In this document: positions 1-64,000 of the stretch, piece by piece | How positions within the stretch are numbered: the stretch's first letter is position 1 | Layout: each line of letters starts with the position of its first letter | Virus record (IMG/VR): IMGVR_UViG_2061766007_000848 | Source of the DNA: an uncultured virus (IMG/VR IMGVR_UViG_2061766007_000848) | Taxonomy: Duplodnaviria; Heunggongvirae; Uroviricota; Caudoviricetes | Length of the DNA: 64,000 bases | Strand: one strand, 5' to 3' | Notes under the pieces: generated by a model | What the model saw: only the letters and a program-made list of their open reading frames with translations | Told to the model about the DNA's origin: nothing | The model's database searches: none | Translations under genes and position numbers: made by a program

Positions 1-1035
1 GAGCCATATCCTTTTCGTCATCATTTTTAAGCACGGAAATTTTAAGTTTGTATTCAAGATAGATTTTCAGCAGCTGATAAACTTTATACAAGTAAGTCGA
101 AAACTTTGCTATTTGCTCTATTTCGGCTTCAATCGGCTGCTCACCCTGGTATAGTCTANNNNNNNNNNNNNNNNNNNNNNNNNNNNNNNNNNNNNNNNNN
201 NNNNNNNNNNNNNNNNNNNNNNNNNNNNNNNNNNNNNNNNNNNNNNNNNNNNNNNNNNNNNNNNNNTTTATTCCCTTTCCATCTGTTTTCTCAAACGCTT
301 CACACATTGTTTTTGCAATAGTGTTCCATTCGTAAATATGCAGACTTTGTGAATTGTGCGTTTGAGTTCCTAACTCAACCCCGATAGCCCCCGCCANNNN
401 NNNNNNNNNNNNNNNNNNNNNNNNNNTGTCGGCAAGCCCCAATGCAAATCGTTGCTACGATTTCCGATTGTCGTAATTAGTTTACCATCCCTAATTTTCA
501 ACATTACTATGTCATTACAAGGAATATCCTTGGTTTTGTGTCCCAAGTCGAAATTCGGATTCCAAATTTCCATTACTACCTGACGGCTGTTTGGATTTTC
601 GGATAAAATCTTAATAGCGTCAACCACCTGGTCGTAGCCTTTGTTTGAGCCTAAATTTTCCCGAAAATCATCTTCAGCCCGAATTCCCCAATGACGCAAC
701 CGAAAGCCGTATGGCGCATGGAAAACTTTTCCATCATCAGAAAAATCTGCCATTTTTTTGTTAAACAAAGTCAAAAAGCCTACATCCTTTCTTCCTAATG
801 CAATCCACATGGCTTCAGCAAGCAAGAAAAATACGTTGATATCACGTTGATAACCGCCCACGCATCTTCTGTATGGATTAGTCAACTGCGTCTTGAAATC
901 CAATGCCTCTTTAACATTACCATCACGCGACGGCTGATATTCCTTCTGGGTGAATAGGTAGTAGTTTACAGCAGGATAGATTTTGGAAAATGTATCCGAT
1001 TNNNNNNNNNNNNNNNNNNNNNNNNNNNNNNNNNN
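1..1035 (-). CDS. Thymidylate synthase-family dNMP hydroxymethylase (probably dUMP hydroxymethylase); 3' end runs off the window
   Basis: Motifs SRDGNVKE, FSDDG..F.APYG.RLR, SRQVV..IW, DIPCN (catalytic Cys), NRSND.HWG and, after the gap in another frame, GTQTHNSQSLHIY. The start lies in the N-gap near 1003-1036. Confidence 0.8.
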
Positions 1036-1076
1036 NTTTAATTTCTTTTCTTACCTTTTAAGTAACCTTGTAAAAA

Positions 1077-1105
1077 TAAAAAAGGAGCGGTTTCCCGCCC
1101 CTCCC
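1077..1105 (-). terminator. Putative intrinsic terminator
   Basis: Imperfect GC hairpin (ggagcgg-tttc-ccgcccc) followed by a T-run on the minus strand, just after the stop at 1134. Confidence 0.5.
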
Positions 1106-1133
1106 TGCTTTCGCAGCCGAAAATTTGAAAGGT

Positions 1134-2173
1134 TTATTTCTTCTTTTCTGTTTTAGCCTTGCTTGTTTTGTCCAGGTTGTCTTCCATTTTTTTTCGGTTG
1201 TCGCCCAACTTTTTGTCGATTTTCTGAACTGTGGCCATAATCGGCTCCATCAAACNNNNNNNNNNNNNNNNNNNNNNNNNNNNNNNNNNNNNNTAAGCGT
1301 TGTTCCCTTAATCATCGGGGCACCGCTCCAGCATGGCTGATAGTCGATTTCGGCTTTGTCCAAAATTTCGGTTTGCTTTGTAAGGGTCAACAAGTACAAG
1401 TTGCACTTGATAGAGCCGTCAGCCTGCTTCATGCAATTTTCAATCGACACAAGCGCACGTTGCGAATTTTGTCCCTTAAATTTGACGGTCACGCCCGCAC
1501 TTGCAATCCAGGCATATAGGAACTTATCCTCCGGAAACAACTTTTTCAAAGGTGCATACTCCTTTCGGTCTTCCTCGTTGTTTTTCGGGTCAAGTTTGGT
1601 TCCACGCTTGCCTTCTGGTTTTTTCTTTTCCTCTTTTTCGGCTTTTTTAGCAGGCTTTTCAGCCTTCTTTTCGGTTTCCTTCTTAGCAGGCTTTTCGGCT
1701 TTCTTGGCGGGTTTTTCCTCTACCTCTTCTTTCTCTTCTTCCTCAGCAACCTCATCGTCGGCTTCAGCCTGACGAATCAGGTCACGGATGTCGTCATCAG
1801 TCATCGATTTTTTGACAGTTACGTCAAGCCCATTTGTTTTGATATAGGCTTTTAAAGCGGTTCTGTCCATTTTGTCGAATTCATCCCCCTCTTCTTCAGC
1901 CGTCTCTTCCTCAACCTCTTGAGCAAGTTCGTCTTCCTCTGAAGCCTCATCGGGCTCGTTTTCGGGTTCAGTTTCGCCTGTTGCTACGTTGCTTTCCTCG
2001 ACAAACGATTCAGCAATGTCCAGAATGGTATCGGTGTCTTCCTCTTCCATTCCATCAATTCCATTTTCGGTCAAAATTTCAAGAAGTTTCTCACGTGCTT
2101 CTTCTTCAGTTTTAGCGTTGATTCCCAGCGCCTTTACTCTCTTTGCGGTTGCCGCATTCATTTTCGTTGCCAT
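1134..2173 (-). CDS. Acidic/Lys-rich protein with a small helical domain and PAKK repeats
   Basis: ORF 1250..2173 continues past the N-gap to TAA at 1134. E/D-rich segments, MDRTALKAYIK..GL helical motif, KPAKKAEKPAKK repeats. Confidence 0.65.
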
Positions 2174-2215
2174 AACTTACGATTTTTAAAAATGTTACTA
2201 TTAAAATTGTTAAAA

Positions 2216-2857
2216 TCACTCTTCATCAAAACTATAAGTTTGAAAAACCTTTCTTTGTTGTAATAATTCGTTGCCGTATTTCTTTATCAAAAAGTTTCGT
2301 TGCATATTTATTACATCCATTACTCCAATCGGTTCATCACCACTTTTTAAAACCTCTTTCCTTGCTTGGATTTCGGTTTCGTTGTTAAAATAAACTTTGT
2401 TAAGAATTTTTGTATTGCTTCCTCTGAGATAAAGTGAAAACACCGCTCGTTCCTTTCCCGTAAGTCCTTCCAAAAGGTCGATGCCGTTCAGCAAGAACTT
2501 ATTTTCTTCGGGTGAAATCACAGTATCGTTTTCGATACCAAAATCAAAATTGATATCATCTATTCTTGTTTTGTAGTTTTCCCTACTAATAAATTTCATG
2601 AAATCCTTTGCTTTGTTAGCGCACGCTGACTCCAAATAATAGCGTATCGCAACAGGTTTTGGGGCTTCACCATTTTGGTACTTTGCCCACCGCTTTCCAT
2701 ATGCCTTAATAGCGGTGAAAATTTTTAATCGAAATTCTTGAAGGAGGTCTTCANNNNNNNNNNNNNNNNNNTAAGAAGAAATTTTTGCCGCATACTTTTT
2801 TGCGAGATACTCGTACCTGTTATACAGCCGTTCAGAAATTTTAGGTTCGTTTTCCAT
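2216..2857 (-). CDS. Phage RNA polymerase sigma factor (sigma70 family)
   Basis: Region 2-like EDLLQEFRLKIFTAIKAY and region 4-like LEGLTGKERAVFSLYLRG. Confidence 0.7.
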   Translation of the reverse strand: MENEPKISERLYNRYEYLAKKYAAKISSXXXXXXXEDLLQEFRLKIFTAIKAYGKRWAKYQNGEAPKPVAIRYYLESACANKAKDFMKFISRENYKTRIDDINFDFGIENDTVISPEENKFLLNGIDLLEGLTGKERAVFSLYLRGSNTKILNKVYFNNETEIQARKEVLKSGDEPIGVMDVINMQRNFLIKKYGNELLQQRKVFQTYSFDEE

Positions 2858-2911
2858 TGTCGTTTACAATTTAGATTTACAATTTTGTAACCTTTTCTTT
2901 TGATTACACTA

Positions 2912-2942
2912 CAAAGATAAAACGAATTTTTTAAACGGCAAA
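2912..2942 (-). promoter_or_regulatory. Bacteroidota sigmaABfr-type promoter upstream of the phage sigma gene
   Basis: Minus strand reads TTTG (2942-2939), 19 nt, TATCTTTG (2919-2912), matching the -33/-7 consensus TTTG...TAnnTTTG. Confidence 0.75.
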
Positions 2943-2959
2943 GAAAAATCTTAATTTTT

Positions 2960-3375
2960 TTATAAAATTCTACAAACATCCTTCTTATTGGCGATTTCAT
3001 ATTCACCCGAATTCTTTTGGAAAAGCACTAAACTACCATCAGGCTTAACACTTTCCAGCGTCCAAACCTTTCTTTGGTAGGCAAATTCGTTTCCTGGTGC
3101 AAAGTAGTTATCAACGTCAGACTGGGTCATGTCAAATATCGGCTTTCCGCTTTCATCGAATAATTCGTTGCGTACCTCTTCCAACTTTGCCTCGTTATCG
3201 AAAATGCTGTCCAGGCAGTTTCGTTTTGCAATAGTTTTAATTTTTTCGGCTTTATGCTCCATCACCCTTTGATAGTATGCTTTGTCTTTAGGGCTGTAAT
3301 GTATTTTGCGCCTGAATTCGGCTATTAAATACTCCTTTTGAATTACCAAAAAANNNNNNNNNNNNNNNNNNNNNN
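2960..3375 (-). CDS. Hypothetical protein
   Basis: C-terminal part of ORF 2960..3805. Probably a separate gene starting in the N-gap 3354-3381. Confidence 0.5.
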
Positions 3376-4337
3376 NNNNNNATTTACCAATTACATTTTC
3401 ATTGAATTGCCTGGGTCTTTGCAAGTGCGAAAAAACCTCAAGCGCCTCTTCTCTTGAACATTCGTCAATGTCCTTCCTTGTAGTGTACGTAATACTTGTT
3501 ACAAAATTGTTTTCAAGTTCAAGCCCATATTTTTTGATATCCTTAATAGCATCAAAGTCGTATAGCAAAATAACATTAGCAACACCCTTCAACATTAGTT
3601 TCCTGGTTTGCTCCTCGCTTATTTTCTTACCGAAAGTACAAACGCATTTTATTTCAGGACCATCCCAAAGGTTCAAAAACTTGTCCACCGAAATTTTATC
3701 AAAGACGCCCTCAACTAATATCACAGTTCTGGTTTGGGCGGTGATTTCATCGTACCCGAATAAAAGTTCCGAAAATTCAGTGCCAACGCTGTTATTGTAA
3801 CGCAACTTGTTCTCAGGAACTGCTTTCGCTCCATACCTACCTNNNNNNNNNNNNNNNNNNNNNNNNNNNNNNNATAGGAATCAAAACATAATTTTGGTAC
3901 TTGCTATACAAATCCGTGGTACCTATATTATATCGTTTGCAATCAAAAGCCGTAACACCTCGCCCCAGCAAATACTTGGTACTCCCCCGACATACTTTCC
4001 ACCCCACAGGCATTTTTATCTCGGGCAGTTCTTTAAGCGGTTTTTCATCCTCTTCAAACGTCTCCAAGGCCATTGTTCGCAAACTTTTTATGCTTTCCTT
4101 TTCCTCGACTGTAGCCCCGCCAAGCAAATACGTTTTATCAAGATGCTTCAACAACTTATATATATTTCCATACTCACCGCACTTTTTGCAGTCGAAAAGT
4201 TGTGTTTGCTTACTTATATAAAAGTGGCGTTCCTTCCCGCAAAACGGACAATCGCAAATGTATTGCCCCCTACTATTCAACTTGGGGTTGATAAGCACTT
4301 CCCGCAAGTCTGAGTCGTTTATAGTTCGTGTTTTCAT
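3376..4337 (-). CDS. DNA primase (Zn finger + TOPRIM)
   Basis: CPFCGK...FDCKKC zinc finger in ORF 3837..4337; TOPRIM motifs LVEGVFD and LLYDFD in ORF 2960..3805. Joined across an N-gap. Confidence 0.85.
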
Positions 4338-5710
4338 TAGTCGTCACGATTTGATTCGTACTCATCCCAATCGGTTGCCATGGTGCGCTTTCGGTCATAA
4401 AACCTCGAATAAGCAAAGTTGTTGCAAATATAAATCGGCTCGCCATTTTTATAATCACGCAACTTGTCCGTATGTAGGCGCATTATTTCCTCCTTTGCTT
4501 CATCACGAGTTTGGTTGATAGTTATAAAAACGTCAAATGGACGAATTTTTCCCTTATCCTCACTCAGCTGCGCCCTTGTGATAACAAACTCTGGGTCTTG
4601 CTTTTGCTCTTCGGGAATATTACTCGACTGAGTTGCCGTATGAACTACAGCGTTGAATTCCATTGCTAACATTTTCATTCCCTTGGCTAATTTGGCCTGG
4701 CGAAAACGTTCTTCATGCGGTGCGTAGTTATGACCATCCCCTACCTCTAATAATTCCAGGTAGTCGATTATTATCACATCAATTTTCCCATACGTTTTTT
4801 CCATTTCCTTCACTTCCCTACGAACATCGGTCAAAGTTTTGGCGTTGAACGTTTCTTCGGAACTTACGATGATATCAGATTTTCGCAACTTCTTGATTAT
4901 ACGTTTCGTCACTTCCATTTTCTTGGCGGTGATATTACCTAATTTTACATCCTGATACAAGGTTCCTGTCCAGGCGGCATCATATCGGTTCAAGCATTGT
5001 TCCCTCGTACCCTCTAATTGAAAATGTGCTACTCTGAACCCTTGGCGGGCAGCCGATATTCCGACAAATACTAACACCTGACTTTTTCCAGCGCCTGAAT
5101 CTCCTAACCAAAGAACGCATTCACCTGTTTCCGGACCACCGCTTTCACCTCCCAACCGATAGTCGATTTCATCAATTCCCGTTGGCACCTTATACCGAAA
5201 TTGCCAATCATCGCTTTTACGTTTAGCCTGCCTTTCGACAAAGTCCCCGAAAACAGTTTCAAATTTAGCATCCTGGATAGAAAATTTTGAAAATTCTTCA
5301 GCGTATTTTACGAACATGTCCCACGACTGTTCCTTCTTGCCTTGATTATATAGGTCGGTGATTTTGTCGTTTGCTTCCAAGAACTTCATTTTCTTGATAA
5401 ACTTCTCGAAAGTATCAACAATGATTTCGCAACCGCCTTTCTCGTCAACCTCGACATCGGCTATTTCTTCAAGTTTTTCCAATACGCTTTCATCATCCTG
5501 GAATTGTTGCTGGATTTGCCCGATAGTAGGTATTTTGCCTGTTCGGTCATAGCGTTTTGTTACCCATTGCCAAAGTTTCTTTTCGGCTTCAACTTGAAGA
5601 TACGAAAACTTCAAATATTGACGCACAATATCGAAAATGGTTCTTTTCTGCAGCGCAACCGCTAATAACTCAACTACAAAATTAGTTGCTAAACTATCAC
5701 TCTTTGCCAT
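4337..5710 (-). CDS. Replicative DnaB-like helicase
   Basis: PTGI.EID, Walker A GDSGAGKS, Walker B IIIDYLE, HTATQ, DKLRD motifs. Confidence 0.9.
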   Translation of the reverse strand: MAKSDSLATNFVVELLAVALQKRTIFDIVRQYLKFSYLQVEAEKKLWQWVTKRYDRTGKIPTIGQIQQQFQDDESVLEKLEEIADVEVDEKGGCEIIVDTFEKFIKKMKFLEANDKITDLYNQGKKEQSWDMFVKYAEEFSKFSIQDAKFETVFGDFVERQAKRKSDDWQFRYKVPTGIDEIDYRLGGESGGPETGECVLWLGDSGAGKSQVLVFVGISAARQGFRVAHFQLEGTREQCLNRYDAAWTGTLYQDVKLGNITAKKMEVTKRIIKKLRKSDIIVSSEETFNAKTLTDVRREVKEMEKTYGKIDVIIIDYLELLEVGDGHNYAPHEERFRQAKLAKGMKMLAMEFNAVVHTATQSSNIPEEQKQDPEFVITRAQLSEDKGKIRPFDVFITINQTRDEAKEEIMRLHTDKLRDYKNGEPIYICNNFAYSRFYDRKRTMATDWDEYESNRDD

Positions 5711-6293
5711 ATCCTCTTTTTATGTAAATTTTTTCATATTCGGTTTTCAAAAGTTCCTTACACTCCGCCTTGTAATCACAAGTGGCACATAATGGACTTT
5801 TATGAAAATATAAGGTTGTATTGGCAATGCACCAAAGAAAGCCCCTTTTGGAGTTGTGAAACATACCTTTCAACTTTTCTTCGGCTGGTCTGACCGATGA
5901 TACAATCCTACCTATTTCCGTTCTTTTCTTTGTAACGTTGATATCATACGTCGTCTTAAGCCCTTTCCGAACAATCCACTCATTAGTAGCAGCATCAAGT
6001 TTTTTCCACCGCTCAATCGCTGCCTTGCCAAACACCCAATTAAACCTAACTTCCCGGGAATAGTCTTTTTTTGAACCCGAATTGAACCATGATTGAATTC
6101 CATATTCGGCAAACCTACGAATAAAGTCTTCCCCGATAAAATCGGAAAATGTGTCCATAAAGTTTCCCCAACANNNNNNNNNNNNNNNNNNNNNNNNNNN
6201 NNNNNNNNNNNNNACTTGTTCCAAAAGTTCAACGAATAAATCTACAGCATATCTGAATAGCCTTTGTCTGCGGCGAACCACTTTATTGTCCAT
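5697..6293 (-). CDS. Hypothetical protein between the two helicases
   Basis: ~200 aa ORF with a C-terminal CxxC...C motif; overlaps both neighbours. Confidence 0.6.
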   Translation of the reverse strand: MDNKVVRRRQRLFRYAVDLFVELLEQXXXXXXXXXXXXXXCWGNFMDTFSDFIGEDFIRRFAEYGIQSWFNSGSKKDYSREVRFNWVFGKAAIERWKKLDAATNEWIVRKGLKTTYDINVTKKRTEIGRIVSSVRPAEEKLKGMFHNSKRGFLWCIANTTLYFHKSPLCATCDYKAECKELLKTEYEKIYIKRGYGKE

Positions 6294-7760
6294 CTTCTTA
6301 TAGTTTCTTTCCAATCATCTATCGATGTATCCAAGATACCTACGTTCTTTTCACCGATAGCATCGATATAAGTATTTAATCTTGTTTCCGAATGCTCCGA
6401 AAAGTAAGCGTCAAACAAGTCGAAAAAATCAATTATCAAACTGCGGCTTTTAGTTTCGGTTGCCCCTAAAACACGCCCTTTCTTCTGGATTGTGTTAGCA
6501 TCCTCCAACCCGCCATCGACATTAATCAAAACTTCAACTTGGGGCAGCGTAACACCTTTCTTGAAAATATTAGAGGCCAAAAGAAAACCGCCCTCGCCTT
6601 GCAAAAATTCATTCTTTGCTTGTTCTCGCCCTTCACCTTCAGTTTCACCGCTAATGAAAGGGATGCCCGAAATTTTCTNNNNNNNNNNNNNNNNNNNNNN
6701 NNNNNNNNNNNNNNNNNNACAAAATAAGCGTTTTCAAATTCAACTCCCGAAGAATTTCAATCACGTCCATCAAAAGATTATTCCGAACCACGCTTTCAAA
6801 TATCAACTTTTTTCGATAGCCCGCATAATCCTCCGTCTCAATTTCATACGAAATATCGTTGTGGTCAACTAATAACATGAACACCCGATAATCGGAAAGA
6901 ACCTTGCGCTTGCGTAGTTGTTCCTCTGTTATGCTGTAAATGACGTCACCGCTCCACGCTTTCAACTTTAAGTTTTGAACTAACGTTCCCGCCCGATACG
7001 GAGTTGCTGAAAGGCAGAGTTGATATTCCAAATTCTTTGCCCTCTTATAAATACGTAACTTGGAGTCCGAGCAATTATCATGGATTTCATCGACGCACAG
7101 GAATTTCAGCGCCTTGATATACTTTTCCAATTCACGTTTTTTCAGCTGGTCCGTGCAACGTTTCGACAACGTTGATTGAATAGTTTGAATCATACCTACT
7201 GTAGCACGCTTGCTCGTGTCGATTTTCCCAGCCCGAATTTCCCCAACTTCAATTCCACCATACGGCTGAAAATAGGTTTTAATGTCGTTGGCTGCCTGGT
7301 TGAAAAGCGTTGTATTATCGGTCACAAATAGAAAATTCCCGTCATCAGTTTCAAGGAAAATACGCAAAATTTCAGACGCAATAAACGTTTTACCACCCCT
7401 GGTTGGAACAACAATTATTCCAAATCGCCTTTTGAAAAACGCTTCAACTGCCTTTTGCTGGTGAATGTACTTGCCCGTCATACGCTCGTCAATCTTGATA
7501 TTTTCAGGCAGGCTATATTCATAGTCAGAAATTTGGAACGTCAGATTATGCACTTTCATGTATTCTTTTAGCGTGGGTAGCATTCCAATTTTGAAAGTAA
7601 ATTTCTTTTTGTCAAATTTTTCGATTTCACTTTGATAGGCAAATGGGTCAGGATTATGGAACGTCAGTGCCTTTGCTACGTGCCTGATGCCATCCCTGCT
7701 TGACAACCGAAATGAATATTCAAAGTTGTTGATTCTGTCTATCGTGATTTCCGTTTTCAT
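6242..7760 (-). CDS. SF2 DExD/H helicase (UvsW-like)
   Basis: PTRGGKT, DEIH, SATP and QKKGRVL motifs. ORFs 6651..7760 and 6242..6604 joined across an N-gap. Confidence 0.88.
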
Positions 7761-8034
7761 TTTTCAATATATTTTTTGGGGTGTAGGGAAATAAAGAAGT
7801 TTATCCCCCTTTCCCCCTTATTTTTGNNNNNNNNNNNNNNNNNNNNNNNNNNNNNNNNNNNNNNNNNNNNNNTTATAAGGACAGTGCTGCAAATGTACTA
7901 CTGGTCAAAACGTTCATACCCCTCCTATAACTTTGGTTTCGTTTTCACCGCCTAATCGAATAAATTTTTGCTAACCAATTTTAAACTTTTAGCCCTAAAA
8001 TTACACCGCCCTGGGGCGCCTGATTTAATAGCAA

Positions 8035-8070
8035 TAAAAATAGGAGGTGAAGCAAAGCCCCTACCTCCCG
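8035..8070 (-). terminator. Putative terminator ending the structural operon
   Basis: ggaggt...acctcc stem followed by a T-rich tract on the minus strand. Confidence 0.5.
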
Positions 8071-8093
8071 GCAATGAAAGAAAAAGATTCATA

Positions 8094-8297
8094 TTATTCT
8101 TCAACTTCGTCTTCCTCTATTTCGGGTTCGTCTAAAATTTCAGCGTCATCGGGTACATCACCTTCATCGATTTCATCCCAATCTTGCATGCTTGCCGATG
8201 GGGCTAAAAACACCTCATGGACATATTGCACGCCATCGGTCAGAACCTTTCCTGGACTTGCAATCAAGTGCCGTAAATCAATTTCTTCTACTATCAT
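8094..8297 (-). CDS. Small tail-fibre-associated protein
   Basis: 67 aa; LIASPGKVLTDG...VFL.....W.EI resembles small phage fibre accessory proteins. Confidence 0.5.
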   Translation of the reverse strand: MIVEEIDLRHLIASPGKVLTDGVQYVHEVFLAPSASMQDWDEIDEGDVPDDAEILDEPEIEEDEVEE

Positions 8298-8298
8298 A

Positions 8299-8946
8299 TC
8301 AAATAATGATTATGGTTTCCTCGCTAACATTCATACTTTGGTCAACAACGTACTTTCTTATTGCTCCGTCATCGAGTCCGCTGTAGAATGTTGCGGTGGC
8401 GTTATTTACTTTTGAAGCATGTAAAACCTCGCTTTCAAAAACAGCATAAACAAGTTTTCCCGCATCCAAAGCCGTTTTAATTGCATCCGATGAAGCCGAT
8501 GAAACGATATCATCACCAGAACGGCTGAAGGTCACCCGATAGGTTTCCGTGGTATAAGGAACTATTGTTACTGTGAACGTCGTTGTCTGCTTGCTCCAAT
8601 ATTGCCCATCCCAAATTAAAGTAACAAGCGTAACTACATCGGATGCCGATGTTACGCTAATAGCAGTTCCAGTTGAGTCAAAGAAATTTGAAAAAGTAAC
8701 TGTTTCACCAGGATTTACTTGCGACATATAAATTGCCTGTCCTAAATCTGGTTGAACAGGAACTGTGTTTTCGCTTGCCCAACCTGCTATTGGTGCAACA
8801 TTTCGCGACACAAGTTCAACTGCCCTAACATAGTCCGTAATTTGCAAAGCAAACGTTTGATGGTCTTCGGGTTGAATTTCCGTACCCTTGGGGCGACCCA
8901 TAAGGGTGTCGATGATAAGTTTCCTGGTATCGTAATATCCTGCCAT
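8299..8946 (-). CDS. Putative baseplate/fibre structural protein
   Basis: 215 aa beta-rich ORF at the end of the tail module, preceded by a CAGTTATA motif. Confidence 0.55.
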   Translation of the reverse strand: MAGYYDTRKLIIDTLMGRPKGTEIQPEDHQTFALQITDYVRAVELVSRNVAPIAGWASENTVPVQPDLGQAIYMSQVNPGETVTFSNFFDSTGTAISVTSASDVVTLVTLIWDGQYWSKQTTTFTVTIVPYTTETYRVTFSRSGDDIVSSASSDAIKTALDAGKLVYAVFESEVLHASKVNNATATFYSGLDDGAIRKYVVDQSMNVSEETIIII

Positions 8947-8957
8947 AGCCGATTATT

Positions 8958-9809
8958 TTATTCTTCAACGAAATTATAACTGATAATCATCTCCACTTCT
9001 TCAAGCGTATCCAAAACAAACTTTTCCTTGTATTCCTTTAACAACTGCTCGTTTGTTTTGTATTCATTCTTTTTGATGATTCTTTGAAGCCAAAGTCCGA
9101 TGGCTTGTTTCGGTTCCAGATGGTCCGTAAGCAGTACCGAATTTGCTTCCTTGTTTTTGAAGTCGCCTAAAAATTCAGCTGTAAACCCTTCCGCGGAAAT
9201 ATACGAACATTCAAGCGGTGTATCCAAAATAGTTTCGTCCCGCATTTCAATTCTAAATATCTTTTCCGATATACGTTTCACATCGTAGGTTTCATCGTTG
9301 CTAAATGCTTCGGCAAAAGCGTTCCAAGTTCCTTCAATTCCACCTTCCTTGACCGATATTACCACGTTGAATGGATATAAGGCTATTTCCTCGCCTTCAG
9401 CCGCAGGTTGCTTCACTTCCAAATCAACTGCCGCCCGATAAAATGTTGCGTTGTGAAATTCGCCCATTAGCGGTTCCTGATATCGGTTTGCAATATGCTC
9501 CATAGCATAATCTTCACCAACCGATACAGCTGCTACTTTGAAAACCGCTTCATGATTTTCATCCGTAACAATTTTCAACTCTACGTTTTCAACCGCCTTG
9601 TCAAATTTGTTTATGATACCTACGGCAATAGTTTCCTTTGGTCGTTTTTCAAGCGTGTACGCTGAAATCATATCGAACAAAGAATTCAAAGCCGCATTCG
9701 GAACTGGCGTTGACGAAATATATCCGCCAAGACTTTTCGCCGCATCGGTTTGCGGGTTCTCCTGCGTTTTAGCCAATGACGTCTGAGCGCCTGTTAAGTA
9801 AATCATCAT
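8958..9809 (-). CDS. Putative baseplate protein
   Basis: N-terminal SLGGYISS motif seen in phage tail proteins; lies in the baseplate cluster. Confidence 0.55.
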   Translation of the reverse strand: MMIYLTGAQTSLAKTQENPQTDAAKSLGGYISSTPVPNAALNSLFDMISAYTLEKRPKETIAVGIINKFDKAVENVELKIVTDENHEAVFKVAAVSVGEDYAMEHIANRYQEPLMGEFHNATFYRAAVDLEVKQPAAEGEEIALYPFNVVISVKEGGIEGTWNAFAEAFSNDETYDVKRISEKIFRIEMRDETILDTPLECSYISAEGFTAEFLGDFKNKEANSVLLTDHLEPKQAIGLWLQRIIKKNEYKTNEQLLKEYKEKFVLDTLEEVEMIISYNFVEE

Positions 9810-9813
9810 AATA

Positions 9814-11253
9814 TTAAGAATAATTGCGTTGTTTTGCTTGCGGCTCAATATCCGCTACATTAATCGTGAACGAACTTTCGGCCAAAGTTTCCGATTGACC
9901 ATCGATGTTAACAAACTGAGCAATAGCCAAGTTTGCGAACGGATATTGATTTCCGCTGTTATCCAGCATTCGATAGCCGATTGAAACTGTTATTTCATCC
10001 TCGAATGAATCCGAGATTGACGGGAAGAAAGCGTAAATTCTAAGACGTTCAGCAAGGTTCCAAATTGAAGCCCTAAAATAGAATGGCTTGGCGGGCATGT
10101 TTACGTTTGACGACACCTTCACCTCGTACTCCATCTCCAAGAAATTCGGAACAATGATAAAGTCGTTTCCGCTGTTCAAAATAAGCGTTGGGTCAATATT
10201 GGAAATAATTAGTGACTTGTTAACGTTTCCATCAATAGTCACATATTTCATATTTTTTCTATTGACTAATAACCAGCCCTTGAACATATCGTCAGGGATA
10301 TCTCCATCTTGTAGGTAGTTGCACGAGCCCGATGTAATGTTGAACAAATTATAGGTTGTAGTCGTTACCAACTCAAACAAGTCAACCTTATAGCCGTGCT
10401 CAATTATCAACTCTAAATCAACTGAAACGATATCAACCGCCTTGATTCCACCGATAGCCGCAACACTCAACAAACTTGCTAATGGGTTTGTCGAATAGGT
10501 CTTTTCTTGTTTCGGCTCGTTGAAAAGCGAATAAATACGCTCGTCAGAAACGTTCATAGCACCGCCTATCGAATCAAATGTGATTCCGGCAATAATGAAT
10601 TCATCGGCTGAAACAACTGGCTTATCGGGTGAATCAATTACCCGAATGCTATATGAGTCATATTCGTAAATTTGTTTGTTTTCGGCATACGGCTGAAAGC
10701 CTGGAGTGAACGTACCGATGACGCTGTATTGGACACCGCTTTCCGATGAAAAAGCCCCCGCCAAAATAGCAGAAGTGTCGGAAATAACATTCACAACCTC
10801 GTATTCACCCGAATTAAGTTGAGAATCAAATTTCACCTTTGTAGGAAAATTTGGTTGGCCTCGTAGAACCTTTGTGAATTGCGTTCCAACGCCAGTTATT
10901 GAGCCGTCAACGGCAATGTTTACAGTTCCCTTTTCAAAGTTTTTCACCGCTCTGGAAAGAACTAACCAACGCTTGGTTTCCGTATCGGTTATTTGCAATT
11001 CAAGCGCATCTTCCATCACGATAGCGTTCATTTCAGTATCAAAGGCAACGCCAGGATTTATTACCACCACGTCGTTGGTACCTGGTTTCACTGTTACCTT
11101 GAAGAAAGTATTTTCAGCGTTTCTTACAATTCCGAAAGATTTGGCCATTGACTTCATCGCAAGTTTATAGCCGTCATCAGACAGGAACCTAACAAGTTGC
11201 TGAAGTTCGTTGACCTCCAAAAACAAATTCGGACTTAACTTTAATCTTGACAT
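9814..11253 (-). CDS. Baseplate/tail-fibre attachment protein
   Basis: FLEVNELQQL start, VINPGVAFD and ITGVGTQFT fibre-like motifs. Confidence 0.6.
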   Translation of the reverse strand: MSRLKLSPNLFLEVNELQQLVRFLSDDGYKLAMKSMAKSFGIVRNAENTFFKVTVKPGTNDVVVINPGVAFDTEMNAIVMEDALELQITDTETKRWLVLSRAVKNFEKGTVNIAVDGSITGVGTQFTKVLRGQPNFPTKVKFDSQLNSGEYEVVNVISDTSAILAGAFSSESGVQYSVIGTFTPGFQPYAENKQIYEYDSYSIRVIDSPDKPVVSADEFIIAGITFDSIGGAMNVSDERIYSLFNEPKQEKTYSTNPLASLLSVAAIGGIKAVDIVSVDLELIIEHGYKVDLFELVTTTTYNLFNITSGSCNYLQDGDIPDDMFKGWLLVNRKNMKYVTIDGNVNKSLIISNIDPTLILNSGNDFIIVPNFLEMEYEVKVSSNVNMPAKPFYFRASIWNLAERLRIYAFFPSISDSFEDEITVSIGYRMLDNSGNQYPFANLAIAQFVNIDGQSETLAESSFTINVADIEPQAKQRNYS

Positions 11254-11257
11254 ATTC

Positions 11258-12947
11258 TTAAGAATTATTTGTGAATACAAAAATATCAGTCACATTATAA
11301 GGTAGTAAATACTTTTCAATAATATCTGTTATCTCCTCCGTAGAATTACTTGTATTGTTATTCCTGACGTATGAGAAGAATATTCGAGAACTTTGAATGA
11401 ATCCAAGACTCATCGAATTTTCCTTTCCGTTTCGCAACGGCAAAATATTAGTGCCTCTAACNNNNNNNNNNNNNNNNNNNNNNNNNNNNNNNNNAAATCG
11501 CAACCTCAGCCGATGTCGTTCCCGTCAGTTGAATCTTAGGTAGCATATATTTCACAAACGGATTGTTGAAATACAAGTTGTTTCCATACCCGATATTCGT
11601 TGGGGTGTTTTCGGTTGACGTTGTTGAATAGGCGTGTATGATTCCTCGAACAAAATACCAAATTCCAGACTTAACTTTATTCGTTTCCAATTGAAAGAAC
11701 GTTTCTGAAATTGAAAAGCCGTTTGGCGTAATAAACGAATCACTCAACTTATTCTTTAGATTATCAAAACCTTCAACGCCAAAAATCACCGACGAATTAG
11801 CACTGGCAGTTCCTGTTATCCTTAAAGCAAATGTGATTTCATAGTCCAAATTGCTATCGGCTACATAAAGGAAGTCTTCAGCATCCAGGCTGTCGCTCAC
11901 CCTACCTAAACCAACTGTTCCGCTTGAATTTACTTTTAGCCGCAAAACTTTTTTGCTATCTAAATTCTCTAAACTATAAGCCACGTTGCCTGTTTGGCTG
12001 ATAAAGAAGTTTGAAAGACTTTGAAAATCTTTCGTATTTTCTTTTGTTTTGTTAAGCAATTCAGCCATAGCGGTTCCCCGATAAAGCGGTGAGCATTGCC
12101 CCATACACCAACCTACTTTTTCAAGTGGCATATTTTCGTACAAAAGTTCATCACTTACCTTACTTCTGGTCAACCGAATAAATTCGCCATCGATAGGCAG
12201 TTCCTCACCGCTGGGTAGCGTGTAGCCCTTTCGCTTGAATATCATATCCGTTCCCCTTTGACGAATTTGGTCAAAGATATTTTGGGCTAAATACTGCAAG
12301 TCTTCCAGGGAAATATTTCCGTCATCGAAATAAATACCATATTGCCTTACTTGCTCAAGCATAAGGTCGTAGTCGTTTCGGAAATTTTCAAACCGCTTAA
12401 AGAAGCAAATGAACATGCTGTAAAACCTCGCCATTGAAAAGAAGAGGTCAACATAGTCCCTATCCTCATCGCTATCCACGTTATCACCCCTTGTAATGTA
12501 ATTCGGAACAATACCCCGAAAATACAACTTTTTGAAAATATTCCGCTCAAGCGTTTTCATTTCCTGGGTTCCGAACACTTTGTCGAAAATACTTGCGTCT
12601 ATGGTAGGGAAATTGAATTTTGACGTTTCGGTTGAACCTGTGAAATCAATGCTTTTGAAAGCAATAGTTCCCGTGGTATCAGTTCCTGTTCGGGTGTACC
12701 TTAATTGAATTGTAAATTCCCCATCAACCTGATAGCCTTCTGATGCGAGATTAGCAGCGGTTAGTTCCTTCCATTCGCTCCAAAAAACTTCATCGGGTGA
12801 AATACGAAATTCCTTTTGTAAAGTACGAGTGCTGGTTACCCCTTCAACGACGTCAGAAAAATCCGTAAGTTGAATATTTCCCGTCATTTTAGGCTTGACG
12901 TCTATAAGCAGAACGTCACCGATTGCGTTCAAAACATTATCCCTCAT
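11258..12947 (-). CDS. Baseplate wedge/structural protein
   Basis: IRQRGT wedge-like motif and C-terminal IIEKYLLPYNV. Joined across an N-gap. Confidence 0.6.
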
Positions 12948-13245
12948 CGTACACTAAATTTTCTTGTTCCTTGTCGTATTTGTTTGCGCTTTCGCCATCG
13001 GGCTCAATTATTAAGTTACCCTCTTCAGTAACGTTACCAACAGTTTCTCCAACATGCGATATCATCAATTCGCCCTCTATGCCCGAAGTGGTATCGATTA
13101 TCATAGGCTCTTCCAAAATTTGCGACTTATAAATTACTGGCGTTGTTGTTCCGTCTTCGTTCATATCCGAAAAACAGCTGATTTGAAATAAACCGCTGTT
13201 TTTTTCAACCTCCGTTATCGTTTTTACACTTACTTGCGTTTTCAT
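12937..13245 (-). CDS. Hypothetical baseplate-region protein
   Basis: 102 aa ORF coupled to both neighbours. Confidence 0.55.
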   Translation of the reverse strand: MKTQVSVKTITEVEKNSGLFQISCFSDMNEDGTTTPVIYKSQILEEPMIIDTTSGIEGELMISHVGETVGNVTEEGNLIIEPDGESANKYDKEQENLVYDEG

Positions 13246-13246
13246 A

Positions 13247-14452
13247 TCAAATAGTTGTTAAAACAGATGATTGGAACGAATAGTCGATTTCGTTTGGATA
13301 AAAGAATTGGCTCAACACCCCTCCGTTATCCTCGATGATATTGCCGTTCAAGTCGCGCATCACAAAGCCCCTAATTCGGGGGAGCCTATATTTTGGCACA
13401 TTGATATCGGCTTGCGGGANNNNNNNNNNNNNNNNNNNNNNNNNNNNNNNNNNNNNNNNNNNNNNNNNNNNNNNNNCAAAAAGCAAATTTTCCCACTCAA
13501 CCTTGTCCCCATATTTCCAGAACCGATAGTCGAATAATTTGGACATCTGAATTTGGATTTCCCTACGTACTTGGTCTTGGTCATAGGCTGGGTCAATATC
13601 GGCTCTAAACTCAACGTCAACGGGCAGCCAATCTACGTTGTTAAGTTTTAGCGCAAAATCGGTTGACGTTCTTAAAAGTTCCGACAATGAAAGATACTCT
13701 TCGGAACGACTCAAGATTTCATTGAATTCTGCGTCGGTGAAATTCTGGCCATTTACCGAAACGACTATCAGATTCAGTTTTCCGTTCTCATCAATTCCGC
13801 CCTTATACAGCCGTAAAACATTGTTATTTATTTTCATGAACACCTGCTCTAAATAGGAGAGGGTGGTACGGGAAAGTTGGTCTACACTATCCTTAATTCG
13901 TTGCCGGAACAGGTCATCATCTTCAGCGTCACGACCTCCTGTTGCCCGATATTCGTTTGTGCATGCTATATGGCCAGTTGGGATTGGATTGACTCTGTTT
14001 ATCGAAAGTGGGTCAACGTTGGTATCAAGCCCCTCCTGGTTGCAACGAACTTTTGCGTATGCGTAACCATTCACCCCAATAATTACATCCTCGTCTAAAG
14101 AAAAGGTCATGCCCGAAGTGCTAATGAAAGTGTGAACATCCCGGAAGTAAGTAGTTCCCTCGCTTGCTGAAATACGAATGTAAGTTGAACCAGCAGCAGC
14201 CCCAAAACGTGGAGCCACGCCACGAATAGCAGCTAATTTGTCCAAGTAAATTCCATAAGCCGTATCGGGAAAGATATGCCCCTCTACTACTGCTTGATTT
14301 ACTAAACATTTTTGACCTACCTTTGCAGCGCCATAGGCTATTCCGTTCAAAACTGAATCCTCTCCAACGTCGTTGATTTTATCGGTCTTGTTTAACAAGA
14401 TTTCCAAAAACATCAACTTCAATTCGTTAACAGGTGTTATCTTTGTAATCAT
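13247..14452 (-). CDS. Baseplate J-like wedge protein
   Basis: FPDTAYGIYLD.LA..RGV.PR and TN...ATGGRDAEDDDLFRQRI motifs typical of Baseplate_J. Confidence 0.88.
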   Translation of the reverse strand: MITKITPVNELKLMFLEILLNKTDKINDVGEDSVLNGIAYGAAKVGQKCLVNQAVVEGHIFPDTAYGIYLDKLAAIRGVAPRFGAAAGSTYIRISASEGTTYFRDVHTFISTSGMTFSLDEDVIIGVNGYAYAKVRCNQEGLDTNVDPLSINRVNPIPTGHIACTNEYRATGGRDAEDDDLFRQRIKDSVDQLSRTTLSYLEQVFMKINNNVLRLYKGGIDENGKLNLIVVSVNGQNFTDAEFNEILSRSEEYLSLSELLRTSTDFALKLNNVDWLPVDVEFRADIDPAYDQDQVRREIQIQMSKLFDYRFWKYGDKVEWENLLFXXXXXXXXXXXXXXXXXXXXPQADINVPKYRLPRIRGFVMRDLNGNIIEDNGGVLSQFFYPNEIDYSFQSSVLTTI

Positions 14453-15372
14453 AGCACTATTTTTTTCTCTGTTTTGTAATCGTATTTAGTTTTGATTTCA
14501 ACTGTGACCGTCATATTTCCATTATCATAGTTGAAATCTTTTATTACAGCGTATTCAAATAAATCGTTTTGCAAAAAGTTATTTTGAATATCGGCTACCA
14601 ATTCGGGATAGGCGAATGTTTTTGTATTCACTCCTGTTATAAGTTGGTAGTTCTTTCCAAATAGCATATTTTCGGGTACGTCGCCCCGATTCAATTCAAG
14701 TAGAATTTCGCACTTTTGTTCAACGTTATCCTGGAATTCAACTGTCAAAAGGTCGTTTGATTTGAATGTTAGTTTTTTCGCAATATCCTTTCCATAAATA
14801 CGCTTTCCGATAGGCTGGTCAAAAATAGTTGTTACAACTACGTCAACTTGATTATTCACCAAAACGTTTATTGGGGTCAAGTCATCGATTTCCCAATCCT
14901 TTTCATCCATATCGTTACTTAACATCAAGTCAACCCAATTCGAGTTATCCTGGTTTGTTTGCTTTATGGAGTTTGCTATATCCTCCATAGTTCTGTAACC
15001 ACCTACTGCGGCTGCCACCTGGATGTAAGGTTGATAGCCCCTTTTCGTTAGCGATGTTCTTCTGAATTTAGGTAGTTTGTTTATTTTTTCGATAGTTTCA
15101 TTCAATTCCTCAAGATATTCCATTAATTCCCAGTGCCCGCAGGTTGAAAACTTATTGGCGAAATTCTTGAATTGGGCCATTACGTTTTTGCATTCTGAAG
15201 TGAGTTGTTTTAAAAGCGTCAAGTGCAAATTATCTATTCCCGTTGTTTTGCCCGAAAAATAGCGGTCAATTTCGGGATACGAATTTAGCATGAAATCCCG
15301 ATAAGCCGTCAGAAAACTAACAAGCGGATATTTTGTTACTCTTTCAAAATCTAAAACAACCGAAGCAATCAT
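14449..15372 (-). CDS. Baseplate protein (sheath-initiator/gp25-like C-terminus)
   Basis: C-terminal DLLTV...NVEQ...IL...RGDVP...FG resembles the gp25 family; directly upstream of baseplate J. Confidence 0.6.
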   Translation of the reverse strand: MIASVVLDFERVTKYPLVSFLTAYRDFMLNSYPEIDRYFSGKTTGIDNLHLTLLKQLTSECKNVMAQFKNFANKFSTCGHWELMEYLEELNETIEKINKLPKFRRTSLTKRGYQPYIQVAAAVGGYRTMEDIANSIKQTNQDNSNWVDLMLSNDMDEKDWEIDDLTPINVLVNNQVDVVVTTIFDQPIGKRIYGKDIAKKLTFKSNDLLTVEFQDNVEQKCEILLELNRGDVPENMLFGKNYQLITGVNTKTFAYPELVADIQNNFLQNDLFEYAVIKDFNYDNGNMTVTVEIKTKYDYKTEKKIVL

Positions 15373-15374
15373 AC

Positions 15375-16187
15375 TTAAAATATTTTATCCCTAATCAATC
15401 CGTCCATTTCATTAAGTCCGCCAACCTCACTTCGCAAGCCGTAAGTTGACCGCCAAACATCGGTCAAAACGTTTTGTATGCCTTTTGCAATAGCCCCCGA
15501 TGCTACGGACTTTAAAAATTTAGCATTTTGTTCTTGCTGACTTTTCACTACATCGGCTGGGGCGATGGCTTTCATTTCCAAAGAATAGTACCAAAGCATA
15601 TTATTTTCCAGGCTCTGAGAAAAGGAACTCTGCATCACCTCGACTACGTAATGTGTATTCAGCGCATAATTATTGAAAAGTAAAATGCAAGGCTTTTTTT
15701 GGTCATCGAGTTGCGATGAAGCGTCAACCATCTTTTTCAGCATTTTCGTAAGACCATAACCTGTTTTGATTAGTACGTCGCCATCCATTACGTCAAAGCC
15801 TAAATTGCCCCCGAAATAAGGTATCACCGAAACGTTTTCAACTTCTTTCATTCCAAGAATAAGTCGAAATTTGCGTCCAAACGTACCCTGGATTGAAATG
15901 TCTCGTGGAACAAAACTGCTATTGAATAAAGTTGAAATCCCCTTATTAGTTTTGGTTATAGTAGCAATTTGGGTTTTACTTTCCATTATATTATTCGGCA
16001 TAATCACGAAAGTCATGAAGCCCTTGGTTGTCTTGTTGCTATCGAGCAACTCCAAAGAACACATATAGTATTCAAAGTCATCCGGAGCCAACGTATGCAA
16101 GGCTGCTTTTCCTATTGTAGCGCCTATCTCACGAACGTTTTCGACAACGCTGTTTATTGAACTTCCTAATATTTGATTAATCGCCAT
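15375..16187 (-). CDS. Baseplate/tube-initiator-like protein
   Basis: FVIMP..I, TKT..G, ISIQGTFG and WYYSLEM motifs; position in the baseplate cluster. Confidence 0.55.
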   Translation of the reverse strand: MAINQILGSSINSVVENVREIGATIGKAALHTLAPDDFEYYMCSLELLDSNKTTKGFMTFVIMPNNIMESKTQIATITKTNKGISTLFNSSFVPRDISIQGTFGRKFRLILGMKEVENVSVIPYFGGNLGFDVMDGDVLIKTGYGLTKMLKKMVDASSQLDDQKKPCILLFNNYALNTHYVVEVMQSSFSQSLENNMLWYYSLEMKAIAPADVVKSQQEQNAKFLKSVASGAIAKGIQNVLTDVWRSTYGLRSEVGGLNEMDGLIRDKIF

Positions 16188-16242
16188 TTTTAGTTATTTT
16201 ATCACTATAATAACTGCCGAAATGTATAATTTTTCAAAGCGT

Positions 16243-19200
16243 TTAAGCCGTTGCCAAATTCCAATTCTTGCCGCTTACAATCCCTTGTATTGTTGCTTGT
16301 TCGGCACTACTTAAAGCATTCCAAGCAACCGCACGAATAGTGATGGTTTGCGTTGATTGTCCACTCATATCCTTCAGCCAATTAGCCACATTAACGAATG
16401 ATGTGTAGTTTAGCGTAGGTGCGTGAAAATCAAACGAAACACCGATGCCATTTGCGGCTGATGTCCAATTCACAACGCTATTGCCGTAATTGCCGTTGAA
16501 AAAGTTAGCATTGGCGGTTGTGGTAATACTCTCAAATGTTGCTAATGGTATGTAAATGGTTGTTAATTGTGCGTTATTAAATTGGCTAAAAATTCCGAAT
16601 GCATTGGTAACTAATGCAAATGTTGCATTCGGCAAAGAAAGTGTTTGAAGATTGGTAAGCACATTAAACATTAACCTTGCATTTGTCAACTTGGCAAATG
16701 TAGCACTATTCATATTCAAAGATGTTAGTGCGCTACAAGTTTGCAGCATATTCTGCGCAGATGTAAGTTCACCGAATGTGGCAATGCTACAATCTAATGA
16801 TTGCAATGCAGTACAACTTGTAAACATATTGTCTGCATTGGTTAGTGCCGCAAATGTTTGATTGCTTAAATCTAACGATGTTAACGATGTGCAACCTTGC
16901 ATCATTGCTCTTGCATTTGTCAGCGAAGTGAGATTAACTCGAAAAACTTTTTGGAAATAAGTGTTTGTTAGTAATTTACATCCATAAAACATTCCGCTTC
17001 CGCCCGTACTTTGTAAATTAGCAAAATTTAGGTTTGTGTGCCAATTAATTGTTGTTAATTTCGCATCATTGTAAAACATATTGTCTGCATTGGTAGCCGC
17101 AGAAAATGTTGCCGCAGATAAATCGACATTTTCAAGCAAATAGCAAGCGTTGAACATTCCGCTTATGTTAGCACAACTCGCAAATGTTGCCGCAGACAAG
17201 TAGATATTTTTTATTTTTTCGGTTAATAAAAACATATTAGCCGCAGTTGTTGCGTTAGCAAATGTAGCACTTGACAAATCTAAACTTGTCAAATTTGTGC
17301 ATCGGTTAAATAATGAAAATGCAGTACCCGCACTTGCAAATGTCGCATTATGCAGATTTAACGTTGTTATGTTACTGCAACCATAAAACATTGAACCACA
17401 ATTCACAAGATTGGCAAACGTTGTATTGCTATTAAAAGTGATTGTCGATGCCTTGCAATTGTAAAACATTTGTTGTGCATTTTGTAATAATGGAAATGTT
17501 GTTGCCGTCAAATCAATATTCGCATCAACATTTGTAAACATATCTTGTGCAATTGTTAATTTATCAAATGTTGCGCTTGATAAATCAATAGTCGCTGCTT
17601 TACAAGCATGAAACATCGTTTGCGCAGTTTTCAATTCAGCAAATGTGATATTACCCAAATCTAATGATGCCAATGATGGCAAACTCGCAAACGCACTCGT
17701 TGCCGTTTCTAATACTGCAAATGTTGCATTTTGTAATGATAACGTTTGAAGATTTGTCATTCCGTTGAATGCTTGTAAGATAGTATTTGTTTTTGAGCAA
17801 TCTTCGGTAATTTCTATTGCGGTTATAGTCGCATTGTTAAGAAATGTTCGATATAACGAATAAATTTTTTTATTTCGATAAGAATATTCCCAATCACCAT
17901 TACCATCCACCGCACAAGTGATAGTTTCTGCCGCAGATGGTGACAATGCGCCATCGTTAATGAATTGAATTGTAAATGTTTCTGCGCCGTTAACGTTGGT
18001 CGATGTACCACGAATATAGTAAGTTCTTTGTACCGCATTGCAAGCCCAGTTCTTTGTTAAACAAATATTGAATATTGTTGTTTGTTGTGCTTCGGTAATG
18101 CTTTCCCACGCAGCCGTTTGGAACGTAATTGTATGACCAGTTCCGCCGCTTAAATCTTTAAGCCAATTTGCAGCACTTAACATAGATTGATAAGTCAACG
18201 GACAATCTGTTAATAAAACATCGGCATCAGCAAATGCTTTACTATTAGAAGGAACGACTAATGTAGTCAATGCGTTACAACCTAACAACCATCGTAATGC
18301 ATCAGTATTTACCGATTCAAATGTTGCACTATCTAAACGGAGTTCTGTCATTCGGGAACACTGGGCAAACATTCCGTGATTTATAGTTCCCGTTCCCGAT
18401 ATTGCCGTCACTAAATCGAATTTAGCACTTCGTAAGTCTATTTTCAGAACATTGGTACAATTATTGAATGCGCCATATCTATTTTGTGCTAATACCGATG
18501 TAAGTGAATCAAAGGTTTGCGAATGTAAATCTATTTCGGTTAGAGCAGAACACCATGCAAACATTAAACCTATATCCGTTAACTGATTAAAATTAGCATG
18601 ATTCATATGAATCTCTTGCAATGCCACGCAATAATAAAACATTCCGCCAACGCTCGTTAATGGAACATCAAAAATACAATCCTCAAAATTGACTGTTTTT
18701 AATTTTTGGTCAGCATAGAAAAATCCACTAAAATTACCGAAAGTAAAATGCGTTCCTTGAGCAAAGATAACATGCTCCAAGTTAGTACACTGTCTGAATG
18801 GGGAATAATTTATTCCGTGCATTGAAACGCATTTTTCCATTGTATCAGTAAATTCAACAGATTTTATATTCGCCTTTGTAGCAAAAAAATCTTCTTTTAT
18901 TTGATAAATCTGTTTTCCATGGTATGAAAATTCCCAATTTCCGTTTGCATCAACTGACGCTGTTTCAGTTGTCGGCGAATCAGGTGTTAATTGTCCATCT
19001 CGAATATATTGAATATTGAAAGTTTCGGTTCCATTTACATTGCTGGATATTCCTCTTACATAATATACTGAAGAAACGGCATTTGTATCCCATCCCTTCA
19101 AATCTGCGGCTTGAATTATATTGATTTGTTCTGAATATGAAAAACTATTCCAGGTCGTCGAATTAAACATAATGGTATGCGTTCCCGATGGATAATAATA

Positions 19201-21135
19201 CAGCCCCCCGATAATATCAATCATTTCAGCATACGTTATCAAAGGACTATCTTCCAAACTTACATCTGGTTTCCAATAATTGGTTGGGATTGTTAAGTTC
19301 GTCAATGCCGAACAACCGCTGAAAGCATTTGAAGCCGATGCTATGTTTAATAGGTTGCAGTTTGTAAAATCGACTGAAGTCAAAGCCGTGCAACCGCTAA
19401 AAGCCGATGCTAAACTTGTTACCCCCGATAATCCATCTGAACCCGAAAAGTCGATAGTCTGGACATGCGTATCATTAGCAAACGAAATACTTGAAAGCGT
19501 GTTCTGATATCCGTAATTCCAAACCCCACTTACAACAGGAACTGTAACCGCTGTTCCATCTACTGTGATATTTACAATCGAACCATTTGATGTTCCGCTT
19601 ATGTTGTATCTTGAACCTACGTTAAGTTGCCATCCCTTTGCCGTTGCCCTTGCTATAATAGAGTCCTGGTCTGCGTGCGATATTCTCCCCCACATTATTT
19701 GATTTGGAGTGATTACATGGTCGCCTGAACTATATGAGAAAAGGAAGTTATCTATCAAACTTTCCAGACTGGCTTGCGTTAAGTCCCCACAATCGGAAAA
19801 GTCCAAGTCAGGTTTCCAACTTTCTGAATTCGGACAAGTTAGCGTTGTAAGAGAAACACAACCCGCAAACATATCCGTTGCACTAATTACCGCTCCGAAT
19901 GTTTTATTTGCAAAATCAACGGCAATAAGTTCAACGCAATTCTTGAAAAGTTCATCGCACGATACAAGCCCGATTAAACTATCGCTATCGTAAAATGAAA
20001 CGCTAACAATATTTGCGGCTCTGAAATCAAGCGTTTGAATCGGTTCTTTGTATTTGAATTCATACGCATGGTCAGAACCTACTTGATAAGTATATAGTTC
20101 TCCATTCAACTCGATAACAATAGTTCCTTGGAGTGCGGCGCCTGTTATCATGTAGTGGAATCCTTCAAGACGAGTTACTCTTTCATCTAAATCTTCCAAA
20201 AATTCCTTAACTTCAGCACAGCAGTCATAAACTGCCTTTGCCGATGGATATTGAGCATCCGTATTTTGCGGTGAAAGAACTGTTACCTTATTTCCTTGAA
20301 CCTCGACATTCGGTTTATTCAAAATTTGTGAGACGCCCGAATTTGAATTCCAATCCGAATTTACTTGCGCAGCGGGAATAGTCGGCTTATTTGAAAGGTC
20401 GTTATAACTACCACTGAAAGCCACCGAAGCAAGGTCTGCAATACGAGCAAACACATTCGACAAAGCCTGAAGGCTATCGTACAGCAACTTTGCACTTGGA
20501 TATTCATTATCCGTGCTTTGGGCGCTAATCGATGTGACTTTATTTATTTTCAATTCGTACCCCGATAAATCAACGGCAGTGCTACCAATATGTTCCCATG
20601 CGTTATTTGAATAAATATATTCATCGTAAATATTTTGTTGCTGAGCCGTTGACGACGGAACCAAATAAATTACATTAGTTTGAATATCCGTAGTCGGCAG
20701 CGTGGCCACAACTACGAACGACACTGTGGAAATTGATGCTATTAGATTATCAACCTCTGTTTTGGTATAGGTGTTAGCCTTCGCCGCATAAACGTTTGCG
20801 AGTGCTTGTAAACTATCGTACAACAATTTTGCCGTTGGATATTGCACATCAGTGCTTTGAGCCGAAATTGAAATCACCTTATTTATTACCTTTTCAAAAA
20901 CGCTCAAGTCAATACTACCTATTTTTCCAGCAAGTTGTTCGTTTATAGTCTTTTGGTCATATTGGCCAGTTCCTTCCATTACATCGGACATAGCCGTATT
21001 TTGTTCAACCGCATCCCAAACGTCATCGGCATAAGCAATAGGATATCCGTCTGGGTTTGCCGTTGTAAACGACAAGGCCATGTTGGTTTGAGTTGCCTTT
21101 GTTGTACTTGGATTTTTCGGTGTTGGTGCTGCCAT
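16243..21135 (-). CDS. Large tail fibre / receptor-binding protein with BspA/DUF285-like 26-aa LRR modules
   Basis: Likely start MAAPTPK at 21135 after an A-rich spacer. N-terminal fibre repeats (KVTSISAQSTD.QYPSAKLLYD), then many L..LDLS.ATFA....A..MF..C repeats. Confidence 0.8.
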   Translation of the reverse strand: MAAPTPKNPSTTKATQTNMALSFTTANPDGYPIAYADDVWDAVEQNTAMSDVMEGTGQYDQKTINEQLAGKIGSIDLSVFEKVINKVISISAQSTDVQYPTAKLLYDSLQALANVYAAKANTYTKTEVDNLIASISTVSFVVVATLPTTDIQTNVIYLVPSSTAQQQNIYDEYIYSNNAWEHIGSTAVDLSGYELKINKVTSISAQSTDNEYPSAKLLYDSLQALSNVFARIADLASVAFSGSYNDLSNKPTIPAAQVNSDWNSNSGVSQILNKPNVEVQGNKVTVLSPQNTDAQYPSAKAVYDCCAEVKEFLEDLDERVTRLEGFHYMITGAALQGTIVIELNGELYTYQVGSDHAYEFKYKEPIQTLDFRAANIVSVSFYDSDSLIGLVSCDELFKNCVELIAVDFANKTFGAVISATDMFAGCVSLTTLTCPNSESWKPDLDFSDCGDLTQASLESLIDNFLFSYSSGDHVITPNQIMWGRISHADQDSIIARATAKGWQLNVGSRYNISGTSNGSIVNITVDGTAVTVPVVSGVWNYGYQNTLSSISFANDTHVQTIDFSGSDGLSGVTSLASAFSGCTALTSVDFTNCNLLNIASASNAFSGCSALTNLTIPTNYWKPDVSLEDSPLITYAEMIDIIGGLYYYPSGTHTIMFNSTTWNSFSYSEQINIIQAADLKGWDTNAVSSVYYVRGISSNVNGTETFNIQYIRDGQLTPDSPTTETASVDANGNWEFSYHGKQIYQIKEDFFATKANIKSVEFTDTMEKCVSMHGINYSPFRQCTNLEHVIFAQGTHFTFGNFSGFFYADQKLKTVNFEDCIFDVPLTSVGGMFYYCVALQEIHMNHANFNQLTDIGLMFAWCSALTEIDLHSQTFDSLTSVLAQNRYGAFNNCTNVLKIDLRSAKFDLVTAISGTGTINHGMFAQCSRMTELRLDSATFESVNTDALRWLLGCNALTTLVVPSNSKAFADADVLLTDCPLTYQSMLSAANWLKDLSGGTGHTITFQTAAWESITEAQQTTIFNICLTKNWACNAVQRTYYIRGTSTNVNGAETFTIQFINDGALSPSAAETITCAVDGNGDWEYSYRNKKIYSLYRTFLNNATITAIEITEDCSKTNTILQAFNGMTNLQTLSLQNATFAVLETATSAFASLPSLASLDLGNITFAELKTAQTMFHACKAATIDLSSATFDKLTIAQDMFTNVDANIDLTATTFPLLQNAQQMFYNCKASTITFNSNTTFANLVNCGSMFYGCSNITTLNLHNATFASAGTAFSLFNRCTNLTSLDLSSATFANATTAANMFLLTEKIKNIYLSAATFASCANISGMFNACYLLENVDLSAATFSAATNADNMFYNDAKLTTINWHTNLNFANLQSTGGSGMFYGCKLLTNTYFQKVFRVNLTSLTNARAMMQGCTSLTSLDLSNQTFAALTNADNMFTSCTALQSLDCSIATFGELTSAQNMLQTCSALTSLNMNSATFAKLTNARLMFNVLTNLQTLSLPNATFALVTNAFGIFSQFNNAQLTTIYIPLATFESITTTANANFFNGNYGNSVVNWTSAANGIGVSFDFHAPTLNYTSFVNVANWLKDMSGQSTQTITIRAVAWNALSSAEQATIQGIVSGKNWNLATA

Positions 21136-21159
21136 ATCTTTTATATGTTGATTGTTNNN

Positions 21160-22547
21160 NNNNNNNNNNNCGCCTGCTGCGCAGTTGAGCGTTGATATAT
21201 AAAGATTATATCCCGTCATTGTGATTGACGGATTTTGTGTACTTGTAAAAGATTTGTTTGGTATCGGTGCATTCAAAATCGTAGAACCTAATTGGGTTGC
21301 CGTTGCTGTAGATTTTGTCAAAATCCAATAATAGGCTACGCCACCAGTATTGTTTACTAAATCAGCAACTTGTTGCAACCTTGTGGTTCTTCGGGTGAGC
21401 GTTCCTATCACACTTGCTAATTGCGCCTGGTCATTAGTCGTAGCAAAGCCGTAGAAAATAGGATTGATTGCGGAAATATTCTTTTGAGCCGAATTTTTTG
21501 CAACTGTAATGCCCTCGAATTGTCCACTGGTTGGCGTGTAAGAAAATTCGGCTGCGGCTACAGAACCGCTTGCGCCNNNNNNNNNNNNNNNNNNNNNNNN
21601 NNNNNNNNNNNNNNNNNNNNNNNNNNNNNNNNNNNNNNNNNNNNNNNNNNNNNNNNNNNNNNNNNNNNNNNNNNNNNNNNNNNNNNNNNNNNNNNNNNNN
21701 NNNNNNNNNNNNNNNNNNCTAAATCGTACAACTCATCTCTCATTTTTTGCATAACCCAATTATATGGCGCATTAAGTTTTTGGCTGCTCCAGGTTGTTTC
21801 AGTTGAAACAATGTCGTCGTCAATTACCTTTGATGTTCCGATTATTTCCCAAGCGCCATTTATGTAAACATACTCTTCATATATGTTTCCTTCGGGAGCA
21901 TCTTCAATTGGAAGCAAATAAATTGTATCTGTTTCACCCTCTTCGGGAAGTTCTGCGACAATTTCAAACTTTACGCCAGGAATTGATTCTATAAGTCTAT
22001 CAACCTCTTCTTTGGTATAGGTCTTGCTGACATCGGCTTTTAGTTTCAACTGGTCATAAAGTAACTTCGCCGACGGATATTCTTCATCGGTGCTCAAAAG
22101 TGAAATTTCCGTTACCTTGTTAGCAACTTTTTCATAGCCCGATAAATCCTGATAAGTCGCTCCAAGCAATTCCCACTTTTCGTTCAAATAATAATATTCG
22201 TCATAGCGGTTGTTCAACCCTGGATGAAGCGTTGGAACGCAATAAATTGTATCGGTTGAAATTTCTTCAGTAGGTAGTTGTTTTACAACTTCAAAATGAA
22301 GCGTTGCTATGGTTACCAATGCCTCGTAAACCGCCTTGGCGCTTGGATATTGGATATGGGTGCTCTCCGAATTTATGGCTGTTACCTTATTAGCCAAAGC
22401 CTCACAAACTTCCAAAATAGCCTTTGCGACATTATTGGAAAAATTTTGCTTGACCTCGTTGGAATCAGATTTATTATCTATCGGAGCGTCAAGTGCTGCT
22501 TTTATTCGCGCACTCAGAATTTCTTCAGGTTTCAATTCATCAGCCAT
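21160..22547 (-). CDS. Tail fibre (proximal) protein
   Basis: Shares KVT.I...ST..QYPSAK..Y and FE.V..LP.....TIY..P.....YDEY.Y.N..WE repeats with the downstream fibre. Reads on after the N-gap (GASGSVAAAEF...STLNCAAG); stop probably in the gap near 21160. Confidence 0.65.
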
Positions 22548-22550
22548 ATT

Positions 22551-23441
22551 CTAATCCAGATTTGAAATTCTACTTTTAATCGTACTTAACTTTGCCTGAA
22601 TTGCCATGAATTGGGCAACATTGACTGGCGTTGACGTAGCCCCCACAGGAGAAACGACTGTTATAGCCTGAATTGCTTTCAGCATTTCATCCAAAATATC
22701 GGCAAGCGTATCGCCAAGAACCATCGGCTCCTTTCCCTTGTTGTGATTGATTTTCTTACTAACGATATCAACCTCGTTTTTTTTCGCAACAATTTCGTTA
22801 TCGAATTCATCAACGTAGTTTAAGCCCTTTCCTATTTCATAGGTGGCGGACATTTTTTCCTCGCCTTTTTCGGTTACTTTCGCCGAAAACTTTTCATTGG
22901 TTGTAAGTTCAATCGACTTGCTTCCTGTTATTTCAACCTTATTGTCACAATAAACGCTTAAAACCGAATCAGCGTTTTCGCTGGTCAATTTCAAGTTAAC
23001 ATTAGCAGGTTGGTCCTTATCGCCAACGACAGTAACATTCAAGTCAGCCGTAATTCCATCGACAAAAACTTCAACGTTGGTTGAATCCGTACCTCGTTTC
23101 AGTTTGAATTGATTTTCATCTAAAGCATAATACTCGTTTTGTCGCCTTAAGACGCCAACAATAACAGGCAGCTGCGAAATAGCGTCCTTGACCCAGACGA
23201 CGGCTGTACCCCGATTAGTTTCATCCGTAGGGAACTTAATACATTGCATCACGTTTATATCAGCATGTACGCCACTGAAATATCCGTAGCCTGAACCTCC
23301 GTTTATCGTTAGCGTGTTAGTCCTGTAGCAATCCTTAATATATTGCGTTCGGTCAACTTCTGCTGGAACAACTACAAAGCCAACCCCCGCAGAACCTATT
23401 CCTGTATCTAAATTCCGTATGCCAATTATTTCGTCATCCAT
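22551..23441 (-). CDS. Baseplate central spike (gpV/gp5-like)
   Basis: OB-fold-like N-terminus, beta-rich repeats and C-terminal EPMVLGDTL...SPVGATSTP. Confidence 0.7.
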   Translation of the reverse strand: MDDEIIGIRNLDTGIGSAGVGFVVVPAEVDRTQYIKDCYRTNTLTINGGSGYGYFSGVHADINVMQCIKFPTDETNRGTAVVWVKDAISQLPVIVGVLRRQNEYYALDENQFKLKRGTDSTNVEVFVDGITADLNVTVVGDKDQPANVNLKLTSENADSVLSVYCDNKVEITGSKSIELTTNEKFSAKVTEKGEEKMSATYEIGKGLNYVDEFDNEIVAKKNEVDIVSKKINHNKGKEPMVLGDTLADILDEMLKAIQAITVVSPVGATSTPVNVAQFMAIQAKLSTIKSRISNLD

Positions 23442-23443
23442 AA

Positions 23444-25175
23444 TTATCGACTATAAATTGTTCCATATTTGCCGTTTTCCAACCCGATGTCGATACGTTC
23501 CGTTTCAACCTCATCAACTTTAACAGTTGCAAATTTACGTTGCATTTTTTCTAAATAAACCTGCTGACGAGACATAAAGAACCCGAAATTATCAATATCA
23601 ACTTTCCATTTGGAAACGTAACTCTTCCAATTCTTTGCTGTTATATTTTCTATCTTAAAGTCCTTTCCAAAATCAATGATATTGAAATAACTATAAGTCA
23701 CGTGGTCTTTATAGGATGTTATTTTTTCGTATCCATCAATGTATCTTTTGAACATCCCCCTTGAGACTTGTAACGTCGTAGTCCTTGTTACGCCATTCGC
23801 TGTTACGTCATAATTATTTGTTACAGCGTCAACATAAAATACCTCGCCCGAAAGGCAAACAAGCGTTCCTCGTTTTATTTTTCTATCGCCAACCATCGTT
23901 ATTGTACCTCTTCGGGTGAAAGGTGCGTATGCGTTGCTTTCAATTATGAACTTGAAGTCCCGAATAGCGTTTTGCCATATTCTATCGGCATTCATGCTAT
24001 TTTCGGGCTTTTCCGTATCGTGGCGTCCCGAAAATTCCCAATTGAAATAATTACTTTCAACGCATAGCGGACGGCTGCCCCAAACTGAAGCAAACTCTGG
24101 GAAAAATACGGCTGGAATTGCCGCTGTAAGTTGCTGACTGAATAGGTCGGCATATGGCATATACCTATACCACGAATAAATTCCCTGATTATTCCAGGCT
24201 AAACTTGTTGAATATACATCTTTTTCGGGAAGATACGTCATGGTCAAGTCTATCATTTTCAGGAACCCNNNNNNNNNNNNNNNNNNNNNNNATCCAATAA
24301 TACTGATTCCCGAAAGTATCACCCATGAATTCGACAAGCGGTTCCTGGCAAACTTTCTTAAAGTAGTTTAGCAATGAGCCTTGCTGAGTCGAAATTCCCG
24401 CATCCAGAACTTGTTTATCCGAAACGGAACTATCAATCAGCAACTTGGTTATTTGCCATATTCCAGGCGCAAGCCTTTCTTTGGCCGATGTTTTTTGTTT
24501 CTTTTTCTTTTTCGGTGGGTCACATTCGGTCAAATTTATTATTGTAAGGTCTTCTCTTCGGCTATAAGTATAAACTGACTGGTCTTTTAAATCAACATCC
24601 TTGAAAGATTTTATTGGCGTTACCGCTGGGTCAAATAGAACCCGATTATCTTCCTTGGCTACAACTTTATGGTTAGCCAAAAAATAAAATAGTGGGTCAA
24701 CGGCAACAACACCCCTACGAACCTCAAAATGTAAATGTGGTCCTTGAGAACTTCCCGCATTCGGTTGGTCCGTTGGGTCACCGCCAGTTGTTCCTATTCT
24801 GTCGCCTGCTTTTATTTGCTTTCCAACTACAATATTATCGTCAACCGAATGTAAGTGCATCATCAAAACATACACTCGCAAGCCAGTTGAAGCTGGTACC
24901 TCATCATCCTCTTCCTCTGGTACATCAGGCGGAATTGTAGCCCTTATTGAAACGAATTTTCCAGCCTTCCCCTCTTGGACTCTATTTTCCATAATGACGC
25001 CATCAATTGGGGCTTTTAGGACTGTTCCAACAGGAACTGCAATATCAATTCCATCATGCGGACTAATACCGCCCCGAATGTACCTTTTCCCGAAAAGACT
25101 TGAAATTGGCAACGTTTCGTAGCCTTGAAGAAAACCCTTGATGAAAGGTCTGTATGTGTAATTTTCTCTTGCCAT
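23444..25175 (-). CDS. Baseplate hub C-terminal part with an N-terminal M23 peptidase
   Basis: M23 motifs HDGIDI, MHL and GPHLHFEVR; hub-like RRGTITMVGDR.IKRG...FYVDAVT...TTLQVSRG. Joined across the N-gap 24269-24290. Confidence 0.75.
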
Positions 25176-25177
25176 GA

Positions 25178-26485
25178 CTATTTACTTTCTGGTTCAAGTT
25201 CAATGTATTTCGTCCTATCGTCACCCCAACTTTCAAATACGTAGCCAGGAACAACTTCTACATTTGCAAGTTGCGAAATAACTCCCTTCAAAATGTAACT
25301 AATATCCATGTTAATATGGTTAGCAAAAATATCAACTTGCCCCGAAACGCCACGAACTCGATTTATTGGGTTGTTATATTGACTACTCAAAAAGTTTGCT
25401 TCCTTGATATCGCCTTGTTTACCATAACTTTGGTCGTTCACAAAAACCTGGCTTGGGTCTGAAGAAGTCGAATTATTGAAGAAAAACGAGCCGTCCTCGA
25501 TTAAAAGTTTCATCAAATCACGTCCTGTGACTTCAACGCTTGCGGTTCCCGATTGGGCGTCTTTTGTTATCTTAACTTCGTCAACGAGGCCAATCATATC
25601 AAAGGTATTTTCCGACAAAATTTTTTCGGCTGATTCAGACTCCAATAGCCATTCATTTTCCATTTCCTCGAATGAAATAAATATAAGGTCATTTGAACCG
25701 ATTAGCCAGCTGAAATAATTAGCGTCAACGTCTTGGAAGCAAGTTCTTGAAAAGAATTCCGAAGAGGGTTCCTGAAATTCGGCTCTTGAAACGTTTGCCA
25801 TTTGTCCTACTTGTTCACCGAAAACAAGCCGTAATTCTTCATCCTCTTTCATTTCATAAACGTCATCCAAACGTCCGTCACCCCTAATGACGGGAAGTTT
25901 TAAAGTAAAACTGCCGCCATTGGCGGNNNNNNNNNNNNNNNNNNNNNNNNNNNNNNNNNNNNNAAGAATTACAAATTCCCCTGATTCCTTTGAAGACATT
26001 TGAACCACTTTTTGCGTTCCCTTGCCTACAAAATATCGGCTTTTAAACCAACCGAAAACTGAACAACCAGGTTTCCTTTTAGAGCCGTGCTCGCCTAACG
26101 ACGTTCCTTCATTCTGATAAATGCTTTGAATTTTTTCATCAGCAAAAGCGTAAAAATCTTTTGTATTGACTTGAGCGTTTGTCGAAATTACCGCAACTTC
26201 AGCCGTAACCTTACTTGGATTGATTCGTAATTCGCAAGGTGCGGGCAAGTAGTCGTCAACCGATAAATCGTTGGCGCTTGTTGGCCATTTCTTATGGCGC
26301 TTTTTGTATTCTTCCTTATCGGAATCAGCGTATTGCTGGAAAATGAATTCCTTGTTTAGTTTAAACAACTCTTGGTAGGTGATTCCGTAAATATAGTTCC
26401 GTTCCATGAACTTTTTAATGTCCATGTTTTTATCCCTATTATACAAAAGGATGTATTCGTTATTATTTTGAGCTGTTTCTGCCAT
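25178..26485 (-). CDS. Baseplate hub N-terminal part
   Basis: NGGSFTLKLP, NDLIFISFE, MIGLVDEV and VTGRDLMKLLI motifs of myovirus hub proteins. Confidence 0.7.
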   Translation of the reverse strand: MAETAQNNNEYILLYNRDKNMDIKKFMERNYIYGITYQELFKLNKEFIFQQYADSDKEEYKKRHKKWPTSANDLSVDDYLPAPCELRINPSKVTAEVAVISTNAQVNTKDFYAFADEKIQSIYQNEGTSLGEHGSKRKPGCSVFGWFKSRYFVGKGTQKVVQMSSKESGEFVILXXXXXXXXXXXXXANGGSFTLKLPVIRGDGRLDDVYEMKEDEELRLVFGEQVGQMANVSRAEFQEPSSEFFSRTCFQDVDANYFSWLIGSNDLIFISFEEMENEWLLESESAEKILSENTFDMIGLVDEVKITKDAQSGTASVEVTGRDLMKLLIEDGSFFFNNSTSSDPSQVFVNDQSYGKQGDIKEANFLSSQYNNPINRVRGVSGQVDIFANHINMDISYILKGVISQLANVEVVPGYVFESWGDDRTKYIELEPESK

Positions 26486-28497
26486 TACTTATTCCCTCCT
26501 GGTTTCGGTTGCGGATTTGAAGGTTTTCCTCCGCTAATAGCCGTAAGAATTTGATTCAACACCCCGACAACGTTTGCCTCTAATTTTGTTATGCTTGATG
26601 TATAGGTAGTCGAAGTCTGGAACCATTCCATTTTATTCCTTTCCGATGCTTCTGCTACTTTTGCCGTTTTATCACCAAACCCTTCTCTCAATATTCTTCC
26701 AGCATCGGAAGTGTCGCCTGCGGCTATTTGTGAAACTATTTTTTCAAGCCTATCTGGAGCAATGTTGGGGAATAACTCTTTGAATGCAAAATATCCTGTT
26801 TGCGTTTCCATTCCACCGAAAGTTCTGGTCAAGCGCTGAACGACCGCTTGCATTATTTTTCCCTCATTCTTTGGGTCGTTTAATGCTTTATCAATCNNNN
26901 NNNNNNNNNNNNNNNNNNNNNNNNNNAACAAATCACCGACTGTTCCGTAAATCAACGATTTCATCCGTTCATTCTTCGGACTACGAATCATGTCCTGGAA
27001 TGATTGAATTTCACCGCCTATTCTTGAGTCCTGAGTTATTCCCTTAATGGCTGAAAAGGCTGCTAACATTGTATTAGCAACGTCGTAACTTGGTTTGTCG
27101 GCTCTTCCCATGTAAGAGCCCATTATTTGCTGCTGAATATCGTACTTTTCTTGAACCCTGGTGAAATCAGTTGTCGAAACGCCAGAACCCTTAATTCCGC
27201 TCAAAACAGTTACCAATTGCGAAATTGCATCAGTTACGTTTGTTCCATAAATATCGTACTTTGAACCACTTTCCAAAGCCCCTCTGGAAATACCTAATGC
27301 TCGCTCCAAGCCTATTTGTTGAAGTGACTGATTGTACCAGTCATTAGCGGTTCCTCTGGCTCTACTTCTTTTAGCAATTTCGTCAGCAAACTCAACATTA
27401 TTCAATCCAAATTCGGAATGGTTGTACCCCATATAGGAACCTTCCCCAATTTGAGCGCTCAATTCGTTTATTCCAGGACTTCCCGATACACGCAACGCAG
27501 CTAATCCTCCAAGCCCCTCATAGGCTTGCCCTGCCTTTTTAGCAATATTGTAACCGCCTGCTACAATAGCGGCAATCGCATTAGCCCGCATTGCCGTTTT
27601 CATACTGGCGCCTAATAATCCTGTAACAGCCGAAGTGCCGCCTGTTATAGCACCGCCAATATCACCGCTTTGCAAAGCCCCTAAAAAGTTTTCAACACCC
27701 TGTGTTCCTAAAAGCAATGGGTCAAAGCCCAAGCCCTTTCCCTTATCACCTTGCTGAGATTGACCTCCGCTCATCACGTTTCGGAGTTTTTCATTTACCC
27801 CCGCAAGGTCTCTGGATGCCGACATTGCTTCTTCTTCAGTTGCGGCATTATCACGCTTTTGAATAAGTTCCCGCTGTTGAGCCCGCAGTTGATTGATATA
27901 CGAATCAGGATTATCGCCCTCGTTGTCTTTGAAATACTTTACGAGGTCTTTCATTGCCGCTGTAAGGTCGGTTTCAGCCTTTGTTCTTTCACTTGCTTCT
28001 TCTTCGCCAAGTTTCCCTTCCTTCGCTTTGTATCTTCTTTCAATTTGTTGATAAAGCCCTTCTCTTTCGGCTTGCAACTTATAATCAATTTGACCAGTTG
28101 CTAATGGGTCTTGCCTTTGCGATGGACTTAATGCTTCATAGCGTTCCTTGCGTCTGCGTTCAATTTCGGCATCTGCTTCCTCATATTCCAGGTCGCGTCG
28201 TTGCAATAATTCCTGACGCTTTCCAGCGTATTGCTCGGAAATTCGGTCACTTATAGCATCACTTTGGGTTTGTCGGTATTGGTTTATGATTTGAGACATT
28301 TGCGACGGACCAGGAATGACTAATATTCCCCTGCTTCGCATTTCCCGCCTAACATCCTCAATCATTCGGTCGTTAGAAGGAACCATTCCGCCCCCATTTC
28401 CGCCCGAAGCACCCCCTGGAGTTGATGGGGTTGGGGGAGTTGCTGCGCCCCCGCCACCGCCCGCATTACCACGTACATCTATTGTCACGTTCGCCAT
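26485..28497 (-). CDS. Tape measure protein
   Basis: Helical A/G/Q-rich 670 aa protein with a hydrophobic segment, following the tail chaperones. Confidence 0.75.
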   Translation of the reverse strand: MANVTIDVRGNAGGGGGAATPPTPSTPGGASGGNGGGMVPSNDRMIEDVRREMRSRGILVIPGPSQMSQIINQYRQTQSDAISDRISEQYAGKRQELLQRRDLEYEEADAEIERRRKERYEALSPSQRQDPLATGQIDYKLQAEREGLYQQIERRYKAKEGKLGEEEASERTKAETDLTAAMKDLVKYFKDNEGDNPDSYINQLRAQQRELIQKRDNAATEEEAMSASRDLAGVNEKLRNVMSGGQSQQGDKGKGLGFDPLLLGTQGVENFLGALQSGDIGGAITGGTSAVTGLLGASMKTAMRANAIAAIVAGGYNIAKKAGQAYEGLGGLAALRVSGSPGINELSAQIGEGSYMGYNHSEFGLNNVEFADEIAKRSRARGTANDWYNQSLQQIGLERALGISRGALESGSKYDIYGTNVTDAISQLVTVLSGIKGSGVSTTDFTRVQEKYDIQQQIMGSYMGRADKPSYDVANTMLAAFSAIKGITQDSRIGGEIQSFQDMIRSPKNERMKSLIYGTVGDLXXXXXXXXXXXIDKALNDPKNEGKIMQAVVQRLTRTFGGMETQTGYFAFKELFPNIAPDRLEKIVSQIAAGDTSDAGRILREGFGDKTAKVAEASERNKMEWFQTSTTYTSSITKLEANVVGVLNQILTAISGGKPSNPQPKPGGNK

Positions 28498-28502
28498 ACT
28501 CG

Positions 28503-28820
28503 CTATTTTTTATCAAACTGACTCAAATCTAAATCGGCAAAATCATTATCAATTTCTTCATCGGTCATTTTTACAGTTTCCAAACTACCTATTCCGAAGT
28601 CATCATCGGTTACGCTGTAAACCGCTTTATTGATTTCAACTTCCTCTTCAAACTCGATTAACATATCAATAAAATTCATCGCCCGATGTTCGGGAGAACC
28701 GAAAGAAACATGGTACCTTTTGCGCCACCAATAATCTATCGGGAACTGATGCCAATCGAATAGAAAATCATCGACACTACTCTTCAGCGTCTTCTTCGGT
28801 CTCAGCCTTATTTCCGCCAT
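28503..28820 (-). CDS. Tail assembly chaperone (second)
   Basis: Between tube chaperone and tape measure; WWRKRY.....SPEH..M motif. Confidence 0.6.
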   Translation of the reverse strand: MAEIRLRPKKTLKSSVDDFLFDWHQFPIDYWWRKRYHVSFGSPEHRAMNFIDMLIEFEEEVEINKAVYSVTDDDFGIGSLETVKMTDEEIDNDFADLDLSQFDKK

Positions 28821-29171
28821 TGTTCAAGTCAATTCCTCTGAGTTCCGCCATAATTCCATCAAACCATGGCTTCAATTCATTTTGATAAGTCTCAACTAAT
28901 TCTTTCAATTGTTCGGGCGCCAGGGTTGTGTAATTTTTGATGTCGTAATACTTTGCTACAGAAGGAACACATACTTGAAGGAAGGCTATCGCGTCAACCA
29001 GGTCGAGCACGTAATACATGCTTGCTACTCCGCTTGCCGCCATAACTCCATAGCGGTTTCCTNNNNNNNNNNNNNNNNNNNNNNNNNNAGGTCAATCAGC
29101 TGTCCAACGTTGGGGAACTGAACTGTGAACGTTTTTTCACCAATGCTGAATTTTTTCTGTCTTTCAATCAT
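28777..29171 (-). CDS. Tail assembly chaperone
   Basis: Start MIERQKKF...FPNVGQLID at 29171 joins ORF 28777..29043 across an N-gap; directly after the tail tube gene. Confidence 0.65.
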
Positions 29172-29196
29172 AACTTTACAATTTAATTTTAACAAT

Positions 29197-29229
29197 AAAA
29201 AAAGCAGTACGTTTCCATACTGCTTTTCT
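29197..29229 (-). terminator. Intrinsic terminator after the tail tube gene
   Basis: Stem aaagcagta/tactgcttt followed by a T-run on the minus strand. Confidence 0.7.
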
Positions 29230-29247
29230 TATAACTGTTTAATCTTA

Positions 29248-29751
29248 TCAAACAATTCCGTTGTACAAAATCGGTTCCAAATACTCAAACTCTGTATCTC
29301 GCCCCGAAATTTGTCCTTCTTGGATGTCAAAGCCCTCGCGAGTCATGAATGCGCCGACTGTTTTAGCGAAAGTTTCGTACTTGGTCTGAACCAAGCCAGT
29401 TTCGTTATCAATCGGACCATCCTTAACTTTTCTCAGAATAGCAATTTCCAAGCCATCTTCCTGGAGCAAAATAGCGTTTGCCCATTCCTCCAATGTACCC
29501 GCATTTCTAAATGCGCCTTTCTTCAACTTGTTAGCAAGTAGGTTGAAGTTGATGGTATAGGAAGAACAAGACAAAGAACCGCTCCATTCCAAAGCAGGAA
29601 GTTCATCGGGATTCAGGCGACCAACACCCGATACCCTACCTCGTCTGATATTTTCGGTTATGCGGACATTTTTCATTTTGCCCACTGTTACCGAATTTAT
29701 TTGAATGACCGCCAAAGGAGCCGTCATTACTTTTTGATTATTCTCTGCCAT
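29248..29751 (-). CDS. Tail tube protein
   Basis: 167 aa directly after the sheath; VGKMKNVRITEN...VSGVG...P.E...L.W.GSL is typical of SPO1/Twort-like tubes. Confidence 0.85.
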   Translation of the reverse strand: MAENNQKVMTAPLAVIQINSVTVGKMKNVRITENIRRGRVSGVGRLNPDELPALEWSGSLSCSSYTINFNLLANKLKKGAFRNAGTLEEWANAILLQEDGLEIAILRKVKDGPIDNETGLVQTKYETFAKTVGAFMTREGFDIQEGQISGRDTEFEYLEPILYNGIV

Positions 29752-29770
29752 AACAATACTTTTTTATTTG

Positions 29771-31407
29771 TTACACTTCCACTGAAAAATCCAGGATGTT
29801 ACCTACGAAGAACGTCTTGTTCACAGGAACATTTGGAACAAAATCGTAAGTGATAAAGTAGTCGCTGTTTTTAGCAACAACCTTAACATTCTTCCAGGTG
29901 ATAAGCAAGTTATCGTTTCCTGGGTACGCTACAAATGAAGCAAGTTTGGTTTCGGTGAAATTCTTTACGGATTCAGGTGAAGCCTGTGCAGCCGTTTGAC
30001 CAGTGAATCTCGTTTGTCCTTCCAAAACAAGTTCTTTGTTCAGTTGAGCCTTAATCAACTCAATCGACAACTCGAATGACTGACCATCATTTGCAATAGT
30101 CTTCTTGTTATCCAAAAGGGTTGTTATGCCCTGGTTCACGCACCAATAGCCCGATACGTTACGAACATGCATGATACCTGCTTGCAACGCTTTTTCCCGC
30201 TCTTTTTTCTTCAAGTCATAAGCGAATGACTGATAGCCGACACGCTTGAAAGTAAGCGGTGTTTGCGGAGCCATACCAGCGTTCAAGCCGATTATCGCAG
30301 CTGCTAAATAAATAGTGTTCAACTGCTTGGTTCCGTTTTGGTCTTTTCTTGTAACCACTGGAGCGCCATGTACGCAAACTACCTGGCCAGAGTTGAAGAA
30401 TTTCGCAATCGACTCAGAAGAGTTTGAATCACCGAATAGGTCGTCATCCTCCTCACCGCCAGGTACCACCATGAATTCGGTGAATTTAGCCGACTGCTTC
30501 AAGAACGTAAACAAGCGACCGTTGGTGTTAGCGTTTATTCCCGCACCCGAATCAGCATTCAAGTTCGTGCAGAGGAAGAAAGTAACATCCAACTCCTCGA
30601 TTGCCTCAAGAACTTCAGCATATTCGGTGCTGCTGAGATAAGAAGTCGTACCGCCAGCAGCAACTGTTTGAGCGATAGTTGAAAGGTCGGTATCGGCAGC
30701 GCCCGTCATACTGATGTTGAACAATGCGCGCATAGCCTTGCTGTTCAAGCACCAATCGTAGAGTTCGCCAAGCGTTTCCAGACTTTCAGACTCAACCAGA
30801 ATTTCAGGCAAAGCATCGGCATACGATTTTGTGCCAAACGGCTCGCCTGCTGCANNNNNNNNNNNNNNNNNNNNNNNNNNNNNNNNNNNNNNNNNNNNNN
30901 NNNTCGCCTGCAATAATTTTTGCGGCATAACCTGCTTTCAAAATACTGTTTCCGTCAACTACTCCGTTTCCGCACAAGCCCTCGTTCTTGCACTGAAGAA
31001 CCAGAGCGTTTCCTGTAGAAATAGTCAAAGTGATACTTGCCGGAGCCGTTGTTGCGGCACGAACATAGTACAACTTTGGTGCACCCGCAGCCCCCTCGAT
31101 AGGGGTGAAGATTTTTTGAGCAATGTCGCCAACGAGACCTCCGCCCATGAAAGCAAGAAAATCTTCGTAATTGTCGAACTCGTAAACCGATTTCAACCCT
31201 TGCGACAACGTTCCATGTATTCCAGAACCTCCGGCAAACTCGTACTGCGTACCATTATAGGTATTCAGCGCCAAACCTGTGTCGATAATCATAACATTGC
31301 CAAATTCGGCTACGTTGACCACCGATGTCGGATTATAGACTGTAGCAGCATAAGAGCCTGGCTCGATACACTTCTTNNNNNNNNNNNNNNNNNNNNNNNN
31401 NNNCCAT
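29771..31407 (-). CDS. Tail sheath protein
   Basis: IEPGSY start, GAPKLYYVRA, PLTFK, VNQGITT and YDFVPNVPVNK motifs. Joined across N-gaps. Confidence 0.88.
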
Positions 31408-31463
31408 AATCTTATTTATTTTTCGTTTATAAAAAATTACATTCTATTTATACCTGTTGCTTG

Positions 31464-32153
31464 TCAAACATTATCGTTGTAATCAATTACCCGCATTTGG
31501 AAATGAAACTTCTTTGCCACTTCTCTACGTAGCAATTGGGGTACGTTATGTTCGTATTTGAAGGTCAAGTTCAAAACTTTGTGAAAAATCGGAACAGGTG
31601 TAAGGTCGTCTTGCATCACAATATCATTACCCGATAAAGTAGGAATTCTAATTCCCATCAATTCCAAGTTTGGAACAAGCATTAGCAACATGCTTTTCAG
31701 TATGTTATAGACTACGTTCACTTCCGAAGAATTATTGCTTGTTATCATTATTTGATAAGTGCAGTTGTAGGTTTGGGTGAAATAAGGTTGCGTTGCTACT
31801 TTTTCATCATCCTCGATTATTTCTTCTTCAATGTAGCCCTCGTCTTCGCCTATCGTAGCCTCGCCTTGTTCTGAAGGTAGTAAAATGTGCAACGAAATGA
31901 TTTTTGCAACCTCCTGATTGTACCCGAAATTTACGGATAGATTTTGGGGCGTCAATATCATTTTCTTTGCCTGCACAAAGTAGTTATACAAATTCATTTT
32001 TATCGGCTCACCCTCTTCATCGATACCTAAAATTTTGTACAAAATGGTTTTTTCATCTTCGGTTGCATTTTCTTTAAGGTCTTCCCGAAGCAAACGAACT
32101 ATTGCTTTCAACGTATTGTAAAGCACAACCTCTGGTAGAAGAATTCCGCTCAT
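31464..32153 (-). CDS. Tail terminator/neck protein
   Basis: Immediately upstream of the sheath; 229 aa. Confidence 0.6.
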   Translation of the reverse strand: MSGILLPEVVLYNTLKAIVRLLREDLKENATEDEKTILYKILGIDEEGEPIKMNLYNYFVQAKKMILTPQNLSVNFGYNQEVAKIISLHILLPSEQGEATIGEDEGYIEEEIIEDDEKVATQPYFTQTYNCTYQIMITSNNSSEVNVVYNILKSMLLMLVPNLELMGIRIPTLSGNDIVMQDDLTPVPIFHKVLNLTFKYEHNVPQLLRREVAKKFHFQMRVIDYNDNV

Positions 32154-32956
32154 AATATATTTTCCAAATAAGATGTTACTTCATTTTCAACTATCGTTTC
32201 AACGTCAGTTTTTTCAACCGCCTTATCCGCCAGATGTAGCGGTTTAAAGCCCTTATGAATCCAAGACAATGGGTCTGAATTTGCGCCTGCTCGTCTGAAC
32301 GTTCCGTAAGTATTTTGAGTTGTTTTTTCGTATTGAGCCGTCCTTTGCGTCAACCCCTCGTAAATCGAATTCTTGTGCTGGTATGCTGCGTAAATTACTT
32401 GACCCATTTCATTCAAAACAGCGTCACGAGATTTAGGAACATCGTATGGCGAAGGAATTTCGGCTTTCGGAAGTCCAGAGCCGGCCCCTCTTTGTTTCAT
32501 TATTTTATGAATTGCGGAAGGCATTTCTCCTGTAAATCCCGCTTGTCCTAATGTTCCTGGGGTTCCGATACGGAAGGGAATGGTCAAGTACCAATCACCG
32601 CCCTTATGAACCTGCTTACCTTTGCTATTATAAACAGGAATGGTATATTTTACTTTTTTAGATTTTTTGAACCCCTCTTTTATATCAAAGGCTGGAGCAC
32701 CTTGTTCAAGCATATTCGGAAGGACTCCTGTTAGAACAATTTGTTTAGCAAACCGCCCCTTATCAACTTTAAGTAAGTGTTGCGTGTATTCGGGAACAGT
32801 CGATTTCAGTTCCCTTTTCGCTAATGCTTCCCAATTAGCGTAAACAGCAGCCGTTACGGCATTCACGCAAGTTTCGGTTATCATGTCCACTACGTTTGCC
32901 GAAAGTCCGAATTGGGCTTGAAGGCCAGATAAATCTATTTCAATAGGCTTTGGCAT
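32150..32956 (-). CDS. Neck/tail-completion protein
   Basis: MLEQGAPAFDIK, YLTIPFR, TFRR...NSDPLSWIH motifs typical of Twort/SPO1-like neck genes. Confidence 0.7.
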   Translation of the reverse strand: MPKPIEIDLSGLQAQFGLSANVVDMITETCVNAVTAAVYANWEALAKRELKSTVPEYTQHLLKVDKGRFAKQIVLTGVLPNMLEQGAPAFDIKEGFKKSKKVKYTIPVYNSKGKQVHKGGDWYLTIPFRIGTPGTLGQAGFTGEMPSAIHKIMKQRGAGSGLPKAEIPSPYDVPKSRDAVLNEMGQVIYAAYQHKNSIYEGLTQRTAQYEKTTQNTYGTFRRAGANSDPLSWIHKGFKPLHLADKAVEKTDVETIVENEVTSYLENIL

Positions 32957-32970
32957 GTGGCATTATTTTT

Positions 32971-33818
32971 TTAGGTTTTCGGCATCACTGTATTTTCAAA
33001 TCCTTCCTCACCGAATTTTTGAGCATCGAATATGTAGTGCGCCTTTCTTGCTAATACGTTTATCGGCATTTGCCTCAAGTGTTCATCATCGTATCCACAC
33101 AACTTACTTTCACGAACTTTCATCAACTCTCTATTGACGTCTATTACGTGGTAAACAGGATAGTGAGAATATCGAATAGAAACGCTCATCAGCGGTTGCT
33201 TTTGGTTCATATCCTCTACGGGAATTATATCCANNNNNNNNNNNNNNNNNNNNNNNNNNNNGTTTTTGTCGATTTTGTACATCTCCTCTGGAATGGGCTC
33301 CAGTTTTGTAGCGTCACCGACAAACAAATATATGTTTGAAACAATTAGCGGTTCATAAACAGGATATGCTATAAGTTCGCCGTCAAAGATTATCGGTGTC
33401 AAAATTTCCGAATAATATTCCTCCAACTGCGTCAGGATAATTCTATCCATGAACCCTAATTTATCAATTCCTTTCGTTGTTATTGAAGCCGTCCCCCGAT
33501 TCACTTCACTCCAATCTTGATAGTGCTTTTTGCTATCCATGTGTTGTGATATAATTCGAGTTTCGTGCCTATCGACAAAGAACCAGCCCCTACCTNNNNN
33601 NNNNNNNNNNNNNNNNNNNNNNNNNNNNCCCTATCAACGCAAGGGCATCGCAAAGCCCTATCGATGAAAGCGTCGTAGCCTTGAGTCTGAATTAGCGTTT
33701 CAAACTTATTTACATCCCAACCCACCCTTGGGTTTATTGCCGCAGGTGGTGTTTGGAACGATGTAGGCACGTCCGTAATGATACTCTTCCTATTTCTATT
33801 ATTGCTATCAGTAGCCAT
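32971..33818 (-). CDS. Head-tail connector (stopper-like) protein
   Basis: RALRCPC motif; ORFs 33501..33818 and 32971..33540 joined across an N-gap. Confidence 0.65.
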
Positions 33819-33821
33819 GGT

Positions 33822-34618
33822 CTACAAGACTTCAAATGATATTCCACGATATTTCGATTTCAATCCAGGGATTGCTTTTTCCATGTCGTCAATATAGGTC
33901 TTAATTCTTCCGGCAAATAAACCGCCTTGAGAACTGCGTGTCAACGGAGTGTTTTGACTAACTCCGTCCAGGCTAATTGAAATAGACGTCAAGCCTATTC
34001 CATACAATACGTCTCCAATCACCGCTAAAACGTTTATTGCCGCAGCCTTGGCTACAAAGTCGAATAAATCAGCTGGAATTTTGTCCCATCCTGTTACGTA
34101 CCTCGTTCGCCAATAGTTTGGAATATAAGTTTGTCCAAACCAGCCCAGGTGCGGCGAAATGCCGTTATAGATTAGAGAATTTTGGGTCATTGTAGCCCCC
34201 TCCTTACTACCTGTGTTTGGAATCAGGTAGATGTTTCGATATATTGCAACCGATTCAATTTTCTTAATCGACAACCATTCTTTTGGATAGGTTATCTGGC
34301 AAACGTCATTAATCCATCCTTCCAAGTTATCGATGAAAGCAATAGGATACATNNNNNNNNNNNNNNNNNNNNNNTGAATTCTTGCCGAACAAAATCTCGG
34401 TTTTCTTCAATGACTTGTTTTGTCAATTTAAGACTGAATAAATTTTCAACCGTCGTTTGAGCCGAAAGTATATGCTGAGCAATAGCCGACATAGACATTT
34501 TTCGCCCATCGTTTGAACACATCGGAATTCCAAATAGGTAGTTTTCCATCAATTCCGTGGGGGACATAATCATCCCCATGTTCTTGTTGTATTGTATTTT
34601 AAGTCTTAAACTTGGCAT
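33822..34618 (-). CDS. Head-tail adaptor protein
   Basis: YLFGIP, P.YW...YVTGW..IP.DL and SISLDGVSQ motifs. Joined across an N-gap. Confidence 0.72.
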
Positions 34619-34640
34619 ATCAGGACAATGTAAAAAGTGA

Positions 34641-35057
34641 TTATTCCTCAACCTCGTCGTCTTCCTCAACATCGGCTGTTTCATCAAACTTTTTCAGAAG
34701 ATACTCTTTCAAAAGTTTTTTTGAATTCAACTTCTTCCACTCCTCTTCGGGCATTTCACCCTCTTTAGCGAAGTCCTGCAGTTGAGCAAAAGTCAAAGTG
34801 TCCAGGTGAGCAGCAAATTCCTCTCGCTCATCCTTTTCGTCTTCTACCTCGTCAGCGCCTTCCCCCGAAGTCTCATTCTCAACTTCCTCGTCGTTTGCTT
34901 TTGTTAAATAATTCCAATCATTGGTATTTTTAACAAGTTCAGCGGCACACTTTGCAGAAACGTCTGCAATGCCTTTGGCGTCAATGGAGATGCGTCCGTC
35001 TATCGGGACGATGAGTTCCATGGAAACCACATTTGGATTTTTTGCTTTAATTTTCAT
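34641..35057 (-). CDS. Acidic protein downstream of the capsid gene, with a small helical C-terminal domain
   Basis: 138 aa; C-terminal LDTLTFAQLQDFAKE...KKL motif. Confidence 0.55.
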   Translation of the reverse strand: MKIKAKNPNVVSMELIVPIDGRISIDAKGIADVSAKCAAELVKNTNDWNYLTKANDEEVENETSGEGADEVEDEKDEREEFAAHLDTLTFAQLQDFAKEGEMPEEEWKKLNSKKLLKEYLLKKFDETADVEEDDEVEE

Positions 35058-35076
35058 TTTTATTTACGTTTTTAAA

Positions 35077-35112
35077 AGAAAAACAGGAATGGGGCAAACC
35101 CCACCCCTGTTC
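35077..35112 (-). terminator. Intrinsic terminator after the major capsid gene
   Basis: aacagg..tgggg-caaa-ccccac.cctgtt stem-loop followed by a T-run on the minus strand. Confidence 0.75.
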
Positions 35113-35131
35113 GTCTAATGTTCAACAAAAT

Positions 35132-36621
35132 TTACGCTTTCACTGTTTTGCCGATGTTGATGAAGCGAACCATCTTCTTCGGTGCATACAGGAACGGAGT
35201 ACCATACAGCAGCACCATGAAGCGGAAGGCAGGACTCAGCACAGCCAAATCCATTTTCATCAGCGGAGCCAATTGAGCAAACTCGACAACCTCGTTATCG
35301 AATTGGAACAGAATTGACTGGTCGCAATCAGGCAGGAATCGGTTCATATCGCGAATCAAACCTGCTGAACCGCCATCGTAGCCACGAGTTACGTCATCCA
35401 ACGATACCTCGAACAATGGGTAGAACTCGCCTGTTGCGGTACCACCTACTTTGGTACGATAGATGCGATAAGCGGTTGCCGGATTTACGCCACCACCATC
35501 AGCAAACTTCAGGTCAACAGCGCAACCTGCGGTTGCAGCAACAGCGGTGCTATAGATAGCCATATCCGACTCACCAAAGCGGTTGATTGCAACGACGCCA
35601 TAGTAAACGTTACCAGCATCGGTTGAACCCCACTTGCTACCAGCGACTGAACTTACAACGGCTGCCGGAGTTGACAANNNNNNNNNNNNNNNNNNNNNNG
35701 AGAAGTTGCAGCCGAAGCAGAAGTCTTGCTCGGAAGTTTCTTGAAGAAGACGTCATGGTTCAAACCGATGCGACCGAATTGCGAGTCAAATGCCTGAACT
35801 CGTTGACCCATGATACCATCGCTCAAACTTGGAGTGTTAGGAACGATGAACTTGTTGCCGTAGAAGTTCTTGACGAAAGCCGAAAGAACTGACGGAGGAC
35901 CATACAGCTGAGTTGCCAAGCCGTAATTCTCAACGATTGAGTTTGCGGCAGTTTCGATAGCGTCCTCAGTAAGTGCAGAACCACGGAGGTCAACTACCAT
36001 CTCAGAGTTCATGTAATCGGCATACGATGCCCAAGCATCAGATTGCTGTTGCTGTGCAAGGAATCCGTTGAATTGCTCGGGAACGATTTTCTCGTTGCCG
36101 AAATACAAACCCTGATTCAGTGTACGCAAAATCCAAAGAGTACCATCTTTCACGGCACGCTCCATTACCGAACCAATCATGGTGTTTACGAGGGTCATCT
36201 GGTGAGTTACGCTCTTGGTCACGCCAAGGTATTTCACCAACTGAGCCCTACGTACGAAGATTGAATCTTCCTCCTCCGGAAGTTCTCCCTCTCGGTTCCA
36301 GCCACCTCGATTAGCACCATAAGAAGTTTGCTGGTTGTACTCCTCTACAGTGTTGTACGCTGCCTTTTTCGGAAGGTCTTTCCAAAGGCGAATATCGCTC
36401 TCACGGAAGGTGATGTGCTTCAGAGTTTTCTCCAAAGATTCAACCTTCAACGGAGCACCCGACGCAGTGGTCAGGTTCGTAGTTTCACGACCAGTGATTT
36501 GCTCAGCAGCAAGAGCCTTGTTCAGTTGGTCAAGGTTTTCGCTACTCTGCATACCAGCGTGGAAACCATCTTGCTGAGCGGCATAGCCATAGTCAGCCAG
36601 ATTAATGCTCAAATTTTCCAT
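35132..36621 (-). CDS. Major capsid protein precursor (SPO1/Twort-like)
   Basis: LNKAL, GAPLKVESLE.TLK.ITF, AYNTVEEY, FNGF and LAPLMKMDLA...FMVLLYG...LYAPKK motifs. Joined across the N-gap 35678-35699. Confidence 0.92.
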
Positions 36622-36642
36622 GTTCACTTTGTTTTAAGATTA

Positions 36643-38207
36643 TTATTTAGTTATCTCAACGCCAAATTCGTTTTTCATACGAGCAATGATGTTCGCTGGA
36701 AGAACCTTACTTGCCTCAAAAGTCAAGCAAGCCTTGCTGAACTCTTCGTCAAATCCCTTTGCAAAGGTAGCCTGGTCAAGCATTTCTGCAACGGCATTCG
36801 GCTGTTTGCTCATAGAAATAGCATTCGTTCTTTTAGCGGTTTCGCCACCCTTGGTGATATCGCCATCCTCTGCTTTTGCAAAGCGACGTTCAACGGGACG
36901 TGCAGCGCTTAAAGATTTCGGGGCAGGAACCTCCGAACCAAATGCCTCCAACTTTTCAGACATTTCGCTAATAGTCTCTTCTTGAGCCTTAACAATGTCG
37001 AGCAATTCAGCTTCACGATTTGCTGCGGCTTCAAGTTTCTGACTTGCGTCTTTTACCATTACACCAAGAGCCTTGATGTATTTAGAATTCATCTGATGTG
37101 ACGTTGCAATCGCTTTCTCAATTCGGTCAAAACGATTTACGCCACCTTTCTTTACTTTGCCGTCCTCTTCATTCTCAACGTCAGCATCCTCTTCATTCTC
37201 TTCGGCTTTAGGCTCGTCGTCATCGGTTTCGTCACCCTCGTTGTCTTCAGCGTCGTCATCGGGTTCCTCATCCTCATAATCGTCATCCTCTGCTTTTTGA
37301 GTTTTTGATTTGCCTTTTTTGATAATTTCGTCGGCTTTGGGGTTGTCGGTTTTTGAACCACATCCCTTTTCGATATCAGCGATATCCATATCAAGCCCAA
37401 GAGCCTCATATGCCTTGCTAATATCTTCATCGGTTACTTTTTTTCGCCCACTCATATTCGCAATTTTTAAAATTAATGAATAAATTTTATCCGCTTTTTC
37501 AATACTTATACCTGGTACATCCTTGAAAACCCTTTCAACCACCTCTGCTTTTCCAAAAGTTTGATTTTTAAGTTTTTTGTCAACTGACTCTTTTTTCAAA
37601 GCAGCACCCGATTCAGTGTCCAAAGATTTTTCTTCTACCTCTACCTCTTCCTCCTCTTCGTCGTCAACATAATCATCAATTTCGCCTTTGATTATGTTAG
37701 CAAACGTTTTTGGATTTTTCGGTTGATGCGTAATGGCTACGCCTGTTATGATAGCCTTGTCGATTTTTTTGTAATCTGGAGAATTTACGTCATTCGATTT
37801 TCGTTTTACAACTTTTCCTTCAATCGAATAACCAAGCCGTCTGGTTTTGGAATTTTTCTCAAGCGTTTCGGCTAATTCCCAAACCTCTTGTGCTATTTTA
37901 CTTGATGGATAAAGTTCCGTTTCAATGTACAACCCCTCTGGACGAATTTCGGCTTTTGTAGGTTCACCAATAATAGCAGCAGGCTGTCCTTTTGCCTGGT
38001 GATGCCAGTTAACCATTCCATTTTCCAAAAGCGGTTTAATATCAAAGCCCTTGGGGTCAAGAAATTCTCCATCGGCATCTTCATCGGAAGTCGAAGCAAT
38101 GCCGCCTAACTTCATAATGGTTTCCCCANNNNNNNNNNNNNNNNNNNNNNNNNNNNNNNNNNNNNNNNCCAAAACGTAAATTTGTCTTCTAAATTCGTCT
38201 TTACCAT
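36643..38207 (-). CDS. Prohead protease fused to acidic scaffold
   Basis: GIAST...DADGE.LDP.GFD, NWHH, LGYSIEG and VAITHQPKNPKT motifs, then an acidic/coiled-coil C-terminus. Start MVKTNLEDKF at 38207. Confidence 0.88.
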
Positions 38208-38220
38208 ATTCCTTAAAAAT

Positions 38221-38252
38221 AAGAAAGGTCAAAAAGCAAAAGCCTTTTGACC
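38221..38252 (-). terminator. Hairpin/terminator abutting a late-promoter motif
   Basis: ggtcaaaaagc-aaaa-gccttttgacc stem followed by a T-rich tract on the minus strand. Confidence 0.6.
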
Positions 38253-38279
38253 CCTCTATAACTGTTTAGTGGTATTTTG

Positions 38280-38777
38280 TTAAAGAATTCCTATTCCGGC
38301 AATCATCATTATTACGCAGGCTAATTCAGCCCAGAACGTATAATGGTTGAATTTGTCGGCAAACAACGCTACCAGCCCCGCAATTCCACCTACCATTATA
38401 GGTATGAACATGCCGTTGATAATAAAAAATAATAAAGCCGACGCTGCCCAAATTCCAGCTGATGTAAAATGCGTTGCCTTTGTTAGTGTTTCTTTAAATG
38501 CACAAGCGCCACCGACAAAGCACATACCCGAAACGCTGGTGAATGCTAAAAATTGACACTTGTAAAATTCAGCTCTTGATACCCAATATATAAGTATCAA
38601 AATTCCTACTGCCCACATAACGAATGTGAACAGATATTTAGTCCCTACTTCCGCCCACTGATAGTAAGTGTCGGAAATGCTCTTTGGTACTTTCTTAAAG
38701 CGCCAAATTGTGAGCAACAAATAAGCGGTTATCAAAGCCACCGCTGCATAATAGAATGCTACCATAATTAAAACCAA
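38280..38777 (-). CDS. Multi-pass membrane protein
   Basis: About five hydrophobic helices, P.SISDTYY motif; follows the endolysin. Confidence 0.7.
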   Translation of the reverse strand: MVLIMVAFYYAAVALITAYLLLTIWRFKKVPKSISDTYYQWAEVGTKYLFTFVMWAVGILILIYWVSRAEFYKCQFLAFTSVSGMCFVGGACAFKETLTKATHFTSAGIWAASALLFFIINGMFIPIMVGGIAGLVALFADKFNHYTFWAELACVIMMIAGIGIL

Positions 38778-39238
38778 TTTATTTTGTTTTTACAATTCAG
38801 GTCGTCAACTCGTACATCAACATGAACCCAAGTGGGCGCCAACTCCTTCTTTTCCAAGCGTATCGGGTACGGAAGTTTGTTTTGGTTTTCCACTATCTTC
38901 GCACGCATTTCATCAGCCGTCATTTTTGGACTGCTGAAATCAAGAGCCTTGCCATTGTGTGCCAGCATATACAAAACGCCAGCGTCGGTTTTCTTCTTTA
39001 CTATTTCACATAGGTTTTCACGATAACCCCTTTGTTCAAGTGAACCGCCCGATGACCAATTGTTTACTATCATCGGAACCTTCAAAATATCCCTACGAAT
39101 TACAAGAACAGTTTCCAAAAGCCTGGAATCAAATTCACCCCAGGCCAATTCGCCCCTAATACCGAAAACTTTTCTTGAAACCAATTCTTTGATATTGAAA
39201 TACTTTTTCAACTTTAAAATAACTTCTTTGCGTTCCAT
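38768..39238 (-). CDS. Endolysin, peptidase M15-like
   Basis: YF.I.ELV, QRGYR, H..G.ALDF and WVHVDVR zinc-peptidase motifs. Confidence 0.8.
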   Translation of the reverse strand: MERKEVILKLKKYFNIKELVSRKVFGIRGELAWGEFDSRLLETVLVIRRDILKVPMIVNNWSSGGSLEQRGYRENLCEIVKKKTDAGVLYMLAHNGKALDFSSPKMTADEMRAKIVENQNKLPYPIRLEKKELAPTWVHVDVRVDDLNCKNKINWF

Positions 39239-39249
39239 AGTAGTAAGTT

Positions 39250-39606
39250 TTAATTGATTTCCAAATGTTCGGTTGTCATGCTGTTAGCGTTCAGGAACCT
39301 GACTAATTCGGTTACTTTCTCTGAACTATCCATTTTAAGGAATTTGTCCCAAATGCCATTGTATTTCAAAAATTCTTTGAAGCCGTTTTCGATAGCCTGA
39401 ATTTTCAAAGCCTTGTAAATAATGTTTTGAACCCATTCGGGAACTTGGTCAATGGTTTTAGTCGAAGCAACTTCATCATAATAGTCCTGTTCCAAAGCAG
39501 GGCTTAACAACGGGAACTTTCCCTTAAACGGAACCAGCTCGCTTGGTTTCTTGGCGCTAACTATTCCAAGAACCTTATTACCCAAATCAAATACTCTCTT
39601 TTCCAT
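39250..39606 (-). CDS. Hypothetical protein directly downstream of the kinase/ART gene
   Basis: 118 aa ORF, 7 nt after the stop of 39614..42094. Confidence 0.65.
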   Translation of the reverse strand: MEKRVFDLGNKVLGIVSAKKPSELVPFKGKFPLLSPALEQDYYDEVASTKTIDQVPEWVQNIIYKALKIQAIENGFKEFLKYNGIWDKFLKMDSSEKVTELVRFLNANSMTTEHLEIN

Positions 39607-39613
39607 GACCTTA

Positions 39614-42094
39614 CTAAATTGAAGTTACAATTTTACTACGATTCAAAATAATCGTAAACCCATGCCCTGAACTATTACCATCGGGCTGATAAATTCCATC
39701 ATATCCCTTCAAAGCGGCATAAATTCCAAGGTATGACTTATGGGAACCTGAATCCCTATATCCAAGGTTCTTGACAGCGTTGTAAATCCTCGAATAAATA
39801 TCCTTTGGATTAAGTTGCGCCATTTGGGTTTCTTTATTGTATTCATCCTCCTTGTCGTAATAAAGTTTCTTGGCATTATTAACTTTGGTATTCAGCTCCT
39901 GAGTCATTTTGCCGTTTTGAATTTCTTTTTCGGCAGCCGCATTTGCCGGACCAACGCAGTTTGTATTGAAGAACGTGGTAAACTTTTCAGCCTGGTAGTG
40001 ATATGGCGCTGTAAATTGATTCTTTTGTTTCACTGCATTATTATTCCATGAATATTTAGCAATGTAAAGTTCCCGATGACCGATTTTGATACGAACCGCC
40101 TCATCTTCCTTTCCTTGATTCAATAAATCAACCTTTCCGCCGCATTTTTCCACGCAAGGCTTAATGTGCTTCAAAACCGCTTCATCAAACATTGGATAGT
40201 TTCTATGACCTTGAGCATTTCGAGAGCCCCAATCAATGGTTCCTAAATAATCTGAAAGGTCAGCAACCGCCTCTTCGTCGTAGTGCATTTTAGAAAAAAC
40301 TGCTTGCTTAATAATATTGCTTGAATTCATTAAGTCAAGTTCTGCTTTCTTCCAATCCTTCCTTAAATCATCAAGTTCTTCTTTCAACTTTTTAATTTGC
40401 GGATTGCTAACAACCGACATGCCCATTGCCTTAATTTCGTCCAAAAGGTCTTCAGCGTTCACAATATTAGCACCTTTCTTCCAAAACATTTTAGCAACTG
40501 CGTCTTCATTTCCATGAGCATATCCCGTAGCGGATTCAGAACCCCGATAGGCTGCTGACGATTTCCAGTTCGTTTCGTTGCTGTTATTATCCGTAAGCGG
40601 TTTTGATTTAACAGTATCACTTCCCTTATTCGATACGTCATCTGAATGGGCGTAAATTCCTTGACCCCAAATTCCGTATTGACCAAAGTGGCAAAAGTCC
40701 GAAAACTTAAAGTCCTCCAAAAAAGAAACGCTGTCAAAGCCACGCATCATCAGAGGCCATTCAGTTGTCTTGCGTTGCTTCCAAAAGTCGCTTTCACTTA
40801 ACACCTCTGGTCTCGCATCAAAGCCCCTTTGCTTACAAATATTTGCAAGCAACGCCCAACCCTGGTCATCAGTAGCCGTCAAAATCGAATCACTGCTAAC
40901 CTTACAATTTGTTTGACTTTCGGTTTCGTCAAGCAATTCGGCAATTGTATCCTCATCTAATTCGGCATACATTTCATCTTCGGGCTTCAGCTGGCGTGGA
41001 AGAACCTTTCCTAATTTTGCCGCTGCTTTTTGAGCCTTAATGGCAGCCTGTCTTGAAATCTCATCGGAAATTTTCTTAAGATTATCGAAACGCTGACCCA
41101 TTATTATCGCCAGGGAATCCTCACCAATTTCTCTAAGGTAGTTAACAACGTCATCTTTCTTGTTAAGAAGTTCCTTGATTTGATTTAATTGCCCATCATC
41201 GGTCAACTGCATAGCAATACCTGGATTATATTTTTGCATACTTTTCCAAGTACTGTAAACGTCGCCATCAAAGGTTTTCTTACTACCTTGCGCTCTGTAG
41301 TCTAAACAACCGCCATTATCAACACGAATTACTTCACCATTAGCGTTTTTAATCAAACAGTTGTCATTCTGATAAACATCCCAGTTGGCAATTAAGACAT
41401 CGGCAATGAAGCCCTTTGACATGTTAGCAAAATCAGAAGACGTTGGAGCGTGCGTTCCCGGAATAAATCGGCTCAAAAGAACCGCCTCACCATTATCGTC
41501 ATAAAGTTCATAATCGGGTGTTTTCAACCCCATTATTCCATACAACTGATTGGATAGATATTCGGCTTTTACATGGTCCGAATTAGTATTGCTGCCCTTC
41601 TTAAGAACGTACTGATTTCCATCAGCATCCTCGACTAATTTTGCGCCTGTCGAACCGCCTAAAGTTTTCACAACCTTCAATGTGCTCAAATCATTAGGAA
41701 ATAGGTCGTTAACATACGCTTGTTTGCCTTGTATGCTTTGGTCGCTTAATTTAGCACCTCGTCCTATTTCGGCTTGTGTCTTTTGACCTTTCCTTACTAC
41801 GTGCCAATCGTACTGAATTTTTGAACCTACCTTTGTAGCCGAATAAACATAAAGAACGCCATCGACTACCTTTGTTTGACCTGGAACAATCGCCTTTGCT
41901 ATTTCTTTGTCTTGCTCTACTTCATTAATAGCGTCAATACAAGATTTAGCGACTATTATTTCATAGTCATAGTTTTCAACAAGCCCCTTTTGAATCTTGT
42001 AATTATTGCACGCTTTTATCAGCGTATCAATAGAACAATCGCCCTGGAGTTGAGCCAAAGCGATTGTGTCCAACGATTTTCTCAGTTTGTCCAT
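39614..42094 (-). CDS. Putative virion-packaged effector: leader + PI3/4K/HipA-like kinase + ADP-ribosyltransferase-like domain
   Basis: Kinase motifs LGGSTGAKL, YVLK, AEYLSNQLY, ANWD....DN and RVDNG. ART-like motifs MRG, GIWGQGIY, A.GYA and GYDGI....IILNRSKI. Confidence 0.7.
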   Translation of the reverse strand: MDKLRKSLDTIALAQLQGDCSIDTLIKACNNYKIQKGLVENYDYEIIVAKSCIDAINEVEQDKEIAKAIVPGQTKVVDGVLYVYSATKVGSKIQYDWHVVRKGQKTQAEIGRGAKLSDQSIQGKQAYVNDLFPNDLSTLKVVKTLGGSTGAKLVEDADGNQYVLKKGSNTNSDHVKAEYLSNQLYGIMGLKTPDYELYDDNGEAVLLSRFIPGTHAPTSSDFANMSKGFIADVLIANWDVYQNDNCLIKNANGEVIRVDNGGCLDYRAQGSKKTFDGDVYSTWKSMQKYNPGIAMQLTDDGQLNQIKELLNKKDDVVNYLREIGEDSLAIIMGQRFDNLKKISDEISRQAAIKAQKAAAKLGKVLPRQLKPEDEMYAELDEDTIAELLDETESQTNCKVSSDSILTATDDQGWALLANICKQRGFDARPEVLSESDFWKQRKTTEWPLMMRGFDSVSFLEDFKFSDFCHFGQYGIWGQGIYAHSDDVSNKGSDTVKSKPLTDNNSNETNWKSSAAYRGSESATGYAHGNEDAVAKMFWKKGANIVNAEDLLDEIKAMGMSVVSNPQIKKLKEELDDLRKDWKKAELDLMNSSNIIKQAVFSKMHYDEEAVADLSDYLGTIDWGSRNAQGHRNYPMFDEAVLKHIKPCVEKCGGKVDLLNQGKEDEAVRIKIGHRELYIAKYSWNNNAVKQKNQFTAPYHYQAEKFTTFFNTNCVGPANAAAEKEIQNGKMTQELNTKVNNAKKLYYDKEDEYNKETQMAQLNPKDIYSRIYNAVKNLGYRDSGSHKSYLGIYAALKGYDGIYQPDGNSSGHGFTIILNRSKIVTSI

Positions 42095-42107
42095 CGGAAA
42101 AAGTTTT

Positions 42108-44163
42108 TTATCCTATAAGCAATTTCTCCGCATCCTCAAGCGAAAGGTCTCCAAAGTCAAGGAACATTTCTGCTTTTTTGGTTTCTTTATAAGTTTCACC
42201 GAATAGGTAGGCATCCACGCTATCCTCACCATAAAGAATTTTGTATTTCTTTGGGTCTTTCTTTTTCAGTTCTTTTTTACGCTTCAGGAATTCCTCCTTT
42301 TCCTTAATTCTTCCCTCCTCCGAAAAATCATCATTCAACGCTTTTTCGAGGTCATAGTCATCAGCCTTAATTAAGTTCAAAGCCTGAATTTGCCAAGGCA
42401 CGTTTGTACCAACTTGAACCGAACCATTAATTGTTCGGGCGCCAGTAGAACCGCCCTTTGAGATTTTCGGACCAATAAGCGATACCAGCTGAATGAAAGT
42501 ACGTGGTGTGAATTTTGCTGGGTCAGCGTCGTCGAGATTTTCCTCCAACCAATCCCTTGCCATATCACGAATTTCCATCTGCTCTTTTTCGGTTGGGAAC
42601 TGCTTTTCAAACGCTTTTTGATAACTACCTAAACCCATAGTCTTGTAGCGTTTGTTTATCAAGTCCATACTTTCGGCTCTCGTAAACGCCATATCGTTTA
42701 CCAAACCACGGCTCATGATAGCCTTTGCATCCTCACTTGCGTTAGTGATAGCGGCTACATNNNNNNNNNNNNNNNNNNNNNNNNNNNNNNNNNNCGTTTT
42801 TGCCTGTTTGCGGATTCATGAAAATTCGGTTCTTTGGATTATTGTCCGTAATTTTCTTCATCAAAGCCTTCATTGGCCCTGATTTCGTTGTAAGAATTTT
42901 ATCCGAATCATCGAATACAAGAATTCTTGGATGTTCGTCGCCGTTGTCGTCAGTATAGGTTCCATTGAACTTTGCTAACATTTTTCGGAAGTCAAGTTCA
43001 TCGTCTGGGTCAGAAAGCATTACATAACCCCAATCTTTGTTGCTTGCATTATCTTCATCATCCAACTTTTTCACATTCAAGTAGTCGGCTATTGCTTCCC
43101 AGCCATAAGTCTTACCTGCACCAGCACCGCCTGCCGAAACAAACAGCGGAGCCGTATCATATTTGATGAAATTTTCGTATTGCTCATTTAGCAAACCGAT
43201 TTTGTTATCTGGATTCAAATAGCCCGCAGTTGTCGGTTCAAAATAGGTTTTGAAAGCGTCATACTGCTGACGGTCATTCAAAGTTTTGAAGTCGTGGAAT
43301 TTACTACGAATTCGTGGGTCGTTCTTATTCAACCAACCTAAATCACCCTCTGGAAATTCCTTCATGAATTCTTCGGGATTTAAGCCCTTGAAATCAATGT
43401 TGATTGAAGGTGCCTCATCAGCATTGTAAGTGGCTTTCATAGCCTCCTTTAAGTTATGCTTGCGCTCTCTCGATTTCCATTCTTTTTCCAAAGTTCCCGC
43501 AACATCAATATCTTTTTCATCAATACCACGAGCAGCTGCCTCTTCGTATGCAAGTTGGCGGTTTTGCCAAGTGTAGTTTTGGTTATTCAAAACTTTCAAA
43601 AGGTCGGCATCCGATTTTCCCGCATAAAGTGTACGCAGTTTTGAAGCCGATGCTGTATGGTTTTCCAAAACGCCATTGGCACCCATTTTACGGACAACCC
43701 AATTTTCGGGAACCTCAAATTCAACAGAAGGCTTTTTTGTTTGGTACGTAACTTTTGCTGTCGGTTTAGGTACGTAACCGCCCTGAAGGTCTGAGCTGTC
43801 AACTTTTGTTTTGTCGTAGTCGTCACGCCCTTTCAAAGCATTGAAAGCAATTTGACGAACAGCCGAATCAAGTTTCTTATCGTTAACAACTTTTTCAAGC
43901 GAACCTGTCGTAGCATTTTGTGCATAGTCGGCAAGTTCATCGGGTGTCATATCCTCAAAATTTTTCGGGGAAGTAGTTTGAGTTGGCGCTGAAGTCGGTT
44001 TCGGTTTTTGAGCAGCTGGAGCCGCATTGCCACCGCCTTGGCTTTGATTCTTTTTTATTCCACGCCAATCGAATTTTCCTGGAGCGTATTCAGTCCATAC
44101 TAACTTTCCGTTTGGGTGCATATCACCCACTTGGTGCTGAGCCTTTTGAAATTCTTCCAACAT
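42108..44163 (-). CDS. Putative virion-packaged protein: leader + helical repeats + AAA+ ATPase
   Basis: Walker A GGAGAGKT, Walker B ILVFDDSD and Arg-finger-like AIMSR. ORFs 42742..44163 and 42108..42716 join across an N-gap (VAAITNASEDAKAIMSRG). Confidence 0.72.
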
Positions 44164-44210
44164 AGTATTTAAATTTTTTTTAATGATACTTTATTGAAAA
44201 TAATAACTGT

Positions 44211-45664
44211 TTAATCCGTTTCCCATTCAATTGGTAGTTCTATGTCATAAAAATCTTCCATTATCTCTTTTGTTATTCTTTTTACGTTTTCGGAATCCTT
44301 CCCTTTTTCAAGTTCCTTGATTGCTTTTCTACCACCCTTTGCTAACCGAATAATTTCTTCGGCATTTTTGGTTGCATTGAATAGTTCGTAAACCAACTCA
44401 AAGTTATGCTGCGTATCTTTCAAGAATTTAGTCGGTGACATTTGCATTGCTTTCTTCAGCGCCTTTGCGAATTGCTTTGGCGTTGCATCCCATGGAATAA
44501 TTATTGCTCGAATGTTTTCAAATAGTGGGTCGTATATTTCCTCGTCAGCCGTTTTAGCAAGCCCCCTATAATCGCGCAAAACAGGATATGCTCCAGATAG
44601 CATTGCTTCGATGATGAAGCCGTTTATATGCGTCCGGCAATATTGAGCGTAATGCTCCGCCCAGGATGGGTCAATCGCAAATTTTGTATTCTTTAAGGTT
44701 TCGATGACTTCACCGCCCGACATTTGCCCCATATATTCCATTCCAAATTTTTCGGCTCTTTTCCAAAGCGAAATTTTGCCGTCAAGTTTTTCGGGAAGGT
44801 CTGGGTCACGCTTCAAAGTGCACATATAATTACTTTTTGTTTTAGTTTCGCTGGTCATGTAGTTGTATTCAATTCCTGTACCAGCAATCTTAACTTTAAA
44901 GCGTTCTTCCTCGCCCTTTTGGATATACGGAACAGCGGCAATCAATTCTTCCATATGCTTCATAGATTTAAACATATGGGCGGCAAAGAAGTCTTCCGAA
45001 CGTTTATTCATCATTTTGACGGGCATTTTAGCCTTATTCGGAAAATATCGTGGATTGAGTAGCAAAGTCCTCGGAATTCCTATTTCAGCGCAACACTGAT
45101 AGGCTGCTAAATNNNNNNNNNNNNNNNNNNNNNNNNNNNNNNNNNNNNNNNNNNNNNNNNNNNNNNNNNNNNNNNNNNNNNNNNNNNNNNNNNNNNNNNN
45201 NNNNNNNNNNNNNNNNNNGAAGGCAAATCAAAAAATTTCCACCAAAAGTCGAATTTAAAACCTTTCTTGTCCCAAGACGAACTTTTGGTCGGCATGAAAT
45301 TCCAAAGAATAATATCCGCATCCTTAACAAGTTCCTTCCAGCGCTCAACCGAATTTTTTTCATAGACGCCAATTCGATTAGATGGTGGAAGAAAATAGCC
45401 GTAATAATTATTGCGCCAATAGCCCGTCACCTCATCTTTTTCATACCCGCCAGCCTGGGAATGAAATTTGATTTTACGCTGATGTTCACCGCTTTCAAAT
45501 TCCTTAACTTTTTTATCATAAACTTTTTGCGTAGTTGATGACGGGGTCATTTGGGCTACATCTACATCGTGTCCCAAATCCCGAAACGCTTTCAACATAC
45601 TTGCAACATACTCGACAATTCCGCCATATTTGGCAATCTGAAAATCGGCTATAAAAATTTTCAT
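44211..45664 (-). CDS. GT-B (GT4-like) glycosyltransferase
   Basis: N-terminal MKIFI......YGGI.......AFRDLGHDVDV and C-terminal IDPS...GFIIEAMLSGAYPV. Joined across an N-gap. Confidence 0.78.
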
Positions 45665-45674
45665 ATCAAATAAT

Positions 45675-46364
45675 TTAAAACGGCAATTTGTCAATAGCCC
45701 TTGAATAAATTTCTTCGGGCAATTGTTTTTTTATGTAACCTTGCTCGTAGAACATCAGCCCCGATTGTGACCGATAGAATTTTGAAGCCAATTTCCACTT
45801 CACTTCATGAAAATCCTCTACAGGAACTTTCCGCATCAAAATATATTCTTTGTTTTGTTGTTCAACCTGGGGTTTCGAACGCTTTTTGTATGAATGCGGA
45901 AATTCCCGATAATATTCTAAATAGGCAACCATTGACTGAAGCGTTTCCCGAACAAAAAAGTGGAATGGATGTCCAACCCCCCACGGAGCCAAAATTGTAT
46001 AATCGGGGTTCTGCTTCAAAAACTTTTTGACCCAGGCTTTCAGCGTTTCCTCGATTTCATTAAGCGTATCACGCCCGAAATATTCATTCAAGTATTTGTA
46101 GACGTTTTCCAAGACTATTCCTTTCGGGTACGTCTTATTGTATCCGTAGTAACTTTCATCCTTGAAATCAAGCCCCAAATGGTAGCAGGGGATATTTAAA
46201 AACTCGAACAACCGCTCGTCTTCTGCCGCTCTTCTTTCATCGTTTTCAACTACCAAAACCTGAACTTCGTATTCAGGAAAAAATAAAACGTGGGAACAAC
46301 TAAACAAAGCGTCATCGGAATGCGGAGAAACAATCAAGTATTTCTTTACTTCTTTTTTGCCCAT
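45675..46364 (-). CDS. PIG-L/LmbE-family de-N-acetylase
   Basis: IVSPHSDD, R.AED, APWGVGHP.H and Y.SQ motifs. Confidence 0.82.
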   Translation of the reverse strand: MGKKEVKKYLIVSPHSDDALFSCSHVLFFPEYEVQVLVVENDERRAAEDERLFEFLNIPCYHLGLDFKDESYYGYNKTYPKGIVLENVYKYLNEYFGRDTLNEIEETLKAWVKKFLKQNPDYTILAPWGVGHPFHFFVRETLQSMVAYLEYYREFPHSYKKRSKPQVEQQNKEYILMRKVPVEDFHEVKWKLASKFYRSQSGLMFYEQGYIKKQLPEEIYSRAIDKLPF

Positions 46365-46366
46365 CT

Positions 46367-47299
46367 TTATTTACTTACTTTAATGTTCAACTTCACCCCT
46401 TGTAACTTTGGATTAGTTGAAACTTTCTTGACGGGCTTAACAAACGCTCTCATTTCAGCATCCCAATCAAATCCAGGCTTTTTGTGATTTATAGTGCAAC
46501 GGCAGTAAGGATGAGTTGGCGAAATAGTCGGTTTCCATTCATCAACTTTCCGCCCAATATTATTTCCATTTGCAACGATTTCTTTCAACTTGAAAACCTT
46601 TGGTTCGCTTTCTGGGTCGTCTGGGTCTGTTAAATAAAGTTTCATGCAATGTTTACATGCTTCTTCATATACATCGAAATAAACTTCCGCATCCGGACCA
46701 TACTCACGTAATATACTTTGAGCCCTTCCCGAATTATATGCTTCATGAGTCAAGTAGTAAGCAATTCGCAACCAATCTACCTCCCAATCCTTTGAAGTCT
46801 CAGCAAGGTCGGCTGCAAGCCCCCTGGCTCCTGTTCGGAGTTGGATAGCGTTTATGGTTTTTTGCTTTATCATATTTTGGACTACAACCGCCTGCTGTTG
46901 GTTATTCCTTAAAACAGCGTTGCTCAAACCTGTTCGCATTCTACTACCTAAATTGGTAATATCGGTGTAAGCACGATTTTTTACAGTCTCCAGGGCAAAT
47001 TCTTCTTCTTTGGTCAGCGGAATAAAGTTTCCAGAGGCCAGGAACCTTTGGAATTGAGCGTATGTCATTTTCTTTGCCCTTGCGTCCCCGATTGCTTCTG
47101 CTAAAATACCGAAAAGAAAAGCGTGCTCAATGACGCCTTTCTTGTTTTTGTATTTGTCGAGATTGATTCCAGCGGCAAGCAAAATACTTTTATCGGTTTG
47201 GGACAAATAATTCAATCCCAACTGGCTTGCAATAAATACCAATTCATATCTTTTCAGAATTGATAGTAAGTCCTGTATTTGGCTTTGGGTGAAAATCAT
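46367..47299 (-). CDS. MuF/SPP1 gp7-like minor head protein
   Basis: WLRIA......AYN.G, ACKHC..LY and PTHPYCRC motifs. Confidence 0.8.
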   Translation of the reverse strand: MIFTQSQIQDLLSILKRYELVFIASQLGLNYLSQTDKSILLAAGINLDKYKNKKGVIEHAFLFGILAEAIGDARAKKMTYAQFQRFLASGNFIPLTKEEEFALETVKNRAYTDITNLGSRMRTGLSNAVLRNNQQQAVVVQNMIKQKTINAIQLRTGARGLAADLAETSKDWEVDWLRIAYYLTHEAYNSGRAQSILREYGPDAEVYFDVYEEACKHCMKLYLTDPDDPESEPKVFKLKEIVANGNNIGRKVDEWKPTISPTHPYCRCTINHKKPGFDWDAEMRAFVKPVKKVSTNPKLQGVKLNIKVSK

Positions 47300-47301
47300 G
47301 A

Positions 47302-48318
47302 CTAATAGCCCTCTGTATCTACGTTGCTATACAAAACCATTTTGATATCTTCTGAAGGGTGAACCATAGCATTTTTGTCTAAATCTATACCGCCATCAAA
47401 GTCCTTGAGTCCGCTATAAAATGGTCTAAGATTTTTGTTGTTTTTGTTATTCAGAATAAGGTGCAAACCACCGCTTGGCGTTTCGTACTCAGCCGCAACT
47501 TTAATATTGGCTTNNNNNNNNNNCACATAGTCTTTAGTTTGCTGTTCACTGCGGCTATTTATCGAAATATAAGCACGAGCGTTGTTGTAACTTGCTGACT
47601 TAATGATGTCATCCTTTATTTTATCAAGTTCCTGGGGACTGTGAACAATATAGTAGTCCAGATATTCAGCGCCCGAATGGTACGAACCTTTTGCCTTTCC
47701 CGCCATTTTCCATTGCCAAGCNNNNNNNNNNNNNNNNNNNNNNNNNNNNNNCCGCTTAATCACCTGGACAAAATAAACGTCATCGGGTGAATCAAAAGTC
47801 ATGTAATTCTTTACCAAATCGAAATTATCAACAATATTCCTACGCTGATAAAGAACATTATCATTCTTCAATTCGGATTCCGTAATAACATCGCCATTGA
47901 TAGTCCTTCCTGTATCATTGCCGTCGTAAATCAAACGCCAATTCCCCTTTGGAGTTCTACGTAGGTTGAATTTTGTTACATCATCGAAAGCCCCATTGAT
48001 TTGCGAAAAAATTTCTTTCAAAGCGTTCACGCCATGTTTGCCGTTCACACCAGTTCCCTCGATTATTTTTGAACCGCCTTGTTGAACTACGTGCCAATCG
48101 TATTGGGTTTGAGAACCTACTTTCGTTGGCGACCAAACGTAGGTCTTGCCATTATAGGTGATAACATCTCCAGGCATTCGGGCTTTTTCAAAATCTGAAC
48201 CGAATTCGTCAGCAAAAGCCTTAACAATATCCAAATCTTCATCGGGCTTATTATTCCCGAAAGATTTTGCGATGTTGCTTGCTATTGCCGCTCTATGTGA
48301 ACTAATATCCTCGAACAT
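47302..48318 (-). CDS. Putative virion-packaged protein: leader + YDWHVV module + AEP/primase-like C-terminal domain
   Basis: Leader HRAAIASNIAKSFG...FEKA; C-terminal DVYFVQVIKR, ARAYISINSRS and ETPSGGLHLI. Enzyme assignment is tentative. Confidence 0.6.
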   Translation of the reverse strand: MFEDISSHRAAIASNIAKSFGNNKPDEDLDIVKAFADEFGSDFEKARMPGDVITYNGKTYVWSPTKVGSQTQYDWHVVQQGGSKIIEGTGVNGKHGVNALKEIFSQINGAFDDVTKFNLRRTPKGNWRLIYDGNDTGRTINGDVITESELKNDNVLYQRRNIVDNFDLVKNYMTFDSPDDVYFVQVIKRXXXXXXXXXXAWQWKMAGKAKGSYHSGAEYLDYYIVHSPQELDKIKDDIIKSASYNNARAYISINSRSEQQTKDYVXXXXANIKVAAEYETPSGGLHLILNNKNNKNLRPFYSGLKDFDGGIDLDKNAMVHPSEDIKMVLYSNVDTEGY

Positions 48319-48320
48319 GA

Positions 48321-48518
48321 TTATAAAGTTTTTTCGGTTTCTATTTTAAATTCTTCTTTGTTCTTAATAGCCGATGCGGTTGCTTGCGCCAAGTATTTTA
48401 AGACTTCTGCAACCGCTGAAGCAGTGTTCTTCCTCCATTCCTTTATGAAAACATTTTCATATTGCGTAACCGCTGGAAATGGGGAAGGGATGAAATGGCT
48501 GTGTTTATGCCCCGACAT
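48321..48518 (-). CDS. Small hypothetical protein
   Basis: 65 aa ORF tightly packed between neighbours. Confidence 0.55.
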   Translation of the reverse strand: MSGHKHSHFIPSPFPAVTQYENVFIKEWRKNTASAVAEVLKYLAQATASAIKNKEEFKIETEKTL

Positions 48519-48529
48519 ATTTGAATCGT

Positions 48530-49819
48530 TTATGCATTTTCCTCATCATCGTCAGGATTTTCATCCTGATACAAACTGACTATTTCGTTAACAGTAGCGC
48601 AAGACAAAGCAGCTGCCGCTAATTTTTTTGAGTCGTCATCCCAGTGATTTTCCATCCAAGAATCACTTTTATGATTATTCAAAATATCGGTTCTTAAAGC
48701 ATAATCAGNNNNNNNNNNNNNNNNNNNNNNNNNNNNNNNNNNNNNNNNNNNNNNNNNNNNNNNNNNNNNNNNNNNNNNNNNNNNNATTTTTTAATTAAAT
48801 AGTTATCATACAAAGAAAATAACTTTTTAGGTGAAATCTTTTTTCTAATTAATTCGTCAACCTGTTTATCGGCTTCACCCTGACTTAAATCAATGAATTG
48901 TTCAANNNNNNNNNNNNNNNNNNNNNNNNNNNNNNNNNNNNNNNNNNNNNNNCATAAGGTCGTCGAACAAACCGCCTTTCCCCTGGAATTTTTCATTATA
49001 CAAATCTTTCAAAATTCCATTAAAAGCACGTTTTACTTCAGGAGTTGATTGCTTGAAAGTAGAATTATCTATTTTCAAATCATTTACCCTGGAATTATCC
49101 GATGGTTTTTCGCTTTTATCTTCACCCCTATCTTGTTCTTCGTCTTCATAATGCCCTTCGTATTTAACATAGGCATCAACAAGTTCTTTTCTCAAATTTG
49201 GGGTATCATTATTTCTTAATAAATCAATCATGTATTTTCTTGTAGGATAATCGGGCATATTTATGCCGTTATCTTTAGCAATTTTAATGACTTCTTTTTT
49301 AAATTCGGGTTTTGCATATTCTCCTGTTGCATAAACACCTATTCTTGTGAATAAATTATTCTTTGGGTCTTTGTCCATTTTTTTCTGACGCTTAACCAAA
49401 TCCTTTTCATTTTTTGCGTCTGATAAATTATCGCTGCTTCCACGTTTCTTGAGTTCCGCCTGGGCTGCGGCTTTCACTTCGGGCGCTGCATTCTTATCGG
49501 CTGCGGCACGCTTCAATGCATCATCACTTGCACCCGATGCGTAGTTAGCAAGTTTTCCTGAATCAGCCTTTCCTTCGGGCTTTTGTCCGCCCTCTTCAGC
49601 TTTCTTACCTTGCGGTGTTGCTCCACCCTGTTCAGGCGCTGCGGATGAGCCGTATTTTTGACCAACTCGTTTTAGCCGTCTGTTTTCAGCGGTATCTTTA
49701 TAAACACCAGAACGTGCTTTCTCGAATTCATCGTTCAAGTCAAATCCAACCCCAAAGGATTTTTCGATATTACTTTCAATGCTGCGACGATGCGCCATAA
49801 GTTCTTCTAATTGTCCCAT
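48530..49819 (-). CDS. Putative virion-packaged protein with shared leader and helical repeat
   Basis: Start MGQLEELMAHRRSIESNIEKSFG at 49819, below a CAGTTATA motif. Continues across two N-gaps to TAA at 48530. Confidence 0.65.
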
Positions 49820-49823
49820 AATT

Positions 49824-50385
49824 TTAAAATTTAATTCCAAAATCAATTGTATAATTATAACTGTTTTCAAACCTAATACCCGAAACGCCAATCATGTATT
49901 TACTTTTTATGTCCATACCTACTTGCAATTTGTTTGCTTTGAAATCGGCTGACGTTCCAACCAATATCCATGGTATAAAAACTTTGGCAGAATTTTCTTT
50001 GACGACTTCTTTTTCGATTATAGTCTTAATAATAGGCTGGATTGTAGAAGTTGATGAAATAAGTTTGTTTTGGTTTACAACGGCATCTACCTTAAACACT
50101 CCTAAAGTATCATTGGAAAAGTCCAGGTTGTATTTGCGTTCCAAATAATAGTCCTGCCAAACGGCAAACAGCGCAGCCGTATCGGTATAAACAAAAACTG
50201 GTACGTCAACAGGAATCTTGACCTCGTATGGGATTGGGTTGCAAATGGTATCGTGAATGGTATCGCCCTTANNNNNNNNNNNNNNNNNNNNNCGGTTCCG
50301 TGGGCTTAACGCTTGACCTGCCCCAAAAATAGCCTATCAAAAGTGTGATAACAATTCCTAATATTGCCGCCCCGATATTTTTCAT
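49824..50385 (-). CDS. Membrane-anchored protein, putative spanin-like lysis component
   Basis: N-terminal TM (IGAAILGIVITLLIGYFWGR), DT-rich linker and C-terminal beta strands ending in F. Joined across an N-gap. Confidence 0.55.
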
Positions 50386-50868
50386 TTTTTCAATCGTTGT
50401 TCGTAAGTTGATACCAGGTTTTCAAGTTGCTGGATGCGTTGTTTGTATTCTTGCTCTCGTTGTTGACTTTCCTCTTCCAAAGCCCTATATTGCTCCAACA
50501 ACTTATCATATTTCATTTTTTCAAGTTCCCGCTGCTTATCGTAGTCATCCCGCATTTCGTTTAATTCGGTTCGGAATGTTTTAACAATTTCGTTGCTTAA
50601 TTTACGCTCGTTCTGATACTCATTGTAAAGTGTATCATACCTTTCCTTCCACCAGCTATCTTTGTTATCAACCTCTTGCTGAAGAACGTCGTACCGCTTT
50701 TTCCAAAAGTCATCACCCTTAATATCGGCTTCAGCCGNNNNNNNNNNNNNNNNNNNNNNNNNNNNNNNNNNNNNNNNNNNNNNNNCTGGAAATAAAAGCA
50801 TACCCGATGCCGCCCACCCCGAAAAGTAGGGAAATAAGTCCAAACAAATTTTCCGACAACCAATTCAT
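50382..50868 (-). CDS. Holin-like protein (N-terminal TM + coiled coil)
   Basis: MNWLSENLFGLISLLFGVGGIGYAF TM helix joined across a gap to a long coiled coil. Confidence 0.55.
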
Positions 50869-51398
50869 GATATCCGTTTTTTCTTTAATTTTGCCNNNNN
50901 NNNNNNNNNNNNNNNNNNNNNNNNNNNNNNNNNNNNNNNNNNNNNNNNNNNNNNNNNNNNNNNNNNNNNNNNNNNNNNNNNNNNNNNNNNNNNNNNNNNN
51001 NNNNNNNNNNNNNNNNNNATTGCTTTGGTTTGGGCGCTAACTTTATTAAAAAATTTGAACCATTCCTTATCGTATGAATTTACAAACTGAAAATCCCGCC
51101 ATCGTATTATCGGTGTCAAAGCATCGTAAGCGTTTGAAAGGTTGTAAGCAAATTCCCTACTTATAGCCGAACAATTTTTGTTCAACGTAAGTCCGGAACC
51201 GCTTTCACTGTCTTCATAAAAGTCGAATGCAATTGCTATTCCAAAAGTTTTATGCCTTCTCCAAAAGTTTAAGACATCAAACGAACTATCTACCTGGACA
51301 TCAACTTTTCGTTTCCGTAACTCGTCAGCCAATAGGTTTTTGAACTCACAGGCTGGTTGGGTGAAACGTTTCGATGTTAGATAGACAGTCTGGCACAT
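50865..51398 (-). CDS. Amidase_3-fold-like protein, apparently lacking catalytic His residues
   Basis: Pattern VYL...LLADELRKRKVDV...AIAFDF......SG......SREFAYNL echoes N-acetylmuramoyl-L-alanine amidases. Confidence 0.4.
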   Translation of the reverse strand: MCQTVYLTSKRFTQPACEFKNLLADELRKRKVDVQVDSSFDVLNFWRRHKTFGIAIAFDFYEDSESGSGLTLNKNCSAISREFAYNLSNAYDALTPIIRWRDFQFVNSYDKEWFKFFNKVSAQTKAXXXXXXXXXXXXXXXXXXXXXXXXXXXXXXXXXXXXXXXXXXAKLKKKRIS

Positions 51399-51409
51399 AA
51401 TTGTAGGCT

Positions 51410-51952
51410 TTATAAAAGTTCTTCCAAGCGGTTTATTTCAGCACGTTTCGATTCACGCTCAGCAACAAGTTCTTCCAGGTTGTACGGCATCGGGCTATGG
51501 GTCATACTGGCCTCGTAGCATTTCAGGATTTTGTAGTCTGAATCTTCAAGTTCTTTTTTGAGCCTGGATATTTTAGCCGAAATTTTCAACGTATCGTTAT
51601 GGACAACTTCCCATTTGCGAATTACCTTATCATCTTCTTCAACGTAATACGGCTCTGTAAAATCGAATTCCCCTAATTCACCCTCGTACTTTGTTGCAAC
51701 AAAATCTTTGTACTCCGAAAGTAGTTTGAGTTCCTCCTTCTTTTTATCTTCGATATTTTTTCTGATGATAATCAATTGCAATTCTTCATAGGTTCTTTCG
51801 GAATCCTTCTTTTCAAGAATTGGATTTATGACGTCATCGGTGACACCTGATTCCTCTAAATCGTTTTGATAATTTGAATTGATTTTCGATAATTCAACGT
51901 CGTAGTCAATAACTTTTACTGAATTGCGACTCAATATTTTTGCTTTTTTCAT
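51410..51952 (-). CDS. Fibre assembly chaperone-like protein
   Basis: C-terminal LK.EL..SDYKILKCYEA......Y....L..ER...RAEINRLE motif typical of genes following fibres. Confidence 0.6.
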   Translation of the reverse strand: MKKAKILSRNSVKVIDYDVELSKINSNYQNDLEESGVTDDVINPILEKKDSERTYEELQLIIIRKNIEDKKKEELKLLSEYKDFVATKYEGELGEFDFTEPYYVEEDDKVIRKWEVVHNDTLKISAKISRLKKELEDSDYKILKCYEASMTHSPMPYNLEELVAERESKRAEINRLEELL

Positions 51953-51953
51953 A

Positions 51954-53882
51954 TCAAATTTTACTCAAAATATTAGTGTACCAAAAACCTATTCCAGCTG
52001 TATTGGAACCTCTATTGAACACACACATTAGAACATCATATACATTACAATTATCATTGATTAATTGTATAGTTCCTCTGAGAAGTGTAAAAAGATGTCC
52101 ATTACTCTTAACCATAATACGTCCACTACCTCTTCGGATAAAAATAATTTGTCCATCACGAGGTTGTGGGGGCAGATAAACATCAACGTCATTTCCCGTA
52201 CTATTTTCAACATTGAAATAAGTACACCTCTCATCATTTGAAATATAATAACTATAATTATCAAAATCTTCGTTGCCTATTGTTTTATAACCAACGCAAA
52301 TGTCACCTGCTCTTAATTTATCAAAATAAGCGCCGAAAACTTCTGAATCCCCCAATGAACCATTAGAAAATGCGGCTAAACTTGCAACAATTCCAATATC
52401 ATAACTTCCTATTTGAACAGGAATTCCCTTTATTTTAGCAGCAGAAGTTACATACTTATCTTCATATCTACTCAGTTCTGAAATTTTTTCATACCGATAA
52501 GCATATGAATTAACGCTCAACCCTCGTTTTGCCCGCAAGTCGCAACGCCTGTTGCCTGAATCCGACATGATTATTCCACTGCCTGAACTTACTTGAACGC
52601 TTTCGTCGCCTGTAGTTGTTGCATTCGGGTCATAATCCTGAGTGAACGATAAAATTCTTCCGTCAAAATTCAAAACAGTTCTCGATGGCCATTGCTCTTC
52701 GGGTGCCGGAACTTCAGCCTTGGTTCTTGAACTAATTTTTCCGTTGGTTATTATACCGATTTGGTTCATCCTACCAATAGCCTTTGCAAAGGCTTCATCC
52801 AAACTATCGCCACCCGCAACATCCGGAACTGTTCCAGTATATGGCAACGGCTCCCAGTTTTGCGAAAGCGACGCTGATTGAACTGCAACTTTGACTTGCT
52901 TTTGAAGTTTACGCAAAGCCGAATCAACTGTATCGTTGTTGTTTACGTATGAATTTGGAACATTGTCGTTGAAATCCAAAGATACCCGAATTCCCGTAGC
53001 AAATTTGAACTTATTAATGAACCTTTGAATTTTTCCCAAGCCGTTTTGCAAACTATCACCTGCCGCCAGGTCAATTGCTTCGCCTGTTGTTTGGGGCGCC
53101 TGCATTCGTTTTGCGTAAATTTGAGCGTCAGTGGTTGCCGCTGCAATTGCTGCATTAGCATTGTCCATGATTTGCTGATTTTCGCTTGCTACGTTTTCGA
53201 TGTCTTGTTGGAGCAACTCAATGTCCTGGTCGTAGGTATCTTTTGCAACCGCACCGCCCGATTGGTCAAGTTTAGCATTGAAGGCTGAATTGAAATTAAA
53301 GAACAANNNNNNNNNNNNNNNNNNNNNNNNNNNNNNNNNNNNNNNNNNNNNNNNNNNTGAAAACTTATATTTCACCAGACTCCAAATGTTGTTTCTTTTT
53401 GCCTTGCCTAAAATGTAGTCATTTGAAAAATCGGGCGTCGTTATTTCGTTGAACTGAAAAACGAGTTTCTTGTTAGTGGTATCAAAAACACCCGCAACGT
53501 CATCAATTAAAAGGTTAGAAGAAGTTACGTGGTATTGGATATTAGTCCCCAGGTCGTCGATTAGAATGTTGCCTAATGAATCGTCATACTGAACTTTGGT
53601 TGAAGTGATAGCCAAGGCCAGTGCGTTTCCTTTATCGGTTATCTTGAAAAACTTTCCAACCGATAAACCTACTCCCTGGGCAATGCTCGTCAATTCCGAA
53701 TAGGTGATTGCCGAAATTATGCCTTGATTTAAAATGACCCATTGATTTAGCGCTGGGTCGTAAATCTTATGACACCTTTGACTTGGCGTGCTATCGAACC
53801 AAATCAAGGTAGTATTTTCGGGTGGCGTCGTTCCAATGAACACCCCCGACACTTGACCTAAATTTTTTGTGTTGCCCGTCAT
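51954..53882 (-). CDS. Fibre-like virion protein
   Basis: G.TPP.NT.LIWFD start, three GD(S/T)L..A..K repeats and a C-terminal VYLPPQPRDGQIIFIR module. Confidence 0.65.
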   Translation of the reverse strand: MTGNTKNLGQVSGVFIGTTPPENTTLIWFDSTPSQRCHKIYDPALNQWVILNQGIISAITYSELTSIAQGVGLSVGKFFKITDKGNALALAITSTKVQYDDSLGNILIDDLGTNIQYHVTSSNLLIDDVAGVFDTTNKKLVFQFNEITTPDFSNDYILGKAKRNNIWSLVKYKFSXXXXXXXXXXXXXXXXXLFFNFNSAFNAKLDQSGGAVAKDTYDQDIELLQQDIENVASENQQIMDNANAAIAAATTDAQIYAKRMQAPQTTGEAIDLAAGDSLQNGLGKIQRFINKFKFATGIRVSLDFNDNVPNSYVNNNDTVDSALRKLQKQVKVAVQSASLSQNWEPLPYTGTVPDVAGGDSLDEAFAKAIGRMNQIGIITNGKISSRTKAEVPAPEEQWPSRTVLNFDGRILSFTQDYDPNATTTGDESVQVSSGSGIIMSDSGNRRCDLRAKRGLSVNSYAYRYEKISELSRYEDKYVTSAAKIKGIPVQIGSYDIGIVASLAAFSNGSLGDSEVFGAYFDKLRAGDICVGYKTIGNEDFDNYSYYISNDERCTYFNVENSTGNDVDVYLPPQPRDGQIIFIRRGSGRIMVKSNGHLFTLLRGTIQLINDNCNVYDVLMCVFNRGSNTAGIGFWYTNILSKI

Positions 53883-53887
53883 AGTTC

Positions 53888-54142
53888 TTATCTTGAATAG
53901 GTGTAATTTTCACGTTCACTCCACGCTGAAACAAAGTCCATGGTTCCTTGCGCATATTCGCACTTGGTTACCCCCGATTCAGTTTTCTTACGCATAATGC
54001 GCCAGCCGTTTTCGTCTTCCGAAGTGCCCATGGGTGCCCAACCATAGTAAGTTGTATCCTCTGTTGACGCATCAACAAAAGGTTCAGGCAAATATTCGCC
54101 GAATGTACGCACAATTGGTGCGTTAGTCTTAACTTCTTTCAT
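53888..54142 (-). CDS. Small virion protein
   Basis: YYGWAP.G.......WRI.R........YA.G...F...W..R...TY motif. Confidence 0.55.
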   Translation of the reverse strand: MKEVKTNAPIVRTFGEYLPEPFVDASTEDTTYYGWAPMGTSEDENGWRIMRKKTESGVTKCEYAQGTMDFVSAWSERENYTYSR

Positions 54143-55816
54143 TTTCTTCGTTATTTAACATGTTATCAAATGCTTTTATGAATGCTTCTTTCAAGCCACC
54201 CTTTTCTTCCTCGTCTTCACCGCCCTCTTCTGAATAGTTATCAAATGGGTTGCTGCCACCCTCTTCCTCGTCTTCGGAAACGTATAAGTCAAACGGATTT
54301 CCACCGCCTCCGTCAAAACCGCCCATTCCGCCACCCATACCAGCCTGTTGCTGTTGCATGGCTTCAGCGTTTTTGTTTTGGATTAAGGTCGGGTTGCTTG
54401 GGATGTCGCCAAAGTCCAAAGGCTTCATTTCGTACTTCTCACGTGCCTCGTTGACGGTCATGAAGCAGTTAACTTTCTTGATATCCATTTCAAGTTCTTC
54501 CTGGATTGACATGCCGTTCAAGCCCATAAATACGAATTCAAAATCAGGGTTGATTTGCTCGACAATGTACTTGTTTATTTTACGCTGAAGGAATTTCAGC
54601 ATAGGGTACAAGCCCTTGTCCTTGGAGTGCTGCAAACGTTCCTTTTCGCTGCCCTCGAATAAACCACCATTGCCGCTTGACCTACTTATATCCCAACCGA
54701 TTTCCGATGGGTCAATTGAATAAANNNNNNNNNNNNNNNNNNNNNNNNNNNNNNNNNNNNNNNNNNNNNNNNNNNNNNNNNNNNNNNNNNNNNNNNNNNN
54801 NNNNNNNNNNNNNNNNNNNNNNNNCATTGCTGTTTAAACTGCTGAAGAGCTGCTTCGTTATTATTGCCTTTCACTCTTAGCAATCCTTTCGGGGCAGAAC
54901 CCTGACTGAAGAACCGCCTATTGTACTCATCGCCCCAAAGCATTGATGTTACAACGTTGATAAGTTCTTCAAGTTCTGAACAGCCGTAGCCGTTAGCGAA
55001 GATTGAAGTTGACGGGTTCCGGATACCAAAGCACAATTCCCAAGGATAGAATTCATTGACTTTTGCGTTCTGGTACACTTGAACGTATGACGGATAATAG
55101 CCATGAATTTTCTTTCCAAATTCGGCTCTATCCTGCCAAACTGCAGCACCTTCTCGTTTGAAAAATGCGTTATCATAATCCTTGTCGAAATATGAATCAG
55201 CAATCCGGAAGGTTGCGGCATCCGTAGCGATAAAACTTTCCAATTGGCCTCTTCGGTTGCGAATACACTCAAAGGTCATCTGGTCATATGTTAGTGAGTC
55301 GTCAACAATTTTACGAATAAAAGTATCAAAGTCGTCATGCCCCCAATCGTTAACATTTCCACCCTTCAATAGAAAATCCGTAATGGCGAAGGCAATCTTT
55401 TTATCCTTTGTATCCATTTTTTGTTCAACCCCGAATTTTGGCTTTTTCCGAATAACAAAGCCCGTTGAATATTTGTTTTCCTGGGGTTCTGCATAATCCG
55501 CCACCTGATTTTTTCTGGTCTTAATAATCGAATTAATGATGGGTGTTTTCGACATTCTTTTCAATGTCGTATAAGTTAACGAAAAAGCCTTATCCTTGTA
55601 ACCCAAGTTTGCGTTGAATTCCAATGGGTCTATAAAAAATGCTTTCGGGTTCTGCTCTACTGCTTTTGATTGTAATTGCTGAAACACCTGGGTCGCCTTG
55701 ACCATATCTTCAGGTGAGTCTGAGCGCAAGGCTTTTTCAAGCGTGCGGAATCTTTTCGCTTTTAATTTTGCCTCCGCAAGAGTAAGTGCGTCCAATTGTT
55801 TTGCGTATGATTGCAT
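54129..55816 (-). CDS. Portal protein (SPO1/Twort-like)
   Basis: IIKTRKNQV, DSLTYDQ, NGYG.SELE, FFSQGSAPKGLL, IDPSEIG, SKDKGLYP.L.F and TVNEAR motifs. Joined across an N-gap. Confidence 0.93.
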
Positions 55817-55837
55817 GCTGTTACTTTTTTGTTATCT

Positions 55838-55845
55838 TATAACTG
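55838..55845 (-). promoter_or_regulatory. Putative late promoter motif CAGTTATA (portal copy; others listed in findings)
   Basis: Exact copies at 8975, 29230, 38257, 49856, 55838, 56567, 59167 and 63798, all ~20-60 nt upstream of minus-strand starts. Confidence 0.7.
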
Positions 55846-55858
55846 TTACGCTTGAAAT

Positions 55859-55898
55859 AAAAAAAGAAGGAGGATGCTTTAACAGCGCCCTCCTTACT
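55859..55898 (-). terminator. Intrinsic terminator
   Basis: aaggagg...cctcctt stem followed by a T-run on the minus strand. Confidence 0.7.
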
Positions 55899-55918
55899 CT
55901 CAAATTATATGTCCAAAA

Positions 55919-56527
55919 TTACCCTTGTTGGTCATTGTCATCAGCTGGGGCATCTGGGGTATCGTCAGCTGGCGTATTATCATCGGCTGGCGTGTTGTCG
56001 TTTTCGCCTGGAATAGTAAGCGCCAATGCAACAGTTTCATCGCCATCGCAAACAAACGCTTCAGGAGCAGTACCCGATGTCCATTCAACGCCCTCGCCTA
56101 ATTCAAACGAATAACTGTAGCCCTCTATTCCAGGAACTTTTTTAGCAACAGCCGTGGTGAACTCGATTTCCTGGCTTGTCGAAACAGCGCCCGATTTAGT
56201 GCCTTTCAACGTAGCCTTTGCCGTATCACCGCCAGTGATAGTTGCTGTAATAGTAAGTTCGTAAACAGGCGCACCCAGAGTTACAATGTTTTGACCGCCA
56301 TACAAGTAGCAATCGTATTCACCTTGCCATGACTCGCAAAATTCCCGAATTTCGGTCATCGAAACAACAGAACCCTCTTTCCATGGAAAGATTTTCTCAA
56401 ATTCAGTACCATTGACACCAACGTACTGCATGATGGTCATGATTTCAAACTTATTATCTACCATATCAACCTTAATGGTTGCTTTTTTGGTAGCGTCGTC
56501 TTTTTTAACAAAAATAAAATTCCTCAT
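55919..56527 (-). CDS. Putative virion decoration protein with a beta-sandwich C-terminus
   Basis: T/G/A-rich beta domain and a TPADDN-repeat tail; has its own late motif and terminator, suggesting high expression. Confidence 0.55.
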   Translation of the reverse strand: MRNFIFVKKDDATKKATIKVDMVDNKFEIMTIMQYVGVNGTEFEKIFPWKEGSVVSMTEIREFCESWQGEYDCYLYGGQNIVTLGAPVYELTITATITGGDTAKATLKGTKSGAVSTSQEIEFTTAVAKKVPGIEGYSYSFELGEGVEWTSGTAPEAFVCDGDETVALALTIPGENDNTPADDNTPADDTPDAPADDNDQQG

Positions 56528-56561
56528 ACGCTTCAACTTTTTAAATTAAACATTTAGGAAC

Positions 56562-56888
56562 TTATTTATAACTGTTTAGCCTGTTCTCGATTTTCAAGGC
56601 GACGTCGTTATCAAACAAAATGTACTGAATACCTAAAATATCATGAACAACAACCGCTTCACTTAAATACTCAAACAAGGTAGTATTATCATCAAAGGAA
56701 GTTATTTCGGTTCCTTCCTGATGAATTTCCTTGACTAATGAGTCGAAAGCATCAATCAGCGTAGCGTCAGACATCATATCCCTGGAAAGGCATTTCATGT
56801 CCGTTACCGATGTGTCAAGTTCACATGCTATAAGTTGAAGGTCTATTCCAAGAGGCTCCTTGAGCGTTGTAACTTTTTTTGAAATCAT
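56562..56888 (-). CDS. Hypothetical protein
   Basis: 108 aa ORF overlapping the upstream stop (ATGA). Confidence 0.6.
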   Translation of the reverse strand: MISKKVTTLKEPLGIDLQLIACELDTSVTDMKCLSRDMMSDATLIDAFDSLVKEIHQEGTEITSFDDNTTLFEYLSEAVVVHDILGIQYILFDNDVALKIENRLNSYK

Positions 56889-58014
56889 GATACAATAATT
56901 TTTTTAGTTCTTGGTTTAAATTTACTGCGCTGTTTTCCTTCCCCAATAGTCATCTTCCAATACTTTTGGAATTCGCAAAGCCACATTTCAATCTGGTGCA
57001 ATGTTATGTTGCATTTCCACGATACGTAATATTCACGCTTGGCCTTGTTCCAATATAGGTATGGAAAACTTGCGCCTTTCTCTTCGGCAATAGTTAGCAA
57101 CCATTCTTTTGCCATGTCACGTAACTTATAAATTGCCGGAAGTTGCTTTTGCGCCGTTGAAAGGTTAGGAAATATCAACCTAATTCCTACGCTTGCTCCA
57201 GGACCAACGTTTGTGAAATCGTTTTGGTCAAATTTCATAAACTTCTCACCCCGATATTTTTCAATGTAGGTGAAGTCCTGATAAAATTCGTGGGCTATAA
57301 AAGCCGCAACCCCTGGAATGGTTTCCAGCCATTTGATAATTTCTTCGGGCTTTTCGGCTTTCTGAACAACGCTAATCAACTCGTCAACGTGGTCATGTAA
57401 ATAAGGTATAATCTTCCTGGTGTAGCAATAGTCCCTTGGCATACCAGGCGTGGCCATAGAGTTGATTAAGTAAGCGGTGGTGAATGGGTTCTGTCCTGAA
57501 CTACGTACCCCCGCAATGAAACGGCTGAATTCTTCCTCGTCGTACTCTTCCCAATCCGGAATTCCATTCTTCCATTTCTTCGCGGATATAAGTTCCTCAC
57601 CCCCGAATAAACTCATTTGTACATTCTTTTTAGATGGGTCAAATTCAAAGGTTTCGGGGCAATTGAAGAAACGAAATACCATCATCTTCCAAATCAAGTT
57701 TCGCAAATCAAGCGTTTCATCCAAAATGATGTTTTTGATTTGCCACTGACTATTTCGGTCTAAATCCCGATAGACGTTTGTGAACTTTGATTCCTGGAAA
57801 ATCTTGTTATCCGTCCAAGGTCTTTCCTTCTTATCAATGAACCTACGTTTCCAAATCATTTGGCGTTCATACATCGTTTCAAAAAATAGCCGTAAGTGCG
57901 GCTGATAAACCTCCANNNNNNNNNNGATAGTAAGTTCGTAAACAGGTGCACCCAGAGTTACAATGTTTTGACCGCCATACAAGTAGCAATCGTATTCNNN
58001 NNNNNNNCAAACAT
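56885..58014 (-). CDS. 5-hmdU DNA kinase helical domain (aGPT-Pplase1-like), DNA base hypermodification
   Basis: FF..MYERQ.IW.RR......PWTD..IFQ..KFTNVYR.LDR.SQW, FRFFN..ETF, FT.AY, GPGA..G and IE.WLCEF.KY motifs. Start uncertain (ATG at 58014 before the gaps). Confidence 0.8.
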
Positions 58015-58336
58015 AATTTAATGTTTTTGTATTTACACGAATTTTGAATTCACGTTTTGCTTCCAGGTTCCCCTTGGCTAAAAGTTTTAGCAGAACCGCT
58101 TTTTTCATTTTTCTAAAAGGTCGGTTTGCCGAATTAAACAACCTCACTCTTCTAACATCCAGGTTGCAAATCTGCGGTTTGCCGCTTGTATAAAACTTTC
58201 CGCAAATGTTAGTTATGACCATAGGGCAATAATCATTTCCATGAAAGCCTATTATCTTAAAAAGCGTGTTGCCCCAAATACTATCTTCAGAGTCCCGAAT
58301 AATGTCACCTGTTTTGAAATAATTCTGTATCGGCAT
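58015..58336 (-). CDS. Hypothetical protein
   Basis: N-terminal ~107 aa of ORF 56885..58336; appears fused only through N-gaps. Confidence 0.5.
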
Positions 58337-58373
58337 ATTTTCAATGTTTTATTAAAAAACTTTGGAAAAATAT

Positions 58374-58407
58374 AGGGGGAGCGGAATTTCACAACTCGGC
58401 TCCCCCA
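58374..58407 (-). terminator. Intrinsic terminator
   Basis: gggggagc...gctccccc stem followed by TATATTTTT on the minus strand. Confidence 0.6.
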
Positions 58408-58435
58408 GCAGAATAAAGTAAACTACATGATAGAT

Positions 58436-59111
58436 TTAAAATCCTAACGCAAAAATTTGACGAGGAGTAAGCGTANNNNNNNNNNNNNNNNNNNNNNNNN
58501 NNNNNNNNNNNNNNNNNNNNNCCTTCAAAATTTCACAAGCCTTAATATCTACCATAATTTGGCAAATAGCGTAAACAATGTCGTTGTAAGCCCTACGGCA
58601 TTCTGCTTGCTCACGATTTTCAGGAATATTACCTTTCCGACTACTCAAGNNNNNNNNNNNNNNNNNNNNNNNNNNNNNNNNNNNTTTCGGGGAAGTAAGT
58701 TTCATTCCAATCGTAAATCTTGTAACCGCAATCGGTACAAATTCCATCGGTGTACCACTTATCAGGATTCCTGGTTGGGGCGCCACCGCAATCTTTTAAA
58801 GCCATATCGGCTTCAGACTGTTTAATAGCCAACTTGGAATTCAATTCCGACAAAAGAATGTCAGCCTGGGCTTTGAGTTCCTTACCTGTTTTTGATACCT
58901 TGATGTCTGAATCGCAACCCGAAATGGCTTGCATGACGTCTGATTTTTCAACATCGTTTTCTTCCGCCTTATCGAATTCCTCTTCGTATTCATCAAACGG
59001 ATTAGTTTGTTGCCCCTTGGAAACATCCTCTTCAGCATCGACATTGAAACTGTTTAAAATGCGTTCCCGCTGAGCGGCACGTGCGTTTTTGATTGCTTCT
59101 TGAATTTCCAT
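58436..59111 (-). CDS. Putative internal head protein with leader
   Basis: Leader ARAAQRERILNSFN with VSKG, FDKA and VEKS sites; preceded by CAGTTATA. Joined across N-gaps. Confidence 0.55.
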
Positions 59112-59119
59112 TTTAGTAG

Positions 59120-60094
59120 TTATTTAATTAACATTCCATAAAAACTTTCCAGTGTGTATTCATTTTTATAACTGTATTTATCCTTTTGGTTGTTTACGTC
59201 GTCAAGCATAGTTTCAAGTAAACTCTTACCATTTTCCGTTGGATAATCTACGCTGTTATACACTGAAAGATTAAGCCAGGTCATCTTCAAGTTGAACAAA
59301 ATCTTACCTAAAATTTCCTCTTCAGGAACCTTTGTAAATTCGGCAAACCGCCCCGCAATCCACTGCGCCATAGTAACAATGTCGACATTTTCGGGTGCCT
59401 GATATGGGGTGATGAATTCGATGAATTTTTCAAACGCTTTCTGACCAAAGCCCGATTTCAATTTTGGAATATTGTCCGAAGTGTCGCCCATAATAACCTT
59501 GTAAAGCAAAACCTCAAAGGGCTTTGTCGGAACAACCTGGACATCAGTTTCAAGATAGTCATTCCAGAAGATTTCCTTTTCGGGAATGCAATACAATTTT
59601 AGGTTCTTTGAGTTGTTGTTGAATAATGAAACGTTTTTGTTGATTATTTGCCGAATGTCTGAATCGCCTGTTATAATTACCAACTCCTCGTCCAGGCAAT
59701 AGCCGAAATACAATGACCAAACATAAAGTAGGTCGTCGCCTTCTGCCCCCTTAACTCGACTAACTATCAAGCCCCTTTTCCGAAGCAATTCTTCAAACAT
59801 ATCCAACACTAACAAAAAGTATTTGTAAAACGGCTCGCGAACCCTCGTCAACGCATACTTGTAGTCATCGTATAGCGTGTAGCGCCATGACGAACTATCT
59901 ATCACAAAGGCTACTCGCTTTATGTCTCTGAATTTTTTCAAAGCAAAGCACATGTCCATGATACACTTGCGTATCAAAACCTGTTGTTTTTCCTTATCCT
60001 GGAGAACCGCCTCCATCTCCTCGCCTTTGTAATAGGTCGAGAAGATAGAGAAGGTTTTATGGTATAAGAAGTTACCGTCAAATAAAATATTCAT
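59120..60094 (-). CDS. 5'-3' exonuclease (PolI N-terminal / T4 RNase H-like)
   Basis: LFDGN, SWR......YK..., AEGDD, TGDSD and GDTSDNIP motifs. Confidence 0.9.
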   Translation of the reverse strand: MNILFDGNFLYHKTFSIFSTYYKGEEMEAVLQDKEKQQVLIRKCIMDMCFALKKFRDIKRVAFVIDSSSWRYTLYDDYKYALTRVREPFYKYFLLVLDMFEELLRKRGLIVSRVKGAEGDDLLYVWSLYFGYCLDEELVIITGDSDIRQIINKNVSLFNNNSKNLKLYCIPEKEIFWNDYLETDVQVVPTKPFEVLLYKVIMGDTSDNIPKLKSGFGQKAFEKFIEFITPYQAPENVDIVTMAQWIAGRFAEFTKVPEEEILGKILFNLKMTWLNLSVYNSVDYPTENGKSLLETMLDDVNNQKDKYSYKNEYTLESFYGMLIK

Positions 60095-60112
60095 AGCCTT
60101 AAATTTTAGGTG

Positions 60113-60889
60113 TTAAGCAAGCATTTTTAGAGCATTAGCCTGGGCATGAGCACCCTCGCTAACAGGTTTATATAAATCGGTATTTTTGCCGTCAGAAAAT
60201 CCAGCGTGGCGGGCTGAATCGTAGTTCTCCTTGGTGCGTCTTCCGTTTCCAACCTTATATTTCGATTCAACATATTCCTGGATAGCTGCGTCGCTACGAA
60301 CCACCAGAGCCGTAACTTTTGCCCCGAAGTCTACATCTTCCTTCTTTTCCCTTTCGTTTTCCTCACGTAATTTAGCGTCAAGCCCATTGCAGCACCCTAC
60401 CAAATAACTGCGTTGAAATTTATCCTTTCCAATAGGTCGGAAGGCAAATTCTTCGGTTTGCTGGAATTCCTTGAAACGCTTTTTTGAAAATTCCACGAAC
60501 CGCTCCGAAAGCATTTCACGGAGCCATTTTACAGTTTCGATGTTTTCTTTTTTTCCGACAATCATCAACTCCTTATAGGTTCCGCCCACTTCAAAACTTT
60601 TGCAGAAATTCCACTTGCAAAGTACGTGGCAAAGTAGTGATTCCCACTTTCCGCCAATGCTCTTATAGGTATAGCCGTCCCAGCGTTCCTCCAGAATGGT
60701 ATCCTTTTGGTTGTCTTCCTTACCGATTTTGTCCATCGTAAGATTGTACTGAACTAAAAGTCTTTGGATTGCTGCGGCTGCGGCTAATGCTTCCCCCTCC
60801 GAATTTATCTTTTTTGCTCCTTTGTAGAGGTTTTGTAACTTGCGCAATTTTTTAATTACGCTTTCCAGATTTTGGTTTTGTGCTTCCAT
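60113..60889 (-). CDS. DUF2786-family protein
   Basis: KLRKL..L......NSEGEA.AA....QRLL..YNL N-terminus and SYL.G...G C-terminal motif. Confidence 0.75.
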   Translation of the reverse strand: MEAQNQNLESVIKKLRKLQNLYKGAKKINSEGEALAAAAAIQRLLVQYNLTMDKIGKEDNQKDTILEERWDGYTYKSIGGKWESLLCHVLCKWNFCKSFEVGGTYKELMIVGKKENIETVKWLREMLSERFVEFSKKRFKEFQQTEEFAFRPIGKDKFQRSYLVGCCNGLDAKLREENEREKKEDVDFGAKVTALVVRSDAAIQEYVESKYKVGNGRRTKENYDSARHAGFSDGKNTDLYKPVSEGAHAQANALKMLA

Positions 60890-60926
60890 GTCGATTAAAT
60901 TTTACAGTTTACATTTACAATTACGG

Positions 60927-60958
60927 CATAAATATAATACGCTTTTTAAAACGGCAAA
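60927..60958 (-). promoter_or_regulatory. Second Bacteroidota-type (early) promoter
   Basis: TTTG, 20 nt, TATTTATG (one mismatch to TAnnTTTG). Shares 14 identical nt (aaacggcaaagaaa) with the promoter region at 2933-2946. Confidence 0.6.
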
Positions 60959-60977
60959 GAAATTCGCAAAAAAATTC

Positions 60978-61169
60978 TTACAACAAATCGGCATCCCATT
61001 CTTCCTTATGATAAGCCCGCATTGCTTCGCTGTGGGCTATTTCCGCTTGCTTATCTTGTCCAGCGTCCCGCAACGTACTTTCGACATTTGACCATTCATT
61101 CCAATCAAGACGAGGGCGCTTACCGCTCTCAACTTGATTTACGTACTCTAATGCTTTTTGCAATTCCAT
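60978..61169 (-). CDS. Hypothetical protein
   Basis: 63 aa ORF in operon context. Confidence 0.55.
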   Translation of the reverse strand: MELQKALEYVNQVESGKRPRLDWNEWSNVESTLRDAGQDKQAEIAHSEAMRAYHKEEWDADLL

Positions 61170-61181
61170 GATTTTCGATTT

Positions 61182-61475
61182 TTATATGTTCAAAATTAAG
61201 TTTCCCTCTGATGCTAATTTTGCCAACTGCTTTTCTATCGGTGTTCGACAAACAAAAATAATTTTCTTGCCCTGGGCTTTTGCGGCTTTGCTCCAGGCAG
61301 AAGTTAGCGTCTTGAACCGCTTATCCGCCGAATAAAAATCATAGTCTGAAACGGCAATTTCATACCAAACATGGGTCATGGGGGAATTACCTGCTTTATA
61401 TGCAAAGGCAATCACCCCCTCGTTCATGGTTTCAACTTTCTTAATTATTCCAAAGACAAAATTTTCAATTTTCAT
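61182..61475 (-). CDS. Hypothetical protein
   Basis: 97 aa ORF overlapping the upstream gene end. Confidence 0.6.
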   Translation of the reverse strand: MKIENFVFGIIKKVETMNEGVIAFAYKAGNSPMTHVWYEIAVSDYDFYSADKRFKTLTSAWSKAAKAQGKKIIFVCRTPIEKQLAKLASEGNLILNI

Positions 61476-62019
61476 TTGTTAGCAATTTTAGATGCACCCT
61501 TTCATCAGCTGTTAACTTTGCTAACAATTGTAATGCAATTTTGATAGTCGTAGTTTCGGGGAGTTTCAAAAGCCTTTGTGAAATTTTTTCATAAAAAGCA
61601 ATGGTATCCTCTTCCGCCTTAATAGCGTTTTGAATTGCTTCCTCCTTTGTTTTGCCTATCACTACAGCGCTGTTGTTGAACTTTTGGTCAATTTTTCCGC
61701 CTATTCTACGAATAAAATCACCCAATTTGTCATAGTGTTTCATTTCGGTCATGGCTATTCCTAACATCAATTCACCGATTTCCTCAAAGGTTGCTTCCTG
61801 AGAAGTGTACATGTGAATTGCCGTAAGTTCTGAAAAGCCGTTACTGCCGTTGTAAACAGGATAAAACCATTCCGCCATTACCCCATCATCTTGTTTTGCC
61901 TTATTGAATTCTGGGTATTCAACCGTTGAATCCGAATAGCGCATAGCGTTAACCAACCCATTGGTCAAGTCGTCAAGTTGATTTTTCGTAAGCGGTTTTT
62001 TGATTGCAAAATTTTCCAT
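61465..62019 (-). CDS. Ferritin-like di-iron protein (rubrerythrin/bacterioferritin-like)
   Basis: Ligand pattern E(LTAI.MY), EMKH, E(EDTI.FY), ERVH. Confidence 0.8.
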   Translation of the reverse strand: MENFAIKKPLTKNQLDDLTNGLVNAMRYSDSTVEYPEFNKAKQDDGVMAEWFYPVYNGSNGFSELTAIHMYTSQEATFEEIGELMLGIAMTEMKHYDKLGDFIRRIGGKIDQKFNNSAVVIGKTKEEAIQNAIKAEEDTIAFYEKISQRLLKLPETTTIKIALQLLAKLTADERVHLKLLTNEN

Positions 62020-62036
62020 TTTTCTAAATTTTTATG

Positions 62037-62225
62037 TTATTTAATTTCAAACGTATCAACCCCTGGAATGGCAGCCAAACTTCCCCAGGTACCATGTAAT
62101 TGCCCCGCATCGTCTATGCGTTCAATCGTACCTACCTTGCCAACCATTTCGGCTGCCGCCTTATCATATTCTTTATCGGCGTAAACCGATATTATTTTGA
62201 TTACATCTCCAACCTTTGCTTTCAT
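62037..62225 (-). CDS. DUF4314-like small SH3-type protein
   Basis: G.VGTIERIDDAGQLHGTWGSLA.IPGVD.F motif. Confidence 0.7.
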   Translation of the reverse strand: MKAKVGDVIKIISVYADKEYDKAAAEMVGKVGTIERIDDAGQLHGTWGSLAAIPGVDTFEIK

Positions 62226-62802
62226 AACTTTATTCTTTTTAAAACTGCTTTCAACGTTTCTTCAAATTCCATCCCCTCTGTATCAATGGTTATTATTTTC
62301 ACAAATTCGGTTTTTGAACATTGTTCGGAAATGAACTTTGCTTGGCTATTTTTAGCCCTAATGCTGTCTAATTTACTATCGGTGATATCCTTTTCTGTTT
62401 TTCCTGATTCCAAAATTCTTTTCCGCAGCCGTTGGTAGTTTTCCCAAAGCCGTAAATTCAAATGAATCAAAATGAACTCGCAACCATAGTTTAAGCAAAT
62501 TTCACACAACGGAATAATCCACTGAGCCGATGTTTGACTTCCTTCTATTAACGTAATTTCATGATGTTTTACGCAATGTTCCACGTTCCGAATTGCCCCA
62601 TCCTTCTTCAACTTACCGAAAGAACTGTCCAAGCCGTCACATTGATTTCCCTTCAAGCAATTACCTATTGCCGCCACTCTTCCACCATCGACATATTCCT
62701 GGGTATCTGTTGAAATAAGTTTCGGGCTGCGGGTTGATAAGTATTCAATCAACTGATTCCGGAGGGTGCTTTTNNNNNNNNNNNNNNNNNNNNNNNNTCC
62801 AT
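62222..62802 (-). CDS. P-loop nucleotide kinase (candidate 5-hmdU kinase catalytic domain)
   Basis: In-frame KSTLRNQLIEYL right after an N-gap (Walker A partly masked); IG......DGLD, LIEG and lid-like RL.KR motifs. ATG at 62802. Confidence 0.65.
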
Positions 62803-62811
62803 ATAATTTTT

Positions 62812-63108
62812 TTATTCGACATAATCTTCACTTTCGTCATAATGAATAATTGGCGGGTTGGCGCCCATATAGGGAATAGCCCGCAACGTATTGTAATCAA
62901 TCCACTCAATAGCGTCTTCGTAGGTCATGGCGTTTTTCTCGACTAAATAATCAACCATTTTATCATAATCGTACACCACGCCATTTTCCGTAACATCGAT
63001 AACAGCTGTAACATAATCGTAGCCCCGAAAAATTTTCAAGTCCTTGTAGCCTTTCTTTTCGATGTAATCAACTAACTTATCAACTGAATCGAATTCCATA
63101 ATAATCAA
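62812..63108 (-). CDS. Conserved phage hypothetical protein
   Basis: VVYDYDKM...L.....MTYEDA.EWIDYNT..A..YMG...PII motif. Confidence 0.65.
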   Translation of the reverse strand: MIIMEFDSVDKLVDYIEKKGYKDLKIFRGYDYVTAVIDVTENGVVYDYDKMVDYLVEKNAMTYEDAIEWIDYNTLRAIPYMGANPPIIHYDESEDYVE

Positions 63109-63120
63109 ATAAACGTATAT

Positions 63121-63777
63121 TTAAACCCTGTTGTGATTAGGTTCTTTTAAACCCCTCTTAACTTCACTCAAATGCCGTCTTTGCTCTTCAGTCCAACGCT
63201 TTCCATAATTTGGATTTTTATCCCCAATGTATCTGCCCTTCATTTTTTCTGACTGTTTACGTTTTTGTTCTTCAGTCGCAGGAACCCCTTTGTTATGCGA
63301 TGGTCTTCCTAAACTTTTCTTTCTCATTTTATCCCTTGTTTCTTCTGAATGCTTTCGCCCTGTAAATGTTCCAGGGTGTGTTTTAAAATATTCTTTCATT
63401 ATTTCAGATTGACGCTTTTTATATTCAGGGTTTTGAGTTGTTTGCCTATTTTTAATAGTCATTTTTTCAATCACTTCAGGCAATTTAGCAGGATTGTATT
63501 CCGAAGTGTTTACGTCGCCGTCGGCTATATTGTAACCAATGTTTTTATCTTGGGAATGATACTTTTTTATGTAAACATATTCCCAAATACGTAACTCATG
63601 AAGCGTTTTGCAGCGCCTTAAAATCTCGCGTTTGAAATTTTCTTTACCATGCTTTTTCAAAGCAAATTCAAAAGCGGTTCCGCTACCTAAATAACCATCG
63701 TTTTCATCACCCTCATGTTTTCCAATATAAATTTTACCATTGGTTAAACATGTTGTTTTGTAAATAAAACCTATCAT
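63121..63777 (-). CDS. GIY-YIG homing endonuclease with NUMOD3 repeats (Seg-like)
   Basis: FIYKTT...NGKIYIGKH...YLGSG and GYNI motifs; HSEETR.KM, TEEQK.K.S and WTEEQR..LS repeats. Confidence 0.9.
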   Translation of the reverse strand: MIGFIYKTTCLTNGKIYIGKHEGDENDGYLGSGTAFEFALKKHGKENFKREILRRCKTLHELRIWEYVYIKKYHSQDKNIGYNIADGDVNTSEYNPAKLPEVIEKMTIKNRQTTQNPEYKKRQSEIMKEYFKTHPGTFTGRKHSEETRDKMRKKSLGRPSHNKGVPATEEQKRKQSEKMKGRYIGDKNPNYGKRWTEEQRRHLSEVKRGLKEPNHNRV

Positions 63778-63823
63778 AAAACAAAAATTTTATTTACTAT
63801 AACTGCCGGGATTGACTATTGAC

Positions 63824-64000
63824 TTATATAAACGAATATTTAAATCCAGTGAATAATTTATTGGAACCTAAAGTTGCTAACCAAATAGAAGAACTAATAT
63901 CGTCATTCTCCCCTACTGACTCCAAGCCTTTGTCCGTAAACGCCACAGAACTTAAATCAGAAAAAATTAAATCTTTAACATCTTGCGAATATTTATCGCC
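63824..64000 (-). CDS. Probable terminase large subunit, C-terminal fragment
   Basis: Open frame from the window edge reading GLESVGENDDISSSIWLA, resembling the TerL nuclease-domain DD motif; upstream of the portal module. Confidence 0.55.
   Translation of the reverse strand, partial: GDKYSQDVKDLIFSDLSSVAFTDKGLESVGENDDISSSIWLATLGSNKLFTGFKYSFI

Follow-up and report, generated by a model that had tools for sequence, protein, structure and literature searches.

The same K-[A/S/G] motif that is carried by the capsid, portal and scaffold proteins of an uncultured phage of gut-type Bacteroidales bacteria was found in the leaders and junctions of unrelated enzymes encoded in its head gene cluster, as supported by the computations reported here. 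Together with the gene context, this slightly inclines us to the view that genes of this type (A to D) encode capsid-internal proteins, which would be loaded via cleavable propeptides, trimmed by the protease and retained by the head until they leave along with the DNA.

Organisation of the head gene cluster

The window (the whole stretch of 64,000 nucleotides analysed) contained 41 runs of N, across which neither length nor frame is preserved, and the true length of the C protein is about 404 aa rather than 338. The minus strand between the portal and prohead protease genes contained, as the earlier note had claimed, four large genes (A, B, C and D) with common N-terminal and unrelated downstream parts (Table 1). 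ORFs 42742-44163 and 42108-42716 constituted a single gene (B), and both pieces fell on one protein in alignment A7. The shared parts consisted of helical leaders and a [I/F/L]-x-K-[A/G/S] junction followed by a module, which was a 35-residue three-strand beta module in A, B and C and a Y-x-D-x3-N-R-R-L-x-R-V-G module in D.

Table 1. Features of the window (↓, putative cut)
Feature	Position	Strand	Remarks
Major capsid protein	35132-36627	-	phrog_752 match; masked run 35678-35699 divides gene
Prohead protease-scaffold fusion	36643-38232	-	phrog_1028, E 3e-36
g39250	39250-39606	-	conserved 118-aa ORF, directly downstream of A
Gene A	39614-42094	-	826 aa
Leader of A	41894-42094	-	aa 1-67, three helices; LRKS, LIKA, IQKG, VAKS, IAKA
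Junction of A	aa 65-68		IAK↓A
Beta module of A	41786-41893	-	aa 68-103; AIVPGQTKVVDGVLYVYSATKVGSKIQYDWHVV
Protein-kinase-like domain of A	about aa 125-290		
Gene B	42108-44163	-	single gene; masked run 42761-42794 divides window copy
MuF-like minor head protein	46367-47299	-	310 aa; C-x-x-C and HPYCRC motifs
Gene C	47302-48318	-	338 aa in window; true protein about 404 aa (P0001)
Leader of C	48184-48318	-	aa 1-45; MFEDISSHRAAIASNIAKSFG...DFEK↓A
Beta module of C	48076-48183	-	aa 46-81
g48321	48321-48518	-	conserved 61-73 aa ORF, immediately upstream of MuF
Gene D	48902-49819	-	C-terminus masked
Leader of D	49718-49819	-	aa 1-34; MGQLEELMAHRRSIESNIEKSFG...EFEK↓A
Second module type of D	49649-49714	-	RSGVYKDTAENRRLKRVGQKYG
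Portal protein	54129-55816	-	PHROG portal families; masked run 54725-54824 divides gene
Candidate fifth tagged gene	58641-59111	-	probable second slot, between terminase-side genes and portal

The motif in leaders and head proteins

Every [LIVFMY]-x-K-[ASG] site listed in the earlier note was found in the sequence. When the same residues were shuffled 5000 times, residues 1-70 of A had five sites against 0.48 expected (0/5000 shuffles reached five), residues 1-46 of C three against 0.32 (P 0.0004), residues 1-37 of D two against 0.14 (P 0.003) and the scaffold part 14 against 2.35 (0/5000), while A outside its leader had three against 4.6. The background in 21 other ORFs was 0.54 sites per 100 aa; the N-terminal part of B had 0.22 and the mature parts of A, B and MuF were at or below the background. 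Eleven sites of the protease-scaffold, the richest carrier (15.5 sites per protein), were conserved in at least 80% of 26 homologues, and four of the five sites of the A leader (at aa 6, 27, 51 and 68) in at least 90% of 30 homologues, against 0-2 conserved sites for control motifs in the same test. The claimed recurrence in the scaffold, the capsid N-terminus and the portal also held, since a conserved L-N-K↓A was present about 35 residues from the N-terminus of the major capsid protein, with L35, K37 and A38 almost unchanged in alignment A5, where the N-terminus preceding them varied, and the L-E-K-A of the portal (aa 26-29) was kept as [L/I]-[I/L]-E-K-A in 11 of 12 distinct homologues.

The protease domain of one relative (L014), 73% identical to that of the window, was 30% identical to gp84 of Listeria phage A511 (E 1e-22), with FMK↓S of A511 aligned to the conserved IIK↓G site. 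The mature peptide of A511 Cps is annotated to begin after ALK at residue 24 (K↓S) and x-S-K-S is abundant in the A511 scaffold, the A511 site having its hydrophobic residue at P2 and not at P3. Because of this homology to gp84, and because Cps is annotated as cut at K↓S, the K-[A/S/G] motif is likely the cutting site of the head protease, with the prohead protease as the presumed processing enzyme. Some occurrences cannot be cut sites, because the motif was also conserved at two glycosyltransferase sites. In the AF2 models of A and of C aa 1-90, helices were predicted around several leader sites (K27 and K50 of A, K33 of C), and only the last site, the junction, fell in the coil that links the leader helices to the module. 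The model of C had helices at 3-19 and 31-38, a coil at 39-51 with FEKA and strands at 52-78 (pLDDT 78-84); the beta-module strands of A were at 74-77, 80-85 and 96-99, and its lowest confidence was at residues 67-70.

The leaders of C and D, first noticed at 48318 and 49819, had 11 of 21 N-terminal residues identical (E 1e-4). When a leader HMM derived from 67 unrelated proteins in the database was run on the 1084 six-frame ORFs of the window, C (4.3e-13) and D (4.4e-12) were its only matches. The looser leader described at 59111 (MEIQEAIKNARAAQRERILNSFNVDAEEDVSK↓G) was marginal (HMM E 0.079, rank 3 of the 1084 ORFs; BLAST E 8e-4 against the P0097 N-terminus); it resembled leaders at the equivalent genomic position in L110, and tagged genes occupied that place in L110, L115 and L091. 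Comparison of leaders with the scaffold detected no similarity.

Spread of the modules

The beta modules of A and C were 21/40 identical (53%, E 3e-10), and that of B was weak when compared alone with C (E 0.44), its membership being backed by the family profile and by alignment A7. With A as the query, 30 related loci were obtained in which A was full length with 35-66% identity, one A being cut off by a contig end and one split into two ORFs. These loci contained 75 module ORFs, all with the module near the N-terminus and belonging to at least 10 C-terminal groups. The variable C-termini that an HMM search had been proposed to reveal were found, as the module profile matched 266 clusters (50% identity) at E<=0.001, the module began at residue <=80 in 137 of the 144 representatives kept, and the 119 representatives with >=100 aa behind the module fell into about 47 unrelated C-terminal groups.

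The computation supported that the junction motif tracks the head-gene context and not the module fold: it stood before the beta module in 132 of the 134 distinct ORFs that neighboured head genes versus 4 of the 16 that did not (Fisher p 9e-13) and, among representatives, before 131 of 139 N-terminal modules versus one of five internal modules. The second module type had 16 distinct occurrences, some of them fused behind B (L030) or MuF (L105), and all 16 were directly behind [hydrophobic]-x-K-[A/G].

The beta module was also present inside chromosomal Bacteroidales FtsK-gamma/AAA+ proteins and in Lys-rich early-region phage proteins, in both cases without the junction motif. These copies led us to reject the YDWHVV beta module as head-specific; because of them, the module is unlikely to be the capsid address itself, and part of the shared N-terminus has a function unrelated to the capsid. 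No beta module was found in the head regions checked of the cultured relatives Bacteroides phage DAC16 and Chryseobacterium phage MA9V-3; every member of the family came from an uncultured phage.

Cargo domains

Structure prediction, as proposed for the cargo, was run on A (mean pLDDT 86.5) and gave a kinase fold: Foldseek returned 57 PDB matches at E<=0.001, and among those listed nearly all were protein or small-molecule kinases and kinase-like domains. HipA-like Pfam matches were weak and restricted to 10 of 34 members. Of the 'kinase plus ART-like' assignment, the kinase thus stood as a fold, and no tool gave support for the ART-like part; a large, conserved C-terminal region follows the kinase-like domain. 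The latter also matched a 2146-aa protein of the cultured Yersinia phage fHe-Yen8-01 annotated as 'phage particle associated'. Homologues of g39250, which had no match in Pfam, PHROG or NCBIfam, adjoined A in 29 of the 30 loci, and we would guess that it is a partner or inhibitor of A.

The B protein (about 600-730 aa in relatives) began with M-L-E-E-F-Q-K↓A, leaving only about 7-10 residues before the junction. The beta module came next, and a linker of low complexity separated it from a P-loop NTPase region; more L-x-K-A and E-K-A-E sites were conserved in the C-terminal part. As regards the proposed AAA+ label, Walker A (SAGGAGAGKTYG) and Walker B (VFDDSDK) motifs were visible, but the PDB profile matches of the P-loop region were weak (PcrA E 0.0066, RFC E about 0.9). 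The cargo of C is possibly AEP-like, as it had been labelled, the one piece of evidence being an Atlas language-model lead to PF24387 (score 0.92). Among the cargo labels, only the kinase fold of A is confirmed.

Across the family, the cargo comprised zincin-like peptidase, InPase, NUDIX and glutamine-deamidase toxin domains (Pfam) and the kinase fold. In the accessible text of PMC5512222, zincin peptidase, InPase and kinase, which match the types found here, are among the domains predicted to be packaged and injected, and NUDIX is the partner of InPase.

MuF fusions, polymorphic slots and cassette exchange

The MuF-like protein spanned nearly the whole PF04233 profile (positions 3-111 of 112), yet with an E of 0.081, below the curated cut-off, and 5 of 16 homologues matched at E<=1, so the MuF label stands with that restriction. 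The suggestion that MuF carries polymorphic toxins did not apply to the MuF-like gene of the window, which has none, but to other relatives, where a [I/L]-E-K-A junction linked the C-terminus of MuF to a module with cargo (L056, L057, L061 and L105). The cargo was a glutamine deamidase in L056 and L057, and next after such a fusion came a small overlapping ORF, likely an immunity ORF, in the manner of toxin-immunity pairs. The long 'MuF' genes of relatives contained inteins. In five loci g48321 was fused to the N-terminus of junction-module-zincin peptidase proteins, including L002:1547, L003:1204, L004:3610 and L030:335, with Peptidase_M90 matches.

The plug-and-play variability proposed earlier applied to the slot directly upstream of g48321/MuF, which is polymorphic, and not to A and B, which are fixed core genes of the clade; there is probably a second polymorphic slot upstream of the portal. 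At least 9 of 30 loci lacked a gene in the g48321/MuF slot, whose genes are thus dispensable for assembly. Computation also supported that cassettes are swapped at the junction between near-identical phages: L004 and L006, with flanks of 94% nucleotide identity and MuF proteins 99% identical, had one leader (ending ...GDGDNVEKA) in front of modules and cargo that differed, and the nucleotide homology (84% over 138 nt) stopped at the junction.

Discussion

It seems unlikely that the shared N-terminus is a working domain, that is, that the module binds DNA or a common partner in proteins acting late in the cell, unpackaged, with [I/F/L]-E-K-A as a mere linker or helix cap accompanying one module version. 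Such a role would agree with the position of the module between the FtsK-gamma DNA-binding domain and the AAA+ ATPase of Bacteroidales proteins whose genes are chromosomal and have ordinary neighbours, with its place within Lys-rich linkers of early-region phage proteins, and with the fact that neither Foldseek nor VIA assigned it a known fold. However, the junction motif was missing from exactly those non-head copies and present in 132/134 head-cluster copies, it also preceded the unrelated second module (16/16), joined MuF or B to downstream modules and was conserved at 11 sites in the scaffold as well as in the portal and the capsid arm; injected-effector-type enzymes among late head genes would also be hard to explain if they were unpackaged.

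Tethering of the tagged proteins to the portal vertex via MuF or g48321, in place of co-assembly with the scaffold core, would make the junction a site of release from MuF-type carriers (compare the proposal for MuF polymorphic toxins). The position of the polymorphic slot, the g48321 fusions to module-zincin proteins in five loci, the MuF fusions in four loci and the portal binding of SPP1 gp7, of the MuF family, in the accessible text of PMC5576092 point that way, but A and B are downstream of MuF with two genes between, B is nearly leaderless and the MuF assignment is below the Pfam cut-off, and we regard this arrangement as quite improbable. Very improbable, in our opinion, is that the tagged proteins are assembly factors or scaffolding-core parts degraded at maturation, neither retained nor injected: although the motif density of the leaders is like that of the scaffold and B has further conserved sites near its C-terminus, the folded cargo is motif-poor (rest of A, N-terminal part of B) and consists of enzymes, among them a deamidase of the toxin type that has a probable immunity ORF, and the empty slots indicate genes unneeded for assembly.

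Our preferred reading is that of capsid-internal proteins whose leaders may be a Lys-specific functional analogue of the capsid-targeting sequences (CTS) of phage T4, in a head of the SPO1/A511 type. The T4 CTS (on IPI-III and Alt; protease gp21) has 10-20 residues and packages foreign proteins too, according to the accessible text of PMC5694885; as here, short N-terminal propeptides ending in a head-protease motif are found on unrelated proteins and the motif also on scaffold and capsid proteins. The T4 cargo is retained in the head and injected, as may be the case here. The T4 motif is [L/I]-x-E, whereas here the protease is homologous to A511 gp84 with Lys at P1 and a small residue behind it, the leaders, of at least three types, range from 7 to about 67 residues, the putative cut would leave a conserved module on the protein, and the cassettes are polymorphic between close relatives. 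The ejection and inner-body proteins of the giant phages phiKZ and SPN3US (accessible text of PMC5694885) are likewise paralogous head-internal families with long N-terminal propeptides, which contain several protease motifs and are cut by the prohead protease. Their motif, however, is A/S/G-x-E, their protease is of the T4 type, and mass spectrometry demonstrated them; no sequence relation was found between the inner-body proteins and the leaders or modules described here.

In the P1 Dar system, as given in the accessible text of PMC9024508, an N-terminal signal of DarB of <30 residues suffices to bring a reporter into the capsid and the cargo is an anti-restriction enzyme; it differs in having one large cargo loaded stepwise with helper proteins, and that text describes neither a tag shared by many cargoes nor a protease-junction logic. 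The MuF polymorphic toxins of temperate phages (Jamet et al. 2017, PMC5576092, accessible text) also have variable toxin or enzyme domains on a head-associated carrier whose gene adjoins the portal, like the MuF-deamidase fusions of L056 and L057, but in the window the MuF gene stands by itself and each variable domain is encoded separately, behind a leader of its own; cleavage is unmentioned in that text (0 matches for 'cleav'). Polyvalent proteins (Iyer et al. 2017, PMC5512222, accessible text) share the zincin peptidase, the InPase with its NUDIX partner, the Bacteroidetes-phage kinase type and the predicted fate of packaging and injection; they have many domains per giant polypeptide, whereas here there are mostly single-domain genes, each with leader and junction, and 'leader' and 'N-terminal signal' were not found in that text. 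PhiCrAss001, a Bacteroides crassvirus, likewise carries several phage-encoded proteins within its capsid, to be ejected (PMC10172136, accessible text), but it is a podovirus of another order, 'proteolytic', 'cleaved' and 'propeptide' were not found in that text, and no sequence relation was seen between its cargo proteins and those described here.

In this phage group, the leaders would recruit the tagged enzymes into the assembling prohead, perhaps by binding to a prohead component, and the phage's own Lys-specific prohead protease would trim them at [I/F/L]-x-K↓[A/G/S]. The beta module would remain on the mature protein with another role, perhaps DNA or partner binding. The trimmed enzymes, namely the kinase-fold protein and the P-loop NTPase and, in relatives, the zincin peptidase, InPase, NUDIX and glutamine deamidase, would stay in the head, exit with the DNA at the next infection and, as mature enzymes, may act on the host.

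A shared N-terminal tag in the head cluster

The earlier note had described four genes between the portal and the prohead protease (A, B, C and D) as having related N-terminal parts joined to unrelated remainders, and this was borne out for all four. A stretch of 40 residues was common to A and C (53% identical, E 3e-10) and 11 of the first 21 residues were identical in C and D (E 1e-4); the pairwise match between B and C was weak (E 0.44), and the same module became clear in B once relatives had been aligned. This N-terminal tag is made up of a leader, a junction reading [I/F/L]-x-K-[A/G/S] and a module, which is a beta module in A, B and C (consensus H-x-VGD-x-HPNGKWVWTEY-x-PGKFDWR) and a second module in D (R-x-GVY-x-D-x3-NR-[RK]-L-x-RVG-x2-YG). 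At least three leader types were recognised, every one ending in [I/F/L]-x-K-A: that of C and D (MFE-x-I-x2-HR-x-AV-x-ENI-x-K-[AS]-F), one with ILK-[AS] at its end, seen in relatives of C, and the 67-residue leader of A. Only about 7-10 residues precede the junction of B. A leader profile made from 67 proteins in databases, all from outside the window, recovered only C (4.3e-13) and D (4.4e-12) among the 1084 window ORFs, the third-ranked ORF being 58641-59111 (E 0.079), and a search of all six reading frames of the window with the module profile brought up no fourth copy.

AlphaFold2 models agree with the predicted leader-junction-module layout. The model of C residues 1-90, from 19 sequences and with a mean pLDDT of 64, has helices at 3-19 and 31-38, FEKA in a coil at 39-51 and three strands at 52-78 (pLDDT 78-84). 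The model of A, from 34 sequences and with a mean pLDDT of 86.5, shows three leader helices, then a coil, in which confidence is lowest at residues 67-70, exactly at IAK|A, and then three strands. A Foldseek search of the beta module against PDB gave no match at E<=0.001, and the best Z of the VIA wide search, 2.8 (ribosomal S4e, LysW, WWE domains, RPA), was at the level of noise, so that the module could be given no known fold. The leader and the module had no usable match in the Protein Atlas, and none was found in Pfam, PHROGs or NCBIfam for A, B, D, the leader or the small conserved ORFs g39250 and g48321, and C matched only phrog_14949, of unknown function.

Two other origins of the tag were considered and rejected. 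Against a copy of the scaffold tail, the leader HMM did not match the protease-scaffold ORF at E<=20. Recent gene conversion within the window was discarded on the nucleotide identity of the C and D leaders (46 of 77 aligned columns) and of the A and C modules (just 95 of 172).

Coordinates of the head genes, tagged genes and module-bearing or MuF-like loci
Feature	Location	Strand	Remarks
Portal	54129-55816	-	PHROG profiles
Fusion of head maturation protease and long scaffold-like tail	36643-38232	-	phrog_1028, E 3e-36
Major head protein	35132-36627	-	phrog_752
Gene A	39614-42094	-	beta module
Gene B	42108-44163	-	beta module
Gene C	47302-48318	-	beta module
Gene D	48902-49819	-	second module
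Chromosomal Bacteroidales module protein	L039:8711-10924		FtsK-gamma and AAA+
Chromosomal Bacteroidales module protein	L040:1017-3242		FtsK-gamma and AAA+
Chromosomal Bacteroidales module protein	L044:8723-10945		FtsK-gamma and AAA+
Chromosomal Bacteroidales module protein	L041:9422-10930		AAA+ part, no FtsK-gamma domain
Long MuF-like gene, 568-711 aa	L002:2950-4653
Long MuF-like gene, 568-711 aa	L010:4051-6075
Long MuF-like gene, 568-711 aa	L012:3805-5937
Long MuF-like gene, 568-711 aa	L030:1681-3678

The head genes and their surroundings

All the genes from 33 to 64 kb of the window were on the minus strand. The capsid protein was closest to those of Bacteroides phages DAC16-DAC23 (45% identity), followed by Chryseobacterium phage MA9V-3 and the SPO1/A511-type Herelleviridae. 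The window contains 41 runs of N (e.g. 47514-47523, 42761-42794 and 35678-35699) in which neither length nor frame was kept; the masked runs are shorter than the sequence that they replaced and shift the frame, so that ORF lengths and gene counts are unreliable in their vicinity. The capsid, portal, glycosyltransferase and B genes are split by them, and C reads as 338 aa in the window and as 401-404 aa in database proteins that are 96% identical.

Two enzyme genes are located inside the head cluster at 44211-46364, one for a group-1 glycosyltransferase, whose relatives measure about 485 aa, and one for a PIG-L-type deacetylase; in nearly all relatives both lie between MuF and B. Many relatives have an extra radical-SAM-like ORF of about 318 aa (CxxxCxxC) beside them, and these enzymes might be modifiers of virion proteins or DNA. 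The g39250 ORF (39250-39606, 118 aa) was conserved after A in 29 of 30 related loci and could encode an inhibitor or chaperone of A. At the far end of the window, the ORF at 63121-63777 opens with MIGFIYKTTCLTNGKIYIGKH and, according to our own reading of its motifs, looks like a GIY-YIG homing endonuclease.

Related loci and polymorphism of the slot

Searching viral contigs with A yielded 30 loci with near-full-length homologues (35-66% identity), in which the gene order was kept: portal, five conserved genes, a variable slot, g48321, MuF-like, PIG-L-like, glycosyltransferase, B, A and g39250, followed by the protease-scaffold and the capsid protein. Because this order is conserved, A and B are fixed core genes, and the polymorphic architecture proposed in the earlier note held for the slot upstream of g48321 and MuF and failed for these two genes. 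The slot carried from 0 to 3 tagged genes, and at least 9 of the 30 loci had an empty one; altogether, 75 ORFs with the module were found in these loci, always with the module near the N-terminus and with at least 10 C-terminal groups.

An exhaustive search of 1.84 billion representative proteins with the module profile gave 266 matches at E<=0.001. We examined 151 matching sequences and set aside 7 repeat proteins with many partial matches; in the remaining 144, the module started at or before residue 80 in 137 and beyond residue 120 in 5. The variable C-termini that such a search had been expected to reveal were found, since single-linkage clustering of the 119 representatives having at least 100 residues behind the module gave 47 C-terminal groups. 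The public annotation of the members looked up was 'hypothetical protein' throughout. Neither a megablast of the region against phage records nor a tblastn search for cultured carriers with the protein P0129 found a match, and the head regions of DAC16 and MA9V-3 had no module. When B was compared with cultured phages, the ten best matches covered the NTPase region only, and a further 75 records, six of them from Bacteroides phages, ranked below these.

Two related loci, L004 and L006, have flanking DNA that is 94% identical and MuF genes that are 99% identical, and each has a slot gene with a common leader ending in ...GDGDNVEKA. This leader is followed by the beta module in L004 and by the second module and a different cargo in L006, and the nucleotide homology (84% over 138 nt) stops at the junction, a comparison that shows cassette exchange exactly at this point. 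L008 and L011 likewise had MuF genes that were 99% identical and different slot contents. In the L004 gene (L004:3053-3610), an in-frame stop replaces the first Trp of the module (GK*VW), which could indicate a pseudogene, a sequencing error or a recoded codon.

A probable second slot was recognised between the terminase-side genes and the portal, with tagged genes in three loci (L110, L115 and L091); in the window it is occupied by the ORF 58641-59111, whose leader resembles those of L110. In another locus, a leader-tagged 92-aa protein (L009:5405-5680) consists of a small domain (…PDGSFPIRN…DLKNAI…GRA…) that is also found inserted into the C-terminal part of the B genes of L012, L014, L021, L023 and L025, flanked there by junction-like E-K-A motifs.

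The lysine motif as a putative protease site

Sites of the form [hydrophobic]-x-K-[A/S/G] exceeded the number expected from shuffles of each protein's own residues in the leaders of A (5 against 0.48), C (3 against 0.32) and D (2 against 0.14) and in the scaffold part (14 against 2.35), and were at or below background (0.54 per 100 aa) in the B N-terminal part, in MuF and in the folded remainder of A (3 against 4.6). Conservation was evaluated in 23 gene families of the related loci together with five control motifs. The protease-scaffold had 15.5 sites per protein, 11 of which were kept in at least 80% of members; A had 5 conserved sites (four within the first 68 residues), B had 3 and the capsid protein 2, as did the glycosyltransferase, and the tail and other families had 0-1. 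Control motifs gave 0-3 conserved sites per family and 0-2 in the head and cargo families. In the capsid protein L-N-K-A was nearly invariant and the N-terminus ahead of it variable, and [L/I]-[I/L]-E-K-A was present in the portal of 11 of 12 distinct homologues.

No protease family of Pfam matched the protease-scaffold, even at E<=1. The protease domain of the related locus L014, which is 73% identical to that of the window, aligned with gp84, the protease of Listeria phage A511 (62 of 206 residues identical, 30%, E 1e-22), placing its conserved IIK|G on the A511 FMK|S; in both proteins the sequence downstream of this point mimics the mature N-terminus of the phage's own capsid protein. The annotation of A511 places the start of the mature capsid protein, Cps, at residue 24, after ALK|S, and x-S-K-S is frequent in the scaffold of that phage. 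The protease is thus homologous to the A511/SPO1 type, with a capsid substrate annotated as cut after Lys, and by this homology the motif would be the cut site in the phage of the window. Several independent lines point to the motif as a protease site, the most telling being its genomic context.

Head-gene context of the junction and of the beta module

For the context test, head-gene neighbours within 7 kb were counted for 150 distinct module-bearing ORFs from all the loci fetched. Of the 134 ORFs with head-gene neighbours, 132 had the motif no more than about 10 residues ahead of the module, against 4 of the 16 without such neighbours (Fisher p 9e-13), and the two exceptions among the 134 look like artefacts of anchoring or of start-codon calls. 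The motif was directly ahead of the second module in 16 of 16 distinct cases. Among these are one copy fused to the end of B (L030), another fused to the end of MuF (L105), and a protein that strings together a leader, the second module and the beta module with a junction before each. To judge from these neighbourhoods, the element specific to head clusters is the leader with its junction.

When prokaryotes were scanned at one genome per species, the beta module turned up in 13 loci, ten of them labelled Bacteroidales (including Prevotella, Barnesiella, Bacteroides and Paraprevotella), suggesting the host range of these phages. In three chromosomal proteins of about 740 aa (L039, L040 and L044) the module is preceded by an FtsK-gamma domain and followed by an AAA+ ATPase with AAA_lid_6, and a fourth, L041, has the AAA+ part with the module. 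The chromosomal copies read VGDKHP-x-KPWVWTEYAPGKFDWRK, and the two loci scanned, L039 and L041, had ordinary metabolic chromosomal neighbours. Read from the sequences, all four proteins are without the junction motif, the VSKG that our script counted in L044 being a chance match. They may have a target in common with the phage proteins. Several related phages also have a second, internal copy of the module in Lys-rich proteins from a region without head genes, and there too the motif is absent. From this distribution, the beta module is not head-specific and has a role of its own, which, given the domains that it accompanies, may be the binding of DNA or of a partner.

The early-region copies (L094:7194-8477, L111:7623-8465 and similar) are set inside histone-like Lys/Ala/Glu/Pro-rich linkers, in proteins with a conserved C-terminal domain (…KLIMKGYR…FFEN…RYG…PEGLVK). 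A variant of the module was observed near the C-terminus of a 663-aa protein of Barnesiella and other Bacteroidales (L046:8435-10423, also L047 and L048), whose neighbours are a pair of TerD-domain genes and an ORF of 1304 aa; this may be a stress or defence island.

Cargo domains and the MuF-like gene

The kinase label given earlier to A was confirmed by its predicted structure and Foldseek as a protein-kinase-like fold at about aa 125-290: there were 57 PDB matches at E<=0.001, nearly all of those listed being kinases or kinase-like domains. Residues G147-S-T-G, K165, E178, D239, N243-N245 and D259-N-G261 were invariant, and HipA_C or HipA-like Pfam matches were weak and found in 10 of 34 members. 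Homologues of the kinase region form parts of some very large proteins of cultured phages, one of which, from Yersinia phage fHe-Yen8-01, is annotated 'phage particle associated', and a kinase type lacking the C-lobe is described in polyvalent proteins of Bacteroidetes phages by Iyer et al. (PMC5512222). The ADP-ribosyltransferase (ART) part proposed for A had no Pfam, NCBIfam or PDB sequence match in the C-terminal part; its last 400 residues were well modelled by AlphaFold2, the Foldseek list for A was filled by kinases, and the phage homologues labelled 'ADP-ribosyltransferase' (1177-2146 aa) matched only the kinase region.

Walker motifs were conserved in B, a candidate AAA+ or P-loop NTPase (G377-G-A-G-x-G-K383 and D450-D451), which had no Pfam match and weak matches to PDB profiles (PcrA, E 0.0066; RFC, E ~0.9). 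The cargo of C, a putative archaeo-eukaryotic primase (AEP), had no Pfam or PDB match; its nearest named Atlas cluster, PF24387 AEP-like (score 0.92, 169 shared features), is a lead only, and LLDVD and SGGLHLIL in P0001, the true-length protein of C, are AEP-like in our own reading. Pfam gave nothing for 47 of 55 tagged proteins other than A and B, the domains found being zincin-like peptidase (5), InPase (1, E 9e-51) and a glutamine-deamidase toxin domain (1); one NUDIX domain was present among the 144 representatives.

The MuF-like protein of the window (310 aa) stands alone with no extra domain, and its match to PF04233 (E 0.081) is below the cut-off, making it a MuF only weakly by profile. 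The combination of MuF with a variable C-terminal toxin was absent from the window, and two relatives alone had it, L056 and L057 (Gln_amidase, 42 bits). There the deamidase is the toxin part of a MuF-junction-module-toxin fusion, and a small overlapping ORF comes next, an arrangement like that of toxin-immunity pairs. The long MuF-like genes of four phages were rejected as toxin fusions, for three of them match intein/Hint domains and two of those match the DUF559 endonuclease-like domain.

Interpretation

A lysine-specific analogue of the T4 capsid-targeting system is the best-supported reading of these results and, on balance, a probable one. Propeptides would recruit enzymes into the prohead, where the protease would trim them at the junction, as it would the capsid arm, the portal N-terminus and the scaffold, and the trimmed enzymes would travel with the DNA. 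As with the T4 capsid-targeting sequence (CTS), the same short N-terminal peptide is found on several unrelated proteins of the head cluster. The capsid arm, the portal and the scaffold, at 11 sites, also keep the leader motif, which by homology to A511 would be the cut site. In contrast to T4, where the gp21-type protease cuts after Glu in [L/I]-x-E, the window protease is homologous to A511 gp84, and enrichment was seen for the motif with Lys and not for the Glu control. Polyvalent proteins carry at least two unrelated catalytic domains per polypeptide; in A one kinase-like fold was confirmed, and its last 400 residues received no fold assignment.

The main rival, that the N-terminus is a working domain of proteins that are not packaged, would account for the module copies outside head clusters; however, it leaves unexplained the restriction of the junction motif to the head cluster, its place ahead of two unrelated modules and its match to a motif conserved in structural proteins, and we regard this rival as unlikely. 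Tethering of the tagged proteins through MuF or g48321 seems to us less probable again, and a purely scaffold-like role of these proteins very improbable. Beyond the analogue of T4 targeting, it is possible rather than probable that this uncultured clade of Bacteroidales myophages uses a general modular capsid-loading code of leader, Lys-small junction and module.

The principle of packaging and injection is known from the T4 CTS, giant phages, P1 DarB, MuF toxins and polyvalent proteins (PMC5512222). The novel points are the head lineage with its Lys motif, the presence of two retained modules and the breadth of the family in Bacteroidales phages, as well as the demonstrated exchange at the junction and the module common to phage and host proteins. 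The module motif strings had no match in the literature searched, and leader, cleavage or propeptide words were absent from the texts of PMC5512222, the MuF toxin paper PMC5576092 and the crassvirus atlas PMC10172136.

If the proposed reading is true, the T4 capsid-targeting principle would extend to another head lineage and protease specificity, in phages that infect Bacteroidales, a dominant order of the gut and rumen. A leader or junction followed by a module inside a head cluster would then be a rule for finding packaged, injected proteins in metagenomes, giving a catalogue of unannotated candidate host-takeover or anti-defence enzymes and a candidate tag to load foreign proteins into such phages. 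Should a general loading code exist, recombination at the leader or junction could swap any enzyme into the head, the roughly 47 C-terminal groups would conceal dozens of injected effectors that lack annotation, and a ready tag for engineered cargo in gut-phage capsids would be at hand. The retained beta module might steer injected enzymes to the cellular target of the host FtsK-gamma/AAA+ protein, and exchange exactly at the junction would explain how the cargo repertoires of these phages diversify.

Follow-up and report, generated by a model that had tools for sequence, protein, structure and literature searches.

Can a single phage protein, encoded among the genes that build the head, carry two host-modifying enzymes? 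The question arises from an 826-aa ORF (P0001) in the window, the 64,000-nt stretch of uncultured phage DNA analysed here, which the initial annotation read as a possibly injected fusion of a kinase and an ADP-ribosyltransferase (ART) with a possible antidote gene beside it. The ORF is open, begins with ATG and contains no masked bases. Alignment and AlphaFold2 (AF2) modelling divided it, with its companion gene, into the following features:

39614..42094, minus strand: the 826-aa ORF, with N-terminal helices, a kinase, a linker and a split ART-like domain
41885..42094, minus strand: three-helix N-terminal region, residues 1-70 (AF2 helices 3-16, 22-36 and 42-56)
41030..41872, minus strand: protein-kinase-like domain, residues 75-355, with the core at ~130-355 and a beta-rich N-terminal extension
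40883..41029, minus strand: helix-bearing linker, residues 356-404, from the AF2 model; variable in the alignment
40427..40882, minus strand: N-terminal half of the ART-like core, residues 405-556, from AF2 strands, conservation and language-model neighbours
39740..40426, minus strand: insertion in the ART-like fold, residues 557-785, from AF2 helices and strands and structure searches
39617..39739, minus strand: C-terminal half of the ART-like core, residues 786-826, from AF2 strands, invariant residues, hhalign and language-model neighbours
39250..39606, minus strand: g118, a 118-aa downstream gene, co-conserved; candidate partner, inhibitor or chaperone

The 826-aa gene lies within the head-assembly block, between the portal gene and those for the prohead protease and major capsid protein (MCP), and the gene order around it is conserved in 74 IMG/VR loci. 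Its neighbours, with their occurrence in these related loci as counted by tblastn, are:

36643..38232, minus strand: downstream prohead protease/scaffold gene (phrog_1028 head maturation protease, E 3e-36; 64/74 loci)
42108..42716, minus strand: upstream 202-aa gene (g202), variable (15/74 loci; no family matched)
42742..44163, minus strand: upstream 473-aa gene with a P-loop-like GGAGAGKT motif (71/74 loci; no Pfam family)
44211..45065, minus strand: 284-aa glycosyltransferase-like gene (Glyco_trans_1_4 and Glycos_transf_1, E ~5e-4, below the curated cut-offs; 47/74 loci)
54686..55816, minus strand: upstream portal gene (phrog_15361, E 8e-38)

The window also contains tail sheath and baseplate genes and a Ferritin/Rubrerythrin gene at 61465-62019; a weak Toprim match was the only sign of a DnaG primase, and no DnaE polymerase was seen within the window. 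The source phage is a Bacteroidota-type myovirus, probably of the kind provisionally named 'Gratiaviridae', to which the text of Benler 2021 (Microbiome 9:78, PMC8008677) attributes contractile tails, predicted Bacteroides or Parabacteroides hosts and ferritin-like genes; DnaG primase and DnaE polymerase are further marks of that group. The same text places a gut-phage kinase with distant similarity to HipA between portal and MCP and has genes for an ATPase and a glycosyltransferase directly upstream of it. The window has the same layout, and it is by layout, not by genome identity, that we liken the two; the 473-aa gene stands where that study has its 'AAA-family ATPase', the P-loop motif being the only basis for the ATPase call. 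The term 'ADP-ribosyl' does not occur in the main text of Benler 2021, nor is the 118-aa companion gene mentioned there. A hexapeptide common to the 826-aa and 202-aa proteins, GGSTGA, is at chance level (BLASTP E 0.35).

The 826-aa protein has many relatives. Homologues of near-equal length numbered 246 at E<=1e-3, and an exhaustive phmmer search returned 3225 proteins (cluster representatives) at E<=1e-3, of which 50 reached E<=1e-30. Matches by tblastn to 50,697 deposited phage records were confined to residues ~124-294, within the kinase module, and none of these records held the full-length protein. Pfam, PHROGs and PADLOC searches with the whole protein gave nothing significant, and residues 1-70 lacked a Pfam family. 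The sole match from these searches, Pfam Ead_Ea22 (E 0.015), was below cut-off and fell on the helical insert; PDB sequence and profile searches produced coiled-coil noise only.

The motifs that had suggested two enzymes are all present in the ORF: for the kinase, GGSTG at 146-150, K165, E178, D239..N243-D244-N245 (within NWDVYQNDN) and D259-N260-G261; for the C-terminal region, MRG at 450-452, GIWGQGIY at 474-481, GYDGI at 797-801 and IILN at 815-818. We aligned 29 sequences with 30-75% identity to the window protein. Invariant residues in the kinase half were K165, E178, D232, N237, D239, N243, D244, N245, N260 and G261, and GGSTG and D259 were each at least 90% conserved. In the C-terminal half they were R423, G424, F425, R451, G452, G479, Y481, Y525, G797, D799, N818, R819 and K821, together with G790, A793 and A794. 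Judged from the alignment, the motifs of both halves are conserved, and chance is excluded as their origin.

The kinase assignment held. The domain adopts a bilobal protein-kinase-like fold that matches HipA-family, actin-fragmin and PI3K kinases, its ATP-binding residues are invariant, and the catalytic residues are unchanged in alignments of 29 and 53 sequences. We therefore refer to residues ~130-355 as a putative HipA/CtkA/PI3-4K-like kinase. By position, GGSTG would form the Gly-rich loop, Lys165-Glu178 the ATP-anchoring pair, D239...N243-D244-N245 the catalytic loop and D259-N260-G261 the metal-binding element. The most likely target of the predicted enzyme is Ser/Thr on a host protein. 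It differs from the HipA, HipT and CtkA kinases (PDB 3AKK, 7VKB) in its catalytic loop, which reads DVYQNDN, and in its score against the Pfam models: HipA_C and HipA_2 fell below their gathering scores (E 0.028 and 0.017; 14.5 and 14.8 bits, where 30.5 and 27 are required), with weak matches to HipA_C in 13/47 family members and to HipA_2 in 6/47. Unlike those systems, the window has no HipB or HipS homologue, and its kinase sits in a phage head module.

The C-terminal half is a harder case. Here the idea of an ART stood on motifs, strand positions, language-model neighbours and a low-confidence hhalign alignment, and found no Pfam family and no significant Foldseek match in the PDB. The AF2 model of residues 400-826 (pLDDT 93.2) has strands at model residues 50-53 and 81-85 in the N-terminal half of the core, and at 401-404, 413-417 and 423-426 in the C-terminal half. 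Residues 405-556 contain an invariant RGF (423-425), a first strand ending in R451-G452, a second strand, IYAHS, with Y481, and Y525; residues 786-826 contain GIYAALKGYD, with D799, followed by ILNRSK. In the account of Iyer 2017 (PMC5512222), the ARTs of polyvalent proteins carry a His, a Tyr and an Asp on strands 1, 2 and 5, respectively. The window protein has the strand-2 Tyr, as the strand at model residues 81-85 contains G479 and Y481 (G.GIY), and an acidic residue at the start of strand 5, as D799 immediately precedes the strand at 401-404. At the end of strand 1, the His of H-Y-[E/D] ARTs is replaced by R451, invariant in both the 29-sequence alignment and a 32-sequence set that includes 14 distant relatives, in which Y481 and D799 are likewise unchanged.

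Among the closest known families is ART-PolyVal (PF18760; Tox-ART-HYD2 clade in Iyer 2017), which shares the strand-2 Tyr and strand-5 Asp. A GYD.[IL]..Q motif is common to the window family and a 120-sequence ART-PolyVal consensus, and ART-PolyVal domains, like the domain here, are C-terminal in multi-effector phage proteins. They were also the top language-model neighbours of residues 405-560 (0.86, 0.86 and 0.85), ahead of Exotoxin A catalytic (0.83) and Arr (0.82). For residues 766-826 the neighbours were a cluster with 15% AcrIF11_ADP_ribosyl members (0.87) and one with 20% ART-PolyVal (0.78). Scores below 0.9 are graded as leads only, and both ART-naming results fall below that value. 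At best, hhalign against ART-PolyVal gave P 4.4e-4 and a probability of 34%; this low-confidence alignment was collinear and paired R451 with the His, Y481 with the Tyr and D799 with the Asp. Across alignments the range was P 4e-4 to 1.2e-2 (probability 4-34%), overlapping that of the best negative control, NUDIX (2.5e-3 to 6e-3), and adding the 14 distant relatives made the signal no stronger. The window protein differs from ART-PolyVal in its strand-1 Arg, in an insertion of ~210-230 aa and in having no Pfam match.

Searches for other traces of an ART were negative. No Pfam ART family matched the whole protein or its C-terminal half by hmmscan (PF18760, E<=10), none was among the 25 most often matched of the 196 families that 47 relatives hit at E<=5, and the PF18760 model matched none of five related phage records at E<=10. 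Foldseek with the C-terminal model found nothing in the PDB at E<=1e-3 and no ART among the 47 matches listed; a BFVD structure search returned one homologue and phage proteins at E 1e-3 to 6e-2 that stayed unnamed after tblastn with P0166. The R-S-E class was also considered: when the C-terminal core was aligned by hhalign with 14 ADPrib_exo_Tox sequences, P was 0.2-0.57, and the core thus has no similarity to R-S-E ARTs.

Four weak lines of evidence agree, and they make a diphtheria-toxin-like ART fold plausible for the C-terminal half, which is probably an interrupted ADP-ribosyltransferase. Its core, residues ~440-556 plus ~786-826, would belong to a branch that uses Asp as the catalytic acid. 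The anti-CRISPR ADP-ribosyltransferase AcrIF11 (PDB 6KYF) uses an Asp (D115) in the role proposed for D799. With Arg451 in place of the strand-1 His, catalysis would depend on an R-Y-D set of R451, Y481 and D799.

The long helical insert noticed in the initial annotation is borne out by the AF2 model, in which long helices occupy residues ~565-761. In its ~210-230 residues, long helices (model residues 166-220 and 301-362) run antiparallel as a hairpin, accompanied by a small alpha/beta subdomain (strands within 255-280). It would split the ART-like fold between strands 4 and 5, the region of AcrIF11's variable helical segment. The hairpin accounted for all 50 matches listed in a VIA search of 48,161 chains and for 49 of the 50 listed in a second. 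In a distant relative (P0182) the insert is far shorter, ~87 aa. It is possible that the insert serves as a target-recognition module.

The tight linkage of the 118-aa gene also proved correct. g118 starts 7 nt past the stop codon of the 826-aa ORF and lies directly downstream of it in 69/74 loci. Of the five loci in which g118 had no match, three break off inside the 826-aa gene, and in one of the other two, L073, its place is taken by a 138-aa ORF with the same LIPFK.KFP motif, a diverged copy. Invariant residues of g118 are P26, F27, G29, P32, F76, L80, K97 and L115. Searches of Pfam, PHROGs, PADLOC and the PDB, the last including a profile search, gave no match. Of the 81 relatives that a profile search brought up, none had a precomputed Pfam family, and the few names given were 'hypothetical protein' only. 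Nor did g118 show similarity to the 165-aa gene downstream of the kinase-ART protein of Aeromonas phage ST4, or detectable similarity to known inhibitors. A precedent is HipS, which is small and blocks a HipA-like kinase at its ATP site. We infer that g118 is probably a direct partner of the 826-aa protein, either an inhibitor that silences the enzyme in the producing cell or an assembly chaperone.

How would such a protein reach its host? The 826-aa protein combines a kinase with an ART-like domain and is encoded in the portal-protease interval. By Pfam it carries no capsid anchor (MuF, portal or minor capsid), and hhalign of residues 1-125 against a MuF alignment found nothing (P 0.052). We surveyed its relatives by scanning 91 proteins that share the kinase module for further domains. 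A recognised ART was present in 18/91 (15 ADPrib_exo_Tox and 3 ART-PolyVal) and a capsid-anchor domain in 42/91 (MuF in 34, Phage_min_cap2 in 1, portal in 7). In P0166, P0216 and P0238, multi-effector phage proteins with the kinase module, ART-PolyVal lies at the C-terminus. The module itself occurs in ~1,300 cluster representatives at E<=1e-10, and the 3225 from phmmer at E<=1e-3 are its wider count. By sequence comparison, then, it is widespread and commonly fused to capsid anchors and recognised ARTs.

There are known parallels. T4 Alt and the MuF toxins are enzymes whose genes accompany head genes and which travel inside the capsid, to be ejected together with the DNA; in the text of Jamet 2017 (PMC5576092), ARTs are frequent among them and a small downstream ORF is common. 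T4 Alt belongs to the R-S-E ARTs and has a capsid-targeting sequence that is cleaved off, as described in Iyer 2017, and MuF toxins contain a MuF domain; neither the targeting sequence nor the domain was found in the window protein. The word 'kinase' does not occur in Jamet 2017. The earlier suggestion that the protein is injected rests on its head-block position and on the capsid-anchor fusions of its kinase-module relatives; the protein has no MuF or portal domain of its own. Because of that position and those fusions, packaging in the capsid and ejection with the DNA seem likely, and an ejected protein would act at the start of the next infection.

A kinase and a probable ART in the head block, with a small partner gene consistently next to them, argue that the product is probably a host-modifying protein. 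We lean, somewhat better than evenly, towards a late-expressed two-enzyme protein, kinase plus ART, that is delivered by the capsid and partnered by g118. Benler 2021 read its kinase locus as a late-acting superinfection-immunity module. On that model the kinase would stay unpackaged and work in the producing cell with the upstream ATPase-like and glycosyltransferase-like genes, modifying the host envelope or some other substrate that is not a protein, for instance a sugar or lipid, and blocking superinfection. Against packaging stand the missing MuF or portal domain and the kinase-module proteins of cultured phages (Aeromonas ST4, Pseudomonas Dolphis), which are encoded outside head modules. 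We think the late-acting model unlikely; the frequent fusion of the kinase module to capsid anchors and recognised ARTs speaks for delivery coupled to the DNA and against a late role inside the cell. Just as improbable, in our view, is that the kinase is the only enzyme and that the C-terminal half, whether ART-like or of another alpha/beta fold, serves binding, oligomerisation or capsid targeting, the coiled-coil hairpin being its chief feature. The hairpin does dominate the structure searches, the canonical strand-1 His is missing, Pfam and Foldseek give no significant ART match and the hhalign result does not surpass the best control. Yet R451, G452, G479, Y481, Y525, D799 and N818-R819-K821 stay unchanged down to ~25% identity, also in relatives whose insert is much shorter, which is typical of an active site and not of a scaffold. 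The ART leads, language-model neighbours among them, are moreover independent, and a strand-1 Arg is the normal NAD-binding residue of R-S-E ARTs as set out in Iyer 2017.

The arrangement of the two genes also recalls a toxin-immunity pair of the polymorphic-toxin type, in which the 826-aa protein would be a growth-arresting toxin and g118 its immunity protein, serving abortive infection, exclusion or lysogen competition, not host takeover. g118 is a small ORF, begins 7 nt further on and is strictly co-conserved; HipA-family kinases act as toxins that small proteins neutralise; and small ORFs follow 89.4% of MuF toxin genes by the count given in Jamet 2017. We regard this as very unlikely: the gene lies inside the structural block of a ~95-125 kb phage, the scanned parts of the window contain no lysogeny genes, no PADLOC defence family was matched, and g118 is unlike known immunity or antitoxin families. 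The capsid-delivered two-enzyme protein can also be put in a bolder form, which we offer tentatively and think doubtful as a whole. The virion would then deliver a bifunctional enzyme that, on entry, adds both phosphate and ADP-ribose to host targets, with an undescribed R-Y-D variant of the ART active site, a coiled-coil insertion as a target-selecting arm and a 118-aa inhibitor unrelated to HipS or known immunity proteins; phage kinases ejected with this module would form a major class that has gone unrecognised.

Studies of phage protein kinases are few; the text of Benler 2021 counts two as characterised, T7 gp0.7 and 933W Stk, and the kinase of this gut-phage group is already published as a possible superinfection-immunity factor. 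Our analysis adds that the same polypeptide appears to carry a second domain, ART-like and probably catalytic, whose residue set is unusual and whose insertion is very large, that the kinase module is broadly spread and frequently fused to capsid anchors or ARTs, and that a small companion gene is conserved beside it. If the capsid-delivered two-enzyme reading is true, phages of a dominant gut phylum would offer a delivered protein in which the pairing of two host-modifying chemistries can be put to the test, and the sequence definition of Asp-dependent ARTs would be extended.

The 826-aa protein is encoded by an intact ORF with an ATG start and no masked bases (39614-42094, minus strand). We assessed conservation in an alignment of 29 full-length homologues that are 30-75% identical to the window protein. 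Residues K165, E178, D232, N237, D239, N243, D244, N245, N260 and G261 of the first half were invariant or nearly so, and GGSTG and D259 were kept in at least 90% of the sequences. The second half was similarly constrained at R423-G424-F425, R451-G452, G479, Y481, Y525, G790, A793, A794, G797, D799, N818, R819 and K821. Every motif on which the initial annotation had based a kinase fused to an ADP-ribosyltransferase (ART)-like domain was found in the ORF and is conserved across these homologues. At E<=1e-3, 246 proteins of near-equal length matched the 826-aa protein, on contigs of up to ~126 kb; an exhaustive phmmer search returned 50 cluster representatives at E<=1e-30, and tblastn against 50,697 phage records found the full-length protein in no deposited phage.

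Residues 1-400 were modelled with AlphaFold2 from a 53-sequence alignment (pLDDT 88.2). Foldseek gave this model at least 500 PDB matches at E<1e-3, and all 45 listed were kinases or kinase complexes. These were re-aligned and ranked with VIA.

Structural matches of the kinase half, by VIA score
H. pylori CtkA (3akk_A): 13.6; 207 residues aligned, rmsd 4.0
7vkb_A, the Legionella HipT-HipS complex (PMC9325769): 11.8
Actin-fragmin kinase (1cja): 11.8
RIOK1: 10.4
VPS34 / PI3K: ~9-10
WaaP: 9.8

The assignment to a PI3/4K/HipA-like kinase was thus right at the level of fold. Pfam matches to HipA_2 (E 0.017) and HipA_C (E 0.028) both fell below threshold, and weak matches to HipA_C and HipA_2 occurred in 13 and 6 of 47 family members, respectively. 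The invariant Lys-Glu pair, the D239...N243-N245 loop and D259-N260-G261, with roles assigned by position, argue for an active kinase. The Gly-rich loop holds S148-T149, kept in at least 90% of sequences; because HipA and HipT autophosphorylate in this same loop (PMC9325769), S148-T149 is a candidate regulatory site.

In the confident model of residues 400-826 (pLDDT 93.2), two helical hairpins, both very long, and a small alpha/beta subdomain interrupt an alpha/beta core. Pfam ART families matched neither the 826-aa protein nor its C-terminal half, an ART family was absent from the 25 most-matched Pfam families listed for 47 relatives, and the PF18760 model had no match at E<=10 in five related records. 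With the C-terminal model, Foldseek returned no PDB match at E<=1e-3, and a VIA search of 48,161 chains gave, among the matches listed, hairpin matches only. R451 closes the first core strand ('MMRG'), Y481 lies within the second ('GQGIYAHS') and D799 directly precedes the strand 'GIYQ'; the H, Y and D of polyvalent-protein ARTs are placed at equivalent positions (Iyer 2017, PMC5512222). All three residues were still invariant after 14 much more distant relatives were added.

Language-model neighbours of residues 405-560 were ART-PolyVal clusters (0.86, 0.86 and 0.85), together with Exotoxin A catalytic (0.83) and Arr (0.82). Those of residues 766-826 included one cluster with AcrIF11_ADP_ribosyl in 15% of its members (0.87) and another with ART-PolyVal in 20% (0.78); all these scores are below 0.9, so we treat them as leads only. 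In hhalign, the C-terminal core against a 120-sequence ART-PolyVal alignment gave P of 4e-4 to 2e-3, with a collinear, low-confidence alignment that set R451 on His, Y481 on Tyr and D799 on Asp. A NUDIX control gave P of 2.5e-3 to 6e-3, a broader family profile left the ART-PolyVal signal no better, and the comparison is by itself not significant. R-S-E ARTs showed no similarity to the core (P 0.2-0.57).

The proposed ART-like C-terminus is favored by the residue positions, the language-model neighbours and the low-confidence ART-PolyVal alignment; the Pfam, Foldseek and VIA results speak against it. On balance, the C-terminal half probably has an ART fold; we hold its predicted catalytic activity to be less probable than the fold, because the R451, Y481, D799 set is undescribed. 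As an Arg at the strand-1 position binds NAD in R-S-E ARTs (Iyer 2017, PMC5512222), R451 is not implausible there. The stretch that splits the core lies between strands 4 and 5, the region of variable helices in AcrIF11, and is reduced to ~87 residues in one relative (P0182); it may serve in target recognition.

The kinase module is a widespread cassette. The exhaustive phmmer search had 3225 representatives at E<=1e-3, of which 1324 reached E<=1e-10, and outside the 826-aa family the best-matching stretch was almost always residues ~95-350. Pfam was run on 91 listed proteins of at least 560 aa (35 + 56; 11 further long ones were left out).

Pfam domains in 91 proteins with the kinase module
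Phage_Mu_F: 34
Phage_min_cap2: 1
Portal domain: 7
ADPrib_exo_Tox: 15
ART-PolyVal: 3
NUDIX: 7
RelA_SpoT: 1

Judged by domain content, 42 of the 91 physically belong to predicted capsid-internal proteins, since Phage_Mu_F, Phage_min_cap2 or a portal domain occurs in the same protein. The module and a recognised ART occur together in 18/91, usually with the ART C-terminal, and the family's own C-terminal domain is also present in 15/91. Among cultured phages, Aeromonas ST4 and Pseudomonas Dolphis each encode a protein with the module that is annotated as an ART (1177 and 1222 aa). Five stretches of a 3416-aa relative (P0142) match the 826-aa query, the best being the kinase module, and its Pfam matches are HipA_C, HipA_2, APH and ADPrib_exo_Tox. 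Another (P0152, 3130 aa) joins the module to a tyrosine phosphatase, NUDIX and, unusually for a protein of this sort, an SH2 domain (E 1.7e-10). These fusions fit the polyvalent protein theme (Iyer 2017, PMC5512222), which includes a kinase clade with a lost C-lobe, and the MuF-toxin theme (Jamet 2017, PMC5576092), a paper that does not mention kinases. As a general idea, capsid-delivered phage proteins that combine several effectors, ARTs and kinases among them, are already published in these papers.

Every gene in this region lies on the minus strand.

Features of the window
24189-25175, minus: 328-aa protein encoded among the tail and baseplate genes, Peptidase_M23 domain (E 1.4e-15)
35132-36627, minus: major head protein (PHROGs), broken by a masked run
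36643-38232, minus: prohead protease/scaffold (PHROGs)
38280-39238, minus: endolysin-like gene (phrog_894) and membrane-protein gene
42108-42716, minus: 202-aa protein
42742-44163, minus: 473-aa gene, P-loop motif 'GGAGAGKT'
44211-45065, minus: glycosyltransferase-like gene (Pfam E ~5e-4, below cut-off)
54686-55816, minus: portal (PHROGs)
56885-58336, minus: 483-aa protein, Pfam HMUDK_hel (5-hmdU DNA kinase, helical domain; E 9.4e-46)
61465-62019, minus: ferritin/rubrerythrin-like protein (E ~1e-6)
63121-63777, minus: homing-endonuclease-like gene (GIY-YIG + NUMOD3), adjoining the ferritin/rubrerythrin-like gene

PHROGs also identified a tail sheath and baseplate wedge. The head protein shares ~45% identity with its counterparts in Bacteroides phages DAC16-DAC23 and SJC03 and is more distantly related to SPO1-like phages. 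Transcription order is glycosyltransferase-like, 473-aa, 202-aa, 826-aa, 118-aa, endolysin-like, membrane protein, protease and head protein. This layout around the kinase is that published for 'Gratiaviridae', in which an ATPase and a glycosyltransferase directly precede a HipA-family kinase located between portal and MCP; these phages have contractile tails, predicted Bacteroides or Parabacteroides hosts and ferritin-like genes, with which the ferritin/rubrerythrin-like protein is consistent (Benler 2021, PMC8008677). The kinase of this group and its neighbourhood are thus already published; the main text of that paper nowhere mentions ADP-ribosylation.

The 41 runs of N in the window spare the 826-aa gene and the 118-aa gene; masked stretches break many other genes, among them the major head protein, protease and 473-aa gene (e.g., 35678-35699, 38129-38168 and 42761-42794). 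The hexapeptide GGSTGA shared by the 202-aa protein and the kinase Gly-rich loop is at chance level (BLASTP E 0.35). The HMUDK_hel match suggests thymidine hypermodification in the phage DNA; the gene is separated from the kinase gene by, among others, several that are glycosyltransferase-like or of unknown type. The Peptidase_M23 protein is probably a virion-associated cell-wall hydrolase.

By tblastn over 74 related IMG/VR loci, matches were found for the 473-aa gene in 71, the protease in 64, the glycosyltransferase-like gene in 47 and the 202-aa gene in 15. The two lysis-type genes, endolysin-like and membrane-protein, were matched in none of the 74, so the slot between the 118-aa gene and the protease looks like a site of variable cassettes. 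The 118-aa gene itself (39250-39606, minus), which begins 7 nt past the stop codon of the 826-aa gene, was matched in 69/74; three of the other five loci end inside the 826-aa gene, and one, L073, has a 138-aa ORF at this position with the family motif 'LIPFK.KFP'. The gene is genuine and strictly co-conserved, with eight invariant positions among 28 sequences (P26, F27, G29 and P32 included). In a profile search it had 81 relatives; no precomputed Pfam family is assigned to any of them, and the few source names given are only 'hypothetical protein'; Pfam, PHROGs, PADLOC and PDB gave no match. Because HipS blocks the ATP site of HipT (PMC9325769) and small ORFs come after MuF toxin genes (Jamet 2017, PMC5576092), an inhibitor or immunity protein is a reasonable reading, by analogy, with no supporting homology to HipS or those ORFs; an assembly chaperone would be just as reasonable.

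In the available text of the literature searched, we did not find the ART-like domain of the 826-aa protein with its R-Y-D set and an insertion of ~210-230 residues, the wide occurrence of the kinase module on MuF and portal anchors, or the conserved 118-aa companion. An alternative is that the 826-aa protein would act late inside the cell, alongside the ATPase and glycosyltransferase (Benler 2021, PMC8008677). The fold matched by Foldseek and VIA also takes in sugar and lipid kinases. Packaging is argued for by the gene position and by the capsid-anchor fusions among kinase-module relatives; neither a MuF nor a portal domain was found in the 826-aa protein. The best-supported reading is that the protein would be made late with the head proteins, packed into the capsid and ejected along with the DNA, and that it would phosphorylate and ADP-ribosylate host proteins as the next infection begins.
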